Below are positions 1-64,000 of a DNA stretch of 64,000 nt, piece by piece. The position numbers were made by a program, and so were the translations under genes. How positions within the stretch are numbered: the first letter of the stretch is position 1; each line of letters begins with the position of its first letter. Origin of the DNA: Marsupella aquatica. Its lineage: Eukaryota; Plantae; Marchantiophyta. Where the stretch lies: contig OZ316898.1 in assembly GCA_973895155.1 (NCBI GenBank), positions 12,365,659 through 12,429,658 of the forward strand, read 5' to 3'. A model generated the notes under the pieces. It was not told the DNA's origin. It saw only the letters and a list, made by a program, of their open reading frames with translations, and searched no databases.

Positions 1-702
1 GTTCTCCACGTGCTATTGTTGTGCTGCTCCCTATATGCTTTTTCCTTCCTTTCTTCGTGTTGACTCAAATCCAAATCATGAAAAAATGTCGTTTTTTGCA
101 ACTTTCCAAAAAACTTGAAACTTGTCACCGCCACTTAGCCCACCAACCTAGCAAGCCAACGCTGAAATCCGAAATTGAAACCGAGTTCCGACGAAAAACT
201 TTTTCACATTTTGGTCGGGGTGTATAAAACTCAAAAATTCTCCCCCGTTTTGACCACCTCGGGGAATAAGAAAATATCCAAGTACCACTCGTCGTCGGAA
301 ATGGAAATCGAGTGGTGCACCGCGTTGCTAGCTTCAATGGCTACGTTCTCGCCAAAAAAGATCCGAAAAAAGTTACCGTTCGGACCTTGGAATCTTTGAC
401 TAAAGGCCGAAAAACAGCTCTCTGTTTTTTTGGAATATTCCTTGGACTGTGCAACAGGTCTCACAGGGGGCCGTTCCCCTGTCCAAGCGGTTAATTTGGT
501 GGGTCACCGGGCCCGGGATGCCGCTTAACCAATGAGGAGCCTGGAAAGGATTAAAAAACCGGGCCTAAGGGGGTTTAAGCCCCTTAACACAAAAATACTG
601 TCTTAAAAAAGGTGCGTCCGCGTCGCCTATACGTGTGACGGGCTAGGCAATGCACAGGGGGCCGTGGAGTAAAAAACCGAGTCAAAATGGGCAGGGATGG
701 AG

Positions 703-917
703 CTGCGACGGCCGGGACGTCCGGGACGGCTGCGATGTCCGCGCCGGCCGTGACGTCTGGGACAGCCAGGATGTCTGGGACGTCTGTGCCGGCTGCGACG
801 TCCGGGACGGTCGCAACGTTCGCGCCGGCCGTGACGTCTGGGACGTCTGCGCCGGCTGCGACGTCCGGGACGGCCGCGACATCTGGGACGGCCGGGACGT
901 CCGGGACATCCGCGATG
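703..917. repeat. GC/CpG-rich degenerate 9-bp tandem array (GCGACGTCC / GGGACGGCC / GGGACGTCT variants)
   Basis: About 24 in-phase 9-mers with many GACGTC palindromes; the array explains the overlapping low-complexity ORFs 584-1096. Confidence 0.85.
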
Positions 918-1099
918 GGAGTATTAGCGAGGAGGAGGAGGGGGTCGCCAACGGGGTATTGACAGGGGTGCAAGGGTCGAGAGGGTGTGTATACACACCA
1001 CCAAAAAGGCCCTATTCTAAGGCAAAATGTGCACAAAAAATAAATTTGTTGGGTTATTCACACTGCCGTTATCACTTTACACCAGATAAAGACTAGTTG

Positions 1100-2104
1100 T
1101 CGACGGGAAATGTTACCGAATTGCACCAGCACCGTTTGCAACTCTAGCAGAGTAAAAAATTCCCGTCACGACTCCTTCACTCCGCGTCAAGTGTCAATCT
1201 TGGACTCAAAACGACCACTGCTCCGCGATCTCTCCGTTGAGCCGTTGCACTTCCCGTTTCTTCCTTTGAGTCGAACGCAACGACAAGAAACCCCGCTTCA
1301 GTCAAAAGAAGACTCCATAGCCAGTCAGAAACTCAGAACGGCTCTTTTGCTTGGTACATCGCACTCACTACACCCTCGATAGCAAACCAGCTACCGAAAT
1401 GATCAGCTTTGCCCGATCTACGATTTGAGCTAAAGATTGTGACGCCTCGCGCACCACAAAGCTCACACCGTCGGGAAAACGATCTCAGTTCCCCCCAAAA
1501 GAACTGTCGAAGAAAACCGTCAAACATGAATCACAAAAAATCCAGAACGATGGAAACATGAATTCCTCCGCACCACAAACTCTGTTCAGAGATTTCTTTG
1601 CACCGTCGGAAAGCCCTTGCCCCGATCTATCCGTTGAGCCCAACACCTCCAAGTTCCATGCGATAGATCTCCGTGAAATCCACCAACTCTAACCGCTGGA
1701 AAAACCGTCACCAACACGTCACGAAAATTTGATCACCTCAACATCACCTCCCAGGCTTGCTCTGATACCAATTGTTGAACTAAGACGTCATTCGCAACGA
1801 CCATACAACCATGACTCATTCCATGCACATGTAGTCGACACAATCTCTACGTGGTTCACCTCTTCTCCAAGGCTACGTCCACACGAACACTCAAGCTTTA
1901 CTTCAAGAGTAGACGAACACACATCCTCTCCCTCTTCCTCACGTTGCTCTATTACAATCAGTAAGCACCACACACCAGCGGCTTACACTAGCCCTGGTAT
2001 ATACAAGGTCACACACGACTAATCTAACCTCAGCTAAGATCCTAACTGTGGTTAGCCTAAGTGCCGTAACCTATGAGTCACAAGACTAAGAGCAATCCTT
2101 AACA
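1100..2104 (-). mobile_element. LTR retrotransposon 5' fragment: LTR, tRNA-iMet PBS and leader
   Basis: LTR TGTTG...TAACA at 1773-2104. GCTCTGATACCA at 1759-1770 reads TGGTATCAGAGC (PBS) on the minus strand. The leader 1500-1750 is homologous to the reverse complement of 55590-55800. Left boundary approximate. Confidence 0.8.
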
Positions 2105-2544
2105 ATAGTGAGCCCCAGAGCTGTCAATCTCTCACCATTGGTACTAGTGTGGCTCGCCCCCTTAAAGGATACCCCTATCACACTCTCTTGCAGATTTAGT
2201 TATCACATTAGATGTGGATTATTATTTCTTGACACTGTTGCATTAGATGTGTACCATGGGTTCACCACGCTAATGGAATGGTAGCCCTTTTCCCTTCTTT
2301 CTTTCTTTCTTCCTCCTCCTGGGTTTGGGGGCTCCATTTGCCTTTCTCTATTGTTTGATGTTTGTCATCTTTGAACCTCTTTCCTGTTTTCCTTTCCTTT
2401 CATTGGTACTAAACGTACTTTTTATGGTCGTTTTGGTAAAACTTGACCTTCGTCCTTTTTTCCCCCCTTTTTCCACTGTACTTTTTTCCGCCCTTTCCTG
2501 CAAAAGGCTTTTTGTTTTTTTGTTTTGTTTTTCACCTTTTTTTG

Positions 2545-5500
2545 TTTTTTTTAAACTATTAAAAATACACACTTTTTATATACAAAGGGACCAAACAGAG
2601 TACAAATGAACAAACAAAAGAGGGCCCATGTGGACAAAACCAATCGAAAAAGAAGTGAGCAAAAGGGAACCACTTAACACCAAGAAAGAGGAACTAAAAG
2701 TAAGAAATGAACAATAGGGAACCCCTAAAAACCAAGAAAGAGAGAGAGACTAAAACTAACCCAAGCGGACCGAGGTCCTCATAATTCCTACCGATTGTGG
2801 CAAAAAGCTAATGGTCCACATCAAGAGTCAAAACTAGATCGGCAAGTGGGATTGGAACATCCTCAAGGGGAGCTAGCCGCTGCGGAGGCACACTAGCACC
2901 CACTGTAAGAGATCGACGATAGATGGCCCGAGCTTGAGCACGCTGTAAGGTGACTGAAATGCATTGGCAAAAGTGCGTGGTCAAAATAGAAAGCGGGGGT
3001 CCTGTGGGACCCATTCGGCCATGAACATCCCGGGCAGCTTGCCAAAGAAGCCCATCAAACTGAGGAGGAAGACGCCCAAATAGCTCCACAGCAAGGGGGA
3101 GGAAGCTGTCGGATGAAGCTCGTGCAGCATATTTGGCCTCCTTCATTGTTGCCGCACGTGATGCTGCTGCCCCTACCGTAGTTGCCGCTGTCCCAATGAT
3201 GTCTTGGCGCAATGGGTTTGCCACCACAACATCTGCCAAAGTACGTTGACCCTCACGGACCATGGTAAGATCCACCCGTAACCGCTGTGATGGAGGACCA
3301 GGTAACTCGAGTACCACCTCCCGCCGCACGCATACCAAAGAGCCAGAGAGAACCTGAGCAGTCGCATCTCGCACAGCGTCGTGAACAATAATGGTTTCAC
3401 CTCCCAAACTGCACTGAAGAAGATGGACGCCTATGGCATCACAAGGCTTCCCACAAGTGCAAGAAGGAGGTAAACCTGCAAGAAGTGGGTGGGGCAGCCC
3501 CAGACGAAGACGCATGGCTGTGGAGAACTCCGTTGAAGACATCCGCAAATGAGGAATGACTGGATTGGCCTTAAGCCATCCACCTGCGCCCTTCCCTCCG
3601 GAAGAAAGAATCCAAGCTCGGTCCGTGTCAGGTGCCTCGGAGAGGATGCTAGAAAGGGTGAAAGTGTGCATACGCCCAGCGAGGTCTGCCTGAAGACGAA
3701 CGGGATCCAAGGATAAAAACTCCTGGAAAGAAGGTAACGCGGCGCGAACAGGATCTGGTAATGAGGACCGCGCTGCCCGCAAATGAACCTGAAATGGGAG
3801 GGAACCCTCCTCTACCTCCATGAGAGATGAAAGTAAAAAAGGGCGATCCTCAATAAGAAAACGATCGGCCAACAACGAGAAGGCGGCCGCCCATGCACCC
3901 AAAAAGGCCAAAGGTGCAAGGCTCTCAATGGAAGTAAGCCCAAAACCACCCTGCGAAATAGGAAGACTGAGTTGTCGATGAAGCCAAGGAGATGAGAGCA
4001 ACGTACCCGGACCTAAAAGAGAGGCCAGGGTCTGACGAATGGAGACATCAAATGCTCGAAGGTGGAGACAAAGATCCTCGGTAGGGGGATGCGTCCTAGC
4101 CAGATAAGACGCACGAGGGTGGATGCACCTCAACAACATCCCAAATGCTGCCTGAGAATCTGCTAACTTAGGGAGCATAGGAGTATGGGCTAAGGCAGCC
4201 TGTATAGAGTCAGCGATGAAAGATGAGCAAAAGGAGGCGGTACCGACTGGGGAGCCAAGGACCCGAAGACCATCGGCTGGACGTAAGAACCCTGGGGGAA
4301 GCACAAGATCAGAGGGTAACCCAGCTGGACTCCATGCACGACTCTTCACAGGCTGAACTCGTAAACCGAGGCCCATCAAATGGGTGGAAAGAGTGGCGAG
4401 GGCAGAAGTAACCACGGCAGGAGGACCAATGATGTGGGTGTCATCTGAAAGGGAGGGGAAGATACACTGGGGGTGGGCCATGGCAACTTCCCGTAAAGCT
4501 GTAAAATGGGCAATGGCAAAAAGAGGCCCACCCAAAGGGTCACCCTGACGTGTACCTTCTGCAGAGGAAAGAGTGGTATACACACCGGTAGAGGAGTGAT
4601 GACTATAGAAGAGTGGGGCCTCGAGTCCATAAAAACAACGAACAAAGGGGATCAGGGACTGGATGTCTGGATCCGCCGCCCTCAAAGCACAAAAAATGGC
4701 TGCCCGAGAAACCGTATTAAAAGCGTTAGAGACATCAACCTGGAGGACAACCCAATCAGGGTGGAGGTCCAATGTAGCGCGAATACCCGCAATAACCGTC
4801 TCACAACCGCCAGGAACGCCAACTGCAAACTGATGTGGAGAGAGATGATCCGATAGTGCAGAGCGAAACTGTGAGGAAAGTGTGCGAGACACAAGACAAA
4901 GAAAAACCTCCCCAATAGCAATTGGCCGAACACCCGGTGAAGACTTAGCCATGGCCAATAAATGAGAAGCACTCAAGAGCCGAGAGACGGGAGGAGGCAA
5001 ACGACCGGCTGCAATACACTGGCAAAAGGAGAAGAAAACTGGAAAACCAAACTGAGGATCCTCAGGGGGGAATAAATCATGAAAATGCTCAAAGACATAG
5101 CCGGAGGGGCCACCAGCAGAACAACGCGGGGCATGGAGGAAGGCATAGGTGAAGTGGTCCCTACTAAACTGAAGATCCTCCTCAGGCTCAAAATCCTCGA
5201 CAAACAAAGGGAGCTGATCATGGGGCTGCGGATGGAGATCCTGAAGGGCCAACGAGGTGACCTCGCCAGGGGGGGCTGGTGTGGTGGGAGAAAGGGCCTG
5301 GACAGCCCGACGATATTCACCAGCCTGGGCTAAACAACAAGAGCGACGAAGACGTCTATGCTCAGGGGGATGAGAGTGGCGAGCTGGGTCAGACAAAGCA
5401 CGGGCGGTAAAAGACCGGGCGCGAAGAAAGTACTCTTCCTGAAGCTGCTCCCAATCTCCCCGCAAAAAACGATGGATACGAGAGGCAGTCTCACGGTGAC

Positions 5501-5710
5501 CCACACGACCACCATGACTAGGGAGGGTAAGAGTCCACTGTGGAAAAAGCATCAGTAAAGATCAGTAGGAGACCTCCATAGGATGCGCCAAGATAAGCTG
5601 CATGAGTTGTAACAAGGAGGACCGAACTATAGAGCGCAGCGCCAGAGAAATGTGGTTATAAAGGCGAAGTCTAATGTACCCTGGATGGTAGGCTGGAAGG
5701 GGGGGGGGGG
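2545..5710 (-). mobile_element. 5'-truncated RLE-type non-LTR retrotransposon (CRE-like clade)
   Basis: RT ORF followed by a CCHC finger and a restriction-like endonuclease, then a T-rich 3' UTR. The 5' end lies at a poly-C run (G run 5699-5710 on +). Boundaries approximate. Confidence 0.85.
2808..5552 (-). CDS. Reverse transcriptase + CCHC zinc knuckle + RLE (PD-D/ExK) endonuclease of a CRE-like LINE, 914 aa; probably N-terminally truncated
   Basis: Motifs RPIAIGE, VDVSNAFNTVSR, GTRQGDPLGGP, LSDD (YxDD position), GGFGL, CTCG...HLLQC, HDAVRD, RVDL...ADVVV...KEAKY...FLPLAVELFG. The frame continues upstream of the ATG through a TGA near 5562. Confidence 0.9.
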   Translation of the reverse strand: MLFPQWTLTLPSHGGRVGHRETASRIHRFLRGDWEQLQEEYFLRARSFTARALSDPARHSHPPEHRRLRRSCCLAQAGEYRRAVQALSPTTPAPPGEVTSLALQDLHPQPHDQLPLFVEDFEPEEDLQFSRDHFTYAFLHAPRCSAGGPSGYVFEHFHDLFPPEDPQFGFPVFFSFCQCIAAGRLPPPVSRLLSASHLLAMAKSSPGVRPIAIGEVFLCLVSRTLSSQFRSALSDHLSPHQFAVGVPGGCETVIAGIRATLDLHPDWVVLQVDVSNAFNTVSRAAIFCALRAADPDIQSLIPFVRCFYGLEAPLFYSHHSSTGVYTTLSSAEGTRQGDPLGGPLFAIAHFTALREVAMAHPQCIFPSLSDDTHIIGPPAVVTSALATLSTHLMGLGLRVQPVKSRAWSPAGLPSDLVLPPGFLRPADGLRVLGSPVGTASFCSSFIADSIQAALAHTPMLPKLADSQAAFGMLLRCIHPRASYLARTHPPTEDLCLHLRAFDVSIRQTLASLLGPGTLLSSPWLHRQLSLPISQGGFGLTSIESLAPLAFLGAWAAAFSLLADRFLIEDRPFLLSSLMEVEEGSLPFQVHLRAARSSLPDPVRAALPSFQEFLSLDPVRLQADLAGRMHTFTLSSILSEAPDTDRAWILSSGGKGAGGWLKANPVIPHLRMSSTEFSTAMRLRLGLPHPLLAGLPPSCTCGKPCDAIGVHLLQCSLGGETIIVHDAVRDATAQVLSGSLVCVRREVVLELPGPPSQRLRVDLTMVREGQRTLADVVVANPLRQDIIGTAATTVGAAASRAATMKEAKYAARASSDSFLPLAVELFGRLPPQFDGLLWQAARDVHGRMGPTGPPLSILTTHFCQCISVTLQRAQARAIYRRSLTVGASVPPQRLAPLEDVPIPLADLVLTLDVDH

Positions 5711-7619
5711 TCTTTATTGTGTTTGGAAACACTAGGGACTTTTTGTGTTTTAAGCTCTCTATTATTCCCGAGTTTTTCCTTTGTTTTTCACCCCTTCATA
5801 GTGTCTCTTGCCATCGGGGTCTTCTCTACATGATTGTGTCCTGGTACGGTGCTTTTCGTTATTGTTTTTATATATTTCACTACATGAGAATGATGTCATT
5901 ATGTTTTCATGAGAATGATGTAACCATGTTTCATTAAAGTGATTCATTAATAGTAAAATGATGTGGAAGGGCTTGTTGTCATCAGAATGATGTCACTCAT
6001 GGGACATATTAGAGGCCTGTACCATAATAATCAGTCCAATCTGTGGGACGAGATTGGACCGCACGTGACCACCCACACCCCAGTCTATCGGGCGCATTGC
6101 TCTTATCGTAGCGGTATATTTCGATGCCGCCACGGTGCAGTCAGTTTGGTGACTATTCTAATATGGACCGTCGATACCGTTAGATCGACGGATCTAACTG
6201 TGTCATACTGGTGATCCTTTCTTACGAGCGGCTCCGCGGGCCGACGGCGATATTAATGGACGATCGCGCCCGTCCGTCGAATCAGATTATCGGACCCATT
6301 ATTGGACCATCGGACCCGTCGGACGTCTCGTTTGACCAGTTGGGAGTCGATGATTTGGACCACTGGATTCCAAAAAGACAGGTCAATTTATATATATTTG
6401 ATTATTGTTTTGTCGACCCCAATAGTGCATACATTGAAGGGAACCCATTTTAGGGTGAGCCCCCAAGGACTTGCATGAGGAGGGAGAGAAAATTAAATCA
6501 TGGTCACTAAGTGGGCAACCAGGGCCTTGGAAATAATCAGAACTCACATCCACTACACGCTGAACCCACTACACCCCACACACATACCTTTCAAAACCCA
6601 TGTGTGGGTGAATTTGTATTTGAACCAGGGAACTTTACTAGAAATGAAAAATTGAAGCTAATATTCTCCATGTTAGTTAAAATGTTGGGAGTAATTTGCA
6701 ACCAGGATGGAGTGCAATAAAACTCTCTTTTCATTTCACAGAGTAAGTATTGTGGCCATGAGTGAAATGTGGCAAGAAAACTAAAAATCACCCTCTAAAT
6801 CTGTAGGTCTCTCAATTTGGAATAACATTAGATTTCATTAGATTCATTAGAAAGATCTTTCTAAACTGCTCATGACAAATCCAAAAAATTCAGATTCCAT
6901 TCGATATAGAGGAAATATAAAATGTGACAAAGTGACTTGCTTCAAATACTTCCTGAAGCCCGAAGTGTGGGTAGTGAGAATCTTTCTAAAGCACAAAAGG
7001 TGGAAAGCTAATGATGAAGTAATCTTCAGAAATTTACAGTCTCTCTCATTGATGGAAACAAGAGATAGGAGACTAGTTGGAAACACCTTTCCAAATGATT
7101 CAAGGACAAGCCCAAGAGGAACCTATTTCGTTGGACATCAAGGAAGATATAGAAGGTCTAACTTTGCTGTTCAAAGTGTCTAGGAAACCAGACTATGTCC
7201 ATGAATGGTGTAAAAGAAGGTCTGTTAGGAAAATGTGACAAGGAAAATGTGACAGTATAAGGTGTACTAACATTCACAAACTAAAACAAAACAACTGGGT
7301 TCATATTTGCATGGAGTGACATAATACACCTTATTTTATCCACAGCTTGATGTGGCAAAAGGTGTAATGGTCCATGGGTTGCCTGGTTCCCGGGCTAGGT
7401 ACATAGGACGTATTAAAAAAAAAAAACTAGTTATTTTTGGAGCCCAAAGGTCACGCCGCAAAAGAGGGGAAACGAGACCGAAAATGCCGAGAAATCACTG
7501 ACTGCTATCATAACATCCGAATACTATTTTCACCCAACGTTGATTCAATCTAGTGTAGGCCGAGGAACAGTATGGAGACTACAGAATGACGATCCGATTC
7601 AGGTGATGAGATGATTGCG

Positions 7620-7785
7620 TCTAGTCAAGCCGAAATTCAGCAGCAGTAGCAGCAGCAGACGGAGTCAAGCCGAAATGTTATGTCTCAGCAACTTCTGCAG
7701 CAGCACACGAAGTCAAGCGAAGATGTTATGTCGCAGCAGCAGCACACGGAGTCAAGCCGGAATTTCGATGCAGCAGCAGCAGTAC
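7620..7785. repeat. Degenerate ~40-48 bp tandem repeat, 4 copies (AGTCAAGCCGAAA...CAGCAGCAG)
   Basis: AGTCAAGC core at 7623, 7663, 7711 and 7750, upstream of the F-box gene. Confidence 0.75.
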
Positions 7786-8142
7786 ATTCTATACAGCTGC
7801 AATGGAGCAATGACTCGGTTCTGGCAGTAGTCTAGAGCGATGAGAGCGCGTTCAAGGTTTTGGAAACCAGAGTCTCAGCTCGTTGTTGCCCAACTTGGAG
7901 GTTGAGGATGATGACAATATAAACATGATTTGGTGGTAGAATGATGTTGTTAAGTGAAGGAATTGTAAGGTTGGTGTATGCTTTTCCACGATCCAGGGAG
8001 TTAGAGCGGCGAAATTGGAATTGAGAAAGCTCGTTGAGCTTCAATTGGCAGACTGAGAAGTGGGTCTTGGCAAGTTGCACTCGCTTTGCATTGATTTTGG
8101 GTCGTCCGATTGAGAAATTAGCCGGAGTTCACGGCGAACTAA

Positions 8143-9603
8143 ATGCTGCAGGCGAGAGTGGCGGTCCCCATGGGCTCCTCCCCATGGAGCGAGCAAAGTG
8201 GTCAGCAATCTGAGCAGAGAGAGCTGAGGACGGTCGCATTGACCTTTCCTGCTGACCACTTTGATCGTGATCAGCAGAAGCAGACCATCATCGGAGCCCC
8301 CGGGACCAAGGCTTCATGTGAGAATTTGGACGAGCAGCTGTGGCAAACACTGCCCGAAGATGTACTGCCGAAGATCTTCGCAAGGCTTCCTTTTCGCTCC
8401 CTTTTCAAGATCCGCCTTCTTTCCAAAGCATGGGTGGCGTATATGGAGTCCCCTGCTTTTCAATTGGAAGCAACGTCCCAAGTCTTGTCCACTTGGGAAT
8501 CCTTTTCCCCGCTCTTCTGCGCCAGCTGTGAGCAGGATATGAGAATGGTCGCTTACTCCAGTACCTCTCGGCGATTGGAGAGGTTGTTCTCGTTGTCCTA
8601 TCTTTTCGAGGAAGGTCGATCCTCTTCCTTTCGCTGGCAACTGCGGAGCATCGCTGGAGCTCTACTGTGCCTGAAACAAGTTGGACAGCCAGGGGAACGA
8701 GGATTACTGGTGACCAATCCAGTGCTTAAATCGTGGAGAATACTCCCGCCACACGGATGGATGACCCCGTTTCTACCGGCCTACGAGATCATTCATCTAA
8801 TTAATTCGGAAGCGGAGGAGGATGCATCAGCTTACAAGGTCATCTCTATTTCTCAAGACAGTGGCATTCGAGACCCACACAAGAAAATTCCTTCACAGGT
8901 ACTTCCTCAAGATTTACTGTTCCCGCTGGCTCATCTACGTGCAGAGATCTATGACTCCGCCACAGGAGCTTGGACAGTGGACGAGAGTGGCCCAGTCATG
9001 CCTATGGACCTGCACAACGTGAGCAGCGTCTACGTAGATGGAGTCGTGTACTTTTCGCTGGCGAGCAGCAGATATGAGTCGTTCCACTTGTTGGCTTACA
9101 ATGTGATGAGCGGACGTTGGACCGCAATTCCTTGTCCTCCTGAGTCCTCCTCCAGCCTGGTGCAGTTGACGAGGTGCGGCTGCAGTGTGATGCTGGTACT
9201 CTCTGCTCCTGCTGCTCCTGATCGCAAATCCAAATTCGGCCCGTCAACTGATGACTTGAAGGTTTCTGAGGGCAGCATCAAAGTCTACGAGATTGGTCCA
9301 GACCTTCAGATCACTCTGGTATCTGGAGGCCCCACTGAAAGCATCCAGGGAGTGAAGATAGTGGAAGGTGTCTCCGGAGATGAAGACTCCATTTACTTCC
9401 AAGCTTTCGGACGGCCCCTTGTAGTCGTGTTCAATGTGAAACAGAAACTGTGGAGAACTATGGCTGTCCGGCTGGATTCCAGCAATGTCACGGATGATGA
9501 TTCGGGGAAACTTCTGAAAATGTCTTCTCGTTATATTGGGCACTGTTTCAATTGGACGAATTCTACCTTCCAGCCTGGTTCGAGTTCCTTCGGGGCCCCT
9601 TAG
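8143..9603 (+). CDS. Intronless F-box protein with a C-terminal kelch/FBA-like beta-propeller, 486 aa
   Basis: F-box motif LWQTLPEDVLPKIFARLPFRSLFKIRLLSKAW. Typical associated motifs GALLCL, LLVTNPVLKSWRILPP, AEIYDSATGAW, VYVDGVVYF, LAYNVMSGRW. Confidence 0.92.
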   Translation: MLQARVAVPMGSSPWSEQSGQQSEQRELRTVALTFPADHFDRDQQKQTIIGAPGTKASCENLDEQLWQTLPEDVLPKIFARLPFRSLFKIRLLSKAWVAYMESPAFQLEATSQVLSTWESFSPLFCASCEQDMRMVAYSSTSRRLERLFSLSYLFEEGRSSSFRWQLRSIAGALLCLKQVGQPGERGLLVTNPVLKSWRILPPHGWMTPFLPAYEIIHLINSEAEEDASAYKVISISQDSGIRDPHKKIPSQVLPQDLLFPLAHLRAEIYDSATGAWTVDESGPVMPMDLHNVSSVYVDGVVYFSLASSRYESFHLLAYNVMSGRWTAIPCPPESSSSLVQLTRCGCSVMLVLSAPAAPDRKSKFGPSTDDLKVSEGSIKVYEIGPDLQITLVSGGPTESIQGVKIVEGVSGDEDSIYFQAFGRPLVVVFNVKQKLWRTMAVRLDSSNVTDDDSGKLLKMSSRYIGHCFNWTNSTFQPGSSSFGAP

Positions 9604-10781
9604 GAAATAGGATCTGAACGAGCTATCGAAACCAATCAACAAAATTACAAACGACAGATGTTCAATCTTGATCTAGAGGTAATTGCTTCATAATCAAGGC
9701 TGATCGAGTTAGAGACTGAGTAGACCGAGAAGGACTCCGTTTGGAACAGGTTTGCCAATTTATTTGGCTCGACAGTGTCAAGAGTAGATTCCATATTGAA
9801 AATGGAAGTAGAAGGTTAGACACCAAGTATATGTACAGATCATTGGGCCATTGGTGCAAGTTACTCATAGTTGAAAGGTTTAAGATACCATGAGAATGGT
9901 TTCCTAGACGTCGTTTAAGCAGTGTATCAATTGTCTGTAAAGCTAAATATCCTGGATTCAAATCCCGCCCTACCTAGTGAAATTTGAGTATTTCTCCGAA
10001 TGGTCAACTTAAACAGGATGTTCGGTGATTCACGAGTACACAAACGAAGCAGAGGGAGTGATTCCTATGCCGACATTGGCCAATAGCCTTCGCCTTTGCC
10101 TTGTCTAAGGAGCTGGGCGACAATGATTCTCTAATTGAAGTCATAAAGAACTAATTCGGGCAAAGGGATTACAGTGGCAAGGCCTGTTGCTGCTCGCAGC
10201 CCCTGCAATCTGATGACTTGCCACTCATTTAGAAAAGCATAATTGATTTCGACATGGCGAGCCAAGTTGGAAAGCAAGACGGGACTTCGCCCGCCGTTCG
10301 TCGTCCGACTTGACTCCGGATCTGGAGCTGGTGATAGAAGGTGCAGGGCCTTTTGGGAACCGCAGCTTATAGCAAATAGATGAAATTAATATACAAACAT
10401 CAATTGAACGATGTCCAAGTAATTCCGCGTTAAGCATGAGTTATAAATGGGGGCCATACTGGTCTTCGACTATTTACATCCTGTTCCGAGGAACAGGCTC
10501 CCACACAGACGTAGCCCTTCGAATGGGAAGGCCACGAGTCTTGTATATGAGATTTCTAACATACTTCATAGGCTCATGCACATTGAGAAGTATTCTGGCT
10601 ATCCTATACAATTTTTACCTTGCTCAAGGTAGAGCAACTAGTCTACTCATCCTGGTAGCACTAAATGTAGATCAGAAAGGCATCAGTACAATTCAGGTCA
10701 GCTACGGCCTATTCTAAATAATGATCTCAGATCCATGAGACAATCCAGGCTTGTGATGGAAGAAAGATTTGTTCTAGATTT

Positions 10782-13700
10782 TTAAGATGGAACCTTCGCA
10801 CAGTTTTCAAGGTACTCGAGTGCTACGTTGTAGTAACCGGCCATGGTTTTGTACTTAAAGATGGGTTCTGGGAAGGCTTTCAAAGCTTGCGCCATCTTTG
10901 CTGCCAATGCTGGCCGCGGTTCAAATACCGAAAGCGGCTTTATGTATGTGCGAATTGTGAACAGAATAGCACCCGTCCTGCACCAAACATGACATCCCAC
11001 CAAGAGCCATACTTATGGTTTGAAGAGTCTAACATAAACATCAAGAGCCGTTAAAAATAGTTAAGAGAGGCCACACTTGGATCATACTTAAACGACACAC
11101 ATTTATTGCTAATCCAAAAATAAAAGTGGATACTGACTGAAATTCAACCCATCAGATACGGTTCGACCTAAATGTTGAGATAAGTAAAAATTTCCACAAA
11201 GGCAGAAAAATCTCATACTGAATGAATTGATTTTAAACTGCACCAGCTCCAAAGAGACATGAGAGGCATGAATGTTCAATATGAGTTCCGACAATTAATC
11301 ACCATCTTTGATGTCCAGTGCTTACCTTGGGAGACGCATCAAAGTTTCTCTTTCGCAACGAGTAAATAACCGTGAGCCAGCTGTAGATACCGTTATTGGA
11401 TCACCGAAGTTTCTGATCCGACCTTGGAGGGCAGCATAGATTTCCTCCTGAAGCCGGGTAGATACATCCACATACGAAAAATGGATTGAGTTAAACTCTA
11501 GATATTGAATGACAAATTTCCAGGGGTCAAACATGAAGAATGTGGTAAAGGGGCTACCTCATTCAGTGGCTGGAAGAGAGTTGGATCATCAGCTATGGTC
11601 TGCAAAGCGAATATCATCAGTCACTTGTGTAAGCCTAACTACTGATGCTTTCAAAGAGAAGCTTTACTTCACAAGGGCAGGGCTACTATTTCCTCCTTTG
11701 AGTCGACTCTTTAAATTAGGATGTTTCCAAACAAGGGTCATGATCTCATCGCTATGAAATTCAGTCACGAGCTAATTGCTTCGAACCCTTAATGAAAAGA
11801 TTTTCTTTTGACGTCCTGGTCAAAAAATGGATGAACAAAATCCTACTGTCCACCATTTTTCTTAATTATTTGAAAGGCGTTAAACGTACACATGCTAGCG
11901 TGCAAGTAAGGGAACAGGGAGGGAAAGTAGCCTCGGGAGGATTACCCAATTGGCTCGCCATACTGGTTTGCCCACTTTCAGGCGATCCATAAAAGCATTT
12001 GCTTTGGATGCAATCTCTTCTTCATAGAGAGGCACTGGCAGGTGTATATTTCGCATATCCATTCCCAGTTTCTCTATAAGCGACCAGCGTTGGGGAAACA
12101 ATACAACTCCTGACACAAACCTCAACTCGCCATCGACCTTCATCATGAGGCATAAGTCCTCCTGCATCCAGTTGTCATATAAAAACTCAGCAGAACTGAA
12201 AATATTACCTCACAAAAATGGGAGATATTGAAATCCACATTAAAATTGTACTTTGTCGTTCAAGCATTTCTTCTCTGGCCCCGCGCATCTGCTATCATAT
12301 CTCACCCGATATTTGCTACAAAGTCTTGCTGCCTACAATCTACATCAAGCCCGGAAAGTTGCATCATAATTGACATGGGAGACTCGTTAGAGAACTCCAT
12401 ACTGCAAGATCGAGCGCTGAGGTGTATACCTGGACGAGTCGGGAACTAATATCGAGAGGGTCCTGCGACCTGTCAGAGATATCGAAAACTTCACCAGTGG
12501 AAAGGTTGTGAATGACGGTCCCACCCTCGGCAACGGCAAACCGAGACGGGAATGTCTTGGGAAGAAACTCAACTAGAAGCTCCAGAACTTCCCAATTCGC
12601 TTCTACTGCTTGAGGGTATGCCGTGTGGGTTGCAACTGCGACCTCTTTCCGTGTTGCTAACAGTTCTCTGCGAAGAGCCATCTCTTCGTCGTAAAATATG
12701 TCTATCTCGATCCAGTCCTCAGGACGCATTGGCTCCACTCCCATTGTCATTTTGTAAGGAACTTTTAACGGCAGGTACTCAAAAGTTCCTGCAACATCCC
12801 ACGACCGTCACAAACTGTGGGCACCGCCACGATCGAAAACTAACCTGCAATGAATGCTAGAAAAGCTCAAGCTTCCACGCTTGATTCCCATCTATTATAA
12901 GCACTACATTCTTTAGTGCCCGTTTCTGCAATGTCAATGGCACGCTATCCGACATTTGTCCGAATGGAAACTCATTTCGACCGGAGATCTGATATGTAGT
13001 GTCTGCCCAATCCCCCAAAGGTGCCCAGTGACAAGCGGTGGTGGGAACCTGTCTCTGATAAACTTTTCTAGAATAATGCTTCCAATATGGACCATACAGA
13101 ACCTGAGTTGTCTCCTGAAGACGAGGATAGTCAAAGTACCAGGGCCAACGTTACGCGCTTCTGGAGATGAAGAAGGAGCTGGAGCATGAGGTGTCGAGAC
13201 AGGCAATGGTGACTGGGTTGCTGTACTCGCTGCTTCAGTGGTAGGAGGTTCCTTTCCGTCCCTCCGAATGGGACTTTGAAATCCGAAGGGACACTTGCTC
13301 GCTCTTGCCGCTGCATTCTTCGAGAATTTCCGAGCTGGTACGACTAACTGCAAGATGAGTGGGAGATGTAAGCCAGGGCTCCCCTGCCAGCAATTCTACA
13401 TATTCTTCTCTACCTTGTTGGGAGTAGACTCCTGTTTAAATTAGAAAATGCAGTCAGTCGGTAGAACCAATCCATCAAAAGTGCTCCACTGTATGTTCTT
13501 ATTTGCACTTAGAAACCTGATCTATGTTATGCTCTTTCCAGCCCCAGCCGTTGTTGTGGTCTGAATAACCCTACTTGAACCTCGTTTCTTGCGTTTCACC
13601 AGCTAGAGTAACAATGAATTTTCGTAATGTATCTTTCTACAGATGCGTTTGATAACAAACTTCTGCTCTCAAGTGATTTAGCTCAGTGAGGCTTGCTGTT

Positions 13701-15072
13701 TGAGAGTGCGTTTTGCTCTTCTTACCCGGGCCTCTAATTAATTTATGAGTCCAGCTGAGTTTTTCTTTTTCAACACTTGGCTTTACTTAAAACACTCCTG
13801 GGAAAATATCTACTGTATAGTTTGTTCGTGAGGTAATTTCCTTTCCCCATCCAGTCATACTTAGAACCAGAAGACACTTTCCCAATATCGGTGTAGAGTA
13901 GAAGTACGTGGGTGGGTACATAGCTAACATGCAGACTACTACTTTCACTCAAAATTTAAAGTCATCAAGAAGGTTTCGATGTTATTACCGACTTTTCTCA
14001 CAAACATTTCGCTCAATACTAGGTAATTTAGTTCTGGAACATTGGTTCAGGTCTGACTGTATAGCAGTTGCCACTCGTACCGTGTGGTATGAATTGTGTC
14101 CGTGAAAAAGTTCCATTTGTACTCCTAACAATTTCTTTCCTTCTTTCATTTCTCTACGCACTCTAGGCAGCTGATGGACCTTTGAGCGTCCACTTTCAAG
14201 CTATTTGAATCACAATTCAGGTCAATGTACATCGACGAGCACAACGCAGTACTCTGGTTTTAATATGCACATTTTGACGAACTCTTGTAAAGTACCAGTC
14301 ATGCACGGCACAACAAAGCTCACCTTGAGTTTGGTAGAGAATCCAGAGGCAGGGGAAGTAGTCGGTCGGAGTTGGACCAACTTGCCGCTGGCCTTCAAAC
14401 AAGCTGCAGCTGTTCCTTTGGCCGTCGACGATGACTGATCACAAAAGGCAACGTAGTGAGTTATTAAAGAAAGGTACCCATTTCGATTCCGAGTTTGACC
14501 GACGATTCTCATCCTCCGTGCTGAAATTTCATGTCTGAACATTAACAATTTTGCCTCTGATATCATTGCATTTGTTTCAAGAGGCATTAGAAAACTTCTT
14601 TCGGTTCCTTTTTGGAGATAGCCGATTCTGTACGTTTGATAACGAGAAGACTACGAAGGGCAAAGGGCTCACTCCAGATGGAACAGCACAATCCCCCAAA
14701 ATATGATTACAATAATGAGTTATAAACAGTAAATTTTCAACGATTAGAATAGAAATGAATACAGTAGTTTACAGGGAGCAAAGGGACCAACGAGGCAGGC
14801 CATGCAGTAGCTGCCTTTCCCGCCAGCCGACCAAGAAAACATTATCAAGGAAAAATGAATAGATTAGATACGAAGACCAGATATCAACGTAGATGAGGAG
14901 CAAACTTTCCATCTTTTTGAATTTTGCTTCATGTCGTGATGATTGTTTTGATTGTTTGGATTAGCCTCTCAGCTCGCCTCTCTACGAACTCGAGCAGGAG
15001 AAAAGAGCGATTCACCTGGTACGGTGTGTGGATCCCTGCAATGGCAGCAGGTGGGTGGTGGAGTGATGCCAT
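10782..15072 (-). CDS. DUF3445 / heme-dependent oxidative N-demethylase alpha-subunit-like protein, ~455 aa, spliced, with a probable organellar transit peptide
   Basis: Phase-consistent GT-AG exons: 15072-15016, 14434-14324, 14200-14162, 13431-13414, 13347-13140, 12788-12430, 12161-11946, 11599-11558, 11447-11326, 10977-10782. Motifs MTMG..P..PEDWIEID, LVQEDLCLM, LFPQRWSL.EKLG...IH.PVP.Y, VWRANW, RCERETL.RLPRTGAILFTIRTY. The small 5' exons are less certain. Confidence 0.85.
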
Positions 15073-16029
15073 CAAGAACACTGCCCTGCAAAAGCGTACC
15101 AATTGCGAATGAAACCGGCATCTCGGCAGTCAGATCAACACTCTTCATACTCTTGAGGCCAACAGTATCACAAATTATACAATTCCCGAGGGAAGTGAGG
15201 GGCTCACCCCTAATAAAAACGTTGTCCCCCCGTCCTTCCGCAGGGAGGAATCGCAGGGGTCAGGGGACGAAACCGGGCGGGATTCTTAATTGTAGTCCGT
15301 TGCTAGTAAGACCACGACCCGATTGCCGTAGAGACATGCAAGTGGACTGCAGGAGATATCATTGCATAAATTTTAGTACGTCGAACTCAAAGATCACTGA
15401 ATGCTCGAAAGGCCCGTGCACAGCCAGAGTGCTTGTAAAGCTCAGAATTCTAGGCATAGATTCGACAAATTCGACAAAACCCTCAAACATAGTGTAGTAG
15501 CGAACGAAACCGAGGTTGAGTGTGAGTAGATTGAGCTTGAGAAAATTATGCTTTGACGCTCATTGAAGTGTTAATTAATAGAGCTGTGCGGAGCTTCAAC
15601 CAGATTCCTCAACCTCCTTTTATGGTTGCAATTGCAAACAAATCCCTAGACGAATGAAACGAGGTCCTTCCAAAGAGTGAGTGAGAGAAGCAGAGAGCTC
15701 TTCTGTATGTCAATTACGTGCATACCTTGCTTCAACTGGAGCTTCTGCAATCAATTTGCTGCGCGACTAGAACAGAATCAATTTCAATTGATTCAATTGA
15801 AGGTCAATTGTGGAATCTCAATTGAAGGTCAAATGTGGGTGGGCGATGCAACGACAGAAAGAGGAAATTTCCTGGAATACTTCCGGAAAAGAAATTCAAA
15901 CGGTAGAAAACCAACCCACGTAAGACCATCTCCACCGGTTAGTGGGTTGGTATACTGTAAACTCTATGTTGACCAAACCCACTTTTTTGGCCTTTTGGTT
16001 GTCCTCCTTTTTGATTGTGTCTTTTGGTT

Positions 16030-16300
16030 GTCCCCCTTTCGATCGGGTCTTTTGGCCCCCTTGATTGGGTGTTTTGCCCCTGGTTGCCCCCCTTGATTGG
16101 GTGTTTTGCCCCTGAGTGTCCCCCTTAGACTGGGTCTTTTGCTTGTCCCCCTTGTTGGGTCTTTAGCCCCTGAGTGTCCCCCTTGTTGGGTCTTTAGCCC
16201 CTGAGTGTCCCCCTTAGACCGGGTCTTTAGCCCCTGAGTGTCCCCCTTAGACCGGGTCTTTTGCTTGCCCCCCTTGATTGGGTCTTTTGCTCCTGAGGGA
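16030..16300. repeat. Tandem array of ~24-33 bp units (GGGTCTTTAGCCCCTGAGTGTCCCCCTT)
   Basis: Repeated units visible directly inside the left arm of the Harbinger-like element. Confidence 0.85.
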
Positions 16301-16634
16301 CCACGTCTCCCAGTTGGGCGCCCTTTGTTTTTGGCAGTTTGCAATATGGACTAAGGTTCAACAAAAAAGGGGGTTATTCTAACGCTATTCATTCATGAAG
16401 GCTATTTATTTCTGACCTCATTGGGTTTTTTGGTTACTGGATATATGATATGAACTAGTCTATGGTGCATTGATTGAATACAGGATTCATTGGATCTGTA
16501 TAAGATATGAGCTACTCTATGGTGCATTGATTGAATACATGATTCATTTCAGGGTTCTCCAAGATCCAATGATTAGCATCCAAGGGTGCATATGTCAAGA
16601 GATACTACAAAATCCAGCAACCATTGGGTTTGCT

Positions 16635-19420
16635 TTTTTTTTTCTTTTTTTTTTGAAAAACACGAGCGCACTTTATTGAGAACAAACCCGTCTGAGGGGA
16701 GGAGACAGGAGAAAGGAACAAGGAACAAATAAGGGTTGCTGAAAGAGGGAGCACACCCAGAGAAACGAAGGCGAGACCACCCCAAACCGGCCGCCTAAGG
16801 GGAGGAGGCGGGCCATAGAGGAGAGGAGGGACCCAGAAAGCCAAACATAAGCCGAACCAACCAAGACCTGAATATGAAAAAGGAGCATCCAAAACAGCCA
16901 ACCTAGCCAGAACCACCAAAGCCCCAAGAGGCCCCCCGCTGAACTCCATCTGTCCTGGGCTGCCTTCGATGGCTATAGTCAACCACCACTTCCCCAGCTG
17001 CATCGAGGCCAGACCACTCCCTGAGATCACCACGCCCTCCATACGAGAGTCCACCTCAATCTCCGGACATTCCCTGGATCACCAAGAAGAGAGCCTTGAT
17101 GATTTCACCTTATTGTGCCCTGGCTATGTCCAGCGCGGGTACCCGAGGTTATGCCTCGAGATCCCGAAGCATAGCCCGGGGCAGAAACTAGCAGACCAAA
17201 GATTCCATCGTGCCTGATCTCCATTTTTATACCAATTTATGATCCTAGAACTTGAGTGTAGAACACCTCCCAAGGAAAGCAGCCATAGCTGATGCGACGG
17301 AGAAAAGAGATAGGCAACCAGTCCAGATGCCAATTAGCGACTTTAACTTGGCATTTAAACCTCCCACTCACCAATCATGGGCTCCATATGTAACAGCCAG
17401 CAGCCAGCCCAGTGGAGAGTGACAGAGAGAGCAGGGGACACACCTACAGCGCCAAGGTTAGAATCCAGCCGATTACCATGAGAGAAGCTCCCCAAGATAT
17501 CCGAGAATCCTGGGAATGGGACGGAACAAATGACGGCTACCACTAGAATTGTTAGCTGAGAGCCTACAGATCCTACCTATCCAACAATGTAGTACCATGA
17601 GTAGCCTACCTATCTGTCTTTGTCTAAGTCTGTCTGATTGCTACATTTGCAGCGGAAAAAAGTCTGTGCTTCTGAAAAGAGATAGATATGAAACCAGACT
17701 CGAATAGTCCGATGAGAATCTAGTTCTGAGAGAGCGGTGGTAAAAAAATGTCAATACTGGCCGCCAGTCATGGTGAACCAGGATCCCAGGACAGGGGGGG
17801 GCGGCAAAAAAGCCAGATGGCGGGACAGAGGAATATGTCTCCAAAAGGTGAGAAACCAAGCTACCATCTCCAATGGCGAGCGCCGGATGAGAGAGCCCCA
17901 CAAAGTAGCGAGAAGAAGCCATAAGGGACAGCAAGGGAAAGACCCACCAACCATTGGTACTTGTGGGGGGAGGAAGAGAGCAGCAAGGAGATCAATGGAA
18001 CGAGGGATGTACTGTGCCATATGGTGATGGGAGGAACAGACACCAGATGAGGATCGGAACTAGCCCATGATAGAACTGAAGGGATGGGGTAATCCAAGAA
18101 TAGGAGAAGAAGAGAACGTAACGGGAAGAAAGGAGGCTCTAGAACATATATTAATATAATAAGAAGTGAGCCGTGGGGAAAAGTATCCCAAACAGAAAGT
18201 CAACGAGGACAACGAGAGGTCAGAGGACCAGAGATATACTTCTCAACATAGTATAGACGATTTTTCTTTTTTTCTGAGTCTGAACAAAGAGCCACCGAAC
18301 GAAGATGCTGAACGACAGATGATGCGGCCAGAAAGGGGGAGAAGACTACAATTTGGCTCTGAAACAACCGAGAGTTTCTATTTTTCCATAGGAGCCACAC
18401 AGTTTCATAGATAACAAAAATATGAGCAGATAGCCGTGGGGTACGACCAAGGGCAAGGTCCAATGTGCTTGTGAAAGAATGTCCCCCTGGAAGAAGGGAG
18501 AGAGACGGCACCCGCTCATAGAACCAGGCAGTCCGGTTCCAAGCACAAATAGCTTGCCTGCAGGAGAAGAAAATATGAGGATTATCCTCCACCCGATCCG
18601 GGCAGGATGGACACGTCCCATCTCCATGTCCACACTGCTTAGCTCGTTTTCCTGAAAATAATCCTGCAGCCAGGACCCGCCATAAAAAGATTTTACCACG
18701 ATTAGACAGATCTGATCGCCAGATCCTCCTCCACCTGCGCCCCCAATCTCCTGCAGAGTCTGACGTCCCCCATCGATTGTTAAGAGAGCCGATGTCTCCC
18801 CCAGCCTGGTGTAGGAAATTATAAGCTTGCATGCTGCTGAGGAAATGAGGTCTGTGATGATTTTGAAGGCCACACCAGAACCATTGGGATCCGGCGAAGG
18901 AAGAAGAAATGGAAGGTGGAGGGCCGCTATGAATAGACAAAATGATCCTAGATAGAGTGTATAACTCTATGACCCCAAACCCCCGCAGCCTGGAGAGACG
19001 AGGCAAAAAGTCCACCCAACAGCCCGGATCCTGCATCCAGAGGTCAGAGACATACCGAATATTTAGACGATAACAGGCGATGATAATCCTAGGAACCAAA
19101 GAGATAGGAAAGTCTGAGGAGGTGAAAATTTAGGAAGAAAGTCCGCGATCCTCCATCTTGCTGGAATGGCTTGTGAGCCATACTGCCAGTGCAAGTTGAT
19201 CCTGATCTTATTCCATGCCCTCCATATACCTGCCGTGTATACCATACCTCGAAAGCTGGATGGGGAGGAGAATAGGAACCGATCCATGGTGGTGTACCCT
19301 GCTTGGCGAAGCAACACCGTCTTTTTCCATGCTGCCAGGCGGAGATTGGCCGAGAATAATATCGCCCAGTCTGAATCCTGGTCTGATATCATCCGAATGG
19401 CCCATCTGGCCAGCAATGCC
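16635..19420 (-). mobile_element. 5'-truncated L1-clade LINE with a long 3' UTR
   Basis: Poly(A) tail (T run 16635-16654 on +) and 7-bp TSD GTTTGCT (16628-34, 19421-27). Contains frameshifted ORF2 C-terminal pieces. Confidence 0.85.
18200..19416 (-). pseudogene. L1 ORF2 C-terminal remnant (post-RT region and zf-RVT), frameshifted near 19070-19100
   Basis: LLARWAIR...W; KIFLWRVLAAGL...CPSC...EDNPHIFFSC...W; WLLWKNRN..LF. Confidence 0.85.
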
Positions 19421-19739
19421 GTTTGCTGTTTGACATATCATCTTTGCTATACAAAGCAAAGACAACCCTTTATGCTATATTTAATGTATACAATAAGCAA
19501 ATAGCGTACACAGTTGGAGATGCTCTAACTAGAATGGACATCATCTTGAGAATCATCATCAATACAAATAGCTCAAAACATTCCTTTGAGGCTTATGAAG
19601 GATCATCATAATTGTGGTCCCATTTTCCAATTTTTGTCCCCTCACTTTTGGGAGAGGAGTGTAAGCCCAAGTGATTGAGTGCTCTATTTTCCCATTACAG
19701 TTTCAAACATCCACCCTAGATTTGAATCATGGCACTTGG

Positions 19740-20525
19740 TGTAGGATCAACATAGTCAGCACATGTGACGTTTCATAATCATCATCCATATAGCACTCGA
19801 GTACACCGATACAAAGATATGTGGTTCACCCCGTTAGGGCTACGTCCACGGCCGCACCAAGAGCTTCACTATGAACACCAAAAATACATATCACCATAAA
19901 TGATCCATGGTCCAAGCTCTCTCATTCTCACACAAAGTTCTCCACTAAGTGTTCTCTCTTCATGGGATACAAAGAAGGTTATCCCTTCATGAAGAATCTA
20001 GTCAACTAATGTTAACGTACTCCGGTTAACTTACTTTAGTTAACCTAGCCAAGGTTGAGTAAAAATGCGAACAAATTCCCACTTGACTCTAGCCTTGAGC
20101 TAGCTTCTAGCAATTTGAAGCTAAGATCTGTAGGGAATTGCAATGTCTTGCAAAATCACCATGAGGGATAACCTTGGTTAACATGTCAACTGGATTGAGT
20201 TTACCATCAATCTTGACTAGCTCAACCTTTCCAGTTGACACTGCCTGTTTGATGAAGTGAATACCGAATATTAATGTGTTTAACTCTGTCATGTGTCATT
20301 TGGTTGACAGTTATGTGTAAAGCACTATTGCTATCACAATGGACATTCAAAGTACAATGCGTTGTGTATTCTCCAAATCCTTCATCAGGTTGCTTAACCA
20401 AATTGTCTCCTTAGCTGCTTTAGTTGCTATCACATATTTAGCTTCAATAGAAGACTGATATATGCATTTATACTTTGTGGACCTCCAACTCACACATCCA
20501 CCTGCAAGAGCGAAAGTGTATCCTT
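19740..20525 (-). mobile_element. Ty1/Copia 3' remnant: degenerate RNase H, PPT and 3' LTR
   Basis: Minus-strand translation gives GYTFALAGGCVSWRST, HFIK...KIDGKLNPVDMLTK. PPT GAGTCAAGTGGGAATT at 20074-20089; LTR TG...CA at 19740-20073. Confidence 0.85.
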
Positions 20526-21435
20526 GTTAAAACCATAATTTTGTAAAGTAAACCACAAAGGGAAGTTAGTACACCAGATGTGCACATTGTTGAAATTGTT
20601 TTCTCTCATTCTCATGAGAGAAAAGAGAATTCACTAAGGAGTGATTCAAAATGAAAGATTAAACATTTATGAGGGGAGCCAAATTCATTCAAAATACTCT
20701 AACTTCATAAAAGTTCACTGAAATTTAAAGGGGTCCAGAAATTAATTCAAAATAAAATTAATACAAATGGTTCACCTTGTTAAGGGCATATTAAAATCAA
20801 AATACTGGACACAAAATCTGAAAGCTGGATTCAACATTATAGCAGCTTCATAATATCCTCCAATGATGGGACTCGGATTATAGAGTTGTTGCTCGGGGGT
20901 CTCACTTCGCGAAAATCTCATATCACGTGCGACTAAGTATAGGGTCCGTTAATTGGGTTTCTCGGAAGACTTAAGAAGATTTGTGTAAGAACAATAGGGT
21001 CAATTTTATATGTTGGACAACTTGTAAGAATAATAGGGATATTAATATTTTTGACTATGTAGATGGAAGACATACAAGGAAGTTAGGGGGTCTTTGTGTC
21101 GGACTATGTAAATTACACGTGTCACTATATCATTGGTACACATGGCACACATAACATTCTCAATATATTTTCCTAAGTCATGTTTATTTTAACATGGATT
21201 CTAATTTGAGAATGATTTAAGTGGGTCTGGTTTTTTGGGGACTCACGTTTAGGGTTTGAGTGGGATTAAGTTTGAAATTGTTCCGTTTAACATGTCTAGT
21301 TTCCCTCAATTGGCCGCCCTTGTTAGTCTCCTCCCGTGTCATTTCCCTCCAATATCCCTTTGGCCCCACCCGCTGTTTGGGATGAGAGACTCTTTTGTTT
21401 GTACCTTGCAGCAAATGGTGTAAACGGGGGTCTAA

Positions 21436-22340
21436 ACGAGTGTGCTGCTGCTTGGAGCAAAGAAGGATTGAGAGAGAGTGTTGTGACCTCGGATGCGAGT
21501 GAAGAAGGATCAAGCGAGAGTGTTGTGCTCTCGGCTGTGAGTGAAGAAGGATCGAGCGAGAGTGTTGTGGTCTCGCCTGCGCTGCTGCTACGGCTGCTTG
21601 GAGTGAAGGATCAAGCAACATTTATTGGCTGCACTGCTGCTTAGAGCGAAGGATCGAGCGAGAGTTGTTGGCTGCGCCTTGGAGTGAAGAGGAGAGCGAG
21701 AGTGTTGCGCTCTCGGCTGCGTTGCTGCTGTTGCTGCTTGAAGTGAAGGATCAACCCAGAGTTCTCGACTGCGCGCTGCTACTTGGGAGTGAAGGATCAA
21801 GGTCGTTCTTGGCTACGCTGCTGCTTAGAGTGAAGGGGAGAGCGAGACTTCTCAGCTGCACTGCTGCTTAGAGTGAAGGGGAGAGCGAGACTTCTCAGCT
21901 GCGCTGCTGCTTAGAGTAAAGGGGAGAGCGAGACTTCTCGGTTGCACTGCTGCTTGGAGTGAACCCGGGAATGAAGGATTAGGCGAGAGTGTTGCGCTGC
22001 AAGGTTGGAGTGTATAGGTGCGCTATTGTCTTGGTTGAGGGAGTGTGCTACGTTCCTGTTGCTGAAATGATAGGAAAGTTTATGTGACTGCTGTGTTGTT
22101 GCTCAAACAGGGAGTGCGGGCGGGAGTGTGGCTGTTGCAAGTGCTGTGTTGCAGCTGCTCAAACAAGAGGTGGGTGCCGGGAGTGTGGCGTTGCTGCTTG
22201 TTGAAACGGAAGCTGCTACCTTGCTGAAACGGGAGCTACTAGCTTGCTGAAACGGGAGCGAGAGTGTTGCATTGTTGCTTGCTCAAACAGGATTGCGAGG
22301 GCTACTGCCAGCATTGCTGTGTTGCTCAACCAGGAGGTGG
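21436..22340. repeat. Internal tandem array: 43-bp unit CTGCTGCTTAGAGTGAAGGGGAGAGCGAGACTTCTCAGCTGCA plus degenerate copies, then GTTGCTCAAACAGG-type repeats
   Basis: Near-perfect units start at 21818, 21861 and 21904; about a dozen looser copies flank them. Confidence 0.85.
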
Positions 22341-24542
22341 GCGCTTCCTGCTTTGACGATCGTGCTTGCTTGCTTGCTATTGTTTGACGCTCAATCATGC
22401 TTGCTTGCTACTGTTTGAAGCCCATATGTACCACGCATGGCACACCTTATCTGGTAGCGGTCGTAGCCGATGTGTTCCATAGACATTGCTTGCGCAAGTC
22501 ATATGCATTAGATTTGCCCATCGAGATTTGAAAGTAGTTAGACCGGGGAATTGTGTTTCATGTGAACTCATGAGTAGTTCTAGCATTTCTGTTTCACATG
22601 CACTGAAGGCCTTTCTTGTACTCTGTCACATCATGTCGATAGTTCAAAAGTTGCTTTCATTTCCAAGGATGCCTGGTAAAAAAACTACCTTTTACCTTCG
22701 TTCCTACGTTAAGATGCGTAGAAACTCTACTGTGCGACTTATGATTTGTAGGAGACGAATAAATCAGCTCTCTAGATACGGTGATCGGTGCCCTCTCGTT
22801 GTGTCCTGTCCTAGCATAGCTGTGTCCATTCGCTGCATACGGGTCGCGATCGTCATGGTTGTTGCTTCAGGATTTAGTTGAGCATTTGGAAGCTGTCTCT
22901 GTCTGTTCCCATGTTCTGATTCAATTATAATGACTAAAGTTTTTGCCGTTTCTCTTTGCAGCGCTTTACGAACAGGCTCTGAAGCACGAGAAGAGTTTGT
23001 ACATCACCTGGACAGGGGCTCTTGCCACGCTTTCCGGGGCGAAAACTGGCCGATCTCCGAAGGACAAACGTGTTGTCAAGGAAGACACTTCCAAGAATGA
23101 TTTGTGGTGGGGCAAGTAAGTGTAAATCCTCTATTTCCGTGAGTTGATTGCAAAAAAGGGATCCACACTTGAATATGTTGTAGCCCATTGATGCGCTCAT
23201 CTCTGTAGTGTCTTTGATGTAGTAAATTCTCTATTTGGTGGTCTGGTTCTTCTACCTCCTCATCTTCCTCCGCCTTTGCCTCTTCGCGCTCCTCGTCGTC
23301 ATTGGCGCTGCCTTGGTTACGGCCAACCGATCTCCACATCCTGTCACTCTCCCATCTCTTGCTACTTCTGCCCTGCACCAATCAAAATTTGCCACCAATC
23401 CCTCCACACGAACACAAACTCTTCACAGCAGCCTTCCCCAAAACCACAAACCTCATTGAATTCTCCCCAGATGACAAAACATACGCAGATGCTGCGACTG
23501 ATGAGCATCTGCTATTCCCAAAATTCCACTATTCCGTTACTGACTGGCTCCTGGAATTTGGACCAGCAACAAATTCAGCACACACGAAATCCTTTGCTGT
23601 CGAGAGGACACTCCAAACCTAACTCGCTTTTTATCGACTGCCTTACACGGCCTTTCCTACTTTTCTGCTCCTCTCCTCGCCTCTCCACACCTCTCTCTTC
23701 TCTGTGTCAACCTTATGATGCACCCCGACCACAAAATCCTTCACCAGCACACTTTTACTTCTTCTACAAGCCAACGACTTCTCCCACGCAACGCGTTTCC
23801 ACAATGCAGCAATTGAGGCTCTTGAGTCTGGAGTTCCCCCTTGTTCCTTCATTCCTTTCGTGGATTTTGCTGCGCAAACAGAAGCTTTGGCAGTGAAGAA
23901 CATATACCCAATTTTGCCACGTTTGCCTTTGAGCATGGATTTTGCTTTTGCACTGAATCTATGATTATCATGGCTCCCACGTCACTCACTCCCTCATCAG
24001 AGCACAAGTTTCAAAAACCTCAGATGCTTCATTCGTCTACTGATGAGTAAACATGTGTTACCAACAAATAGCATTTGCAGAGGAGTAATTGCTGTAGCTA
24101 TGACCCAGCCCAAGCTTCCTCCAATGGTCAGCCAGATTGGATGCTCTTCTATGGAACACAATCATAGTGAAACACTGCATAAATTAGACCAATGTGTAAT
24201 GTAGGAAGGACACCATAGCTATGAGAGGTCCATGATCCTATTCAGGTTAGCTATTCAGGTTAGCTATTCAGGTCTGTTGAGCCCAATTATTTGTTTATTG
24301 CTGTCGTAACATGCATCATGGCCAATTGGTTGTCTTCAGTGCTTGCAGCATTTGAAACTTATTGAACTGGTGGTTTTAATTTTGTTCACAGGTTGCAAAA
24401 GCAATCAGTGCTTGTAGCTGTGAGCACCAGCACTTGCGGTGAAGCAGTTTGCTAGAGCACATACTGTACCTAGTGAATTGTAAGTTGCCTGTCATTGCAC
24501 GTCTGATCGCCTGGCCATTCACCGAGTAAAAAAAATAGTGCC

Positions 24543-24941
24543 ATGGCTAAATTGGGCATTACATTAGAAGCGAATTATGAGAAGCTCCTTTTGCAGCATC
24601 CAGATGAATGCTGCTGGTGCGAATCTTGTGTGAAGTGCAGGGTTGGTGATGGCAATTTTGAATGGTTCCATTGCTTCTGCTTGAAAATGCGTGGAAGACT
24701 TGTTACTAGGACATACATGGGAAAGCATGGCAAAGTTGTCACACGTCGCTGGAGGTGCTCTTGTATAAGGCCAACCATTTGGCCTCAAAATGAGTGTCTT
24801 TTACGCAAGATTGTCATCCCGGACACGCTTGACATTGTAGTCCTAGATAGTATTCCACATATAACTGAGCTTGATATTGTAGCCCCAGATAGTATTCCAG
24901 GTCAAGCTAAGGTTACAGCCCATGGATGCTTGACATTGTAG
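24543..24941 (+). CDS. Small Cys/His-rich transposon cargo protein, 132 aa, function unknown
   Basis: ATG in good context (GCCATGG); CCWCESCVKC...HCFC...CSC; repeated LDIVVLDS/LDIVAPDS; splice-like sites upstream (acceptor ~24391). Confidence 0.5.
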   Translation: MAKLGITLEANYEKLLLQHPDECCWCESCVKCRVGDGNFEWFHCFCLKMRGRLVTRTYMGKHGKVVTRRWRCSCIRPTIWPQNECLLRKIVIPDTLDIVVLDSIPHITELDIVAPDSIPGQAKVTAHGCLTL

Positions 24942-25283
24942 TCCCTGATAGTACATGGATGCGTTGTTCATGACTTGAGGTCCGGGATGACTAGGCCTTT
25001 GTTTGCAAGGCTGCAATTGTACCATCCATGATATATGAGAATAATTTTCATTCCCATTATGTGGCAAAGTTTCGCAAGCTGGCATTGTATTTATGTATGT
25101 CTTGGTTGGTGGGTGTCCAGGCTGCACTGTGTAGTTGACTTCATCTGGGAGGGAGGTTTGCAGATCATTGGAGCAGGTTTGTAACTACTTCAAATGTGGA
25201 TTTCTCCAAGTTCTATGGATTGCCCAGTATCATACATGTCCCTCTCATATGTGATGTGCTTTGTGATGATTTCAGTTGTAACC

Positions 25284-25943
25284 ATGCCGACAAGGACTTC
25301 AAACATAAAGAAAGCAACACAGTCCTCTTTAGAAGAGGTATTGTGTATTCCCTTGTTCTCTGAGCAAGAGATTCTACAAACCAGCCCTCATGTTTGTGCA
25401 ATTTGTGAGCATGGTGGGAAGTTGGTAATTTGTGATGGGCCATGTCACAGGCAATTTCATTATGTGGTTGGAGATGAAGCCCCTAATGACTCTTGCCCCT
25501 GTGTAGTCCTTCCCCTCCATCATGGAGGGAAGCCATGGTTTTGCCCAAATTGTAACCAGGACCAGGCCATGTGTTATGGGTGCCGCACTGTGGGACCGTC
25601 ACCTACAATTGTGCGAAAATGCTCTGATCATTTTTGTGTACGATTTTATTGCTTTGGGTGTTTGGTAGCTGCTGCAAAGTCCTGCCCACTGCATACATGT
25701 GTGACATGTTATCAGAGTCTTGAGGGTCAGATGGTCAAGAACATGGTACAATGTTTACGATGTCCAAATGCCTGGCATACAGATTGTCTCCAAATGATCA
25801 AAAGCAAAGGGTTTGCTCATGATAGGGACATCTGGGAACATGAAGCACATGGACAACAGCGACAGATGTTTTATTGCCCCTGTCATCCTATTGATCCACA
25901 CCTGAAGACTCCAATCAGGGACCACATTTCATGGCTCCAGTGA
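25284..25943 (+). CDS. Stand-alone EDM2-like composite PHD-finger protein, ~219 aa (ORF open from 25194)
   Basis: CAICEHGGKLVICDGPCHRQFH...WFCPNC, CYGC...C...C.RFY, CPLHTCVTC...CLRCPNAWHTDCL, and C-terminal YCPCHPIDPHLKTPIRDH. This matches the recalled EDM2 PHD cassette end (YC.EHEID..L.TPVRDH). ACCATG start just after a TTTCAG acceptor at 25275. Confidence 0.85.
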   Translation: MPTRTSNIKKATQSSLEEVLCIPLFSEQEILQTSPHVCAICEHGGKLVICDGPCHRQFHYVVGDEAPNDSCPCVVLPLHHGGKPWFCPNCNQDQAMCYGCRTVGPSPTIVRKCSDHFCVRFYCFGCLVAAAKSCPLHTCVTCYQSLEGQMVKNMVQCLRCPNAWHTDCLQMIKSKGFAHDRDIWEHEAHGQQRQMFYCPCHPIDPHLKTPIRDHISWLQ

Positions 25944-26442
25944 TCTGAATAATGAACAAACCTATTACTTAGGTTTCAACGTCTTAGTGGGGTATGAGCA
26001 AGGCATATACTTAAGCTGCATCATGGGTGGTAGTACCCAATTTTATTAGTGTTGACATTTTGTCATAATTACGGTCACTAATAGTGCTGCATTTTGATGA
26101 GCAAAAGCACTAAACCTCGGGAATTGTTAGAAAACTAGGCAAAAAGGATATTTTTTCTAAAGATATTTTATCCAACTTTAACGGTATATCATGATTTTCA
26201 CTGAATACATTTGCATGTATGATGGATTGCATTATAAAGTGTTTTGGCCTATTAGCACTTCTATTGTTAAATGTATGCTGACATTATGTACATTACTGAC
26301 ATGAGAATGTGTATGTTGTCATTGCATCTCTTGAAGATCCTAATGTGTTTCCCTTGTGTGTATTTCAAATGTATTTGTGCAGGTCTTTCTGTTATCGACT
26401 CCAAAAGCAATGGTGCTATGCATGTTCTAGATTTGTATTGCA

Positions 26443-29400
26443 ATGGCAGCCCCTAAACCCAACTCTGTTAAATTAATATGCAAAGTTGGGGATGACAAGG
26501 CTGATTTACCAATCTGTGTTTTGTCATTCAAAGAAGGACACACCCTACATGATTTTAGGGCTCGTATTGCCTCTACTCTAGACTTTGACTTCGATTTTTG
26601 GGATGAGAGACTTCCTGGTCGAGTGAAACTTGTACATGAGAAATTAATTGATCTGTCTGAGCTGGATGGAAGAGTTATTGTTGTACAACAAGAACTTGGA
26701 GATGGTGGGAGGATCCCACCAGTACCCTGTCATCCTTGCACTCCTGCATCATTGGGTCCAAATATTGAGACACCACAACTGAGGCCAACAGCACTAGCAC
26801 CCTCCCCTGTAAGGGCTTCTTTTGAGTCACAATTGATGAGAGATGTCCCATCAAAGCTATGGAAAGATGAGTGGATGAGGTTAGAGAAATGGGTACATAA
26901 GAAGGGTTATGGTGATCACAATTGGAGAATTCGTACCTGGGATGAGGGGACAGATGTTCGAGGGCATCTGGAGTGTCTTGAATGTAGGGAAACTTATGGC
27001 AATGCAGACAACTCTCAGAACCCTAAATCCATCTCCAATTGCTTTAGTAATTTTAAGACCAAACACTTGGTCTTCAATAAGCACAAGGATAACTATTGTC
27101 GGAGAAGGGGCATTCCTTCTACTTTGGTTCAGGTAGCAGACATCTCTGAGAAGCCAGAATATGATCATGCAGACGCCATCAAAGTAGGTGTTGAGATAGT
27201 TCAGCGATTGAATGCTGAGCTTGGGGATGATGGCAAACTATTCTCTATTGTTCCTGATCCCAGTACTCCTGAGTATGTAAACAGGTCTTTCCTGTTTAAG
27301 GTTCGCTGTACTGTCTGTGGAATGCTTCACACTGACTTGTGCCCCAAGAAGCTTACCTTGGAGCCCAATTTGAGGACACACTTAGTGAGTCGAGATCACT
27401 TGGATGCATTGGAGACTAGGCATGACACAAAAATGCTTGCCTTGAGGTCTGGGAAGAGGGGCAGGCCAAAGAGGACTGATTCTAGGGACCTACATCCTGG
27501 TCAGAGCGGGATTTTGAAGTTCTTTAAAGATGATGGGTCCCGGACAGGCAGCAGTTCAGGTTCAGGTTCAGGTGTGTGTGAATTTGTTGATCTTGGTCTG
27601 AGTTTGCTTTGCTGGGGATTATGGGTAGAGAGAGGTGTGCCTCGACTGTTATGGAAGGGTATATCTTATGATATTTCTGGCATTTTAGATGATCAGTCTG
27701 GGGGAATTACATGGCATTGTGAGCCAAGTTGTTGCTTGGATGTTTTCCATCCAAGTAGAGAGAGTGTTGTGAGTATAGCAGGCTGTTTTAGACACAAGGA
27801 TTGCTTGAGGTTATCACAGAATGGAGGAGGATTTGAAAATCTAACTTGTAGTGAATGTGATTCTATAACACTAGAAGATGATTTTCGTGGACGGGTGCAC
27901 AGGGAAGCGGAAGCAGTAGTCCACAGAGGGAGCCGAACCACTGCTGGTGGTATACGTTTGGATTATTTGACCAACACAGAGTTAAGAGATCAAGTGCACA
28001 ACCTGAACTCTGTGCGACGAAAAGAGCGTTGGTTGTTAGCTTTACAGGCTCAGAAAGTATGTGCCTTGAGCACCAGGAAACGAAAACTAGAGGAGTTGTT
28101 AGGAGTTGCAGCAGACAGGAAGGATTTGAGATTGTTTCTTAGGAGTATTTTGAATGGACACAGGAATGGTGCATTTGGTGGTAAGGAGGGTTTGTGGGAT
28201 TTCTTGAAGGATGTAGCTCACAATTTAGGCAGGAAGCCAAAAGGTAATCGTTACAGTAATAGGACTCGAGCTATTGCTCAGGCTATGTTCCAATTTGGGG
28301 GCCGTCAAGTTGCTCATTGTTTTGCACGAAACTTGACAGCCCCTAGCCTTGTGACCCTAAAACGTGATAGAGCAAAACTCACACCTTTTCGAACCGGGTT
28401 ACGGAAGGAAACCTTTCAGGAGATTGCTAGAGTGTTGTCTGCTGCAAAGCACTCATTGGGCATTGAGGGGGATGTGCCTGTTATCTTTGCTGAGGATGAA
28501 ACAAGGATCAAAGAACGCCCTAGGTAATTGGAACTGGACATTTTTCCAATTGTTTTTTTAATGACTTTACAAGTAGCACTTGGCTGGAATTGCTGTGATA
28601 TTGAAAAATTGCATGTCTGTGTTTCAGGTGGGAGGCAAAGTATGATACTCTCATTGGTTTCTGTGGACCTTCAGAGCAGCATGTATGCTCCTATGGTTTG
28701 GAAATTCTAGTTGGTGAAGGTGATGAGGGGTATGATAAAATTGTAAGTACATTTGAACAATGCCCCAAGTGCATGTATGCCCGAGTTGTGATTGTGAATC
28801 CTCTGCATGAGTCCTTACCTAAATTGGCTGTGTGTGCACTTCCAACTTGTAATAAGTTCACAGCTTCTTGGGTACGAGAGCATTGGGTCCAGTTAAAGGC
28901 TTTTTGGGATGAATATTGTAGAGCTATGGTAGGCCCTTTGCTTGGACATGCTAGTGATGGTGATGCACGTCGCCGAAAGCTGATGCTGGAAGATTACAGA
29001 GGGCAGAATGGATCATACCCAAGGTACGGAGTTGGGTGGGAAGGGTGGACATACTCTGTTTCAATTCTACCAAATGGAGATTTGTATGGCTTTGGTGACC
29101 AAGACCAACCTCATAATGGGAAAAAGATGATAAACCCCTTAGACAGAGTGTCTTCTTTACTGGTGCTAGGAGATCAACATGCATCTTTATCTTATGTAGC
29201 TAATGTCTACAATCATTATCCAATTCATGAACATGGCATGGCTTGGGCTCGGGGGTTTCACTTCCACAAAAATGGCACATCACGTGCGACGAAGTATAGG
29301 GTTGATTTATTGGTTTGAAGGGAAGACTTAAGAATTTTTGTAGAAGAACAATAGGGTCCTTTAAATTCAATTTTGAGACTTATAAGAACATTAGGGTCTT

Positions 29401-31333
29401 TTTAACCAAAATTTTGGAATATTCCAAGAATATTCAGAATATTCCAACTTTATAGGGGTTGAAAAATTAAAAAAAATTCTTATATTTTAGGGGGTCTGAG
29501 GCCTAAAAACGTCGCAGGGGATGGGGAGACATCCATATAGTGAGACCCCTGAGGGCTTGGGATGATGTGAATAGGACTGACCGGCAGAATTGGGCAGGTC
29601 CACAACGAATAGCAGCAAGAAGAGTGCAGCAATGTCTGAAAGATATGTATGAGAGGAGAGATGTACAACATGAACGAAGTTTAGGAACTCAGTTGTACTT
29701 GGAGATTTGTGCAGATTACTTAGATATTTTCTTTTCTCCAGTTCATGATTTGAGGTCCCGTATTGTGTTAGCATCCAAGGTTTCATTCTTTCTACGTTTG
29801 TGGAGATTGTGGTTGAGGTTTGGTGACCATTCAGTGGGTGGGAACTTTGCAGCACACACTGAGAAAGACATGATGTCTATTCAGGCTTTTCATGATGTTA
29901 ACATGTCATGTCATTTCATTGTGCTGTTAATTTGTGCCTTTCGAGATAAGTTCCCACATCTAGGTGTTCCCTTCCACTTGCTAGGTTCAGATTGTTGTGA
30001 GATTTTCTTCAGCAAGGTAGGAGGCATGAGTGGCCATGAGCGGAATTATGATTTTGGCTCTCTGTTGGATAGTGCTGTTGGACTGAACCGGCTTGCTGCC
30101 CTAGAATATGGACCAGAAGGCTTGAAGATAGGTCGTTCACATAAGAAACAAGATCATGTATGGGGGAAGATTCATCCTATAGGGGAAGGGGAGGAAGCAC
30201 CAAATCTACTTGACTATTCTCTCATTGAGACTAATGAATTAGTGGTTGCAGCCCTTAAAGAAGGTTTTGTTGCTGCTAAGGATCTTATGCATCAATTGCA
30301 GATGTCTCCACGAAGTTCCTTACCAGCAGCTAGAAAGAGATGGTGGACATGTCCTTGGGTTGTGGAAAGTGAGACCTGGCCACTAGAGGTGGTTCTGAAG
30401 GAAGCAATTGTTTGCAATGATTCTGAGGAGCAAGTAGAGCACCAACCACCAGACATAGGTCCTCGCCCAACTGGAGATTTTCATGAATTGGAAGATCCTG
30501 AGGATGATCTGAATAGAATAGATGCATGGTTAACAGAACCAGATCCCATTGTTGTTCCTGAGATGCATTCAGATGATGTACACAGAGATGATATACAGTT
30601 TGATGTAGACCCCTCAGATGAGCTTGAGACATTAGGTCATGAAGTTCGGCATGTGTTTGGATCAGTTGTCCATGCTGTAACTAATGTACAGAATCGTACC
30701 AAGGTAGTGCCTACTGTTACTTATGAAGGCAAGGTGATTTACAAATCCACTCTGGTAAGCCAGTTGGTAGGAAATCCGCATTTGTCAAAAGATAGGCTGA
30801 CAAGGGTGAAACAAGTGCTATACTATAGTACTGGCAAGAGAAAAGTGCAAGAAGTCAATCCTAACTCATGTTTTGTTGATGTTGGCACTGATTGTGCAAT
30901 TGCATTTGAGTCTGATGATAGTCCTGCTCCAAGTACTAGATCTGGAAAAAGAAAGGGAGGAAAGAATAAGGTTGTGGTGGAGGCAATCTCAGCAGGTAAG
31001 AAATATTTTTGGTTGGGTCGGATTGTCCAAATGAGACAGAAGTATGGCAGTAGGTGGGGCAATTGTCGGTCACCAATTGATTTGATGGATAGGCCAAATC
31101 CACTTGCAGGGCAATCAGGTAACATTTGTGAACTGTTGTTAAATTGGTATAGTCCTATTGGTAAGAGCAAAAGTGAATTCAGATATGATACCACTGATTT
31201 GAAATGGATGGATATTGAAATGGTCATTGCTAGTGTTAGTTTAACCATGAAAGAAGGGGTTATGGATCGTATCTATGTGTTGGATCCAATAGATAGACGT
31301 GCTTTGGATCAGTATCTTCAAACAATGGTATGA
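26443..31333 (+). CDS. P-element-like DDE transposase, ~1490 aa after splicing and MITE removal; currently interrupted by a MITE
   Basis: Exon 26443-28523, GT-AG intron 28524-28627, exon 28628-29247, then 29562-31333. Motifs APSLVTL, FAEDETRIK...WEAKYDTLIGFC, GHASDGD, DQPHNGKK (DxxH), DRQN, SDCCEIFFS. No other stops or frameshifts. Confidence 0.85.
29248..29553 (+). mobile_element. 306-bp MITE of the same family, nested in the transposase gene
   Basis: Ends CTCGGGGGTTTCAC...GTGAGACCCCTGAG; 8-bp TSD GGCTTGGG (29240-47, 29554-61). Both subterminal regions are homologous to the ends of 20892-31939. Confidence 0.93.
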
Positions 31334-31419
31334 ATATCATGTTACTGTTTAGTTTTTGAGAGTCTGTATATATGTTTTATTTTGTTAATATTAGTGGGTG
31401 TAGTGGGATAGGATAGGGG

Positions 31420-31479
31420 GTGACGGATTGGCAACTTGAGATCCTTTCTCAATTAGGGGTTCAATTCCCCTCCGTCACA
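31420..31479 (+). ncRNA. Compact tRNA-like (mascRNA/t-element-like) structure
   Basis: 7-bp acceptor stem GTGACGG/CCGTCAC; reduced D loop ATTGGCAAC; 6-bp stem TTGAGA/TCTCAA with a 5-nt loop; T arm AGGGG-TTCAATT-CCCCT; discriminator A. Confidence 0.6.
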
Positions 31480-31556
31480 TGTTACATCCCTCAACATAAG
31501 TTTTAAATGGAGTATGGATGGAGCATGGGATTGGTGATCAATGGGTGGAATGGATT

Positions 31557-31639
31557 ATTTATGTTGTGACCTTAAAGGCCATCCCACTTATGCACGTAAG
31601 GTTTATATTGGGATGACCTTTTAGGTACACAATATAAAT
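31557..31639. other. Imperfect ~30-bp hairpin in the transposon 3' region
   Basis: ATTTATGTTGTGACCTTAAAGGCCATCCCA pairs with TGGGATGACCTTTTAGGTACACAATATAAAT (one G:U, one bulge, two mismatches). Confidence 0.7.
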
Positions 31640-33147
31640 GATGCATTGAAATGATCAAAGTTTAAGGTTGACAAAGGTGCAAGAACTGTTGCAGGGCGTG
31701 CAATGTCTGACATACGACTTCACAAGGTACTGACATAGACTTATCTTTTCTTTCTAGGCATTTTATATTGATATGTGACACTTTACTTCACAAATTATAG
31801 GGGCAATACAATTTGGATTTTAGACTCTTAGAAGAAAGAAAGAGGGAGGAAAAAAAAATTCAACTTAATAAGTATGGGGGTCTAGGCATGAAAACGTCGC
31901 AGGTGATGGGGGGGTCCTCCATATAGTGAGACCCCCGAGAGTTGTTGTCACTTCATTCATGAATTTGCACCTTTTGTGCTGAATATCAATAGTTACAGTT
32001 TGGGGTTCAACTCCAACAGAATGCCCAACTAATTATGTTAAAGTGATGTTCTGTTCAAGTTCTTATAAGGAGAAAAAAATTCCAATTTTTGAACAAAGCG
32101 CAATGGCATTGTGGTTAGGGGAAGACCTACAGCAATGCAAGAGGGGAAGTGTATATTTTAAGATTTTCTCTTTTTGGCGAGAGAGGGAAGTGTTACCCAA
32201 TGTGGAGGAAAAGATGCTAAGAATATTAAGTATCTAGCTTTCTTTGATAAATTTCTGACCTTTACATCTCCCTAGATTTAAGAATACTTATTGTCAAATA
32301 CTGGTAAATGGGGTCTGCGGCTAGCTGGGAAATTGGCTTATCAAAGACCTTGCCACTTTGGACAAAAGTGTCCATTCAATTATACTTTTAGTTGGGTGGA
32401 ATTGTGCAAATTTTTGCACGTCTAAAAATTTTCTGGAGAGGAGTTTTCCATGAAGTTTGATTTTCTCAGAATTTAAAGAGTTCAAGGTTCAAAGAAAATG
32501 ATGCTCCCATCGACCAAGTGAATCATGCAACTCCGAGTGACACTCTTCTTGTTCTCAAATGAACAGTTTTCAGGAGCAAACTTTGACCTTCAACACCTCC
32601 TGTGATGTTCAGTGGGGTTGGTTCATCTTGGGCTATTTAGATGTGTCTTGGAAATATAGTTCCACCTTATTTAATACCTCTAGTTTTCATGAAGAATTGA
32701 GAGAGTTATGAATTTCTAGCATTACTCCAATCACTCAATGAATGTACACACTTTGCACTTCTGAAATTTTTGAGTAGCTAACTTTGACATTCAGTATCCC
32801 CTAAAAATACAATGAATCTATTTTTTCTGGGTTAGTTAGTAACTGCTTTGAATAATCTTTCCATTGAGCCTTATGTAGTAGTATTTCATTCAGAATGTAG
32901 AGACCTACACATTCTCAAAGATGACCATTTTGCTTTCTTGCCAGGTACAGTTTATCTGTGTAATATCTACTACATGAGAAACTAGGGTCTTGTTGCCGTC
33001 TATCTGGGTTGCAAATGTACTTCTGAGCATGTTGGCAAAGATGGAGGTCTTTCCAGGCTTCAATCTGGGTTTTAGATTTCTGATGAATAACCCTTTTTAC
33101 TTACATGAAAACTTGGGAAATAGAATGAGAAAATCTCCGTTTACATT

Positions 33148-34105
33148 CCTCATCTGCGAATGTCTTCTGTGGAGTTCTCGACAACCATGCGTCTTTGTAT
33201 GGGGCTGCCCCACCCACTTCTTGCTGGTTTACCTCCTTCTTGTACTTGTGGGAAGCCTTGTGATGCCACAGGTGTCCATCTTCTTTGGTGCAGTTTGGGA
33301 GGTGAAACCATTTTTGTTCATGACGCTGTGAGATATGCGACTGCTCAGGTTCTCTCTAGCTCTTTGGTTAGCGTGCGTCGTGAGGTGGTGCTCGAGTTAC
33401 CTGGTCCCCCATCACAGCGGTTACGGGTGGATCTTACCATGGTCCGTGAGGGTCAACGTACTTTGGCAGATGTCGTGATGGCAAACCCATTGGCCAAGAC
33501 ATCATTGGGACAGCGGCAAACAACGGCATGGGCAGCAGCATCACGAGCGGCAACAACGAAGGAGGCCAAATATGCTGCACAAGCTTCATCTGATAGTTTC
33601 CTCCCCCTTGCTGTTGAGATATTTGGGCATCTTCATCATCAGTTTGACGGGCTTCTTCGACAAGTTGCTCGGGATATTCATGGCCGGATGGGTCCCTCTG
33701 GACCCCCGCTATCTGTTTTAACCATGCACTTTCGCCAACGCATTTCAGTTACCTTACAGCGTGCTCAAGCTCGGGCCATCTATCGTCGCTCTTTGACAGT
33801 GGGTGCTAGTGTGCCTCCGCAACGGCTAGCCCCCCTAGAGGACATTCCAGTCCCACTTGCCGATTTAGTTTTGACATTGGATGTGGACCATTAGCTTTTC
33901 GCCACATTTGCTAGGAATGATGAGGACCTCGGTCCATTTGCGGTATTTTGTTTTTAGTTCCTCTTTCTTGGTTTTAGAGATTTTCTTTTGCTCACTTGGT
34001 TTGAGTTTGGTTTTATCCACTTGGGACCTCTTGGGGCCTTTTCTGGTTATTCTTTTGTACTCTGTTTGGCCCTTTTTCTGTAAAAAGTTTGTTTTCTCAA
34101 AAAAA
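33148..34105 (+). mobile_element. Second, strongly 5'-truncated copy of the CRE-like LINE (CCHC + RLE region, ORF 33160-33894)
   Basis: The protein is highly similar to the C-terminus of 2808-5552 and ends in the same LADLVLTLDVDH*. A7 tail; 9-bp TSD GTTTACATT (33139-47, 34106-14). Confidence 0.93.
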
Positions 34106-37100
34106 GTTTACATTGTGTATGTATGCATACATTTTCCAGGTATGTAGGCAAAACTTCGCTTACTTAGAAAAGCTGACAGACCACCTGGGTGAAGTTTCTG
34201 ACTTTTAAAATGTCCAAAGTATTGAAAATGTCCAAAGTATTGAAATTGTCCAATATGTGGACAGAAAAATGTGATGGACATCAGACTGCTCAGTCCTTCA
34301 GTCTGATGGAGGATGAGGAAATGAATTAGTGTCGTATTGAACTGGGGCTATTGGGCAGAACTTGAACCCGAGGTTTACAAGAAACGTCAAGTCGCTAATA
34401 GACAAGGCAGTACGTCTAGATGATTCAGAATATTATGTCATCATATTGTACACATCTATCTCTTCGTCAGTAGACAGGGCAACTCCAATCGACAGCATCC
34501 TTTCCCAAATGTCATCATTCTCTGATACTCAAGCTCAAGCTACGAGCCTCCCCGTTCAGGTTTGTAACTCAAACCTCATTCCCTTTCTTGAAATTTGAAA
34601 CCCATTCGTGCAAACCCCGGCGCAAACATATGCAAGGTGTCTGTACATGCAAGGCGTTTCTGTGTCTGCTATGCTGTATGCAAAACTCTCAGAGGGTAGA
34701 GAGAGAGCTACAGTAGTAGCCTCAATCTCATGGTAATTAACCGAGCTGGTAACCATGACTGACAGGTAGACCAATAGTCAACAGTGTAGACCCAGAAAGA
34801 GGCAATGCAGTACAATAGAGACAGGCATCTGCATTAAGGCAGGATAAATTATCTTATTTGCATAGTTGCAAGAGAGCTCTGTAGTGATCATAGTAGAGGC
34901 CTCGGCATGGCTACTAGTAGAAGAAGTCGCATTTACAGCAGGAAGGATAGTGAGCTTCCGTTTTGGGGGCATTCTGCTTGAGTCAATCGTTTCTTAATGA
35001 CTGTAGGTGCTTCTAAGTTCACAAAGGTTCACGATCATCACGTATCTGACTGTATGATTCATTCCCGGCCTAAAGACTAGCTTTGCTACTGACCCGCCTA
35101 CTGATTATGCTCTCTCCCACATGAGCCTATGGTGGTTCAGATCGAATCGCAGAGCTAGGAAACGACTAGGAGGGGTGTGTGATTTGGAGCCTGTATGTCC
35201 TTTATGTTGTTGTCCAACACAACGTCGCCTCTCATGCTCGTTTGGGGGGATCACATTGGAAAGGTAACATCTGATATCCACAAAGGTTAAGGTGCTCGGA
35301 TGGTCTCACAGAACCCTGATATAGACACAGTCTAGAGATCAAATTATACTCTCATAACTCTACTTGTAGTTCTTTCAGAGTACTTTGCTCCTGTTTGTTT
35401 ACTATGGTTTAATTAGGAGTAATTCCATCCAACGAATTCAGTTTGGTTGAGAAAAACAAGTTATCAGCAGTACAAAACAAGCATTTAGAAGATACTGTCT
35501 GATCAGATTGATAAAGCTCAAACGACACCCATGAGCAAGACACGACCTTATAGCTGTGGATAACATCAACGCTGGAAACTCTTACTTTACTCATGGAACG
35601 GATGGAAAGATCTACCGTAGTAGCCACGTCAGGGAGAGTGTAGAGAATGAATGTAATCATTCTGCGCACATTGAAGTCTGCAATAGTAGCCACGTCAAGG
35701 AGAGTCATATATACGGAGAACGAATACAATCATTCTGCGCACATTAAAGTATTCAAGCTACGTGTTTCTTTGAAGGTCAGTGAATACAAAACGCGATTTT
35801 GTATTACAAGCTGACAATGCAAGTATGTTGAACCTCACAGGCAATGAACATGCTACTAGTAACTGTAGCTAGTGCTTGACTAAAGTGAGATGCAAACCTA
35901 GTCGATCAGAGAGAATCTGCACAACGAAAGTGGAGCAATCTGTCATGATTTTCAGAGAGAGTAGATTGGAGGAACAAAGATCTGAATCAAAAGCTAGTCA
36001 CAGGCCCCTAGTACTCCAGAATACTTCACCGTCACCCTTTGTCTCAGTCGCAAGGGTGTGGCTCCGTTCCCGGCTCCATTCTGGTATCGACAGCGGCTCT
36101 GCCTAGCTTGTTTTTGGTTTTACCTCAATGCCATGCTTATTTCTTCTTTCTTTCTTTTCTCCACAAAAAATCACGGCTATTTCATTGAATGGAATCCTTG
36201 AGGTCGTCGAGGCAAAACGCAAAATCTCACATTGGGTTCGTCGAGAGACGTGGCCAAGCGTGGCTAGTTGTGCTCCATCTGTATGAGTGAACTTCGAGCC
36301 CAAAACAGAAACAACAAGAAAAACTTACAAACATCCAAAGCTCCTGAGTGAAACAGACTGAAATCTCACTGGACGTCACTCCTGTCAAGGCAGAGGCACC
36401 AGGGCTAGCCTGCATGCGCAATTTACGCATCTGTGAAGGTTGTTGTACAGTCCTGGCCAAGGTATTGCCTGAGGAGATCGATCCACGAGTCAGCGACCCA
36501 TATCGAAGAACCTTGGCGTCCACCTGAACATTCAGGCATGAGGTCAAGTCAGTCAGTCTATCGGCAGAAAATAGAATATTGCTGTTGGACAACTTACTGA
36601 CTTGCAACCACGTGGTTGGCAGTTTAATAAGTAGCGCTAGACTAGGTCCTACACTTACTCAAAATTTTCTCTCAATTTTACAAACCTGACCCTGAGTCCA
36701 GCTTCCTCTGTCCTGCACTCATGACTTGGGTCAGTATATAAGTTTCGTCCCTCCACACGGGCTTACCCACTTCCATGGACTGTTCTTCTTAAAGTATCGA
36801 TTTCTTCATAATTATCACATCCTGACAAGGAGCACTCTCCAATTGGATCAGAAACGATGATCACTGAAATTCCTACGATAGCTTTGGTACTCAGTACTGT
36901 GGCGAGGAACAGCAAGCATTTTCACCTAGGTTACAATTTACTCTCTCTGAGTGCATACTCTTGGGAACAAGCTAGAGGTGAACACTTAAACAGGGTTTTC
37001 ACTATGTGATAGGTGCAACATGGCGATCTTGCACTCATAGATAAGTGACTGCAAATCCTCAGGGTTTGCACTTGTGATGAGTGTAACATTGACATCGTGC

Positions 37101-40100
37101 AATTATTGAGATGTTTCATGAGATTTTTCACTTATGGAGGCTGCAGTTAGGCAAAGCGACTTTACATTGTTTGGTGGCCACCATTTGCAGTAATGTGAAT
37201 TCCGTCTGGAATATAAGTCAGGGTAGAACTTGAAACTAGGTCTAGGCCTGCATGAAACCGGAATTCATATTGCAGTTGAGTTTTTGGATTCTCCTGTGGT
37301 CCAGATACAAAAGCTCATGTGCCTGAGCACTCGTACAATGAACAACACAAGGAGCAAACTTTTCAGTCCTAGACAGGAATTTGAGTCAACTTCTTTTACA
37401 GTACGTGTGACAGTTCACTTCTCGTCCGACTTAATGTCTATTCCGAACGCGGAAGAGAAACTATGACATTTCTGTAATGGACTATTCTGGATTGACAAGT
37501 CTTCGTACGGTCAGGGTAGTGTTTTAATATCATGTTGGAGATGGCTACTTACTGCTACTGAATCCATGCAATTTCGTGACTGTGAAACTGGCTCCGTCTT
37601 CGTTGATGAATTTTGATTTGAATTGTGAATTGAGATCCACAGATTGATTCTCTCGAGCCTCTTATCGGTGTTGACTCAGTGTAGGACGTCCTGTACGCCT
37701 TCGACTGGTTTACAATTCACAATGTCGGTCAAGTTGAGAGATCTTTGTGGGTCATCGACCTCGTTGAATGCAATCCTGATATATTTCACCGTTCTCATCT
37801 GAAAACAATCGACCCAGTCTGCTGTCGCCTACGTCGTCCGCATTTCTCGACAGTCAATCACGCGGCGCCTTGCTAGACGTCCAGCTCACCAGTAGAGGAC
37901 TGGGAGGTGCAGAGATGGCAGCACGCCTTACGGTTGATTTTCCTGCTGCATGGAGCTCCAGGGATTTTCATCATGCAATGAAGTCAGTTCCGGCGTGCGG
38001 TGGATCAGGCGGGCCAGCATGAGCAGAAGAGCAGGAAAGCGAGAGCTGGCCGGGGAGACAGGAGGTGCGATAAGATTATTTTGACTCTGAGTTTTGTGAT
38101 GATGGACGGACAGGACTCACTGTTCAGACTTCAGAAGGAATGACAGATTCCACTGTGGTGGAACAGTAGAGTAGACGCAACCCAGGGAGGGATTTAAGCT
38201 CGAGATCCAAAGTCCTAGTCTCCTCGTTATTACCCACGTGAGTCGGAGAGAGAGGATGAGAAGTTCCCAAAACAGCGCGGCACACATGGCAACCAGAGAG
38301 AGAAACGAGGCAGAGCTAACGACAGAAGATCCACAAGCAGTGGAGGACATGAGACGACAAGACGAAGACTCCCTTAACCAAAAGAAAACAAGAAATGCAC
38401 TCTGCCCCACTTTCGACATCCAAGGTCCTGGATCGGTACTGTAAGAAATTGCTCGATACGGGAGCTGGCGACGTACCTCTCCAGGCCTCCACCCTTTTGC
38501 TTTGCCTAAAAAACTGGTCAGTCTTGAGTCTGGATTGTGATGTGTTAGCACTACACCACAGCCGTACAGTGATTGAAGCCCGCTAATCATGCACAGGGTG
38601 GGAGGGCGGTCCGGGCCGACGACGGCACAAAAAGAGGCCGAAAGGCAAACCGAAAGTTTGAGAGAACCAGGCCCGTGACCAAAGGTGGGTCACAACAGGC
38701 TGAACACTATGCATTCCTGTTTGACAATACTTTCTACATACTTCCGACAATACACAGCAGACAATACACATCAGAGAATAAGGTCTGGGCCCATTTTAGG
38801 GCCCATCAGAACAACTGAAGTTCAGCCAATAACGTACTCCCCAAAAAGATGCCTTCTAGCCAGCTCCGTTGCCTTGAGAAACCCACACCATCCTACTGTC
38901 GCTCAAGTTGAGATGCACCAGCGCCGCTAGCTGATTAGAGGGATAGAAAGCTCGATGGAGAATGGTTTCGTCCTGGCTGCATTGTTTAGCTCTTCCTTCA
39001 ATCTGTCCTGCCAAACAGTTTCCTTTGCCTTAAAAAATCAGCTCAATGAACATCATCAAGAACAAAAACCCAGAAAACCTGCAAATCAATTTCAGGCAGG
39101 TAGAAGGAAGCATCGGGGGAAGAATAATCGATGATGTTCTTCATGACAGCGGACTACTTTTGCTCTTGATCCACATCAATCACATCGAGCTAGAGCACAT
39201 TGTATTCCGTTGTACTACTAGGTGCCTATGGCAACAATCTGAAGGATAGGCGACAGGCGTTTGATTGCTCCGAGAGACAGACATGCTTCGGATCGTCATC
39301 ATGAGTGGTCATTTGTCTCTATCTTCTGATCTCTCTCCTCAAATAAACGACAAACAAGCTGGAGTAAGAAGATGCTTCCGAACCCATCGCAATTTGCCAC
39401 TCCTCGAAAGGAATGATTCATCCGTCAGAGAACAAAAGCTACGATAGCCCAACAAGGCTGATTGCTCAACTCTCATCCATGAACTAAAAGGCAGCGTTCC
39501 ATACCACAGAATGATGATGCCCTCTTGCTTTCTTTAGTTAATATAAATGAACCAGGATCCGCAGGTTGCTCGTGCTTCCCTCCGCGCGCCTCTGCTGGTA
39601 CCGTACTCTTTTTTCATGACTTGGAAAAGCACCACCGCCGTATTTTAAGTTCTAGCACTTTAATTGACAGACCTGCTTCTCAGACTACGGCATCTATCTA
39701 GATACTAAACTAGCTAGCAAACTACTCTTCTTTTATCACTGCAATCAAATCCATCTCGATCTTACGCACCGCAAGAAACATCGTGGGTACTTCCATGGTG
39801 ATAAGTTAGTACAGTGCTGATCCAAGGAACTGGCGGCCATCGAGGATTTCGACTTTCGACTGTCAACCCCCACTTCGCAGCAAACAACTGTCTACTGTAT
39901 ATAAAATCATGGCTGAGCACTTGGACAGGAGCGAATGATGTTTCAATTAATGTTCTAGCTACAGTGTGCTCAAATTAGTCTGCTCGATCGAGTCACAAAC
40001 TGGTGTGTCCAAATCACAGTGCCGTAGCTGCAGGCAGATGTAGATGGCTTCAAGAGGTCGGGTGAGTTGATTGGTGTGCCGTCGTTCTTCTTCCTTTTTC

Positions 40101-42917
40101 CTTGGAAATCCATCATCTACATCTATAAACACAGACAGCATACTGACATGAAGGGAGACCCATGGAGTGTAGTTCCAGGGACCAAGAAGGTCAATGACAT
40201 CGTTCTATATAGTTCAGTTGCAGAGGGAGGGAGACTGCCATATTATGTGCTGGTACAGTACTCCATTATGAAAGTATGGTTAAACTCTCAAACAACTTGA
40301 GAGGGTGATGGAAAATGCCAGGAGTACAGGGTGAAAAAGATCTGTTAGGAACTTGCAAAGGCTACAGTCGACACACAAACTGGAAGGCTCGGACTGGGGC
40401 TCAGACTGGGGCTCGGACGGAGCTCGGACTTCTTCATATAACAATAGCTAGTCTAGGTGCTGACCGTCCTTTTCTTATACTGATCGGATGAACGCAACTA
40501 TTGAAATTGTTCAAGCCAGGCACCGGCTTCTCAGCGGTTCCTCTCTCGGCCCACCATGATTCTGCACTCATGGACAAATGTGAGGCTGCACTACAGGCTG
40601 ACCGATAGATACAAGCCTCTATCATGGACCCACTGGAAGGAACCACGCGGGGACCTGATCACTGGCCGGTCTTTAGTTGTGTGCTGCTCCCGCTGTACTT
40701 ACTAAATGTCTTGTTTAGTTGCCTCAAAAGTTGACTCCCTTTGAGGCCTAGCTTCTTCCCTGGCACCGGCTCCACCGGTTTCTTAGCACCGCGACCTTGG
40801 GTACTTTTGGGGGATGCCCGTGGTTGGGGGCTCCCCCTTTTTTTCTGTATGCTTGCTATTTGAATGGAATTCATTTTTTCTGTATGCTGACTATTTGAAT
40901 GGAATTCATCTGGTTATTTTAGGCAAAAAACTATATATTGGAATTGTTAAAGCCAGGCAGATAAGCAACAGCTAGACTGTAAAATTTTCATGTAGCAGAT
41001 TTTTGCCGGACCATTTGATAAAACGTCTGCAAGATGATTCGAGCAAGCTTACAACTTCGAATTGATCATGTCACATGTACTCTAGGAACTTCGAAATGGA
41101 CCAAAGTAAGAATAAGAATATTGCAAGATCTCAGTCAGGTTCACTCTGTCAGGTAGAGAAGATCCGATACAATGTTCCGATAGGTCGAGTGCGTGTTTCT
41201 CCTGGTTCGAACAGTTGTTATCCATCTCGGCCGAGCGAAAGACCTCACTGATTTCTCCGAACAAGAAATCGGGTTGGTCTTTCGCTCGGCCAGTAGAAGG
41301 CGATGGCAAATTTGTGGATGTGGTTCATTCTGGTAAACATGACTGCTATAAATCATTCATTACTGTCGATTTGGATGCTCGTACAGCTCAACAAGTTCCT
41401 TTGATGTTCATCTCAGTCAGGATCCCACAGGCAAGGTCTTGGAGCATGCTCGCTTTCCAACAGCTCCCATCTACAGACCTCCATTCCTGCCACTAGATAT
41501 TATGCACAGCTACTAACTGTAGCGAGATGCAAAGCTTGGAAAGATCGTTCGGTACATTATTGCACAATTTGAAGAAAAATAAGCTCTGGACGCAACTACT
41601 CCAATGCTCCATAGCAGACGTGAACATGTATGTCAGAGATTCGACGCATAGTGTCAGCTTCAGATTCTGAGTGCAGTGGAATCAAGAACTTTCAATTTCA
41701 ATCACGTATTGGACTCAGAGTTTATGATTTTTTGTGTCACAGTTATTCAATCTTCTTTATTAATTCTAAGACACAAAAAACTAGATTGAACGCCCACTAG
41801 ACGTATGTGTCTCCGTCGAATTACACCAGAGGGATATATAAAAATCACTGGTAAAACAAAATTAAAGAGCCTTCCAGGCAAGATGATCCCAAAAGCTAAA
41901 ACCCCAATTAAGGGGTGGGCAGAGGGGGAACTGGGGAAGCAACCAAAGAACCCAAGGGCCACAAAACCCTAGTACAGTCCAGTAAAATAACTAAAACAAT
42001 CATGCACACCTGCTAGTATCCACAACAAGGGGACATCAAGATGTTGTAACATCACACAAATGGACTGGGAAAGGTTGAATTCATTTTCACTCATAGTTCT
42101 AGTTATTCATTCTTAAGTTTCATTTCATGAATAGATAAGCTAGGATACCCGCTGGAAAGCCATAATTTCTTACGCCCACATGCTCTGGGCAATTCTTTGT
42201 CTTGAATAGTTGAATCCTAGTCTGCATTATTCAGCATTCTTATTGAAATGTCAAATTTGCTTTCAAGTCAAAAAAATAAAATGTCTCATAAGTTGTCCTT
42301 CAGGGGTTGGAGTCAAGAAACTAAGATGCAGCATCTATGATTCTCATCTACAAATGGTGAAGGAGAGTTTTAACAAGAGAAATTTCTCTGGATAATGGGA
42401 ATTACTCTGGAGAATGGTTCTATAAACCCCTTGTGAATTGTTTTTTTGGTAGACATACATGGTTACGAGGCATTACTAACCCCAGAGTGAGGTCACGGAA
42501 CCCATGTGCCAGCCTGGCCTCAAGATTTTTGAATTTGAATGAGAAACACGGTAAGGTGCAAGTGGAAACAGACAGTGACAGATGAAACTTTCATAACATA
42601 AAAATGAAGTCAAAGGTTATAAAATGTGGCACTTGTGCTTTACTCTTGGTAACTTATTCCCACTTGGGAAGAATGGGCTCTAATGCCGATTTTGTTTTAC
42701 AACAATGCTAAGGAAAGTACACAAAAAAGAAAGTTGAACAAGCCTAGGAAGCACGACCAAACTCTCAAGCCACAAAAACAGGCAAAGAAAAGTGCATCAG
42801 TAGTGTCTCAAACGGCAGCCAAGAGCGAATGACAATATCGAGGCTCATTAATGAGCCTCGCACGCTCCCTGCCCGCGACCATCCCCGTTGGCTGCCCGTG
42901 AAAGAATGTGGACGTAA

Positions 42918-43057
42918 ATTTTTTCTAAATGTCAAAGTTGATGAATGAACCCCACTTTGGGTGGGGTTTGTTACAAAAGAGAATTGTGTCAGGCAGGATT
43001 CGAACCCCTGCCCTGTTGGGCCCAAGTCTGCTCGACTACCACTCAGGCAGCATCTGC
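42918..43057 (-). mobile_element. tRNA-derived SINE-like element or tRNA pseudogene
   Basis: On the minus strand: A box TGCCTGAGTGG, B box GGTTCGAATCC in a stem, a 3' hairpin AACCCCAC/GTGGGGTT and a short A tail. No canonical cloverleaf and no clear TSD. Confidence 0.6.
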
Positions 43058-44459
43058 TGCACAGCTGGTAAGGCTCTTTAATTGTAATTATATTTGTTCT
43101 AGTGTCGGGCAATGGCTGTGGGCTACAGGCAGCCATATCACAAGTGGTACGGATTTCGACATTAATATGCATCGATATTGTCAATCGTGGTAAATCAATG
43201 TCTAGTAGGGCTAGAGATGATTTATTGCTTATGCAAAGTAGAGCTATTGTACAGGGGTCTGACCAAACCATTAGAATTGATGAGTTCTATAATTGTCTTG
43301 CCACAAAGAGCATTAATTATCCATGGGCTGATTAACATTATTGTGGCTGACTAAATCCGATTTGAGACCCGAGATGCGGGGGTCTTGTCCCTGACCAGCC
43401 TGGGAGGACTCCCATATGGTACTACGACTCTTGCTTGAGTTGGCCCTTGTGACCGCTCAGGTTGTATGTCCCTTCATTGGGCACTGGTCTTCATTCCTAG
43501 CTTGCATCTAAACGGCACGACGCGCTCTTGTTATATCCTCCTTGCAAAATTGCCTAGGCAATTATCATTAGCCATTCAATGAAAACACAATTTAGAGGAA
43601 GGCATGGTTACTAGCAACAACAAAACAGTACCAAGCAGAGTGACTCCTGCCTAGAGGAATCCATTTGGATTCAATCCATATCATTCAATGCCCCTCTTCA
43701 GATTTGTGTTGGAAGCCAATCTGATCTCAAAATAATCCCTTGATCTGAGATCAATATCGAGAGGTATATTCAAAATTTACGGATCATTATATGTTTTTGG
43801 CAACTTGAATTATAATAAGGGCAAGACTAATGGGTAGAAATTAATCCGTGGACCCCCATGTTCATCCAAAGAATGTGTGTTTGATGAAGTGAAATCAATT
43901 TTCAACAAGGCGGTAATCGACGGTTTGGAGTCTCCCGATGGTCTTGGTGTGTGCTCGTACAAAAGAAAATGCTCAAAAGATAGAGGAGATTTATCAACGG
44001 AAGGTTGAATATAGAGGAATTGAGTTTTTTGACGGTTTTTGCTTACACATTGGAGAAATTGTGTTTCTATCATTCATGATTGATTGTTTGTGAGTTACAT
44101 TGAGCATTACTGCAACAAGACAGACTAGAGGACAACACTTAGCTATTGGCAAAAGAGCGCTTGTTGATTTGGTGGGAAGAACACACAAAACAAACAAGTC
44201 ATCGCTTCACATGAAGGATTTGTAGTTTTTTTATTTAAGAAAGCTATGGTGTGAAAGAGAGACCAACGATTGTTTCTTTGACATAGAGGCTGCATTTGGC
44301 GTCAACCTATGTTCAGAGTGAGCTTCAGTTGAAGACTAGAGGAATGCGAACAATTCAAGTTGGGAAGCAAGCATTGTGGACAAGGGATGGCGACGTAATC
44401 AAAGAAATCAATTTTCAACGGCTAAGTTTGTGACGGTGATGAGATTGTGATATCTCTTA

Positions 44460-44975
44460 ATTGAGAAAGGGTTTCCAATGAGCCTGAGATTGACAAATTT
44501 TGTCAAGTTCCAAATGAGTTTTTGAATTTCTTTGCCTTTCCAATGAGTGTGAGTATAAGAAATATTGATCATGAGTCCATGAATTCTTTTAGCTTTCCAA
44601 CATTGAGTCCGACATTGACAAATTTTACGTCAGATTTTGTCACGATACTAAAGAGATCATGAGGTTTTCAATCTCTCTAGCTTTCTAATGTGTGACATTG
44701 AGATATTCGTCAAGAATTAGAGAGATCATGAGTATCTGAATTTCTCTAGCTTTCCAATGAACCTAACATTGATAGATTTTGTCAAGTACTAAGGAGATGA
44801 TGAGTTTTTAATTTTACTTTAGCTTTCCAATGAGTGTGACATTGAGAGATTTGATCAAGACAAGACTAAAGAGGTCAGGAGTTTCTAAATCTTGATCTTG
44901 AGTTTTCCAATGAATCAAACATTGACAGATTTTATCAAGTACTAAGGAGATTGATTATTTAGTTTTACAATGTGA
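44460..44975. repeat. Degenerate ~60-85 bp minisatellite, about 7 copies
   Basis: Recurring TAGCTTTCCAATGA...ACATTGA...TTTTGTCAAG...GAGATCATGAG. Confidence 0.8.
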
Positions 44976-45329
44976 AGCCAAAGGGGTTTTAACTATGTAC
45001 ATTTCTATTGGTTGGTTTTTTCAAGCTTGCAAATAATTAAAAAATACAAGCATTTTGATATAAAACACTGATATATCTTTGACAAACATCAAAAGGTAAT
45101 TTTATTTTACTAAATGACATATCTCCCTTTGTATTTTGGTTTTTTTACGTTCAATATTTACGGCATGGCGCCCCCAAAATTACGTTGCTTTTGCCACAAA
45201 CAGGACTGTGCACATTTGTTATTGTTAAAAATAGGATCATTCCTGTTTGTGGCTGGTTGTGGTGATGTGGCGCAACCTCATGGCAGGGAATTTGCAAGAG
45301 ACCTCTCATGGGGTCCATAAATAAAACCT

Positions 45330-45680
45330 AGATGAACATAATTATATGCTGAGCAATAGATCTCTCATAGATCAAACAATCAAATAGTACCCAAAGGATA
45401 TGTAGTTCATCTCTCTAGAGGTTATGTCCATACCCGTGTCCATAGGAATACACAAGAGAGTTTTATAATACTCTAGGCTACGCCCATTGGCCTTACCAAG
45501 TCTCAACAACACAAGTTCCATCATAATCTTTAAGAAAGCTTTGTAAGAATGAACCTTAGTTCCACTCACAAGCTAACTGCTACTTGTGCATATACTAAGC
45601 AACATATCTTAATTTGATCAAGTCCATGACTATGGTTAGATTAATTATGGTTAGAGAGTAACTCTATAACGGAGAGAAAA
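45330..45680 (-). mobile_element. Degenerate LTR remnant related to 1773-2104 and 19740-20073
   Basis: GATATGTAGTTCATCTC...GGTTATGTCCA resembles the GTGGTTCACC...GGCTACGTCCA core of the other LTRs. Ends are unclear. Confidence 0.45.
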
Positions 45681-45801
45681 TGCCAAAATGTTTTGCAATC
45701 CACATCATCAAATAGGATATTCCAAAGTAGTCCACACTGGTTACCTGGTTTTCCTATCTCTAGTTCTGAAAGAGACTAAAAATCCCTAGTCTTCAGTAAA
45801 A

Positions 45802-46205
45802 TGTTAGACATTCACTCTTATGACTCTAATCGTTGTTAGGGTTAACCTTAGTCATAGACTTAGTTAGTAGATTAGTCATGTTGCACACTATATCTCCAGT
45901 ATTGTCAGTTAGGCATTTACCCTTACATTTAGAGTTACACTTGTAACCATAAGTAGGGCTAACCTTAGTTGCATAGTTAATTAGGTTAGTCATGCTGCGC
46001 ACTATATCCCCAAGGAGTGTTTGCTTGGATGAGAGAAACTCAGGCTGATTGTTACGGAGTGATCGAATTGAAAGATAAGGAGAACTTGTGCTGTAAAGCT
46101 AGAGTAAACTCAATTGAGATAAATCACATATATGTATCTGTGTTGACTACTTGTGTGTTGGATGATCATGGGATTGTCCTTATAAATGTCATCTCTTGCT
46201 CAACA
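45802..46205 (+). mobile_element. Solo LTR with a 5-bp TSD
   Basis: TGTTAG...TCAACA flanked by TAAAA on both sides (45797-801, 46206-10); similar to the LTR at 55218-55555. Confidence 0.85.
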
Positions 46206-47908
46206 TAAAAGTTGTGGTTAACCCACCACCCTCCCACAAGTATGATATACCCTGCTGTAATTAGGCTCTAGAAAAAAATTCCTCCCACATAAAACCATGA
46301 CGTCCCATAAATGGTGGGTGGGCAGTTACAAGAAATAAAGAGGAAATAAATTTCCAGACAAGCCAGAAAAACTTGTGAGATAAAATGCCCCAGAAAACAC
46401 TTATGTGTCCAGATTGGACACAAACACATGTTTTGGCTAAGGTTAGTATAAGCGAAATCCCAGGAAAATAGATTGAGACAACTCTTTGGGTAGGATTTTT
46501 TTTAATGTTCACCTGGAAATTTCTCAAATGAAGCAAGTTAGAATAACTTTCCGCACTTGTTACCAAGTGACAACTAAAAGTAAATTTTGTAGACTGAGAG
46601 GTCAATTTTTAGGAGCTTCGAAGCATTTACCAGCGCTGTGTCGGAAGTAACTTTTAAAGGAAAACATTATAAACTTATTTTTTAAAAGGGCCAAACAAAG
46701 TAAAATGAAGAAAAAGCAAAATAATTTCAATGAAATATGCAAAAGTGAATCGCAAAAACCTAGAAAAAGGAAAAAGAGAAAACAGGAAAAGATGTACCAC
46801 TGCGTAGTGTGGTGTAACGCTCGAAGTAACATTCCACACCAAACTGGAAAGCTTGAAAAAGTGACTCACAAAAACCAAGAAAGAGGAAACCAAAAAAAAG
46901 GAAACCAAAAAAGAGAAAAAAAAACAATCTAACACTGAGATAGTGTGGTGTAATGCTGGACATATCATTCTTCCAAATATCTCGTTTTATGTGCTTTGCT
47001 CCCAATTCTAACGTCCCTGGCTTGTAGAGTAGTAGAATATAGGCCCAACTGCCGAGGCCAAATATCCCATCTGCCGCATACCTTTTGAAGGTCAGGACTG
47101 CACCACGAGGTCGAAATCGTACCTCACTCATGTGCCACACAAACCTATAAAGTGACTCAGGCCTAACCTACGACCAACCCATGGGACAAATATCTCATTT
47201 ATGAAGATTACGATAATAGGGAGTCGGATAACAGGGATTTTAAGCTAAGCAACCCATGAAATGACTTTGTAGGAATGAGCTGGTATTCAAGGCAACTAGC
47301 CTGAATACCAATGCCTATGCAGATGGAAGGCTCCCAGTACTGAGATACCCATCCACAAGGATAGTCTAGATATTATAAAGAAAATGTTACTAGATAAATA
47401 ATGGCCTATGGCTTCAATGTGGAGTATACACTTTGATTGCAATTCAACAGTATAGATGTACATTCACCTTGCCATCTGTCCTGGGAAGCTTGTTAGAAAT
47501 TGAACAAGTTGGAGGCCCTGAAGTCATTTGGGTAGAGACTCCAACTTCTTCTACATATCAGTGCAGGTGAGCATGTCGCCTTTGTAATGTAAATGGATTT
47601 CCTGAATTCGTTGCTTAAACTCCCTAATAAATAGTTTTACCAGAGAGAGAGTTCCCCTCTTGTGACATGGACCTTTCAATGCAGGTGGGGAAGGCACTAA
47701 TTTGCTAAAATGTGCTCTCTATGTTCCATTCAAAAAGGCCTGTGTTAGAGTGGAAATTCAGTCCCTAGGGCCTTATTCCACGAGCACAGGCTCAGGCCTA
47801 ACTTTGTGAGTTGGATAAATATCTAAAACACGAAGATGCCACATGCTATTTCTGGGAATGAAATTCTTTGAAACTAGCCTAAACGTGCCCCAGAGTTATG
47901 GTCTAGAA

Positions 47909-48146
47909 AGTTCACTCTAGACTGTAGGCCATTATTCAAGATTTCAATCTCATTTTATTAGATAGGTTGTTCAGTTCAAGCAGTAGAAAGGAGTTAAAAC
48001 TGACACAAAACCCTTCATTGCCTGATTGTAATTCTAGGAGGTTCACTCTAGACTGTAGACCCTTATCAAAGCTTTCAATCTCATTTTATTAGAAAGATTG
48101 TTCAAGCAGCAGAAAGGAGTTAACGATGACACCAAGCCCTTCATTT
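47909..48146. repeat. Diverged tandem duplication, ~131-bp period
   Basis: GTTCACTCTAGACTGTAG...TTTCAATCTCATTTTATTAGA...CCCTTCATT at 47910 and 48041. Confidence 0.85.
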
Positions 48147-49664
48147 TTATAATTTCAGTTAGTCACTTGGTTCTTTGGTTGGGCTGAAGCCTCCAGTTGC
48201 TTCCCTTCTTGCGCTACATGCACGGTACCACACCGTCCCTTAACAAAGTTGCCTCTGATGTTCTTAAAAAGTTTAAGATGGCATCAAACCTTGGCAATGA
48301 TTTCGTACTGATTAGCCCCAAGTTGCTACACACAATAAATTGCCAGAAGCAGGTGGCCCCTGTTGAGATAACTAGATAAGATTTCAACTCCACGTAAAGT
48401 CAACTGCAGTTGAACTATCAAATCATGACAGCCGCATGAAATGTTCACTGGTCACCCTGGGTACTGGGTAGTGCTTTTGGTCTCTCTCACATGTTAATGA
48501 TAGCAAAGATAACTGAACACACCTGCACCAGTTTCCCCATCGGTCAGAAGTCAGGAAAGTCAAGAGAAGATTGCTGTGAACGTGTACTGAAGTTGGCCCT
48601 GTTTTGCAGAATCCAATAATTAGACTTGACCAACTCTAAACAGCATTTATTTTTGTAGCCAAAATTTGTTAAATACGACCACAGTTAGAGAAACAAAAGT
48701 TGGGATGGACGAGACATTGTCCTTGCCCATCCCCATGGACTGTGTGTAAAGGGATCTCAGTTTTTACACCAAAAACAAAAAGGAACTGGTTGTGGATTTT
48801 AGTTGACAACTTTGACAATCTTGGGAAGAAAATAGTGAAGACATCATGGTGATCATGATTAACAGATGATGTCTTGACGTCTTTCATGTTCAAGGTCCTC
48901 AAGGTACCAAGAAAATTGGTTCGGTAATGAATTGAAACCAGCTGCAAATGGTAAGGAGTACTTTTACATGTCACAAAAAAAATTCCAATTCTTTTTTGAA
49001 TTTGGCAAACTTTCTGTCCTTTATTGGCAGTTTCATAAAGCCAGTCATGGATCCCATTGGCTAGAATTTGATGGTCATTTTTCAAGCTATGGAGATCTAA
49101 TGATCAGAAATTAATCTAGGAGAACTAGATAAGGAATGTTCTTAGCATTTCTCCTTACATAAGGTGACCTTGGTCATCCTAGAATTAGACTTGACCCAGC
49201 CCTCATCAGCATCCCTTTTAGTGGCCAAAACATTGGCAGAAATAAAAGCCAGGTTAGCAAATATTGTCACTCCTTATTTTATTATTATTATTAAAAAAAA
49301 TTTAAGGAAATCTGTGAAACCTCATACAATGTTAGGAATTGACTCTAGTTCCCGGTTTTAGTTAGTTTGACCTTACTAGGGCTAGTTCACCTTGGAACAC
49401 AAACATATAAAATATGTTTAGTTTAGGCCCACACATTTTGGTCCCCTTGGGGAGTATAGGTTGGAAAGATAGCATTGTCTCTCTCATTCTTCACAGTCAT
49501 GTACTTTCTCATGAGTTATGGATTATTTATGAGTTTTTCCATCGTGGTGTCTTGTTAGTGTAGTGTGAGATTGAATATTCTCATGTTCCGCATTGCTGTC
49601 TAGTCTAAGCCATCATTTATTACACACAAAGGGAAGCAACAGAAGTGAGTTGCAACATTTAGTA

Positions 49665-49837
49665 ACTAACAACATTTGAACCCAAAATCTAGGAGTCATC
49701 ACTCAAGTGAGCTACCACTCACTAACAACATTTGAACCCAAAATCTATGAGTCCTCACTCAAATGAGCTACCACTCACTAACAACATTTGATTGAACCCA
49801 AAATCTATGAGTCCTCACTCAAGTGAGCTACCACTCA
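49665..49837. repeat. 56-bp tandem repeat, 3 copies
   Basis: ACTAACAACATTTGAACCCAAAATCTA.GAGTC.TCACTCAA.TGAGCTACCACTC at 49665, 49721 and 49777. Confidence 0.9.
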
Positions 49838-52800
49838 GCAATGCCTCTTTCACTACTATTCCTATCTTTGACTAGCCAGTTCACTACCTAGCCAAATCTG
49901 ATGGCGATCCTATGATCTAGGAAGATCTAATGGTCAAAAACATATGTAGAATTTTTTTGCATTATCTCCTTCACACAAGGCTTCACTAGAGGTGTTCCAA
50001 CCCACATCACAATTTTTCTGGTGGCAGAAATTTGCCAAAATTGACCTTGTTTGAAAGTCTTTGCCAAAGCTTGTTTAGATTTGATTCCCACATAGCCACA
50101 GACCCATTCTCTAGAATCTGATGGTCATTCTTGAATCTAGGGAGATGAATGGCTCTTAATCTAAGGAAACTAGATCAGAAATGTTCTTAATAACATTAGC
50201 CAGAATCTCATGGCAATCATCTGATCAAGATCTAATGGCCAGAAATCAATGTAATTTTTTTTATAAAGAATAGTCTTTGCATGTTCTTCTTCATCAAGGT
50301 GACATTAGTCTTGCTAAGATTAGACTCTACCCTACCCTCATCAGCATTTTTAGTGGCATAAATTTGCCAAATTGTATCTCATTGAAAAAATCTAGCCATT
50401 TTGTGCAAAAACTTGTGAGGCTTAGTCTCTACATCTAAGGAGACCTATGGGCCAGACGTTAATCAAACAAAATGTGATAAAAATATATTCCTAGCATCTT
50501 TCCCGATGTCCCCCTCCCGAAAAAAGAAAGAAAAAAATACCTTGAAAAAACTAGCGTTTCCCCATGCAATGGAGAACTTCTTGGGTCTTCTCGAAGTACA
50601 CGCAACACACAGCCTTAGTTTCATTGGGATCCTGCATTCTTTATTGAGATGTATAGTGAAATGCTTTAAAAATATTTCTCACACTTCCATGTTTCTATGT
50701 TTGAAACGTGGGAACATGAATCACGAGACCACTCGTGTTCACAAATCCCCAGTAACGTAACAATATGGCGATGGTGTGCTGAATTGCTGCTGATCAAAAC
50801 CAAAAGGCGATGTGGTGGAGATGGACAGAGAGCTTGAGCCATCAATGGAATTGACCAGAAATAGACTACGCAGACGGATTGAGCTTCATATAATCATATT
50901 ATTCCTGACGTTCTGGATCCCAACGCGAAATGATGACAATATCGCTGGAGCAGATTCATGAAAGAGCACACGTCCCCTCCATTTCTCAGATGAAATGATT
51001 ACAAGAGTAGTAGATAAAAAAGCAAACACGAACCAGACCCTGACTCGACCCTGACCCCACTGCCTTTACTAAATAGACGGTCCTTTCCAGAAATTGGGCA
51101 CTTGTGTGTTTTTTCACCAAGGCAAATCCGAGTGTGGCTTGTTGTGTAAAGATAGGCTCTAGACAAAGAATCCGTTAGTATTTTGAAATAAAATTCAATG
51201 AATAAAAATCTCTTGAAAGATGGACCCAAACACCACCCAGACCACTTTTGTATACGGAAGAGAGGGTCCTTTTTCCCAAAAAATAAAAAAATTAATAACT
51301 GTTTCCCCCCAATTAAAAACTCATAAGGATAGCTTTTCAAAGAAAGCATTGTGACTTTTTCACCAAACCAAATTGGAGTGTTACCTCTTCAGTATATAGG
51401 TAGTCTCTAGGCCAAAATTCTCCTAAACTCCAACCAGACAACTGACTTTACTAAAGAGGGGGTCCTTTTCCCAAAATAGATAAAGAAATCGGGGTGGTTT
51501 CTCAAGAAGTTGGGGCGGGACTTGTGGTTTTTTCACCAAAGTAAATTCAAGTGCCACCTTGTTTTAAAGATAGGCCCTAAACCATATGTCTTTTGAAGCC
51601 AAATTCAATAAATGCAAATCCCTTTGATTGATGGAGCCGATGTTTGGACTTAGTCCCTGTACTGAGGGTTTTCTCAATGCCAGCTGCGTAGTACATCTTA
51701 TTCCTCTGACTGGCAAGGTACAATACTGAAAATAGTGCATGGAAAGAAATGCATCATGCAAAGGTGGGAAGGGTTGAGCATGAAATGAAGCTGGAATTGC
51801 AGCAATAGAGCAAGGATCACCAATATTTTGCAACAAGATTTTGAGCAACAAGTCAAGTAGACTAGAAATTAGCATAATGATTCTGAAGGGTTGCTGCTTG
51901 AGTACTACTCTGTCCAATTTGCAGGCAAGATTACAAACGAGATGGAATTTTGAAAGCACTAATCAAACAGAAAACTGCACACAAGTTATCTTAGCAGTAA
52001 TCTAAGGGCTGCTACACAAGAGGGCAGTGTTTCTATGTCCACTTCTTGCTGCCAGCTCCATCTCCAATTAGATTTGATGTCCTGTAAGATGCCACACACA
52101 GATGCCAAATTTGGTTTAAGGCTGACATCCAATTCAGTTCTGCAATTCTAAAAGAGCTATGGAGTTCTCAGCAAAATTCAAGGGAGGCAAGTTGCCATGG
52201 ACACACAGTATTGTATTGTGTTGCTCCTCCTATGCCAGCCCAAGCCAAGAGGCACCTCCCCATGCACACCTAGGAATTGTTTTGGTCATAGTATAGCAGT
52301 CCCTTCATAATGGTGTGTAGCTCCCTTTATACATGGAAGATACCAATATTAAATCCTTCATAACAAAATGTATACCGGCTAAACCAGGTATAGAGGTGGG
52401 TATACAATGAGCCCATACCAGCCATACAAGGTATCATTGACATTTATATATGCTAAACTGGGAATTGCAATACCTTGCCTTTCTCGGGCTTTATTAGTAT
52501 ACTCCACCTAACACTGGTTTAGATGTTTGGACCACCTGAGGACGTGGGCTAAACTAGTTTGGACCACCTGACGATCGATGCAATCTAAAATTCTAGACAA
52601 AGTAACATTCCACATCACTATTTACTTGGGCCCATTGCTTGGCGAGCAGGATAGATAAGCCACCATAACTAAATGGACCCCCAAGTTGTTGTAAAGCAAA
52701 TTGCCGTTTCCACTCGTCACAGATCCAGATTCAGTCTGAGGAGGAATAAAAAGAAGATATGGGCCCCCGATGCCTTCTAAAGCCAACCTCAGCAAAGTTG

Positions 52801-54457
52801 GGGGGCTAGCAAAGGTTGGAGATGGCACAATGAAGGTGAGTTCATTGGGTTTTGAGTCCATAGGGGAGTGGGCCGCCAGCACTCTCAAGGATCCTTTATT
52901 CCCACCTTTTGGTTTGGAGTCCCTTTACCAGCTCCAATGCCCCAAACTCCTAGTTTCCTGAAATAGATAACTGGTTTGGTGTTCCATGTAGACCACTGAT
53001 TTTTGAATTTTTAAGTTCTTTTTAGTGAAGACGACAGTGCTGGTGCACCAAATGCATTCAAATATACCGACATTCAATGAAAACCAGCAGGGACAGGGTT
53101 TTAGGGTCTGGTTTTTGACTGGTGAAATTTCCAAAGCTAGCATGATCAGAATAAACAACTTGAGGTAGAGTAAAAGTGAGATGCATGCTTCAAAAATTCA
53201 TTTGGGGTTCACGCTCAGTAACTCATCCCCAATTGTAGACAATGGATAAGAAAACCCCGGCCAAGCTCATTGCCCTGGGGTTTACATCCTTTAAGGTTCT
53301 GTGCTCAGTTGTTATGGTACTTGCCCAGGTAATCCTGTCCTTTTGTCATTTTTAATTCTCATTACAAGTTATACTCTATGCAAAGCTAAGGGTGACAAAC
53401 AAAACAGAAATGTCAGCAAGGTCCATGTGATCCACTAATTACTGAACACTACCTGAAAGACCAAAGGCATATGGCCCCCTTTATATGTATACAGTTGCCC
53501 TATATCTTGTAAAGGAGACTGTATGTCCTTAATCCTATATTTTAAGGTGCTTTCATTATTATAGTCCTTGTCCAATTACTCTTGTAATTTTTAATTTCTG
53601 AATACAAGTCATACAATCTCACTGCAAAGCTAAGAATGGCTGATAAAACAGAAATGTTAGAAGGGTCCATATAGTCCAATAATAATTGAACACACCACCT
53701 GGAAATCTGACCAAAGACATACATTCACATTATATGGTGTCCCATATTTCTACCTACATATTCATCAAAGGTCCCTTAGACCCTTGATCCTAAAAATTAC
53801 TCCTCTTAAAATGGGTTACTAACATGGGTATGTGACTCGCTCCGCTAACAATAAAATAAGATTGTTTTACAGCTTCATTTCCTTTCTTCGTGGAGGCCAG
53901 TGGAGACCGTTGCTTCGTCTCATCTCTCCACGGGAGACCTGCCCGTGCGTCAACGGTCAACACACAAGTGATTTGCAATGCGGTGTCATAAAAACACCCA
54001 AACTGCTAACGAATGAGAAATATTAATGGCCGTTTTTGATTGGTGCATTATTCATTCTCCTCAACTCATTTCGCCGTACCGTAATCCATTGTCTTGGATT
54101 TCCGGGCATACGGTACAGACCATGATTGGACTGCGTTTTCATGAGTACTTTAATAGTCACAAGATATGAGGCGTTGAAATTGAAGTTGGACGGCGGAGAT
54201 CGAAGGACTCCTCCAGCTCGAAATTAATTTTATTGGGTTTGGCTTTGTACGTATATCGGCCCAGCTGTGAGAAACATTCCCCCCTGATGGCCTGATGGGA
54301 GAAAAGTGGGAAGGGGGCTGCCCGGTTCTGGATCCGTGTTCTTCGGGAAATCATTTATTTTTGCTTTTTTCTAGTATCCTCCATTTTAAAAAGTGATCCA
54401 AATTGACGTCTACCTGAAATTGAAACATTTATTTGATGGACCTCTTTATGAAAAGTG

Positions 54458-54570
54458 TGACTTGATGGACCCCATGAACCATCAAGGGGTCGATAGACCT
54501 TAATTGACACACCCAAAATCTCATGGGGTTGGTTGGGGAGAAAGTTTTGGGTTGGGGGTCCATCAAGTCA
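54458..54570. repeat. Perfect 16-bp inverted repeat, probably a small MITE remnant
   Basis: TGACTTGATGGACCCC (54458-73) and GGGGTCCATCAAGTCA (54555-70). Confidence 0.6.
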
Positions 54571-54911
54571 GAGTCTCTATTCAAACTATTAAGCTACCTC
54601 CAAAATTATGGAAGCTATCCCAAAACTGTAAAGCTTATTAGAGTGTTGGGCCCCTGGCCCCCTGGTGCTTGTCGTCCTCTTTGTTTTTCTTGTGCGGGTT
54701 TGCCCCCATGCATGGTATTGATGACCTGGCCCCCCGTTTTTCCCCCAAAAAGGAAAAAATAAGCTATTAGAGGAGTTTTGTGACCAAAGTTATGTGATCA
54801 CACTAGGTTGAACTAATATAGAAAGCAAACCAATCCACAAATGGAAAGTATGTCATAAACTTTTAGAACTTATTGGAGGAAATTAGTATTTGTTAAGACC
54901 TTATATATGGA

Positions 54912-54931
54912 CTCTCTCTCTCTCTCTCTCT
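54912..54931. repeat. (CT)10 microsatellite
   Basis: Read directly from the sequence. Confidence 0.9.
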
Positions 54932-55217
54932 GAGCTTAACTTATTGTGTTGTAGGAAAGATTGCAAAAATTGTATTTGCCAATATATATTCATATGAACT
55001 CTCTATATTAGCTCAACTCAATTCGACTAACTTGAGATAGGACACTCTTGATTCATGGATACATGGAGGCTAAGGACTTGCATCTGCTAATCTACTAACT
55101 CCTTTCAATTGTACCTTCACCCTGGACCAGGTTTCTGTCCAACACTCACCCAAATGTAGTATATATTGTTGTCTATGAGAAAAATCTTTTGGTCCCCCTA
55201 GTTTCTCCCACTTTTAT

Positions 55218-55950
55218 TGTTAGGTATTTACTCTTATGTCTAGAGATATGACTAACAGGCTAATCGCAGTTGAAGACGTAGTTAGGTTAACTAAGTTGCA
55301 CACTATATCTTTAAGTGATGCTTGGCGCTTGGATAAGGGGAACTAAGGTTCATTGTTAAGGAACCTTTTGAGAGAGAAGGAGAGCTTACATTGTGGACAC
55401 TGGGTATGGCCGACAGGTTTAGAGTTCAATAATACTCTCTTGTGCATTCCCATGGACGTAGTCTCAAGGAGGTGAACCACGTATCTCTTGTGTTGACCAC
55501 TTGTGTGTTAGATATGTCATGTGCTTACCATTGTGAATATTGTTTATGCTAAACAATTTGTATCAGAGCATGCTTAGGATGGGACATTTTTTGTGATGTG
55601 TTTTTTTGTGACGGTTGTCTAGTGTTCAATGTCAAAGGATTTCCCAAAGTTTCATTGTGTGGAACTTGGAGGGTATGAGCTCAGCGGATAGATTGGGGCA
55701 AGGCCTTTCTACCGACGCGTAGAAATCCTTGAACATAGTTTGTGGTGCAAAAATATTTAAGTTATTTTCATTCTGGATTTTTTGAAAAAAGTTGACAACT
55801 TTCATGTTTGATGTTTTTTGAAAAAGGAACCAGAGATTGTTTTCTCAACGGTGTGAGCCTTGTCATGCACGAGGGGTTGTATGCTGGAGCTCCACTTCTA
55901 GCTGGTTTTTCCGATACCTAATTTGCTGATTTTCTTGGATCGAGTGTGAC
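55218..55950 (+). mobile_element. LTR retrotransposon 5' fragment (LTR, PBS, leader), same family as 1100-2104
   Basis: LTR TGTTAG...AAACA at 55218-55555, then TTGTATCAGAGC (iMet PBS with one mismatch). The leader matches the reverse complement of 1500-1750. Confidence 0.8.
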
Positions 55951-56883
55951 CGGACAAGTGACAAAGACATTTTTAATTTTTTCCATGGCTATGGAAAGCT
56001 AGTCTTGTCATAGCTTCTTCTGCTGCACAAAGGGTTACATTCCGACACTGGCAAAAATGGAAAATCCTTAAAGATTATGCTGATGTGGATGGCCGTATCC
56101 AAAACACACGGTCAAACAATGACAAAACACCCAGAAAAGCTGCCCAAAAAACACCTCCGCCACTCATCTTGCCAAATGGATCAATAGCACATTGCAAATA
56201 GTAGATGTTATTGTAAATGATTTTTCTATAGACCATCAGCCTGAACGCTACAGATAGTGGATGCTCTGGGCTTTCTAATAAGAGTCTTGGATGCAGCGTT
56301 TGCCTGAGCTTCCTACAATCCCATGTTTGACAATAGAGTCTACTGTATGTGCAGGCCCAGGAAGACACCCCAAGCATGTACTTTTCCAGTCTCATAAGTG
56401 CAGGGTATCAGTCATGCACTTCTCCACAGGTGCATGCTGTACTATCCAATAGGTGCATACAAAACTGCTTATGGTCTTCTGCAGAGGAGTTGTCAATTCA
56501 TACTTGTTGGACTCCTCATACATACGCCAAACAGTCATATTGCATAATCCAAGTGCATGAAACTAGTGTATATAGTTGAAAGGGATGCTCGGATGGACTG
56601 AGGGCATGAACCTCAAGTCTTCCATGGACTTTACACACCCAAAGTAAACCCAAAGTAAACTAGTGACAAAAGTGATGTGACAGTATCATTTGATTGGATA
56701 TTGCTAATGACTTCCTCAATGAAGCAATTTAAAACCATCACCCAGAAATCTCACCAGAAATTGTCAAGCTGATATGCCGGGGGGGAAGCTACTGTAGTAT
56801 TGTGGAACTTCCCCAGTTTGGGCCTCTTCTCAAAACTGGGCCCAAAACTCCAAAACAAATATGGACTGACTACCGGCTCTAAT

Positions 56884-57214
56884 AGGGGGTCTCAAATATA
56901 GGCCCGGGACATTTTAGCGGCCGACCGAGTTAGGTTTGGGCGGACGCGGCACACCCTTAGCCTAGCCCACACACACCTCCCGTGGCGATTTACCGTTGCC
57001 CGGGATGGATACTTCGAAACCGTCGACTGGCCGTAATTTTGAACTAAAGCTGCATCTCGTGACTTTCTTCTCCAACAGGAACTCACACTTTACGGGCCTA
57101 AAAAACTTGGGTCACAAAAGAAAGGTGGTGCCGGTAAACTTGCCCACGACACTCATAACGGACGCGTCTGACCTCCCGGGAAGTAATGTTCTGGGCCGAT
57201 ATTTGAGACCCCCT
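56884..57214. mobile_element. ~330-bp MITE with ~30-bp TIRs
   Basis: AGGGGGTCTCAAATATAGGCCCGGGACATT versus the reverse complement of AATGTTCTGGGCCGATATTTGAGACCCCCT. TSD is AAT or TA depending on the boundary chosen. Confidence 0.85.
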
Positions 57215-60200
57215 AATGTACAGAATACCTGCTGCAAGGTGTCCCTCTTGTTACAGGTCATAGTCTAGACAGAAGTGTAAGAATTATCATTTGAGTTAAA
57301 ATAGATGTTTGATCAAAGTCCATCTGGGTTGCTAGAATCCATTGAGGCATTTGTTGTACTTGGAGGTCTATCCACGGTTTAGTTTTGTATATAGTTGTTG
57401 TGACACTTATTGATAAATGCCTCTAGTATACTTGTTTGCAATAATTGATACATACATGCCTCCTCTAAGAAATACATTTATGTATATATCTTTTTGTGAT
57501 ATGACCTACACATACAAATGGTGCATATTTTATATACACGGGAACGCCATGTAATTTTAGAAGACTACACTACCAGACTACTACAGTTCCCCACCAGCCT
57601 ACAGTCCCCCATGGAATGCAGTTATACTCCACTTTGGTCGCAGTAGTCGCATGAAGTTTGGAACTTGGGGAATTTATTTATACCTTGTTTCATGACGCAA
57701 GTAATTAACGGCAGGGTGTTCGCCGGAGCAGCGTGCGGACAATACTACAATAGGGAAAATTCCTGGCCTGAGACCGCGGTCAAAGCAATAATAATAATAA
57801 TAATAATGTTTCGAGACAAGTGCCCGCGAGTTTGCCGGGAGTGAGTCGATAGAATTATCCTAACCGCCAAAGGCGCAGGTTGACACGTTCACCGGGCAGC
57901 AGTTTATGTCGGCTACATTATCTCGTTCCCAATATTTTCTTTCTCGGGGCGAGAAACAAATCTACCGGGATTTGTGATCATTCAGGCATTAACTATTATT
58001 CTAGACGATCCAAGTGTGGGCAACGGATTAATTATTAATATACTTTAACACCCCCTTTCTCACTCTGAATTTCTGCTTCTTGGAGCCGGGGAGGAATTGA
58101 TAAATAAAATAACATGCTGGAGAGGGTCTGTGATGATTGGGCCGCATCCGCACAAGAAATTTTGATTTGCGAGTATTCTAATTCCAACGCATGCCATTAG
58201 ACAGTGTGCTGAAACGTGGTGCAAACTTTAAATCACAGGACAAACTGCGAGTAATGTTATAGCGAGATTCATTCATTTCTTGGTCGTGATTATTTTGTTA
58301 GTCGTGGACGAGATATAAGAATTTCTCTCGATTTTCGTACAACACAGTGGATTCGGTCAGACCCAAAAGTAATAGCGAAAGTAAATTCTTCATTGGCAAA
58401 CAAAGAAAATCACCTTCACTTGATATTGAACTTTTCCCAATCTTATGTCATTTGTGAATTTTTCTATTCGTAATTCTGAGGGCATTTTCGAAGAAAAACT
58501 GAATTCTCTTCTACTTTAACTCAAACGAATTTAAAACTTAGGACTCTAAGTGTATTGAAGTAGTGTTACCAGAGCTTTATGGATAATAGTCGTCACTCAA
58601 AACTTGAGGTTAAACTTCTATTATATTCTGAAATAATTTTTGAGTATTCTTTCTGAATACTCTAGAAACCTTTAGTAAATGCAAAAGGTTGTACGCATAG
58701 ATATGCAAAAACACCAAACACCTAACTGTTTGCATGAAGACGCTCCAGGTATGCTTAGAATTTACATCCCAAATGGTTTTTCAATGAGCACTCTAAATTA
58801 TTGTGTGAATCAGTTCTGGACTTTTATACTTTTCTCATGTGGGTGTCCCTCTAGACCAGAACCGAGCCACTGCAAAATTCTTCCATTCCACTTCCCAATG
58901 AGGTTTTCTGCCTCGTGCCCGGACAACTTCCTGCCTTGCTGGAGACCGCCAATCACATGCATGGGTGATCTATTATATTAAGGAGAGACCCCAAGAAGAC
59001 CAAAGGGCCACAAGTGCAAGAGCCCATGAAGGTGGAGAGGTTTTCTAACATAATTGCTTCTCTAATTAGGTCCAAGGGCAGAGCTGTTGGAAAATAGAGT
59101 AACCACATTTAATTTTGTTTCGTTTTTGTTTGCAAAGGTGGCAAATGTCTCCTTGTGTGTGAAGGCAAAGATGTTCATTAAAGAAAATTCCTTATCTAAT
59201 CCAAGGGCAGAAATGCTGGAAAATAGAGAAACCTAGTAATTCAAGGTTTTCTTTTCACTTAGGTGGGGAATGTCACCTTGTGCATGACAGAAGGCACAAA
59301 CATACTAAGAGTATTTCTTAATATCTAATTAGGCCAAAAGGCAGAGGTCCAATAACATACAGAAACCCTACAAGTACAGTAAATCAAAGAGAGGGGGGCG
59401 GGGCGGCGGAAGGAGGAGGGAAACTTACAGCCAGACAGGTGAAAGAAGCCCAAGAGAGCCACAAGACAAGGAAAGAGAAAAGAATCCAAATTTCATAAAT
59501 CTTATTGCAATGAAAGGTTTGGGATAGAAATTCTCCAGGCATGTCTATTTGCAAAATGTTATTTGGGTGGGTTACCTGGTAGTTTCACTTATGGTGAGAT
59601 TTTTCCTAAGCAAGACATGGACCTAAAGGTGCCAATGGCATCTTCTCCACGCTCAACCCATTAGGGCTCCCAATAGCTTGCACACTCCTTGAAATTTAGG
59701 TGTCAGGCCAGCTGACAAATCCCATAGAGTTTTAAGAGGCTTCTGGGCATCTCACTTATGCTTGACAACTTTTCCATTTAACGTCATTTCCTATTGACAA
59801 TATCGTGCAACACACAGGCGGTGGTCTATTTGGAAAATATTATTAATTATCATTAATGTTTTAAACCGATCAAAGTGAACATGCATCTGTTTCAGACAGT
59901 TGGAACACGCATCTGTTTCAGACGGGGGCAAGACAGGTGTTTGATCTGGGGCTTGCTTTGTCTGAGACGGCAGACAACTTATTTGCAGTTAATAGGCGTT
60001 GCCCCCCAGGCAGGAAGAGCACAAGACTTTTACAAGCCAAATCCTGGATTGACAGCCTTCCTAGAGGTTGGCTTGGCATTGGTGGGAAATTTATCTTTTC
60101 TGGGTGATGGGCCACTTGTTGGCTGCCTTTTGTTGCTTTCTTGGCTGTGCTCTCCAAATTTGGACTGGCCGTGTGATGTGTTTCTTTGTGTATTTAGGGG

Positions 60201-61479
60201 TGCCCTCCCTGTTGTGCTCTGTCCGGGCACGGGGGCGTTGGGTTGAGGCGGAAGCCGGGCCCTTTGTTGTGTCGGTGTGATTGGGCTGCTGCCCTGCTGG
60301 ATGTTGCCTTCTTGGCCTTGCTGCCTGTTTGTGCGCCCTTCCCGTGGGGCTTTTTGCGGGGGAACAAATTTATAAAATGGCTACCATTCAATGAAAGTGA
60401 AGTTCAATCATGGGGCCTCATTGCATATGATGTCCATCCAATGGGTTGGGGGGGGGGGGGTAGGACATCCATGTGCAGCAGTATGCTATTTTGGGTGCTA
60501 CATATGGAGTAGAAAATTTCTGGCATATGACCAAAGCTCTCGTTGGTCAGGACATGGTTAGATTAAAAGCTCTAAAGGAGATTAGCAATTCACTTCACAA
60601 ACAAGAGCAAGGAGAGTGCTCAAGGTCAACCCTTTAAGCAACAACAAATTCACCTTCTATACTAATTGTTGTTCTAGCCCAAATACCTGTGCGTAGGGCT
60701 CCCTGTCAAATACTTCCCATGACCTTGCTTAAATATCAAGAATTCCTGTAACCAGATGCCTATGGTTTCACTCCATGGAGTAATGCATGATTCATAATAG
60801 ACTTAAACTCACTAATAGAATTGAATCACAAGTTACAACACAGATTTTAAATAACTTTTTTAGGCCTAGCTCTTCAGAATCTTAAAAGTGTAACTCGTTA
60901 TCAAAACTTATGGTCTAGTGTGAAGCCTTCAGACGGTGAGTCTGGTGTGGTGGCAAGTTTTGGGGTGAGGGAGCAGGAGAGGAAAGTAATCATGGGTCTC
61001 AGCAAAGCTTGGGCAGTCAGGCTAGTAAGTCATGACAAATGGACTTCAATCACAAGTTATCATATGAACTTACATACTATTTTTAGGCCTCACTCTAAAG
61101 AATCTAACTCACATTTGCAAACTAAGTTTAGCATTATAACATTACTAGGGTTCACTCTATGAATCTAAGTAAAACTGTGGCAATCAAAGTGTGTATCGTG
61201 TAGAGTAAAGCTTCTAGACCATGACTTGCTCATGCTGGTACTAAGATGATAAGGTCCATAGTGCGGGAACGGGTGAGGCCAACCATGGGCTTGAGCCTGC
61301 TTGAGCAAAAAGCTGGGGCAACCAGGCTAGCAAGTCATGAACAACAATTATCGATCTGGAGTGAAAATAGACATTATATGCAACATTACTTTATGGAGGT
61401 AACATAGAGTGAAAATGGACTTTAGATACAACACATTATTATTTTATGGAGGGAACATAGAGCCGCGAGTCGTCTGTGT

Positions 61480-62080
61480 TTTGTAGCATGCCCAAGGCAT
61501 CCCAGCCTGGCACTCACCAGGCTTGGAACGGAGAGTCAAGGGCCAGCCGGGGCAGAGAGTGCAGGGCATGGCATGGGCAGCTCATCAGGTCCATAAGAGT
61601 CAAGGGCGGGGCAGGGTAGGGTAGCTAAGGGCAGCCCACCGGGCAGTCCCTCCCGCAATCCGGGCCCGGAGCTACTGTAGGGTCCGGAGTAGCGAGGTGC
61701 GGGCAGCAGCGCACTGTTGGCTTGGGCAGGGTACCGTAAAAGGGAGAGCCGAGGAGCGAAGAAACCGGGAACTCGGGCAGCTCATCGGGTTCTGTTGAGT
61801 CAAGGCCAGCCCCGGGCAGGGTAGCGAAGGGCACGGCACCGGGCAGTCCCTCCCGCCCGTAGCCACCGTAGTGAAGGGAAGTCGGGCAAGGTCCGGGCAG
61901 CAGCGCATGCGATCACGGGCAGGGTACGGTAAAAGGCAGAGCCGAGCAGCGAAGAAACCGGGCTCTCGGGCAGGGTCAGGTATTATCCGAGTGCGGGCAG
62001 TCCGGGCAGTCCGGGCAGTTTGAGCAGGGTGATGGACAGGACAGCACAGCACTGCACAGCACAGCACTGCAGAGCACAGT
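61480..62080. repeat. GC-rich GGGCAG-based repeats with an internal ~200-bp diverged duplication, followed by (ACAGC)n
   Basis: CACCGGGCAGTCCCTCCCGC...GGGCAGCAGCGCA...GGGCAGGGTAC..TAAAAGG.AGAGCCGAG.AGCGAAGAAACCGGG at ~61637 and ~61838. Confidence 0.7.
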
Positions 62081-64000
62081 AGTAGGAGCATCGAGAGAAT
62101 TGACTGCGGCGCAAAAGCGGAAGGAAGTTAGTTCTTTTGAAGGCATCCGACTTAAATACATTCAAAGCCGGAGCAGTTTCGAGAAACCGATCACTCCCTT
62201 TGTGTCACCATCGCTCACGGTTTCCCACCCATACATTTCCAGAGAGCGAGCTGGAGCTGGCTGGTTGTATCGGTGGAACCACCAGATTGGGAATGCGAGC
62301 AAGCAAGCAAGCAAGCAAGCTATCTCTCTATCCGAATTCTACTGCTATGCTGTACTTGTTGCCAGCTGCGTCCATCCTTGCCTGCGCTCGTGCTAGCAGC
62401 AAGCGCCGGGGAAAGTAGCAATCACGAGTGACGGAATGAGCAGGAGTGGTGCGGTGCCCCCTATAATAGACAGAAAGAGAGGGCGATCGAGGCAGGCAGG
62501 GCAATTGGGCATTCGTTGAGGCACACGAATGCCAGCCTTTTGCCCCGGGGGATGTATAGAGACTGAGAGGCGTTAAGTTCGAGAAGCCGCTGAGACACAT
62601 CTGCACGTGTTTAAGGACTTGAGCTATCGTTCATCGATCAGGTCATGCATTTTCTCGCTCGCTCGCTCGCTCGATGGATCGTTCACCTCTCTACTACTAG
62701 TTTCGTAGCTCGGAATTGCGTTGATTGGCATGGATCCGGAGCTGTGTCCCGGGGATGATCATTTGAGAAGCGGTGTTCGTCGCTCTTCGTCTTCGTCTGC
62801 GGATTTCAGCTAGTGTTCTCTGCGAGGAAGTGCATTTGTGCTCGGGTTTCGTGGGTGACAGCTGCTGCGGCTGTTGTATGCGCGAACAGTACAGGAGCGA
62901 CGGAGGGTTGCGGAGTAGTTAGACATACTCTACAGGTGCGCGAGGTTTTGGACTCCGGGTTTGGAAAACTCGTCGTTTCGGGACGAGTATCTGAGCATTG
63001 GATGAATGATCGGTGCACTTGGGAAGGCGTGGTAGAACTTCGAGGCTCTACATTTTTCTGAAATTGGGTGCAAGCTCGCCGCCACCAGACTGAGGCGAAG
63101 GGTATGGATGAGAATGGGCTTTGGTGACGGCATTTTATTTTGCGTTCGGGTCGGTGAACTCTTTCGTAGTGTGTGGTGTCTCTCAATGAGTGTTAAGAGT
63201 GTTGCCATTCGATGATGGATCGGATCGATGACCGGATAGCAATGCGTAGTCTGTGTATGAGTAGCTAATGCTCTGCGGCTCAATTTTGCCAGTTGCCAAC
63301 GAGCATATCTACGGTCTCCAGTACGTGCAAGATTATTGCGGAACGTATGTGGAGAGAAGTGTGAGAGTCTGACGGTCACGGTTTGTACTTTGTGTCATCA
63401 ATGCCACAATGACTGACACACTTTCGTGCACATTGTTCATGACTTGAACCTCAGAGCTTGAATCTTTACGAAAGCTGCACGAAATTTAGAGTTGCTGACT
63501 ACCTCTCTCTCGATCACTCGTGTTGAATGTGCATTGCTACTGGAAATGCCTTCAATGCTTGGCTGGCTCCTTGCACGATGTGCCATCGCATTGATCATCG
63601 TTACGCTGTGTTCCACCACACTGTCTAATTCTTCGTCGAGATGTCTGAAGTTTGGGGACCTTTGCAAAGTTACATCGGGGCTTCGTTTGGATCGAGCGAC
63701 TTCTCCGTCTATCTCGCCGATGCATTAGATTTCGTAGGAAGGCTATTCTCTTGTCGTCTTATAACTTTTATAAGGTCTGATTTTCTCTTCTCTGCGAACG
63801 TGGAGCAGGTTGTGTTTACTTCATCCGGGATTGAAGGCGGCATTTAATAATCAACGGGGGTGATATCTCTCTTGTTCGAAACATGGCCCCACAGAAGCCT
63901 GAGGGCGAGGCGGAGGAGGGTCCCGTTGGGACTTACCTGGAGATGCAAGAGCAGAACCAGAAAATTGAACAGCTGGAAGGGGATGCTCCGTCTGTCGGCG

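Follow-up and report, generated by a model that had tools for sequence, protein, structure and literature searches.

The window analysed here is a 64,000-nucleotide stretch of DNA from Marsupella aquatica, in which an element of ~11 kb occupies positions 20892-31939. The element is bounded by TIRs, lies between two copies of a target-site duplication (TSD) and carries two genes on the + strand, a PHD-finger gene and a transposase gene, the latter split by a nested MITE. Its features are as follows.

20884..20891, no strand: left TSD, 8 bp, AGTTGTTG, identical to 31940-31947
20892..20906, + strand: left TIR, 15 bp, CTCGGGGGTCTCACT
20928..20933, + strand: subterminal TGCGAC box of the left end, +37..42 from the end
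20939..21038, + strand: ATAGGG boxes of the left end, at +48, +103 and +142
21460..21963, no strand: subterminal tandem repeats, periods 42-43 bp
25284..25943, + strand: accessory PHD-finger gene, 219 aa, intact single exon, from Pfam matches
26443..28523, + strand: transposase exon 1, residues 1-693 plus two bases of split codon 694
26968-27087 and 27304-27402, + strand: two putative CxxC..H..H fingers in exon 1, by residue pattern, no Pfam model in support
27451-27468, + strand: AT-hook GRP in exon 1
28150-28362, + strand: HTH-like region in exon 1; the HTH and first strands of the homologue model align with P transposase from residue 168
28495-28497, + strand: first catalytic Asp, D685 (AEDET), in exon 1, by motif
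28524..28627, + strand: predicted GT..AG intron, 104 bp, by sequence comparison
28628-31333, + strand: exon 2 (whole)
28628..29247, + strand: exon 2, first part, with D804 and DQDxxHNGKK
28956-28958, + strand: second catalytic Asp, D804 (SDGD), by motif
from 29097, + strand: DQDxxHNGKK motif
29248..29553, + strand: nested MITE of the same family, 306 bp, TSD GGCTTGGG at 29240-29247 and 29554-29561
29562..31333, + strand: exon 2, second part, to the stop codon, containing E1047
29999-30001, + strand: catalytic Glu, E1047 (SDCCE), a D-x-x-E like D528..E531 of P transposase
30701..31330, + strand: C-terminal β-barrel of the transposase, predicted model, pLDDT 80.9
31896..31901, - strand: subterminal TGCGAC box of the right end
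31925..31939, - strand: right TIR, 15 bp, exact reverse complement of the left TIR
31940..31947, no strand: right TSD copy, 8 bp, perfect, AGTTGTTG

Both the perfect 15-bp TIRs and the perfect 8-bp TSD of the preliminary description are present at the borders of the element, and the contig depth in public runs drops at the right TIR. Perfect 8-bp TSDs were found at three insertions, namely the window element (AGTTGTTG), the nested MITE (GGCTTGGG) and a 9178-bp element of Riccia sorocarpa (GATGTCTT); these are independent insertions that share short TIRs, and the latter two are TIR-bounded copies with different TSDs of the kind that had been expected. The Riccia TIR, CTCGGGGATGTCACT, has two mismatches against that of the window element, and a copy in Calypogeia fissa (L009) carries the identical TIR at its right end, where no TSD is readable; its left end was searched for and not found. 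The TIR/TSD structure is not a product of chance, because the same or a near-variant TIR recurs in the nested MITE, R. sorocarpa and C. fissa. TIR searches returned just a left-end-like CTCGGGGGGGTTACT at a further Riccia locus (L008) and no ends in loci L002-L004, L006 and L010 (ENA, Logan and Tara).

At ~37-45 bp from the terminus, each of the six ends compared has a TGCGAC-type box (TGCGAA in Riccia), a putative transposase-binding site. The ATAGGG boxes at +48 and +103 are matched in position within 2 bp in the MITE and the Riccia element; the mean frequency of this motif over both strands of the whole window is 0.31 per kb. ARAGORN and Rfam found no RNA genes in 20000-33000.

Each TIR of the nested MITE carries a single mismatch, and the subterminal sequences of the MITE match those of the large element over more than 100 bp on the left and ~60 bp on the right. 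The MITE accounts for the second gap in the transposase, which was considered as an intron and rejected, being a MITE with TIRs and its own 8-bp TSD. Once the MITE and one TSD copy are removed, the transposase frame is continuous, and homologues read through that point. Judging from its sequence, the window copy is unable to make a full-length enzyme, because the MITE sits in exon 2. Most element copies lack the nested MITE; in three public runs, contigs skipping exactly 314 bp at the MITE site match the depth of the other element contigs.

The three coding pieces of the transposase gene sum to 4470 nt, or 1490 codons, in agreement with the ~1490-aa ORF and single intron of the preliminary description. 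Across the 104-bp intron, the spliced reading (...ERPR joined to WEAKYD...) aligns gap-free with homologues, and an intron at the equivalent site is present in four relatives and missing from two others. Exon 1 also encodes a Cys-rich segment and a predicted coiled coil. The motifs listed earlier were recovered, as APSLVTL, AEDET, SDGD, DQDxxHNGKK and SDCCEIFF. As assigned by motif, the DDE triad comprises D685, D804 and E1047; that of P is D230, D303 and E531 (P transposase residue numbering, including D528 and E531, follows PMC7776569). A 64-sequence alignment shows conservation of EDET and near-invariance of SDGD, H..K and GSDxCE.

The P transposase core consists of an HTH followed by an RNase H domain that is interrupted between β5 and α4 by a GTP-binding, all-helical insertion domain. 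As a stand-in for the window protein, the fold was predicted with high confidence for a 40%-identical homologue (P0004, encoded at locus L004; pLDDT 84.6, pTM 0.85), which is collinear with all three window coding pieces at 32-47% identity. The core of this model comprises an HTH and, after it, an RNase H domain into which a large, entirely helical domain is inserted. Its top Foldseek match was 6p5a_A (E 3.1e-9, TM 0.63 on the target), and VIA-align superposed it on the Drosophila P-element transposase with a Z of 25.0 and an rmsd of 3.5 Å over 374 aligned residues (model 1-470 on 6p5a_A 168-569; 374 of 402 chain residues), an alignment that spans the entire insertion domain. Transib (Z 10.3), RAG1 (Z 9.7) and the hAT transposase Hermes (Z 8.3, rmsd 8.1 Å) ranked lower. 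On this model, that of the P element was shown to be by far the best fit to the core among the solved transposases; P may be just the nearest solved proxy, because the search output holds no Kolobok, MULE, CACTA or KDZ structures. Set against hAT and the other superfamilies, P transposase thus came first by a wide margin in both Foldseek and VIA-align. The P-like catalytic core claimed at the outset was borne out by the motifs and by the fold of the homologue model, but not by any match at the sequence level.

Pfam searches with every transposase coding piece and ~33 homologues returned nothing for the transposase, and the P-family models PF21787, PF21788, PF21789 and PF12596 had no match in either set at E cut-offs of 0.1 to 1. 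PF12017, the P-element HTH, had no match in the window pieces and gave a sub-threshold E of 0.006 in a distant relative (P0154), just before the core. There was no Pfam match to THAP in the window pieces or the homologues, including ten N-terminal ones, none to hAT dimerisation (PF05699), BED or other hAT domains in the pieces and homologues scanned, and none to the MULE models PF10551 and PF00872 in pieces or homologues. A PDB sequence search with single pieces and with the family profiles A3 and A4 gave nothing relevant; the likeness to P lies in fold and motifs only. In the ESM-Atlas, nearly all of the nearest named clusters listed are TNP-like (PF21787/88/89 or PF12017; top score 0.94). 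The surrounding clade numbers 3116 clusters (50% identity) at E ≤ 1e-3, and ORFs of 1000-1150 aa are common among the matches listed. The clusters looked at are mostly metagenomic, one being from a Tara Oceans sample, and no scanned member reaches a Pfam P-family threshold. Kolobok elements make a 4-bp TTAA TSD, and MULE/Mutator elements make 9-10-bp TSDs and have long TIRs and a MULE transposase domain; the TSDs found here are 8 bp, none containing TTAA, and the TIR is 15 bp.

P-superfamily TSDs measure 7-8, rarely 9 bp. The 8-bp TSD of the window element is shared with P, THAP9 and Pdre, and its 15-bp TIR compares with 13 bp in zebrafish Pdre and 31 bp in P, an 8-bp TSD with short TIRs being typical of the superfamily (PMC7776569, PMC3698922). 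Further features shared with the P superfamily are internal subterminal sites that are unlike at the two ends, the order of zinc DNA-binding module, coiled coil, HTH, split RNase H and C-terminal domain, a DDE triad whose third residue lies in a D-x-x-E motif, and associated MITEs, as with BuT5. The differences are considerable. Unlike P and THAP9, the window protein has no THAP domain, which is reported to be restricted to animals (PMC7776569), and has instead CxxC..H..H fingers and an AT-hook; it is 1490 aa long compared to 751 aa in P. The element measures 11 kb compared to 2.9 kb, has termini that start with CTC, has a PHD-finger gene beside the transposase and a BAH-like barrel at the C terminus of the latter, escapes the Pfam P-family models and resides in a land plant.

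Taken together, window 20892-31939 is very probably a copy of a liverwort family of cut-and-paste DNA transposons, whose transposase has diverged deeply from its P-element and THAP9 relatives. It is unlikely that the family is instead a separate superfamily allied to P, lying outside the P/THAP9/Galileo clade and combining an ancestral HTH, RNase H and insertion domain with DNA-binding and C-terminal modules of its own. Such a placement would agree with the missing Pfam P-family and THAP matches, with a D1-D2 spacing of 119 residues compared to 73 in P, and with the size of a clade whose scanned members all fall below the P-family thresholds; however, the Z 25 alignment takes in the whole insertion domain, the TSD and TIRs are of the P type, the nearest named Atlas clusters are TNP-like, and one relative has the sub-threshold PF12017 match.

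A hAT-superfamily element would share the 8-bp TSD typical of hAT (Hermes, Ac), short TIRs, an RNase H fold with a helical insertion domain, and BED-like N-terminal fingers in a CxxC..H..H pattern, but this assignment is already close to refuted by the much weaker fold match to Hermes and by the lack of the hAT C-terminal dimerisation domain and every other Pfam hAT domain. The long ORFs and their conservation across liverwort genera would also suit an immobile host gene domesticated from a transposase, a reading that is already refuted by the copies bounded by TIRs and TSDs; the nested MITE, the degraded copies in relatives and the depth of the element and MITE contigs, tens and thousands of times that of the flank, respectively, all speak against it.

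In the divergent P/THAP9 relative that we favour, the N-terminal fingers and AT-hook would bind the subterminal TGCGAC and ATAGGG boxes, and the HTH would bind the TIR. A transposase dimer would pair the element ends, and its DDE site would cut both ends and insert them into the target DNA at positions 8 bp apart on the two strands, perhaps using GTP, as in P. The same transposase would mobilize the MITEs in trans.

By contig depth the family looks young, as proposed earlier, as well as abundant and recently active. As rough ratios rather than copy numbers, the element contigs reach ~25-55x the depth of the flank in public runs, single contigs lying at ~25x (run X1) and 40-60x (run X3) the depth of the flank contig. 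By similarly rough ratios in the public runs, the summed MITE depth exceeds the element depth more than 100x, with many different flanks, and amounts to thousands of times the flank depth. In at least three run-labelled organisms, full-length copies appear to number in the tens and MITEs in the thousands. The window and C. fissa transposases are 55-75% identical.

P-type transposons are textbook animal elements, and the family described here extends both the range over which P-fold transposases are known and the variety of their modules, and it is a pointer to a large clade, as yet uncharted, among eukaryotes of environmental samples. In 2025, a survey of 1007 plant genomes used Pfam profiles to screen for 17 TIR superfamilies, including P; recently active autonomous elements turned up in just seven superfamilies, P not among them (PMC12973397). 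Surveys of this kind would miss the liverwort family because it escapes the Pfam profiles. For liverwort genetics, the family also provides a native cut-and-paste system that appears to be live.

The preliminary description had proposed a multi-gene element, and a second conserved gene is indeed present, encoding a predicted PHD-finger protein. This accessory protein is a stand-alone PHD cassette of the NSD/EDM2 type (PF23004, E 1.1e-7; PF23011, E 2.4e-5), whose homologues begin at its internal ATG and keep every Cys/His. The gene lies upstream of the transposase, and a collinear PHD-like ORF occupies the same place in the C. fissa copy. It might be a host gene that was captured and rides along passively, without a role in element biology, which we regard as a serious but somewhat less probable explanation. 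The Riccia elements L001 and L008 have no PHD gene, a metagenome contig (L005) encodes a 47%-identical PHD homologue without an adjoining transposase, and small PHD proteins of this stand-alone type constitute a separate family. Nevertheless, the ORF is intact with every Cys/His conserved, and its distance to the transposase is nearly the same in C. fissa (1490 bp) and the window (1471 bp) despite the divergence of the two transposases.

The C-terminal barrel, as modelled, weakly resembles the BAH/Tudor/chromo-barrel chromatin readers. In a wide VIA-align search it matched DNMT1 BAH1 (Z 6.9), EBS (6.8), ORC1 (6.5) and others, which is noise level in absolute Z; Foldseek gave nothing below E 0.1, and the Atlas matches were solely DUF7869 clusters with scores below 0.9. 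Speculatively, the PHD-finger gene, and possibly the BAH-like barrel, could couple transposition to chromatin by influencing target choice or by helping the element to escape silencing. More broadly, and only tentatively, the element may be the land-plant face of a very large, Pfam-invisible P-fold clade in which other modules replace THAP and chromatin readers were repeatedly taken on: the BAH-like barrel of this element, the Tudor domain that Pfam supports in a marine relative, and the separate PHD-finger gene in Calypogeia-type liverwort elements. Histone marks would then guide transposition, or transposition would be shielded from silencing, and the family provides a testable case of a DNA transposon carrying putative chromatin-reader modules. 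A second conserved ORF, a large element and subterminal repeats are also found in MuDR (mudrB), CACTA (TnpA) and PIF/Harbinger (Myb-like ORF) elements; compared to these, the accessory gene here encodes a PHD-finger cassette and the transposase comes from another superfamily.

The P-element-like transposon at 20892-31939 (the window element) carries the perfect TIRs and the perfect TSD claimed in the preliminary description, both of which were read at its ends:

20884-91 and 31940-47, 8-bp TSD AGTTGTTG, direct repeat on both sides
20892-20906, left TIR, 15 bp, CTCGGGGGTCTCACT
31925-31939, right TIR, exact reverse complement of the left TIR

In all six ends compared, a TGCGAC-type box (TGCGAA in Riccia) lies ~37-45 bp in from the terminus. 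The window element and a nested miniature element (MITE) have ATAGGG boxes at left-end positions +48 and +103; in Riccia, the positions differ by at most 2 bp. The end architecture is conserved, and, as in the Drosophila P element, the left and right ends are unlike each other. In the remaining 4.4 kb at the 5' end of the window element, subterminal tandem repeats with 42-43-bp periods were found, but nothing recognisable as coding sequence. Neither ARAGORN nor Rfam (gathering thresholds) found an RNA gene within 20000-33000, including the tRNA-like candidate site at 31396-31479 downstream of the stop codon.

The transposase gene comprises three long ORFs on the + strand, each in a different frame. 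A predicted GT..AG intron (28524-28627) accounts for the first gap, and the predicted spliced protein, which reads ERPR|WEAKYD across the junction, aligns without a gap to its homologues. The second gap is a 306-bp MITE (29248-29553), each end of which is one base off the TIR of the window element, with subterminal sequence on both sides in common with that element and with its own flanking 8-bp duplication GGCTTGGG. An intron at this second gap was rejected on account of the family-type ends, the shared subterminal sequence and the separate duplication. The frame is continuous once the MITE and one TSD copy are removed, and all homologues are uninterrupted at this point; a MITE of the same family interrupts the transposase of the window copy. 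The ~1490-aa ORF with one intron proposed previously holds in both length (the coding pieces total 1490 codons) and intron number, with the interrupting MITE as an addition. The intron, which follows the first catalytic motif, occurs in the window, in two Logan contigs (L006 and L007) and in the copies from Riccia and Calypogeia, and is absent in contigs L002 and L004. The relative on L004 (an ENA contig, 699-5177) has ~1492 codons in one continuous frame without an intron; the only break in this frame is one in-frame stop codon (2577-2579).

The catalytic core was modelled for the homologue P0004 (865 aa), using a 64-sequence alignment, and the fold is that of the homologue and not of the window's own protein. 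P0004 has all three catalytic motifs, and the three window pieces all align in the same order on L004, the contig encoding it, with identities of 32-47%. The model (pLDDT 84.6, pTM 0.85) has as its top Foldseek match the Drosophila P-element transposase strand-transfer complex (6p5a_A), with an E-value of 3.1e-9, a probability of 1.0 and a TM-score of 0.63 on the target, followed at lower ranks by RAG1 (E 3e-3) and Hermes (1e-2). VIA-align superimposed model residues 1-470 onto chain residues 168-569 of P, with a Z-score of 25.0 and an rmsd of 3.5 Å over 374 aligned residues, versus Z-scores of 10.3 for Transib, 9.7 for RAG1 and 8.3 for the hAT transposase Hermes. The structural check suggested in the preliminary description, P against hAT or another superfamily, points to P with both tools as far as the homologue model is concerned. 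Going by the domain order published for P (PMC7776569), the HTH, both RNase H halves and the whole helical insertion domain would fall within the aligned part of its chain. In the ESM Atlas, nearly all the nearest named clusters shown carry TNP-like Pfam families (top score 0.94), an independent lead toward the same P-like reading. The catalytic residues of the window transposase are as follows:

28495-97, + strand, catalytic D685
28956-58, + strand, catalytic D804
29999-30001, + strand, catalytic E1047, in the motif SDCCE

The spacing of this triad is 119 and 243 residues, compared to 73 and 228 in P. The GTP-contacting D528 and the catalytic E531 of P form a D-x-x-E pattern that is also seen in SDCCE, a parallel at the level of the motif rather than a residue-level superposition.

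Searched one by one (26443-28521, 28629-29246 and 29555-31330), the three window pieces had no match in Pfam or in the PDB sequence search. In the liverworts Riccia sorocarpa, R. fluitans and Calypogeia fissa, the homologues are listed as “hypothetical proteins”; further homologues are on Logan, ENA and JGI contigs. A 15-sequence profile run against 1.84 billion representatives retrieved 3116 clusters at E <= 1e-3; among the matches listed, 1000-1150-aa ORFs on short metagenome contigs are common, and one comes from Tara Oceans. None of the clade members scanned reached the Pfam P-family threshold, the sole Pfam hint being PF12017 (P-element HTH, E 0.006) in one relative, just N-terminal of the core.

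Alignment of ten N-terminal homologues revealed a conserved N-terminal module, two CxxC..H..H fingers and a nearly invariant GRP AT-hook, followed by a Cys-rich segment, a probable coiled coil and an HTH-like region, which is where the previously noted PSxxTL motif resides. The Pfam models for THAP, BED and C2H2 matched none of the ten, and UniProt names one Riccia fluitans relative a C2H2-type domain protein. The domain order of P (zinc module, zipper, HTH, core) is paralleled, but the DNA-binding module differs from that of P. The window's own C-terminal 210 residues were also folded (pLDDT 80.9). Foldseek with this model found nothing below E 0.1; in a Foldseek-independent search, BAH, chromo-barrel or Tudor readers made up 18 of the 24 top rows. 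As the Z-scores (6.9 for DNMT1 BAH1, 6.8 for EBS and 6.5 for ORC1) are at the tool's noise level, this BAH/Tudor-like likeness is a lead only. The marine relative P0060 (L003 4606-7977, a Tara Oceans scaffold) has a Pfam-supported PTM/DIR17-type Tudor domain (E 1e-9) at the same C-terminal position as the window's barrel domain. The nearest named Atlas clusters for the window C-terminal domain (30701-31330) carry DUF7869 (scores 0.84-0.88, a lead only), and on L002 a P-like transposase is followed, 3.5 kb downstream, by a DUF7869 (PF25273) gene (16371-18233).

The window element resembles the P element in TSD, short TIRs, asymmetric internal sites, associated MITEs and core fold. The fold rules out hAT, the TSD rules out Kolobok, and the TSD, the TIRs and the missing MULE domain rule out MULE. 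Two tested features of the P superfamily, the Pfam sequence models and THAP, were not found, so that strict membership is not supported; THAP is said to be animal-only (PMC7776569). These two absences might also fit a sister superfamily to P, a reading that we consider improbable beside the P-like core, TSD and TIRs. Given this combination, the family is filed as a deeply divergent P-like lineage. In a search confined to the literature, no account of P-like elements from liverworts came up. With Pfam profiles, 1007 plant genomes have been screened for 17 superfamilies including P, and active elements were reported from seven only, P not among them (PMC12973397).

Upstream of the transposase, the ORF at 25194-25943 matches NSD-type PHD models (PF23004, E 1.1e-7; PF23011, E 2.4e-5). 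Since six homologues (213-304 aa) start where the internal ATG at 25284 lies, with every Cys and His kept, the PHD gene was assigned to 25284-25943 (219 aa). It is absent from two Riccia elements, and on one metagenome contig a PHD homologue has no transposase alongside. The Calypogeia copy has a PHD-like ORF upstream in the same orientation (35% identity, E 3e-14), 1490 bp from the transposase, compared to 1471 bp in the window. This collinearity indicates an accessory gene that the sub-lineage has kept, rather than a one-off capture in the window copy. The Riccia sorocarpa element has a different second gene, encoding 593 aa, downstream of the transposase (L001 13764-15946), for which Pfam gave only weak coiled-coil-type matches below cut-off (best E 0.002).

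Further TIR-bounded copies with other 8-bp TSDs, for which the preliminary description had advised a search, are the nested MITE and this Riccia sorocarpa element (9178 bp, L001 8695-17872), which has CTCGGGGATGTCACT at both ends and a perfect TSD GATGTCTT. Residues 183-642 of the window's exon 1 are missing from the Riccia element. A degraded Calypogeia fissa copy (L009) ends in the window's exact 15-bp TIR, with a transposase just 55-75% identical. Another left end of the family (L009 19584-19738) has the identical TIR, matches the window MITE in its left part at 72% identity and starts 3.2 kb beyond the right end of the first copy.

Eight public runs (five coded organism labels) contain the window element in whole or in part, and six of them (three labels) contain ~40% or more of its words; no RNA run was among the matches. 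Four runs were aligned to 26400-32399 as Logan contigs, the depth of which does not equal copy number. In run X1, single element contigs have depths of 453-526 versus 19.9 for the contig across the right junction and flank, and in X3 ~1500-2160 versus 36.6. The summed MITE depth exceeds element depth more than 100-fold, and dozens of unlike flanks join positions 29248 and 29553. A joint omitting exactly 314 bp (8 ambiguous bases) is comparable in depth to the other element contigs in X2, X3 and X6. As contig depth is not copy number, these values are read only roughly, as tens of full-length copies, mostly without the exon-2 MITE, and thousands of members in the MITE family. One X3 contig of 652 nt (organism B) fits the right flank (31940-32399) only from 31960, its first 212 nt being unlike the element, and may come from an allele in which the insertion site is empty or differs in some other way. 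The surroundings contain LINE-like ORFs (RVT_1, zf-RVT) and a plant-type F-box/beta-propeller gene (2808-5552, - strand; 18200-19099, - strand; 8143-9603, + strand), and the window element is surrounded by a mixture of transposons and genes.

What the first reader, a model, noticed from the sequence alone, without database searches (positions are those of the whole stretch)
25284..25943. Transposon-encoded minimal EDM2-like PHD cassette: candidate anti-silencing or targeting factor
Seen: an intact, intronless ORF inside the TIRs, made almost entirely of consecutive PHD-like fingers and ending YCPCHPIDPHLKTPIRDH. Established: EDM2 reads H3K9me2-containing marks through its composite PHD and, in the ASI1-AIPP1/EDM3-EDM2 complex, promotes full-length transcripts across heterochromatic TE-containing regions. 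TE-encoded anti-silencers are known (VANC proteins of VANDAL MULEs). Inference: the element captured only the reader module, without the methyltransferase-like C-terminus. It could act as a decoy, protect the element's own transcripts, or steer insertion to particular chromatin.
Basis: partly seen in the sequence, partly recalled or inferred. Interest (0 to 1): 0.92.

Follow-up and report, generated by a model that had tools for sequence, protein, structure and literature searches.

The report
Transposon-borne EDM2-type PHD reader gene
A small intact gene made only of three zinc-finger "histone-reading" modules sits inside an 11-kb P-element-like jumping gene of a liverwort-type genome, and because unrelated CACTA transposons carry the same gene family, transposons here appear to keep, and probably exchange, a chromatin reader of their own.

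Summary
Window 25284-25943 (+) is an intact, intronless 219-codon ORF. It aligns end to end with the composite PHD cassette of Arabidopsis EDM2 (aa 224-432, 31% identity, E 5e-27) and keeps all 24 zinc ligands.

It lies inside an 11,048-bp element (20892-31939) with perfect 15-bp TIRs and an 8-bp target duplication. The transposase family has the fold of the P-element GTP-binding insertion domain (Z 12.1). A 306-bp MITE of the same family interrupts the transposase.

This element did not copy the gene from EDM2. The gene belongs to one strongly supported clade (100/100) of short, liverwort transposon-borne PHD genes. The other members I could place sit upstream of CACTA-type transposases. The nearest host proteins are liverwort 620-770-aa proteins (Mp1g03210 type), not EDM2 orthologues.

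Selection is supported by ligand conservation, saturated dS against dN about 0.5, and indels among copies confined to non-coding DNA. Expression and histone binding remain untested.

This scan has already reported the CACTA-borne version several times on other DNA of this genome. New here is the P-like carrier, so two unrelated superfamilies share one reader gene. That favours a host-directed chromatin function over a transposase-specific one.

The parts
20884..20891 (.). Left copy of the 8-bp target-site duplication AGTTGTTG
   Evidence: identical 8-mer directly outside both TIRs
20892..20906 (+). Left terminal inverted repeat CTCGGGGGTCTCACT
   Evidence: I25, 15 nt, 100% complementary
21450..21990 (.). 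Subterminal arrays of 42-43-bp tandem repeats in the element's 5' non-coding part
   Evidence: families D1-D8
22943..23119 (+). Captured fragment of a host PEP carboxykinase gene (58 codons)
   Evidence: Pfam PEPCK_ATP, E 2.8e-13, profile positions 10-61
25284..25943 (+). The finding: intronless 219-codon gene for a stand-alone triple-PHD protein (stop codon included)
25395..25553 (+). PHD module 1 (Cys38 to Cys90; ligands C38 C41 C50 C54 H59 C71 C87 C90)
   Evidence: Pfam PHD-1st_NSD
25572..25694 (+). PHD module 2 (Cys97 to His137). Cys123 replaces the His found in host proteins, a change shared by all transposon-borne copies
25698..25886 (+). Variant PHD module 3 (Cys139 to His201)
   Evidence: Pfam PHDvar_NSD E 1.1e-7
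25887..25940 (+). C-terminal tail PIDPHLKTPIRDHISWLQ, shared with EDM2 (TPVRDHVKF) and Mp1g03210 (TPNRDHIRF)
26443..28523 (+). Transposase exon 1 (N-terminal half, no Pfam domain, ends just after the AEDET motif)
28524..28627 (+). GT..AG intron of the transposase gene, at the same place in the related element L004
   Evidence: reading across it gives the family consensus R-W-E...GFCG
28628..29247 (+). Transposase exon 2, part before the MITE (holds the HASDGD motif)
29248..29553 (+). 306-bp MITE of the same family inserted in the transposase, with 8-bp duplication GGCTTGGG (29240-29247 and 29554-29561)
   Evidence: empty-site joint 29239>29554 in runs X1 and X5
29555..31333 (+). Transposase exon 2, part after the MITE (SDCCE..FFSKVGG motif and a C-terminal beta-barrel domain)
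31925..31939 (-). Right terminal inverted repeat
31940..31947 (.). Right copy of the target-site duplication AGTTGTTG

Best explanation
Window 25284-25943 is a real accessory gene of DNA transposons, kept by selection. It encodes a protein of about 25 kDa made only of an EDM2/NSD-type composite PHD cassette (PHD1, PHD2, variant PHD3, conserved tail), which is a histone H3-tail reader fold.

Here the gene is cargo of an 11-kb P-superfamily element (15-bp TIRs, 8-bp TSD, 1,490-codon two-exon transposase). It sits 500 bp upstream of the transposase on the same strand. The only visible lesion in the transposase is a MITE insertion.

The gene was not copied from EDM2 by this element. It belongs to one clade of liverwort transposon-borne PHD genes that is otherwise found at the head of CACTA elements, so two unrelated superfamilies share it. 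The direction of transfer is unresolved.

Inference: because it serves elements with unrelated transposases, the protein most likely acts on host chromatin and is not a partner of one particular transposase. It would occupy the marks or tails that the related host readers (Mp1g03210 type or EDM2 type) recognise. That would weaken or redirect host chromatin control of the element (anti-silencing or decoy), or mark permissive chromatin.

Shown: the gene, its fold class, its transposon context, its clade, and purifying selection. Inferred: histone binding and the pro-transposon effect.
For: Gene and homology:
- Intact ORF.
- BLASTP to EDM2 aa 224-432: E 5e-27. BLASTP to Marchantia Mp1g03210 aa 522-723: E 7e-30.
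- 254 library hits. The long ones are EDM2-like proteins with DNMT1-RFD plus the PHD cassette.

Fold:
- AF2 model: pLDDT 86.9, pTM 0.80.
- Best PDB matches are histone-H3-binding multi-PHD modules: JADE1/BRPF1 PZP (E 1e-4), and NSD1-3 PHD5-C5HCH (probability 0.99; Z 6.0, rmsd 2.8 over 86 aa).

Transposon context:
- TIRs and 8-bp TSD.
- The same TIR type and an 8-bp TSD occur in Riccia.
- Transposase-family model aligns to the P-element transposase GTP-binding insertion domain: Z 12.1, rmsd 2.9, 170 aa, against the next unrelated hit at Z 6.7. The invariant Glu falls at the position of P-element E531.
- Depth is similarly high over the PHD gene and the transposase in three runs.

Clade:
- Transposon-borne PHDs form one clade, 100/100.
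- They share a His-to-Cys change in PHD2 and a shortened linker.
- Relatives L001, L002 and L010 lie upstream of mutually homologous Transpos_assoc (CACTA) genes, with BRCT and F-box genes in L001.

Selection:
- All 24 zinc ligands are identical between the window copy and P0001, while other sites are 77% identical (P about 0.002).
- 21 of 24 ligand columns are invariant across 10 members, against 19 of 195 other columns.
- dN is 0.48-0.56 with saturated dS against the CACTA-borne genes. dN/dS is 0.08-0.20 for closer pairs.
- All 12 listed indels among copies fall in non-coding DNA or the intron.
Against: - No RNA run on record holds the stretch, so transcription is unshown.
- No DNA of the close relative P0001 could be fetched, so no dN/dS exists for this sub-lineage itself.
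- The context of P0001 is unknown.
- The middle Pfam model (PHD_NSD) does not hit, and PHD-1st_NSD is below its cut-off.
- Related P-like elements lack the gene: Riccia L012, and L004 within 1.2 kb upstream. It is therefore dispensable for transposition.
- At roughly 1-2% divergence, intactness of this one copy could be chance.
- Histone specificity, and any effect on silencing, are inference only.
- Depth from contigs is not a copy number.
Confidence: 0.6

Rival explanations
1. The protein is an integration-targeting or tethering subunit. It binds the element's own transposase and a histone mark, and so steers insertion to particular chromatin, as RAG2's PHD finger does for RAG1 or the chromodomain does for chromovirus integrases.
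For: - The gene lies 500 bp upstream of the transposase on the same strand.
- The same arrangement occurs in the Calypogeia fissa P-like element.
- The transposase has no recognisable THAP or other DNA-binding Pfam domain.
- The fold is that of H3-tail readers.
Against: - The same gene clade serves CACTA elements, whose transposases are unrelated. A specific transposase contact would have had to evolve twice.
- P-like relatives without the gene exist.
- No interaction test was run.
Confidence: 0.17
2. It is a neutral transduplicate: a host gene fragment picked up by the element (Pack-type capture), with no function, intact in this copy by chance.
For: - The element does carry a clearly non-functional captured host fragment, the PEPCK piece at 22943-23119.
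- Several relatives are decayed (L006, L007, L008, L011).
- This copy is young enough that 660 bp could stay open by chance.
Against: - Complete ORFs with the same start and stop persist at 45-82% protein identity across at least 10 lineages.
- Zinc ligands are almost perfectly conserved.
- dN is far below the saturated dS, and dN/dS is 0.08-0.20 in closer pairs.
- Indels among copies avoid the ORF.
Confidence: 0.1
3. One reading: this element (or its recent ancestor) copied the PHD part directly from the host EDM2 gene, leaving the methyltransferase-like C-terminus behind.
For: - The cassette is co-linear with EDM2 aa 224-432.
- The decayed cassette in the C. fissa P-like element has host-type features (FYH, long linker) and branches below the transposon clade. 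That could mark an original capture by P-like elements.
Against: - The window gene groups at 100/100 with CACTA-linked genes and shares their derived characters.
- The nearest host proteins are the liverwort Mp1g03210 type, not the EDM2 orthologue clade.
- The C. fissa branch is very long (4.56) and only weakly supported at 84/92.
Confidence: 0.1
4. It is a host gene (or a domesticated one) that merely lies between two unrelated repeats, and is not transposon cargo.
For: Short host-annotated PHD-cassette proteins exist in liverworts, for example M. polymorpha Mp4g03050, 280 aa.
Against: - It lies within perfect TIRs flanked by an 8-bp TSD.
- The stretch is held at very high and similar depth as the transposase in runs from three labelled organisms.
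- It falls in the transposon clade, not with host proteins.
Confidence: 0.03

Closest known systems
Arabidopsis EDM2 (ENHANCED DOWNY MILDEW 2) composite PHD module, and EDM2-like proteins of land plants
   Same: Same cassette: three modules in the same order and the same tail motif TPxRDH. It aligns over EDM2 aa 224-432 at 31% identity, E 5e-27.
   Different: - No DNMT1-RFD N-terminus and no methyltransferase-like C-terminus.
- It falls outside the EDM2 orthologue clade.
- PHD2 has Cys where EDM2 has His, and the PHD2-PHD3 linker is about 20 residues shorter.
- It is encoded by a transposon.
Liverwort host proteins of the Mp1g03210 type (Marchantia polymorpha and M. paleacea, Riccia sorocarpa, Calypogeia fissa; 620-770 aa)
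   Same: These are the best-scoring long relatives (E 1e-21 to 1e-17) and the host group nearest to the transposon clade in the tree. The cassette and tail are co-linear.
   Different: - The host proteins carry about 500 extra N-terminal residues.
- They keep His in PHD2 and the long linker.
- I found no paper on their function.
CACTA-borne stand-alone PHD genes of liverworts
   Same: Same clade (100/100), same gene boundaries and intronless structure, and the same derived Cys in PHD2. Protein identity is 45-49%.
   Different: Those genes sit at the head of elements whose transposase starts with the Transpos_assoc domain, often with BRCT and F-box genes. Here the carrier has an 8-bp TSD and a P-element-type transposase, and no BRCT or F-box gene.
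NSD1-3 PHD modules and PZP domains (JADE1, BRPF1, AF10)
   Same: - Pfam names the fingers after NSD.
- NSD2 PHD1-3 is the best PDB sequence hit, E 2.6e-6.
- The model matches NSD PHD5-C5HCH and PZP, which bind the H3 tail.
   Different: Much lower sequence similarity than to EDM2-like proteins (30 against 70-90 bits). There is no SET or other catalytic domain.
VANC anti-silencing proteins of VANDAL (Mutator) elements in Arabidopsis (from established knowledge, not tested here)
   Same: A transposon-encoded accessory protein, separate from the transposase, proposed or shown to counteract host epigenetic silencing.
   Different: No sequence or fold relationship. VANC binds DNA motifs of its own element, whereas this is a histone-reader fold derived from a host chromatin protein family.
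RAG2 / RAG2-like genes of ProtoRAG-type transposons, and chromodomains of chromovirus integrases (from established knowledge)
   Same: A mobile element uses a histone-mark reader (PHD or chromodomain) alongside its recombinase.
   Different: Those readers act as partners or domains of one particular recombinase. Here one reader gene is shared by two unrelated transposase superfamilies.
Drosophila P element / THAP9 superfamily (for the carrier element)
   Same: - 8-bp TSD and short TIRs.
- The transposase-family model matches the GTP-binding insertion domain of PDB 6p5a (Z 12.1).
- The catalytic Glu is in register.
   Different: - No THAP domain or Pfam P-element family is detected.
- The transposase is twice as long (1,490 aa).
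- The host is a land plant, and the element carries an accessory PHD gene.

Membership tests
EDM2/NSD-type composite PHD cassette | Three consecutive zinc-binding modules with complete Cys/His ligand sets | tested here: met
   24 ligand positions are present. 21 are invariant across 10 family members.
EDM2/NSD-type composite PHD cassette | Co-linear alignment over the whole cassette, including the C-terminal TPxRDH tail | tested here: met
   EDM2 aa 224-432, E 5e-27. Mp1g03210 aa 522-723, E 7e-30.
EDM2/NSD-type composite PHD cassette | Pfam models PHD-1st_NSD, PHD_NSD and PHDvar_NSD above their gathering scores | tested here: inconclusive
   PHDvar_NSD 32.2 bits (cut-off 27): met. PHD-1st_NSD 24.8 bits (cut-off 27): below. 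PHD_NSD: no hit. The middle finger has the His-to-Cys change and a short linker.
EDM2 orthologues (EDM2/ELP proteins) | Architecture of N-terminal DNMT1-RFD-like domain, PHD cassette, and long C-terminal methyltransferase-like region | tested here: not met
   The 219-aa protein is the cassette only. EDM2-named proteins have DNMT1-RFD plus the cassette in 1,240-1,400 aa.
EDM2 orthologues (EDM2/ELP proteins) | Placement inside the EDM2 clade in a cassette tree | tested here: not met
   It falls in a separate transposon-borne clade (100/100). The host proteins nearest to that clade are liverwort Mp1g03210-type proteins, and the angiosperm EDM2 clade lies farther away.
EDM2 orthologues (EDM2/ELP proteins) | Binding of H3K9me2-containing histone tails and partnership with ASI1/IBM2 and AIPP1/EDM3 | not testable with these tools
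   The only support is fold similarity to H3-tail readers.
Liverwort transposon-borne PHD gene clade | Monophyly with the short stand-alone PHD genes; shared Cys in PHD2, short linker, same start and stop | tested here: met
Liverwort transposon-borne PHD gene clade | Position at the head of a CACTA (Transpos_assoc / Transposase_21) element | tested here: not met
   The carrier has an 8-bp TSD and a P-type transposase, and the window holds no Transpos_assoc-like sequence.
P-element superfamily (carrier element) | 8-bp target-site duplication and terminal inverted repeats | tested here: met
   AGTTGTTG at the element ends and GGCTTGGG at the MITE. GATGTCTT in the Riccia relative.
P-element superfamily (carrier element) | RNase H-like catalytic domain interrupted by a GTP-binding insertion domain, followed by the catalytic Glu | tested here: met
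   The model of P0187 (62% identical to the window protein) aligns residues 137-327 to 6p5a_A 338-528: Z 12.1, rmsd 2.9. The invariant E330 corresponds to E531. The overall model is poor (pLDDT 54.6) and the D-D residues are assigned by motif only.
P-element superfamily (carrier element) | THAP DNA-binding domain and Pfam P-element transposase families | tested here: not met
   No Pfam hit at E up to 10 on any transposase piece. The PDB sequence and profile searches were blank.
VANC-type anti-silencing factors | Homology to VANC, and demonstrated loss of methylation at the element's own copies | not tested
   No VANC sequence was compared. The link is an analogy of role only.

The most novel reading that the evidence does not exclude
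A portable chromatin-reader gene, derived from the host EDM2-like PHD family, has moved between two unrelated DNA-transposon superfamilies (CACTA and P-like) in liverworts and is kept by selection in both. It would work as a general counter-defence or chromatin-access module (a reader-only decoy against host heterochromatin readers). That would make it the first transposon 'anti-silencing cassette' known to be exchanged among transposon superfamilies.
Probability: 0.3. Interest if true: 0.85.

Novelty: new variant of a known kind. Interest (0 to 1): 0.62.

Why it matters
Transposons that carry their own tools against host silencing are known from very few cases, VANC being the main one. Here the tool would be a copy of the host's own histone-reading module.

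That distribution is a natural experiment. It says the protein is useful to a transposon whatever its transposition chemistry, which points to an interaction with host chromatin.

The idea is directly testable in Marchantia, where transformation, CUT&RUN and methylome tools exist. The finding also adds accessory cargo to a P-element-type family in land plants, a superfamily I did not find listed for liverworts in the papers searched. If the protein proves inert, the case still documents long-lived, selected gene capture by DNA transposons in bryophytes.

Tried and rejected
- RNA support: the look-up of sequencing runs returned no holder on record as RNA. The four runs laid were contigs of unknown kind and showed no splice joint, so expression stays open.
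- DNA of the 82% relative P0001, and of P0003, could not be fetched because the sample files are too large. No dN/dS for this sub-lineage was therefore possible.
- The metagenome scan gave only three short, decayed CACTA-type copies.
- Pfam and the PDB sequence and profile searches on the transposase pieces were blank. Only the fold comparison classified it.
- I first read the stop at 28525-28527 and the frame change before 28698 as a nonsense mutation plus a frameshift. I rejected that reading: it is a GT..AG intron (28524-28627), also present in L004.
- Nesting of the window gene inside CACTA-borne lineages is favoured by the tree (92/89) but not significant (AU p 0.163). I do not claim a direction of transfer.
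- The 132-codon ORF at 24543-24941 and other upstream ORFs had no Pfam hit and no relatives in the fetched loci.
The pieces were searched separately.
- Literature searches for a transposon-encoded EDM2-type PHD, for liverwort CACTA plus PHD, for Mp1g03210, and for P elements in liverworts found nothing relevant.
Full report
**1. What is there**

Window 25194-25943 (+) is an open frame of 249 codons. I take 25284 as the start, because the homologues begin at the aligned position with the same kind of short basic N-terminus.

The protein is almost entirely zinc finger. There are three modules: Cys38-Cys90, Cys97-His137 and Cys139-His201. An 18-residue tail follows.

- Pfam finds PHDvar_NSD (E 1.1e-7, above its cut-off) and PHD-1st_NSD (E 2.4e-5, just below).
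- The best solved-structure sequence hit is the PHD1-3 region of NSD2 (E 2.6e-6).

**2. Is it EDM2-like or just PHD-like?**

A full HMMER search of 1.84 billion representatives gave 254 hits at E 1e-3 or better. After a handful of short proteins, the hits are long plant proteins matched at residues of about 220-440.

- The nine long hits I scanned include 1,240-1,400-aa proteins that carry DNMT1-RFD plus the NSD-type PHD cassette.
- They include Arabidopsis EDM2 itself and proteins named EDM2-like in Mangifera, Aristolochia and Neltuma.
- Pairwise BLASTP aligns the window protein end to end with EDM2 aa 224-432 (31% identity, E 5e-27). The match includes the tail (window TPIRDHISW, EDM2 TPVRDHVKF).
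- Scores to EDM2-like proteins are 70-90 bits, against 30 bits for NSD2.

The refutation criterion 'no closer to EDM2 than to generic PHDs' is therefore not met. An AlphaFold model built on 29 sequences is confident (pLDDT 86.9, pTM 0.80). Its best PDB matches are histone-H3-tail-binding multi-PHD modules:

- PZP domains of JADE1 and BRPF1 (Foldseek E about 1e-4).
- The NSD1-3 PHD5-C5HCH tandem (probability 0.99; VIA Z 6.0, rmsd 2.8 Å over 86 residues).

The Z values are modest and show fold class only.

**3. The carrier element**

The ORF lies in an 11,048-bp element (20892-31939).

- It has perfect 15-bp inverted ends, CTCGGGGGTCTCACT, flanked by the direct 8-bp duplication AGTTGTTG.
- Within three mismatches the end motif occurs only four times in the window: the two element ends and the two ends of a 306-bp MITE.
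- The MITE (29248-29553) has its own 8-bp duplication, GGCTTGGG, and sits in the transposase gene.
- Contigs of two public runs join 29239 directly to 29554. Copies without the MITE therefore exist.

The transposase gene has two exons, 26443-28523 and 28628-31333. They are separated by a GT..AG intron that is present at the same place in a related element (L004). Without the MITE and one duplication copy the coding sequence is 4,473 nt, or 1,490 codons. I did not send a joined model to any tool.

Classifying the transposase:

- It has no Pfam hit and no PDB sequence hit.
- Its relatives are all from liverworts (Riccia, Calypogeia, and unnamed contigs).
- A model of the 62%-identical relative P0187 is poor overall (pLDDT 54.6).
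- Its confident part, residues 137-327, superposes on residues 338-528 of the Drosophila P-element transposase. These residues lie between the second catalytic Asp and the catalytic Glu, which from my own knowledge of that enzyme (not checked here) is its GTP-binding insertion domain. The fit is Z 12.1, rmsd 2.9 Å, 170 residues, and the next unrelated entry has Z 6.7.
- The family's invariant Glu (SDCCE..FF) falls three residues after the aligned block, where P-element E531 lies (E531 also taken from my own knowledge).

Together with the 8-bp duplication, which also occurs in a Riccia relative with the same type of end (GATGTCTT), this places the carrier in the P superfamily. It is not a CACTA element, which makes 3-bp duplications.

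**4. The gene is not confined to this copy**

The word-index search found a 213-aa protein 82% identical (P0001) and five proteins 45-48% identical. All are about 215-225 aa, apart from one 304-aa gene call with an extended start, and all have the same start and stop.

In three of the four public runs laid, the whole stretch 24400-30300 is covered at very high depth. Depth over the PHD gene and over the transposase is similar (for example 366-762 against 454-782 in run X2). Contig depth is not a copy number, but this is what a multi-copy element that includes the PHD gene would give.

**5. Where the gene comes from**

I fetched the contigs of the 45-49% relatives.

- In L002 and L003 the next gene downstream starts with the Transposase-associated domain (Pfam E 2.1e-5; 27 of 30 Atlas neighbours carry it, some with Transposase_21).
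- In L010 the same gene type follows.
- In L001 the PHD gene is followed by a BRCT gene, an F-box-like gene and then the same transposase start.
- In L009 the next gene resembles the L001 BRCT gene.
- These downstream genes are homologous to one another. None resembles anything in the window.

The relatives are therefore CACTA cargo, which independently agrees with several earlier findings of this scan on other pieces of this genome.

Trees:

- In a careful ML tree of 40 cassettes, all transposon-borne proteins form one clade (100/100). The window protein plus P0001 (100/99) lie inside it.
- The clade shares derived characters: Cys instead of His at the fifth ligand of PHD2, a PHD2-PHD3 linker about 10-20 residues shorter, and the same gene boundaries.
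- The host proteins nearest to this clade are liverwort proteins of 620-770 aa with the cassette at the C-terminus (Marchantia polymorpha Mp1g03210, M. paleacea, Riccia sorocarpa, Calypogeia fissa). True EDM2-type long proteins lie farther away.
- The tree nests the window lineage among CACTA-linked ones (92/89). An AU test does not reject the alternative that the CACTA-linked genes form their own clade (p 0.163).

Evidence from other P-like elements:

- A Calypogeia fissa P-like element (transposase 56-75% identical, identical right TIR) carries a decayed PHD cassette at L011 8349-9021. It lies directly upstream of its transposase, on the same strand.
- That cassette has host-type characters (His in PHD2, long linker). 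It branches, on a very long branch, below the whole transposon clade (84/92).
- A Riccia element of the family (L012) has no PHD gene. L004 has none within 1.2 kb upstream of its transposase.

I conclude that one transposon-borne gene lineage is shared by two superfamilies. Which one had it first is open.

**6. Selection**

- Between the window copy and P0001, all 24 zinc ligands are identical while the other sites are 77% identical (P about 0.002 if sites were equivalent).
- Across ten members, 21 of 24 ligand columns are invariant, against 19 of 195 other columns.
- Against the four CACTA-borne genes with DNA, dN is 0.48-0.56 and synonymous sites are saturated. For closer CACTA-type pairs dN/dS is 0.08-0.20.
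- Among copies in the public runs, all 12 listed indels fall upstream of the ATG, between the genes or in the intron. None falls in the PHD ORF or the transposase exons. Six further indels were not shown.
- Decayed copies also exist (L006-L008, L011), as expected for a transposon gene.

What is missing is a codon-level test within the P-like sub-lineage. No DNA of P0001 was available.

**7. How it most likely works**

Shown:
- A small, foldable reader-type protein.
- Encoded by transposons.
- Conserved under selection.
- Shared by two transposase superfamilies.
- Dispensable for some family members.

Inferred: it binds histone H3 tails. Because it serves unrelated transposases, it probably acts on host chromatin and is not a subunit of one enzyme. 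My preferred model is a reader-only competitor or decoy of the related host readers, which blunts or redirects chromatin-based control of the element. Tethering of transposition complexes to particular chromatin is the main rival. EDM2's own biology (reading heterochromatic marks and promoting full-length transcripts through heterochromatin) is established knowledge for Arabidopsis and only an analogy here.

**8. Novelty and verdict**

I found no paper describing a transposon-encoded EDM2-type PHD protein, liverwort CACTA elements with PHD cargo, Mp1g03210, or P-type elements in liverworts.

Within this scan the CACTA-borne version has been reported repeatedly (s1-327412, s1-324818, s1-751208 and others), so the gene family itself is not a first sighting. 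New here:

- The P-like carrier.
- The second P-like case in Calypogeia.
- The argument these give about function.

I rate it a new variant of a known kind (selected host-gene capture and accessory proteins of DNA transposons), interest 0.62.

**9. Limits**

- There is no expression evidence and no binding evidence.
- The transposase fold rests on a low-confidence model of a relative.
- The long Calypogeia branch makes its placement unsure.
- The organism was not identified beyond 'liverwort-type'. All close relatives of both genes come from liverworts.

Noticed in passing
window 22943-23119 (+): A 58-codon fragment of a PEP carboxykinase gene (Pfam PEPCK_ATP, E 2.8e-13) lies inside the element between the left TIR and the PHD gene. 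The element has therefore also picked up an evidently non-functional host fragment.
   Followed up: partly
window about 31000-31330 (C-terminus of the transposase); model of P0187 residues 617-767: The C-terminal domain of the P-like transposase family is a beta-barrel. Its best structural matches are BAH and chromo-barrel histone readers (DIM2, DNMT1 BAH1 with H4K20me3, AIPP3 BAH with H3K27me3, Eaf3), at Z about 6-6.7. This is too weak to claim, but the transposase may carry a chromatin-reader-like domain of its own.
   Followed up: partly
L011 8349-9021 (Calypogeia fissa, GCA_965154635.1): A P-like element of another liverwort carries a decayed PHD cassette of host type (His in PHD2, long linker) directly upstream of its transposase. 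This is either an older state of the cargo or an independent capture at the same position.
   Followed up: partly
L012 8695-17872 (Riccia sorocarpa): A complete 9.2-kb member of the same P-like family, with TIR CTCGGGGATGTCACT and 8-bp TSD GATGTCTT. It has no PHD gene, and it has unexplained ORFs (369 and 187 aa, no Pfam domain) downstream of the transposase.
   Followed up: partly
window 21450-21990: Arrays of 42-43-bp tandem repeats lie in the 5' subterminal region of the element. They are possible transposase-binding sites.
   Followed up: no
window 56883-57215: A 333-bp unit is bounded by 31-bp inverted repeats that begin TAGGGGGTCTCA. The core GGGGGTCTCA is shared with the P-like TIR, so this may be a MITE of a related family (I9).
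   Followed up: no
window 2705-3558 and 33144-33997: Two inverted, 85-92% identical pieces of a LINE-type retrotransposon (914-aa ORF at 2808-5552 with RVT_1) bracket the region. The 244-aa ORF at 33160-33894 belongs to the second piece.
   Followed up: partly
window 8143-9603 (+): An intact 486-aa F-box protein gene (F-box plus At3g26010-like beta-propeller), apparently an ordinary plant host gene.
   Followed up: no
window 25255-25283: A pyrimidine-rich stretch ending in TTTCAG lies 10 nt before the PHD start codon and looks like a splice acceptor. The gene may have an upstream non-coding exon. This cannot be tested without RNA.
   Followed up: no

Follow-up and report, generated by a model that had tools for sequence, protein, structure and literature searches.

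Why should a tRNA-shaped fold stand shortly after a transposase gene in a liverwort, and does the gene make use of it? The fold comprises 59 nt (31420–31478) and the discriminator base A31479, as delimited by reading the plus strand of the window, i.e., the whole 64-kb stretch of DNA that was analysed here. It starts 86 nt past the stop codon TGA (31331–31333) on the sense strand of the transposase, a distance that had been given correctly in the sequence-only reading of this locus. In that reading, the fold was proposed to act in the manner of MALAT1, with tRNA-processing enzymes making the 3′ end of the transposase mRNA. The explanation favoured here, to which we assign about an even chance of being right, is a different one: the fold would be a degenerate tRNA-derived relic, a passenger in the 3′ non-coding part of the transposon and without a role for the element.

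Around the fold, a P-like DNA transposon is present in full (20892–31939), with 15-bp terminal inverted repeats (TIRs) and an 8-bp TSD. The 5′ TIR (20892–20906, plus strand) is preceded by the TSD AGTTGTTG at 20884–20891, and the 3′ TIR (31925–31939, plus strand) is followed by the same TSD at 31940–31947, both being recognised by self-comparison and in the sequence; TIRs with an 8-bp TSD are as expected for the P superfamily. The coding region consists of three long frames (26443–28527, 28698–29318, and 29540–31333). The last of these, on the plus strand and ending in the stop codon at 31331–31333, is the C-terminal long ORF (597 aa) of a P-like transposase according to the ORF list, its homologues, and a Foldseek search with a homologue. 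No sequence match to Pfam or the PDB was obtained for these ORFs, and no exact match to the ORFs of the window was present in the sequence collection. Homologues of the 597-aa ORF are hypothetical proteins of Riccia sorocarpa and R. fluitans as well as proteins on further liverwort-like contigs. The AlphaFold model of the closest homologue (P0001) is poor (mean pLDDT 57), and its top Foldseek matches are Drosophila P element transposase (6p5a, prob 0.95, E 0.054; 6pe2, prob 0.94, E 0.16). With the TIRs, the 8-bp TSD, and these best, if weak, structural matches of the homologue, the label “transposase” carried over from the sequence-only reading is reasonable.

A MITE of 306 bp (29248–29553), assembled from the two ends, 5′ and 3′, of the host element itself and with an 8-bp TSD (GGCTTGGG), interrupts the coding region of the transposase where the second long frame gives way to the third, and this copy of the transposon is therefore dead. 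As the copy is dead yet otherwise little decayed, the intact stems of the fold are uninformative with respect to selection. Two further features of the element were recorded alongside. Arrays of 42–43-nt tandem repeats (families D1–D3 and D5) occupy 21450–21990 of the window, in the 5′ part of the transposon before the coding region. An ORF of 249 aa (25194–25943), located inside the element and upstream of the transposase frames, encodes NSD-type variant PHD fingers (PF23004, E 1e-7) and is a putative cargo or accessory gene.

The tRNA-shaped element (31420–31479, plus strand) was supported by its sequence, its MFE fold, sub-cut-off Rfam scores, and a descriptor search in which it was the sole match in the window. 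The acceptor stem is formed by a 5′ strand GTGACGG (31420–31426) and a 3′ strand CCGTCAC (31472–31478), giving seven Watson–Crick pairs without a mismatch. The T arm (31455–31471; sequence, Rfam, and pattern search) is composed of AGGGG (31455–31459), the loop TTCAATT (31460–31466), and CCCCT (31467–31471). It is a canonical 5-bp arm that includes the full Pol III B-box consensus GGTTCAATTCC, and it lies directly inside the acceptor stem, so forming a stacked minihelix; the 7-bp acceptor, the 5-bp T stem, and a T loop of the type TTCRANN with G53–C61 are all present. A D stem is absent, and nine unpaired bases separate the acceptor from the inner hairpin. This reduced, stemless D region (31427–31435; sequence and fold) carries TTGGCA at 31428–31433, the TTGG of which sits at the expected G18/G19 position, and it is treated as a local end in both Rfam models. 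The inner, anticodon-like hairpin (31436–31452; fold prediction) pairs the strands 31436–31441 and 31447–31452 and can be read in two ways: six base pairs may enclose a loop of 5 nt, or five may enclose the 7-nt loop ATCCTTT, in which case a T falls at the U33 position. CCA is not encoded after the fold, and the ORFs overlapping it are 36 aa or shorter. The architecture described beforehand, i.e., a 59-nt fold with a 7-bp acceptor, a 5-bp T stem, a TTCAATT loop, TTGGCA, and a short anticodon-like arm, was thus borne out by both the sequence and the MFE fold.

When the 60-mer was folded in isolation, its MFE structure was exactly the one described (−20.7 kcal/mol, z −2.8), and this structure was retained in a context of 105 nt. 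In a context of 327 nt, the acceptor stem was lost from the MFE structure, and its 5′ strand together with the preceding G tract paired with the U-rich stretch upstream. The G-rich tract directly 5′ of the fold (31396–31419, plus strand) contains G runs of 3, 3, 2, and 4 and has no significant structure of its own; like the missing A-rich tract further upstream, it is as the sequence-only reading had it. Since such an A-rich tract is lacking, nothing in this region resembles the protective triple helix of MALAT1. The segment that separates the stop codon from the G tract (31334–31395, plus strand) folds weakly, and its first 60 nt are rich in U and UG and contain UGUA motifs. From its composition, this stretch appears to resemble an ordinary plant polyadenylation region and is a candidate for the ordinary poly(A) signal region of the transcript; a normal poly(A) site may accordingly be located shortly before the fold. 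The whole segment that would become the mRNA 3′ end after RNase P cleavage (31334–31419) folded no better than shuffled sequences (−9 kcal/mol, z +1.09).

No match at the Rfam gathering threshold was obtained anywhere in the 64-kb window. On the fold, the tRNA model (RF00005) reached 20.8 bits in a local scan against a cut-off of 29, and the mascRNA-menRNA model (RF01684) reached 23 bits against a cut-off of 42.5 (E 0.026, 501-nt search), the latter match spanning model positions 1–56. Both alignments included the acceptor and T arms only, with the D and anticodon regions as local ends. ARAGORN reported zero tRNA genes at default settings, and its mitochondrial, D-armless modes likewise made no call at default settings. 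At a 90% threshold, which gives 0.77 false calls per shuffled window, a 75-nt tRNA-Arg(CCT) starting from 31405 was returned, with a poor acceptor stem. Because Rfam aligned only the acceptor and T arms and the default ARAGORN run was blank, the evidence for tRNA-likeness resides in the minihelix and the GG of the D region. Compared with a tRNA gene, the fold lacks a gathering-level Rfam score, a cloverleaf called by a tRNA finder at default settings, and a D stem; compared with mascRNA-menRNA, it lacks a gathering-level score and the upstream protective triple helix.

The frequency with which such a fold arises by accident was estimated with a descriptor comprising a T loop TTCRANN, a 5-bp T stem, and an adjoining 7-bp acceptor at a total length of 50–95 nt. 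Rates are given per 64-kb window on both strands of dinucleotide-shuffled sequence, except for the figure with the full B-box, which comes from a composition model. The loose descriptor with G–U pairs allowed was matched 0.18 times per window by chance. With all 12 pairs Watson–Crick, as in the fold, the rate was 0.0027, and the additional demand for an inner hairpin and for GG in the D region brought it to 0.0013. Further requiring the full B-box GGTTCAATTCC lowered the expectation to ~3.6e-5 per window, i.e., to ~0.02 over ~546 windows recorded from this genome. In the 64-kb window, the fold is the only match to the descriptor. It exceeds chance for one genome, while a few such matches are still to be expected across very many windows. 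An expectation of ~4e-5 to 3e-3 per window means that the fold is probably tRNA-derived.

Seven related elements were available for comparison, with protein identities of 32–62% over the aligned parts: one represented by the contigs L001 and L002 (62%), L004 (54%), L003 and L008 from Riccia sorocarpa, and L005, L006, and L007 (32–53%). The transposases of these relatives finish within a few residues of the C-terminus of the window ORF, so that its stop codon is the conserved one. Nucleotide similarity to 31334–31939 was absent in all seven, and a tRNA-like fold after the stop codon was absent in each of the six relatives with 3′ flank sequence, as determined by reading, ARAGORN, and the descriptor. 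The fold is hence not part of the conserved design of the wider group. A search with the C-terminal 150 aa yielded a single match (P0046, 55% identity), whose contigs end before the 3′ UTR. Within the window, neither BLAST of 31300–32000 nor a pattern search allowing two mismatches revealed a second copy.

Two observations were made on the 3′ flanks of the relatives. Downstream of the transposase of L003 (10800–11400; Riccia sorocarpa CM100800.1), a short palindrome recurs many times (GGGACGTTCAGTCCCG and variants of it) with no tRNA-like fold, and these repeats may be subterminal binding-site arrays. The contigs L001 (5802–5962) and L002 (2862–3008) carry the same intact relative and stem from different sequencing runs; they end within 13 nt of each other, ~150–160 nt past the stop codon, and this shared end might mark either where a transcript stops or the border of a repeat.

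Outside the group of related transposons, the exact 3′ half of the fold had no match in metagenome contigs. A pattern combining TTGGCA with the T arm was found five times in metagenomes, and all five matches were set aside as ordinary bacterial or phage tRNAs. In prokaryotic genomes, the 3′ half gave four matches, two of which are Chloroflexi tRNA-His genes (L014, 4123–4197; L016, 1305–1379) with an identical acceptor (GTGACGG/CCGTCAC) and nearly the same T arm. Since the same acceptor/T-arm half occurs in genuine bacterial tRNAs, the design of the fold is that of real tRNAs, which does not imply ancestry. The base preceding the fold is G31419, as is G-1 in tRNA-His; the resemblance to tRNA-His, including this base, is probably a coincidence.

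The 460 nt between the end of the fold and the 3′ end of the element are non-coding. They contain, 22 nt past the discriminator, a run of four T (31501–31504, plus strand) that by its sequence might serve as a weak Pol III terminator. At 70 nt downstream of the fold, a self inverted match revealed a stable imperfect hairpin of ~45 bp (31549–31647, plus strand; −47.5 kcal/mol, z −9.2). In Rfam this hairpin had only weak, miRNA-precursor-like matches, and it could be a foldback, a miRNA-like locus, or a binding structure. With regard to internal promoter elements, the B-box of the fold is perfect and the A-box is partial, the latter being represented either by TGGC within the fold or by GTAGTGG upstream of it (31400–31406). 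Another B-box was noticed in the window on the minus strand (42990–43075), where an A-box-like TGAGTGG and the B-box GGTTCGAATCC lie ~40 nt apart and are followed by a T run, so that the locus looks by eye like a tRNA or SINE head; as a tRNA it was rejected, with no Rfam tRNA match around ~43006 at E-values up to 10.

How the fold came to its place can be pictured as follows under the favoured explanation. A tRNA gene, a tRNA pseudogene, or a fragment of a SINE head would have been captured by the transposon or inserted into it, would have lost the D stem and a normal anticodon arm but kept its minihelix of acceptor and T arm as well as the D-loop GG, and would later have travelled with this transposon copy or lineage. 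For the transposase mRNA, ordinary polyadenylation within the U-rich stretch immediately before the fold would be the most likely fate, and any cutting of a transcribed fold by RNase Z (perhaps also by PRORP) would be a side effect. We infer the tRNA derivation from the low expectation for an all-Watson–Crick acceptor joined to a canonical T arm whose B-box is complete, and the recurrence of the acceptor/T-arm 3′ half in genuine bacterial tRNAs, e.g., Chloroflexi tRNA-His, is in line with it. The independence of the element from the fold is suggested by the single copy in the window, by related elements with 32–62% identical transposases that show no 3′ similarity and, in six of six checked flanks, no fold, by the absence of a protective structure upstream of the would-be RNase P site, and by the state of this copy, in which intact stems are no sign of selection. 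Against a relic, neither a parent tRNA nor a SINE family was found, and no convincing TSDs flank the fold. A SINE-type insertion was tried and rejected, the only flanking repeat being the 8-nt CATGTTAC (at 31338 and 31478), for which 0.4 occurrences are expected by chance, and a tail being absent. The D and anticodon regions, moreover, do not align to the tRNA model, and this is also how a chance match would look. An unrelated sequence that meets the acceptor/T-arm pattern by accident was therefore weighed as well, and we regard it as unlikely, though the likeliest of the competing explanations. It would account for a match in which only the pattern-defining parts fit tRNA models, for a loose pattern that turns up 0.18 times per window and whose rate the inner features lower only twofold, and for an ARAGORN cloverleaf that appears only where shuffled windows produce calls too; among the very many windows that were read, some accidental all-Watson–Crick matches are to be expected. 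The expectation for 12 Watson–Crick pairs in a single window, the ~0.02 occurrences with a full B-box over the ~546 windows, and the placement of TTGG at the G18/G19 position speak against an accident.

The sense-strand placement immediately past the stop codon and the TTGG, which could form the tRNA elbow, are at odds with a mere passenger, as they are what a processing signal would need. In the corresponding explanation, the fold is a signal of the mascRNA or t-element type. PRORP would cut between 31419 and 31420 and leave a non-polyadenylated 3′ end on the transposase mRNA, and RNase Z would cut after A31479; we consider this improbable. The accompanying release of a ~60-nt tRNA-like RNA, possibly with CCA added, is held to be just as doubtful, and so is the broader version in which the fold is a tRNA mimic of the transposon 3′ UTR, with PRORP and RNase Z ending or regulating the transposase mRNA and possibly freeing the downstream hairpin. 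The shape does suit cleavage by RNase Z and perhaps also by PRORP: a 7-bp acceptor joined to a canonical T arm, a shortened D loop that keeps its GG, a discriminator A, and no encoded CCA together make up the architecture of minimal substrates of RNase P and RNase Z. The fold lies on the sense strand at 86 nt past the stop codon and is retained in the 105-nt context. Processing of this kind is established for MALAT1/NEAT1 and plant mitochondrial t-elements (PMC11658184, PMC1920247), and in Arabidopsis GUT15 (PMC6152437) a nuclear tRNA-like RNA is made by way of Pol II. On the other side stand the related elements that lack the fold by both nucleotide and fold comparison, the lack of a triple helix or any other stable 3′-end structure upstream (z +1.09), the loss of the acceptor stem in the 327-nt MFE structure, the upstream U/UG-rich stretch that would pass for a poly(A) signal, and two Rfam scores that are below cut-off and derive from the minihelix alone. 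Altogether, the tested evidence does not favour processing and does not refute it either, and the probability that we attach to it is low.

Lower still is our estimate for a Pol III/TFIIIC element, in which the B-box and a weak A-box would recruit TFIIIC. This might yield a short RNA ending at the T4 run, or a read-through RNA from which RNase Z frees the hairpin, or the site might act as a chromatin boundary for the transposon, all of which we consider quite unlikely. A layout with a tRNA-like part followed by a hairpin is known from the tRNA-miRNA units of MHV68. The perfect B-box, the T4 run 22 nt downstream, the AT-rich region upstream, and the very stable hairpin at 70 nt (−47.5 kcal/mol, z −9.2) would all fit such an element. 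The A-box within the fold, however, is poor and only a short distance from the B-box, the A-box-like motif upstream lies outside the fold, and the T4 run would halt Pol III ahead of the hairpin; the comparable tRNA-like of GUT15 is, in addition, not transcribed by Pol III (PMC6152437).

As it stands, the fold reads as a well-formed, isolated tRNA-like relic in a liverwort transposon, which offers a concrete target for a comparison of copies and a check of RNA ends. If processing were true, no earlier case of maturation via tRNA enzymes would be known for a transposon or for a nuclear protein-coding transcript of a plant; a transposon mRNA matured by the tRNA machinery was not described in the literature searched. 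Were the fold functional, 3′-end formation of the MALAT1 type, so far a matter of plant organelles and of two lncRNAs of vertebrates, would also reach a nuclear, protein-coding transposon mRNA of a land plant, and there would be an easy way to study how transposons adjust their expression.

Among known systems, mascRNA/menRNA (RF01684) share with the fold a 7-bp acceptor that stacks on a canonical T arm, a short D region devoid of a stem, a small anticodon-like hairpin, a length of ~59–61 nt, and a location on the 3′ side of a unit transcribed by Pol II. The D region of mascRNA carries UUGGCA, an apparent parallel to the TTGGCA of the fold. The mascRNA/menRNA, however, belong to vertebrate nuclear lncRNA, whereas the fold belongs to the mRNA of a plant transposon, and unlike MALAT1 it has neither an A-rich tract nor a U-rich triple helix upstream, that stretch folding weakly. 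Apart from NEAT1 and MALAT1, no lncRNA is described as being matured by the tRNA machinery (PMC12941219). In plant mitochondria, t-elements are tRNA-like structures beside protein-coding genes, where cleavage by RNase P and RNase Z sets the mRNA ends, and they are CCA-tailed and not aminoacylated (PMC1920247, PMC11658184). They are mitochondrial and clearly homologous to particular tRNA genes, while the fold has no parent tRNA that was found and lies in a nuclear-type transposon bounded by TIRs and TSD, relatives of which are on Riccia nuclear chromosomes. Arabidopsis GUT15 provides a plant nuclear tRNA-like with CCA, the source of which is a Pol II transcript and not autonomous transcription by Pol III (PMC6152437); it is intronic in a lncRNA and affects splicing, in contrast to the fold, which follows the stop codon of a transposase ORF.

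With scores below cut-off, no triple helix, and a location outside an organelle, the fold departs from the mascRNA and t-element systems on these tested points. Like tRNA pseudogenes and SINE heads, it combines the B-box consensus with partial tRNA features in a degenerate state and in repeat-rich DNA. It differs from a SINE in being single-copy in the window and in having no SINE body, tail, or credible TSD, and from SINE heads, which usually keep the D stem bearing the A-box, in having no D stem. A tRNA pseudogene or SINE head is nevertheless the most likely class for the fold, which in shape is closest to mascRNA/menRNA and in its proposed use to the t-elements and GUT15.
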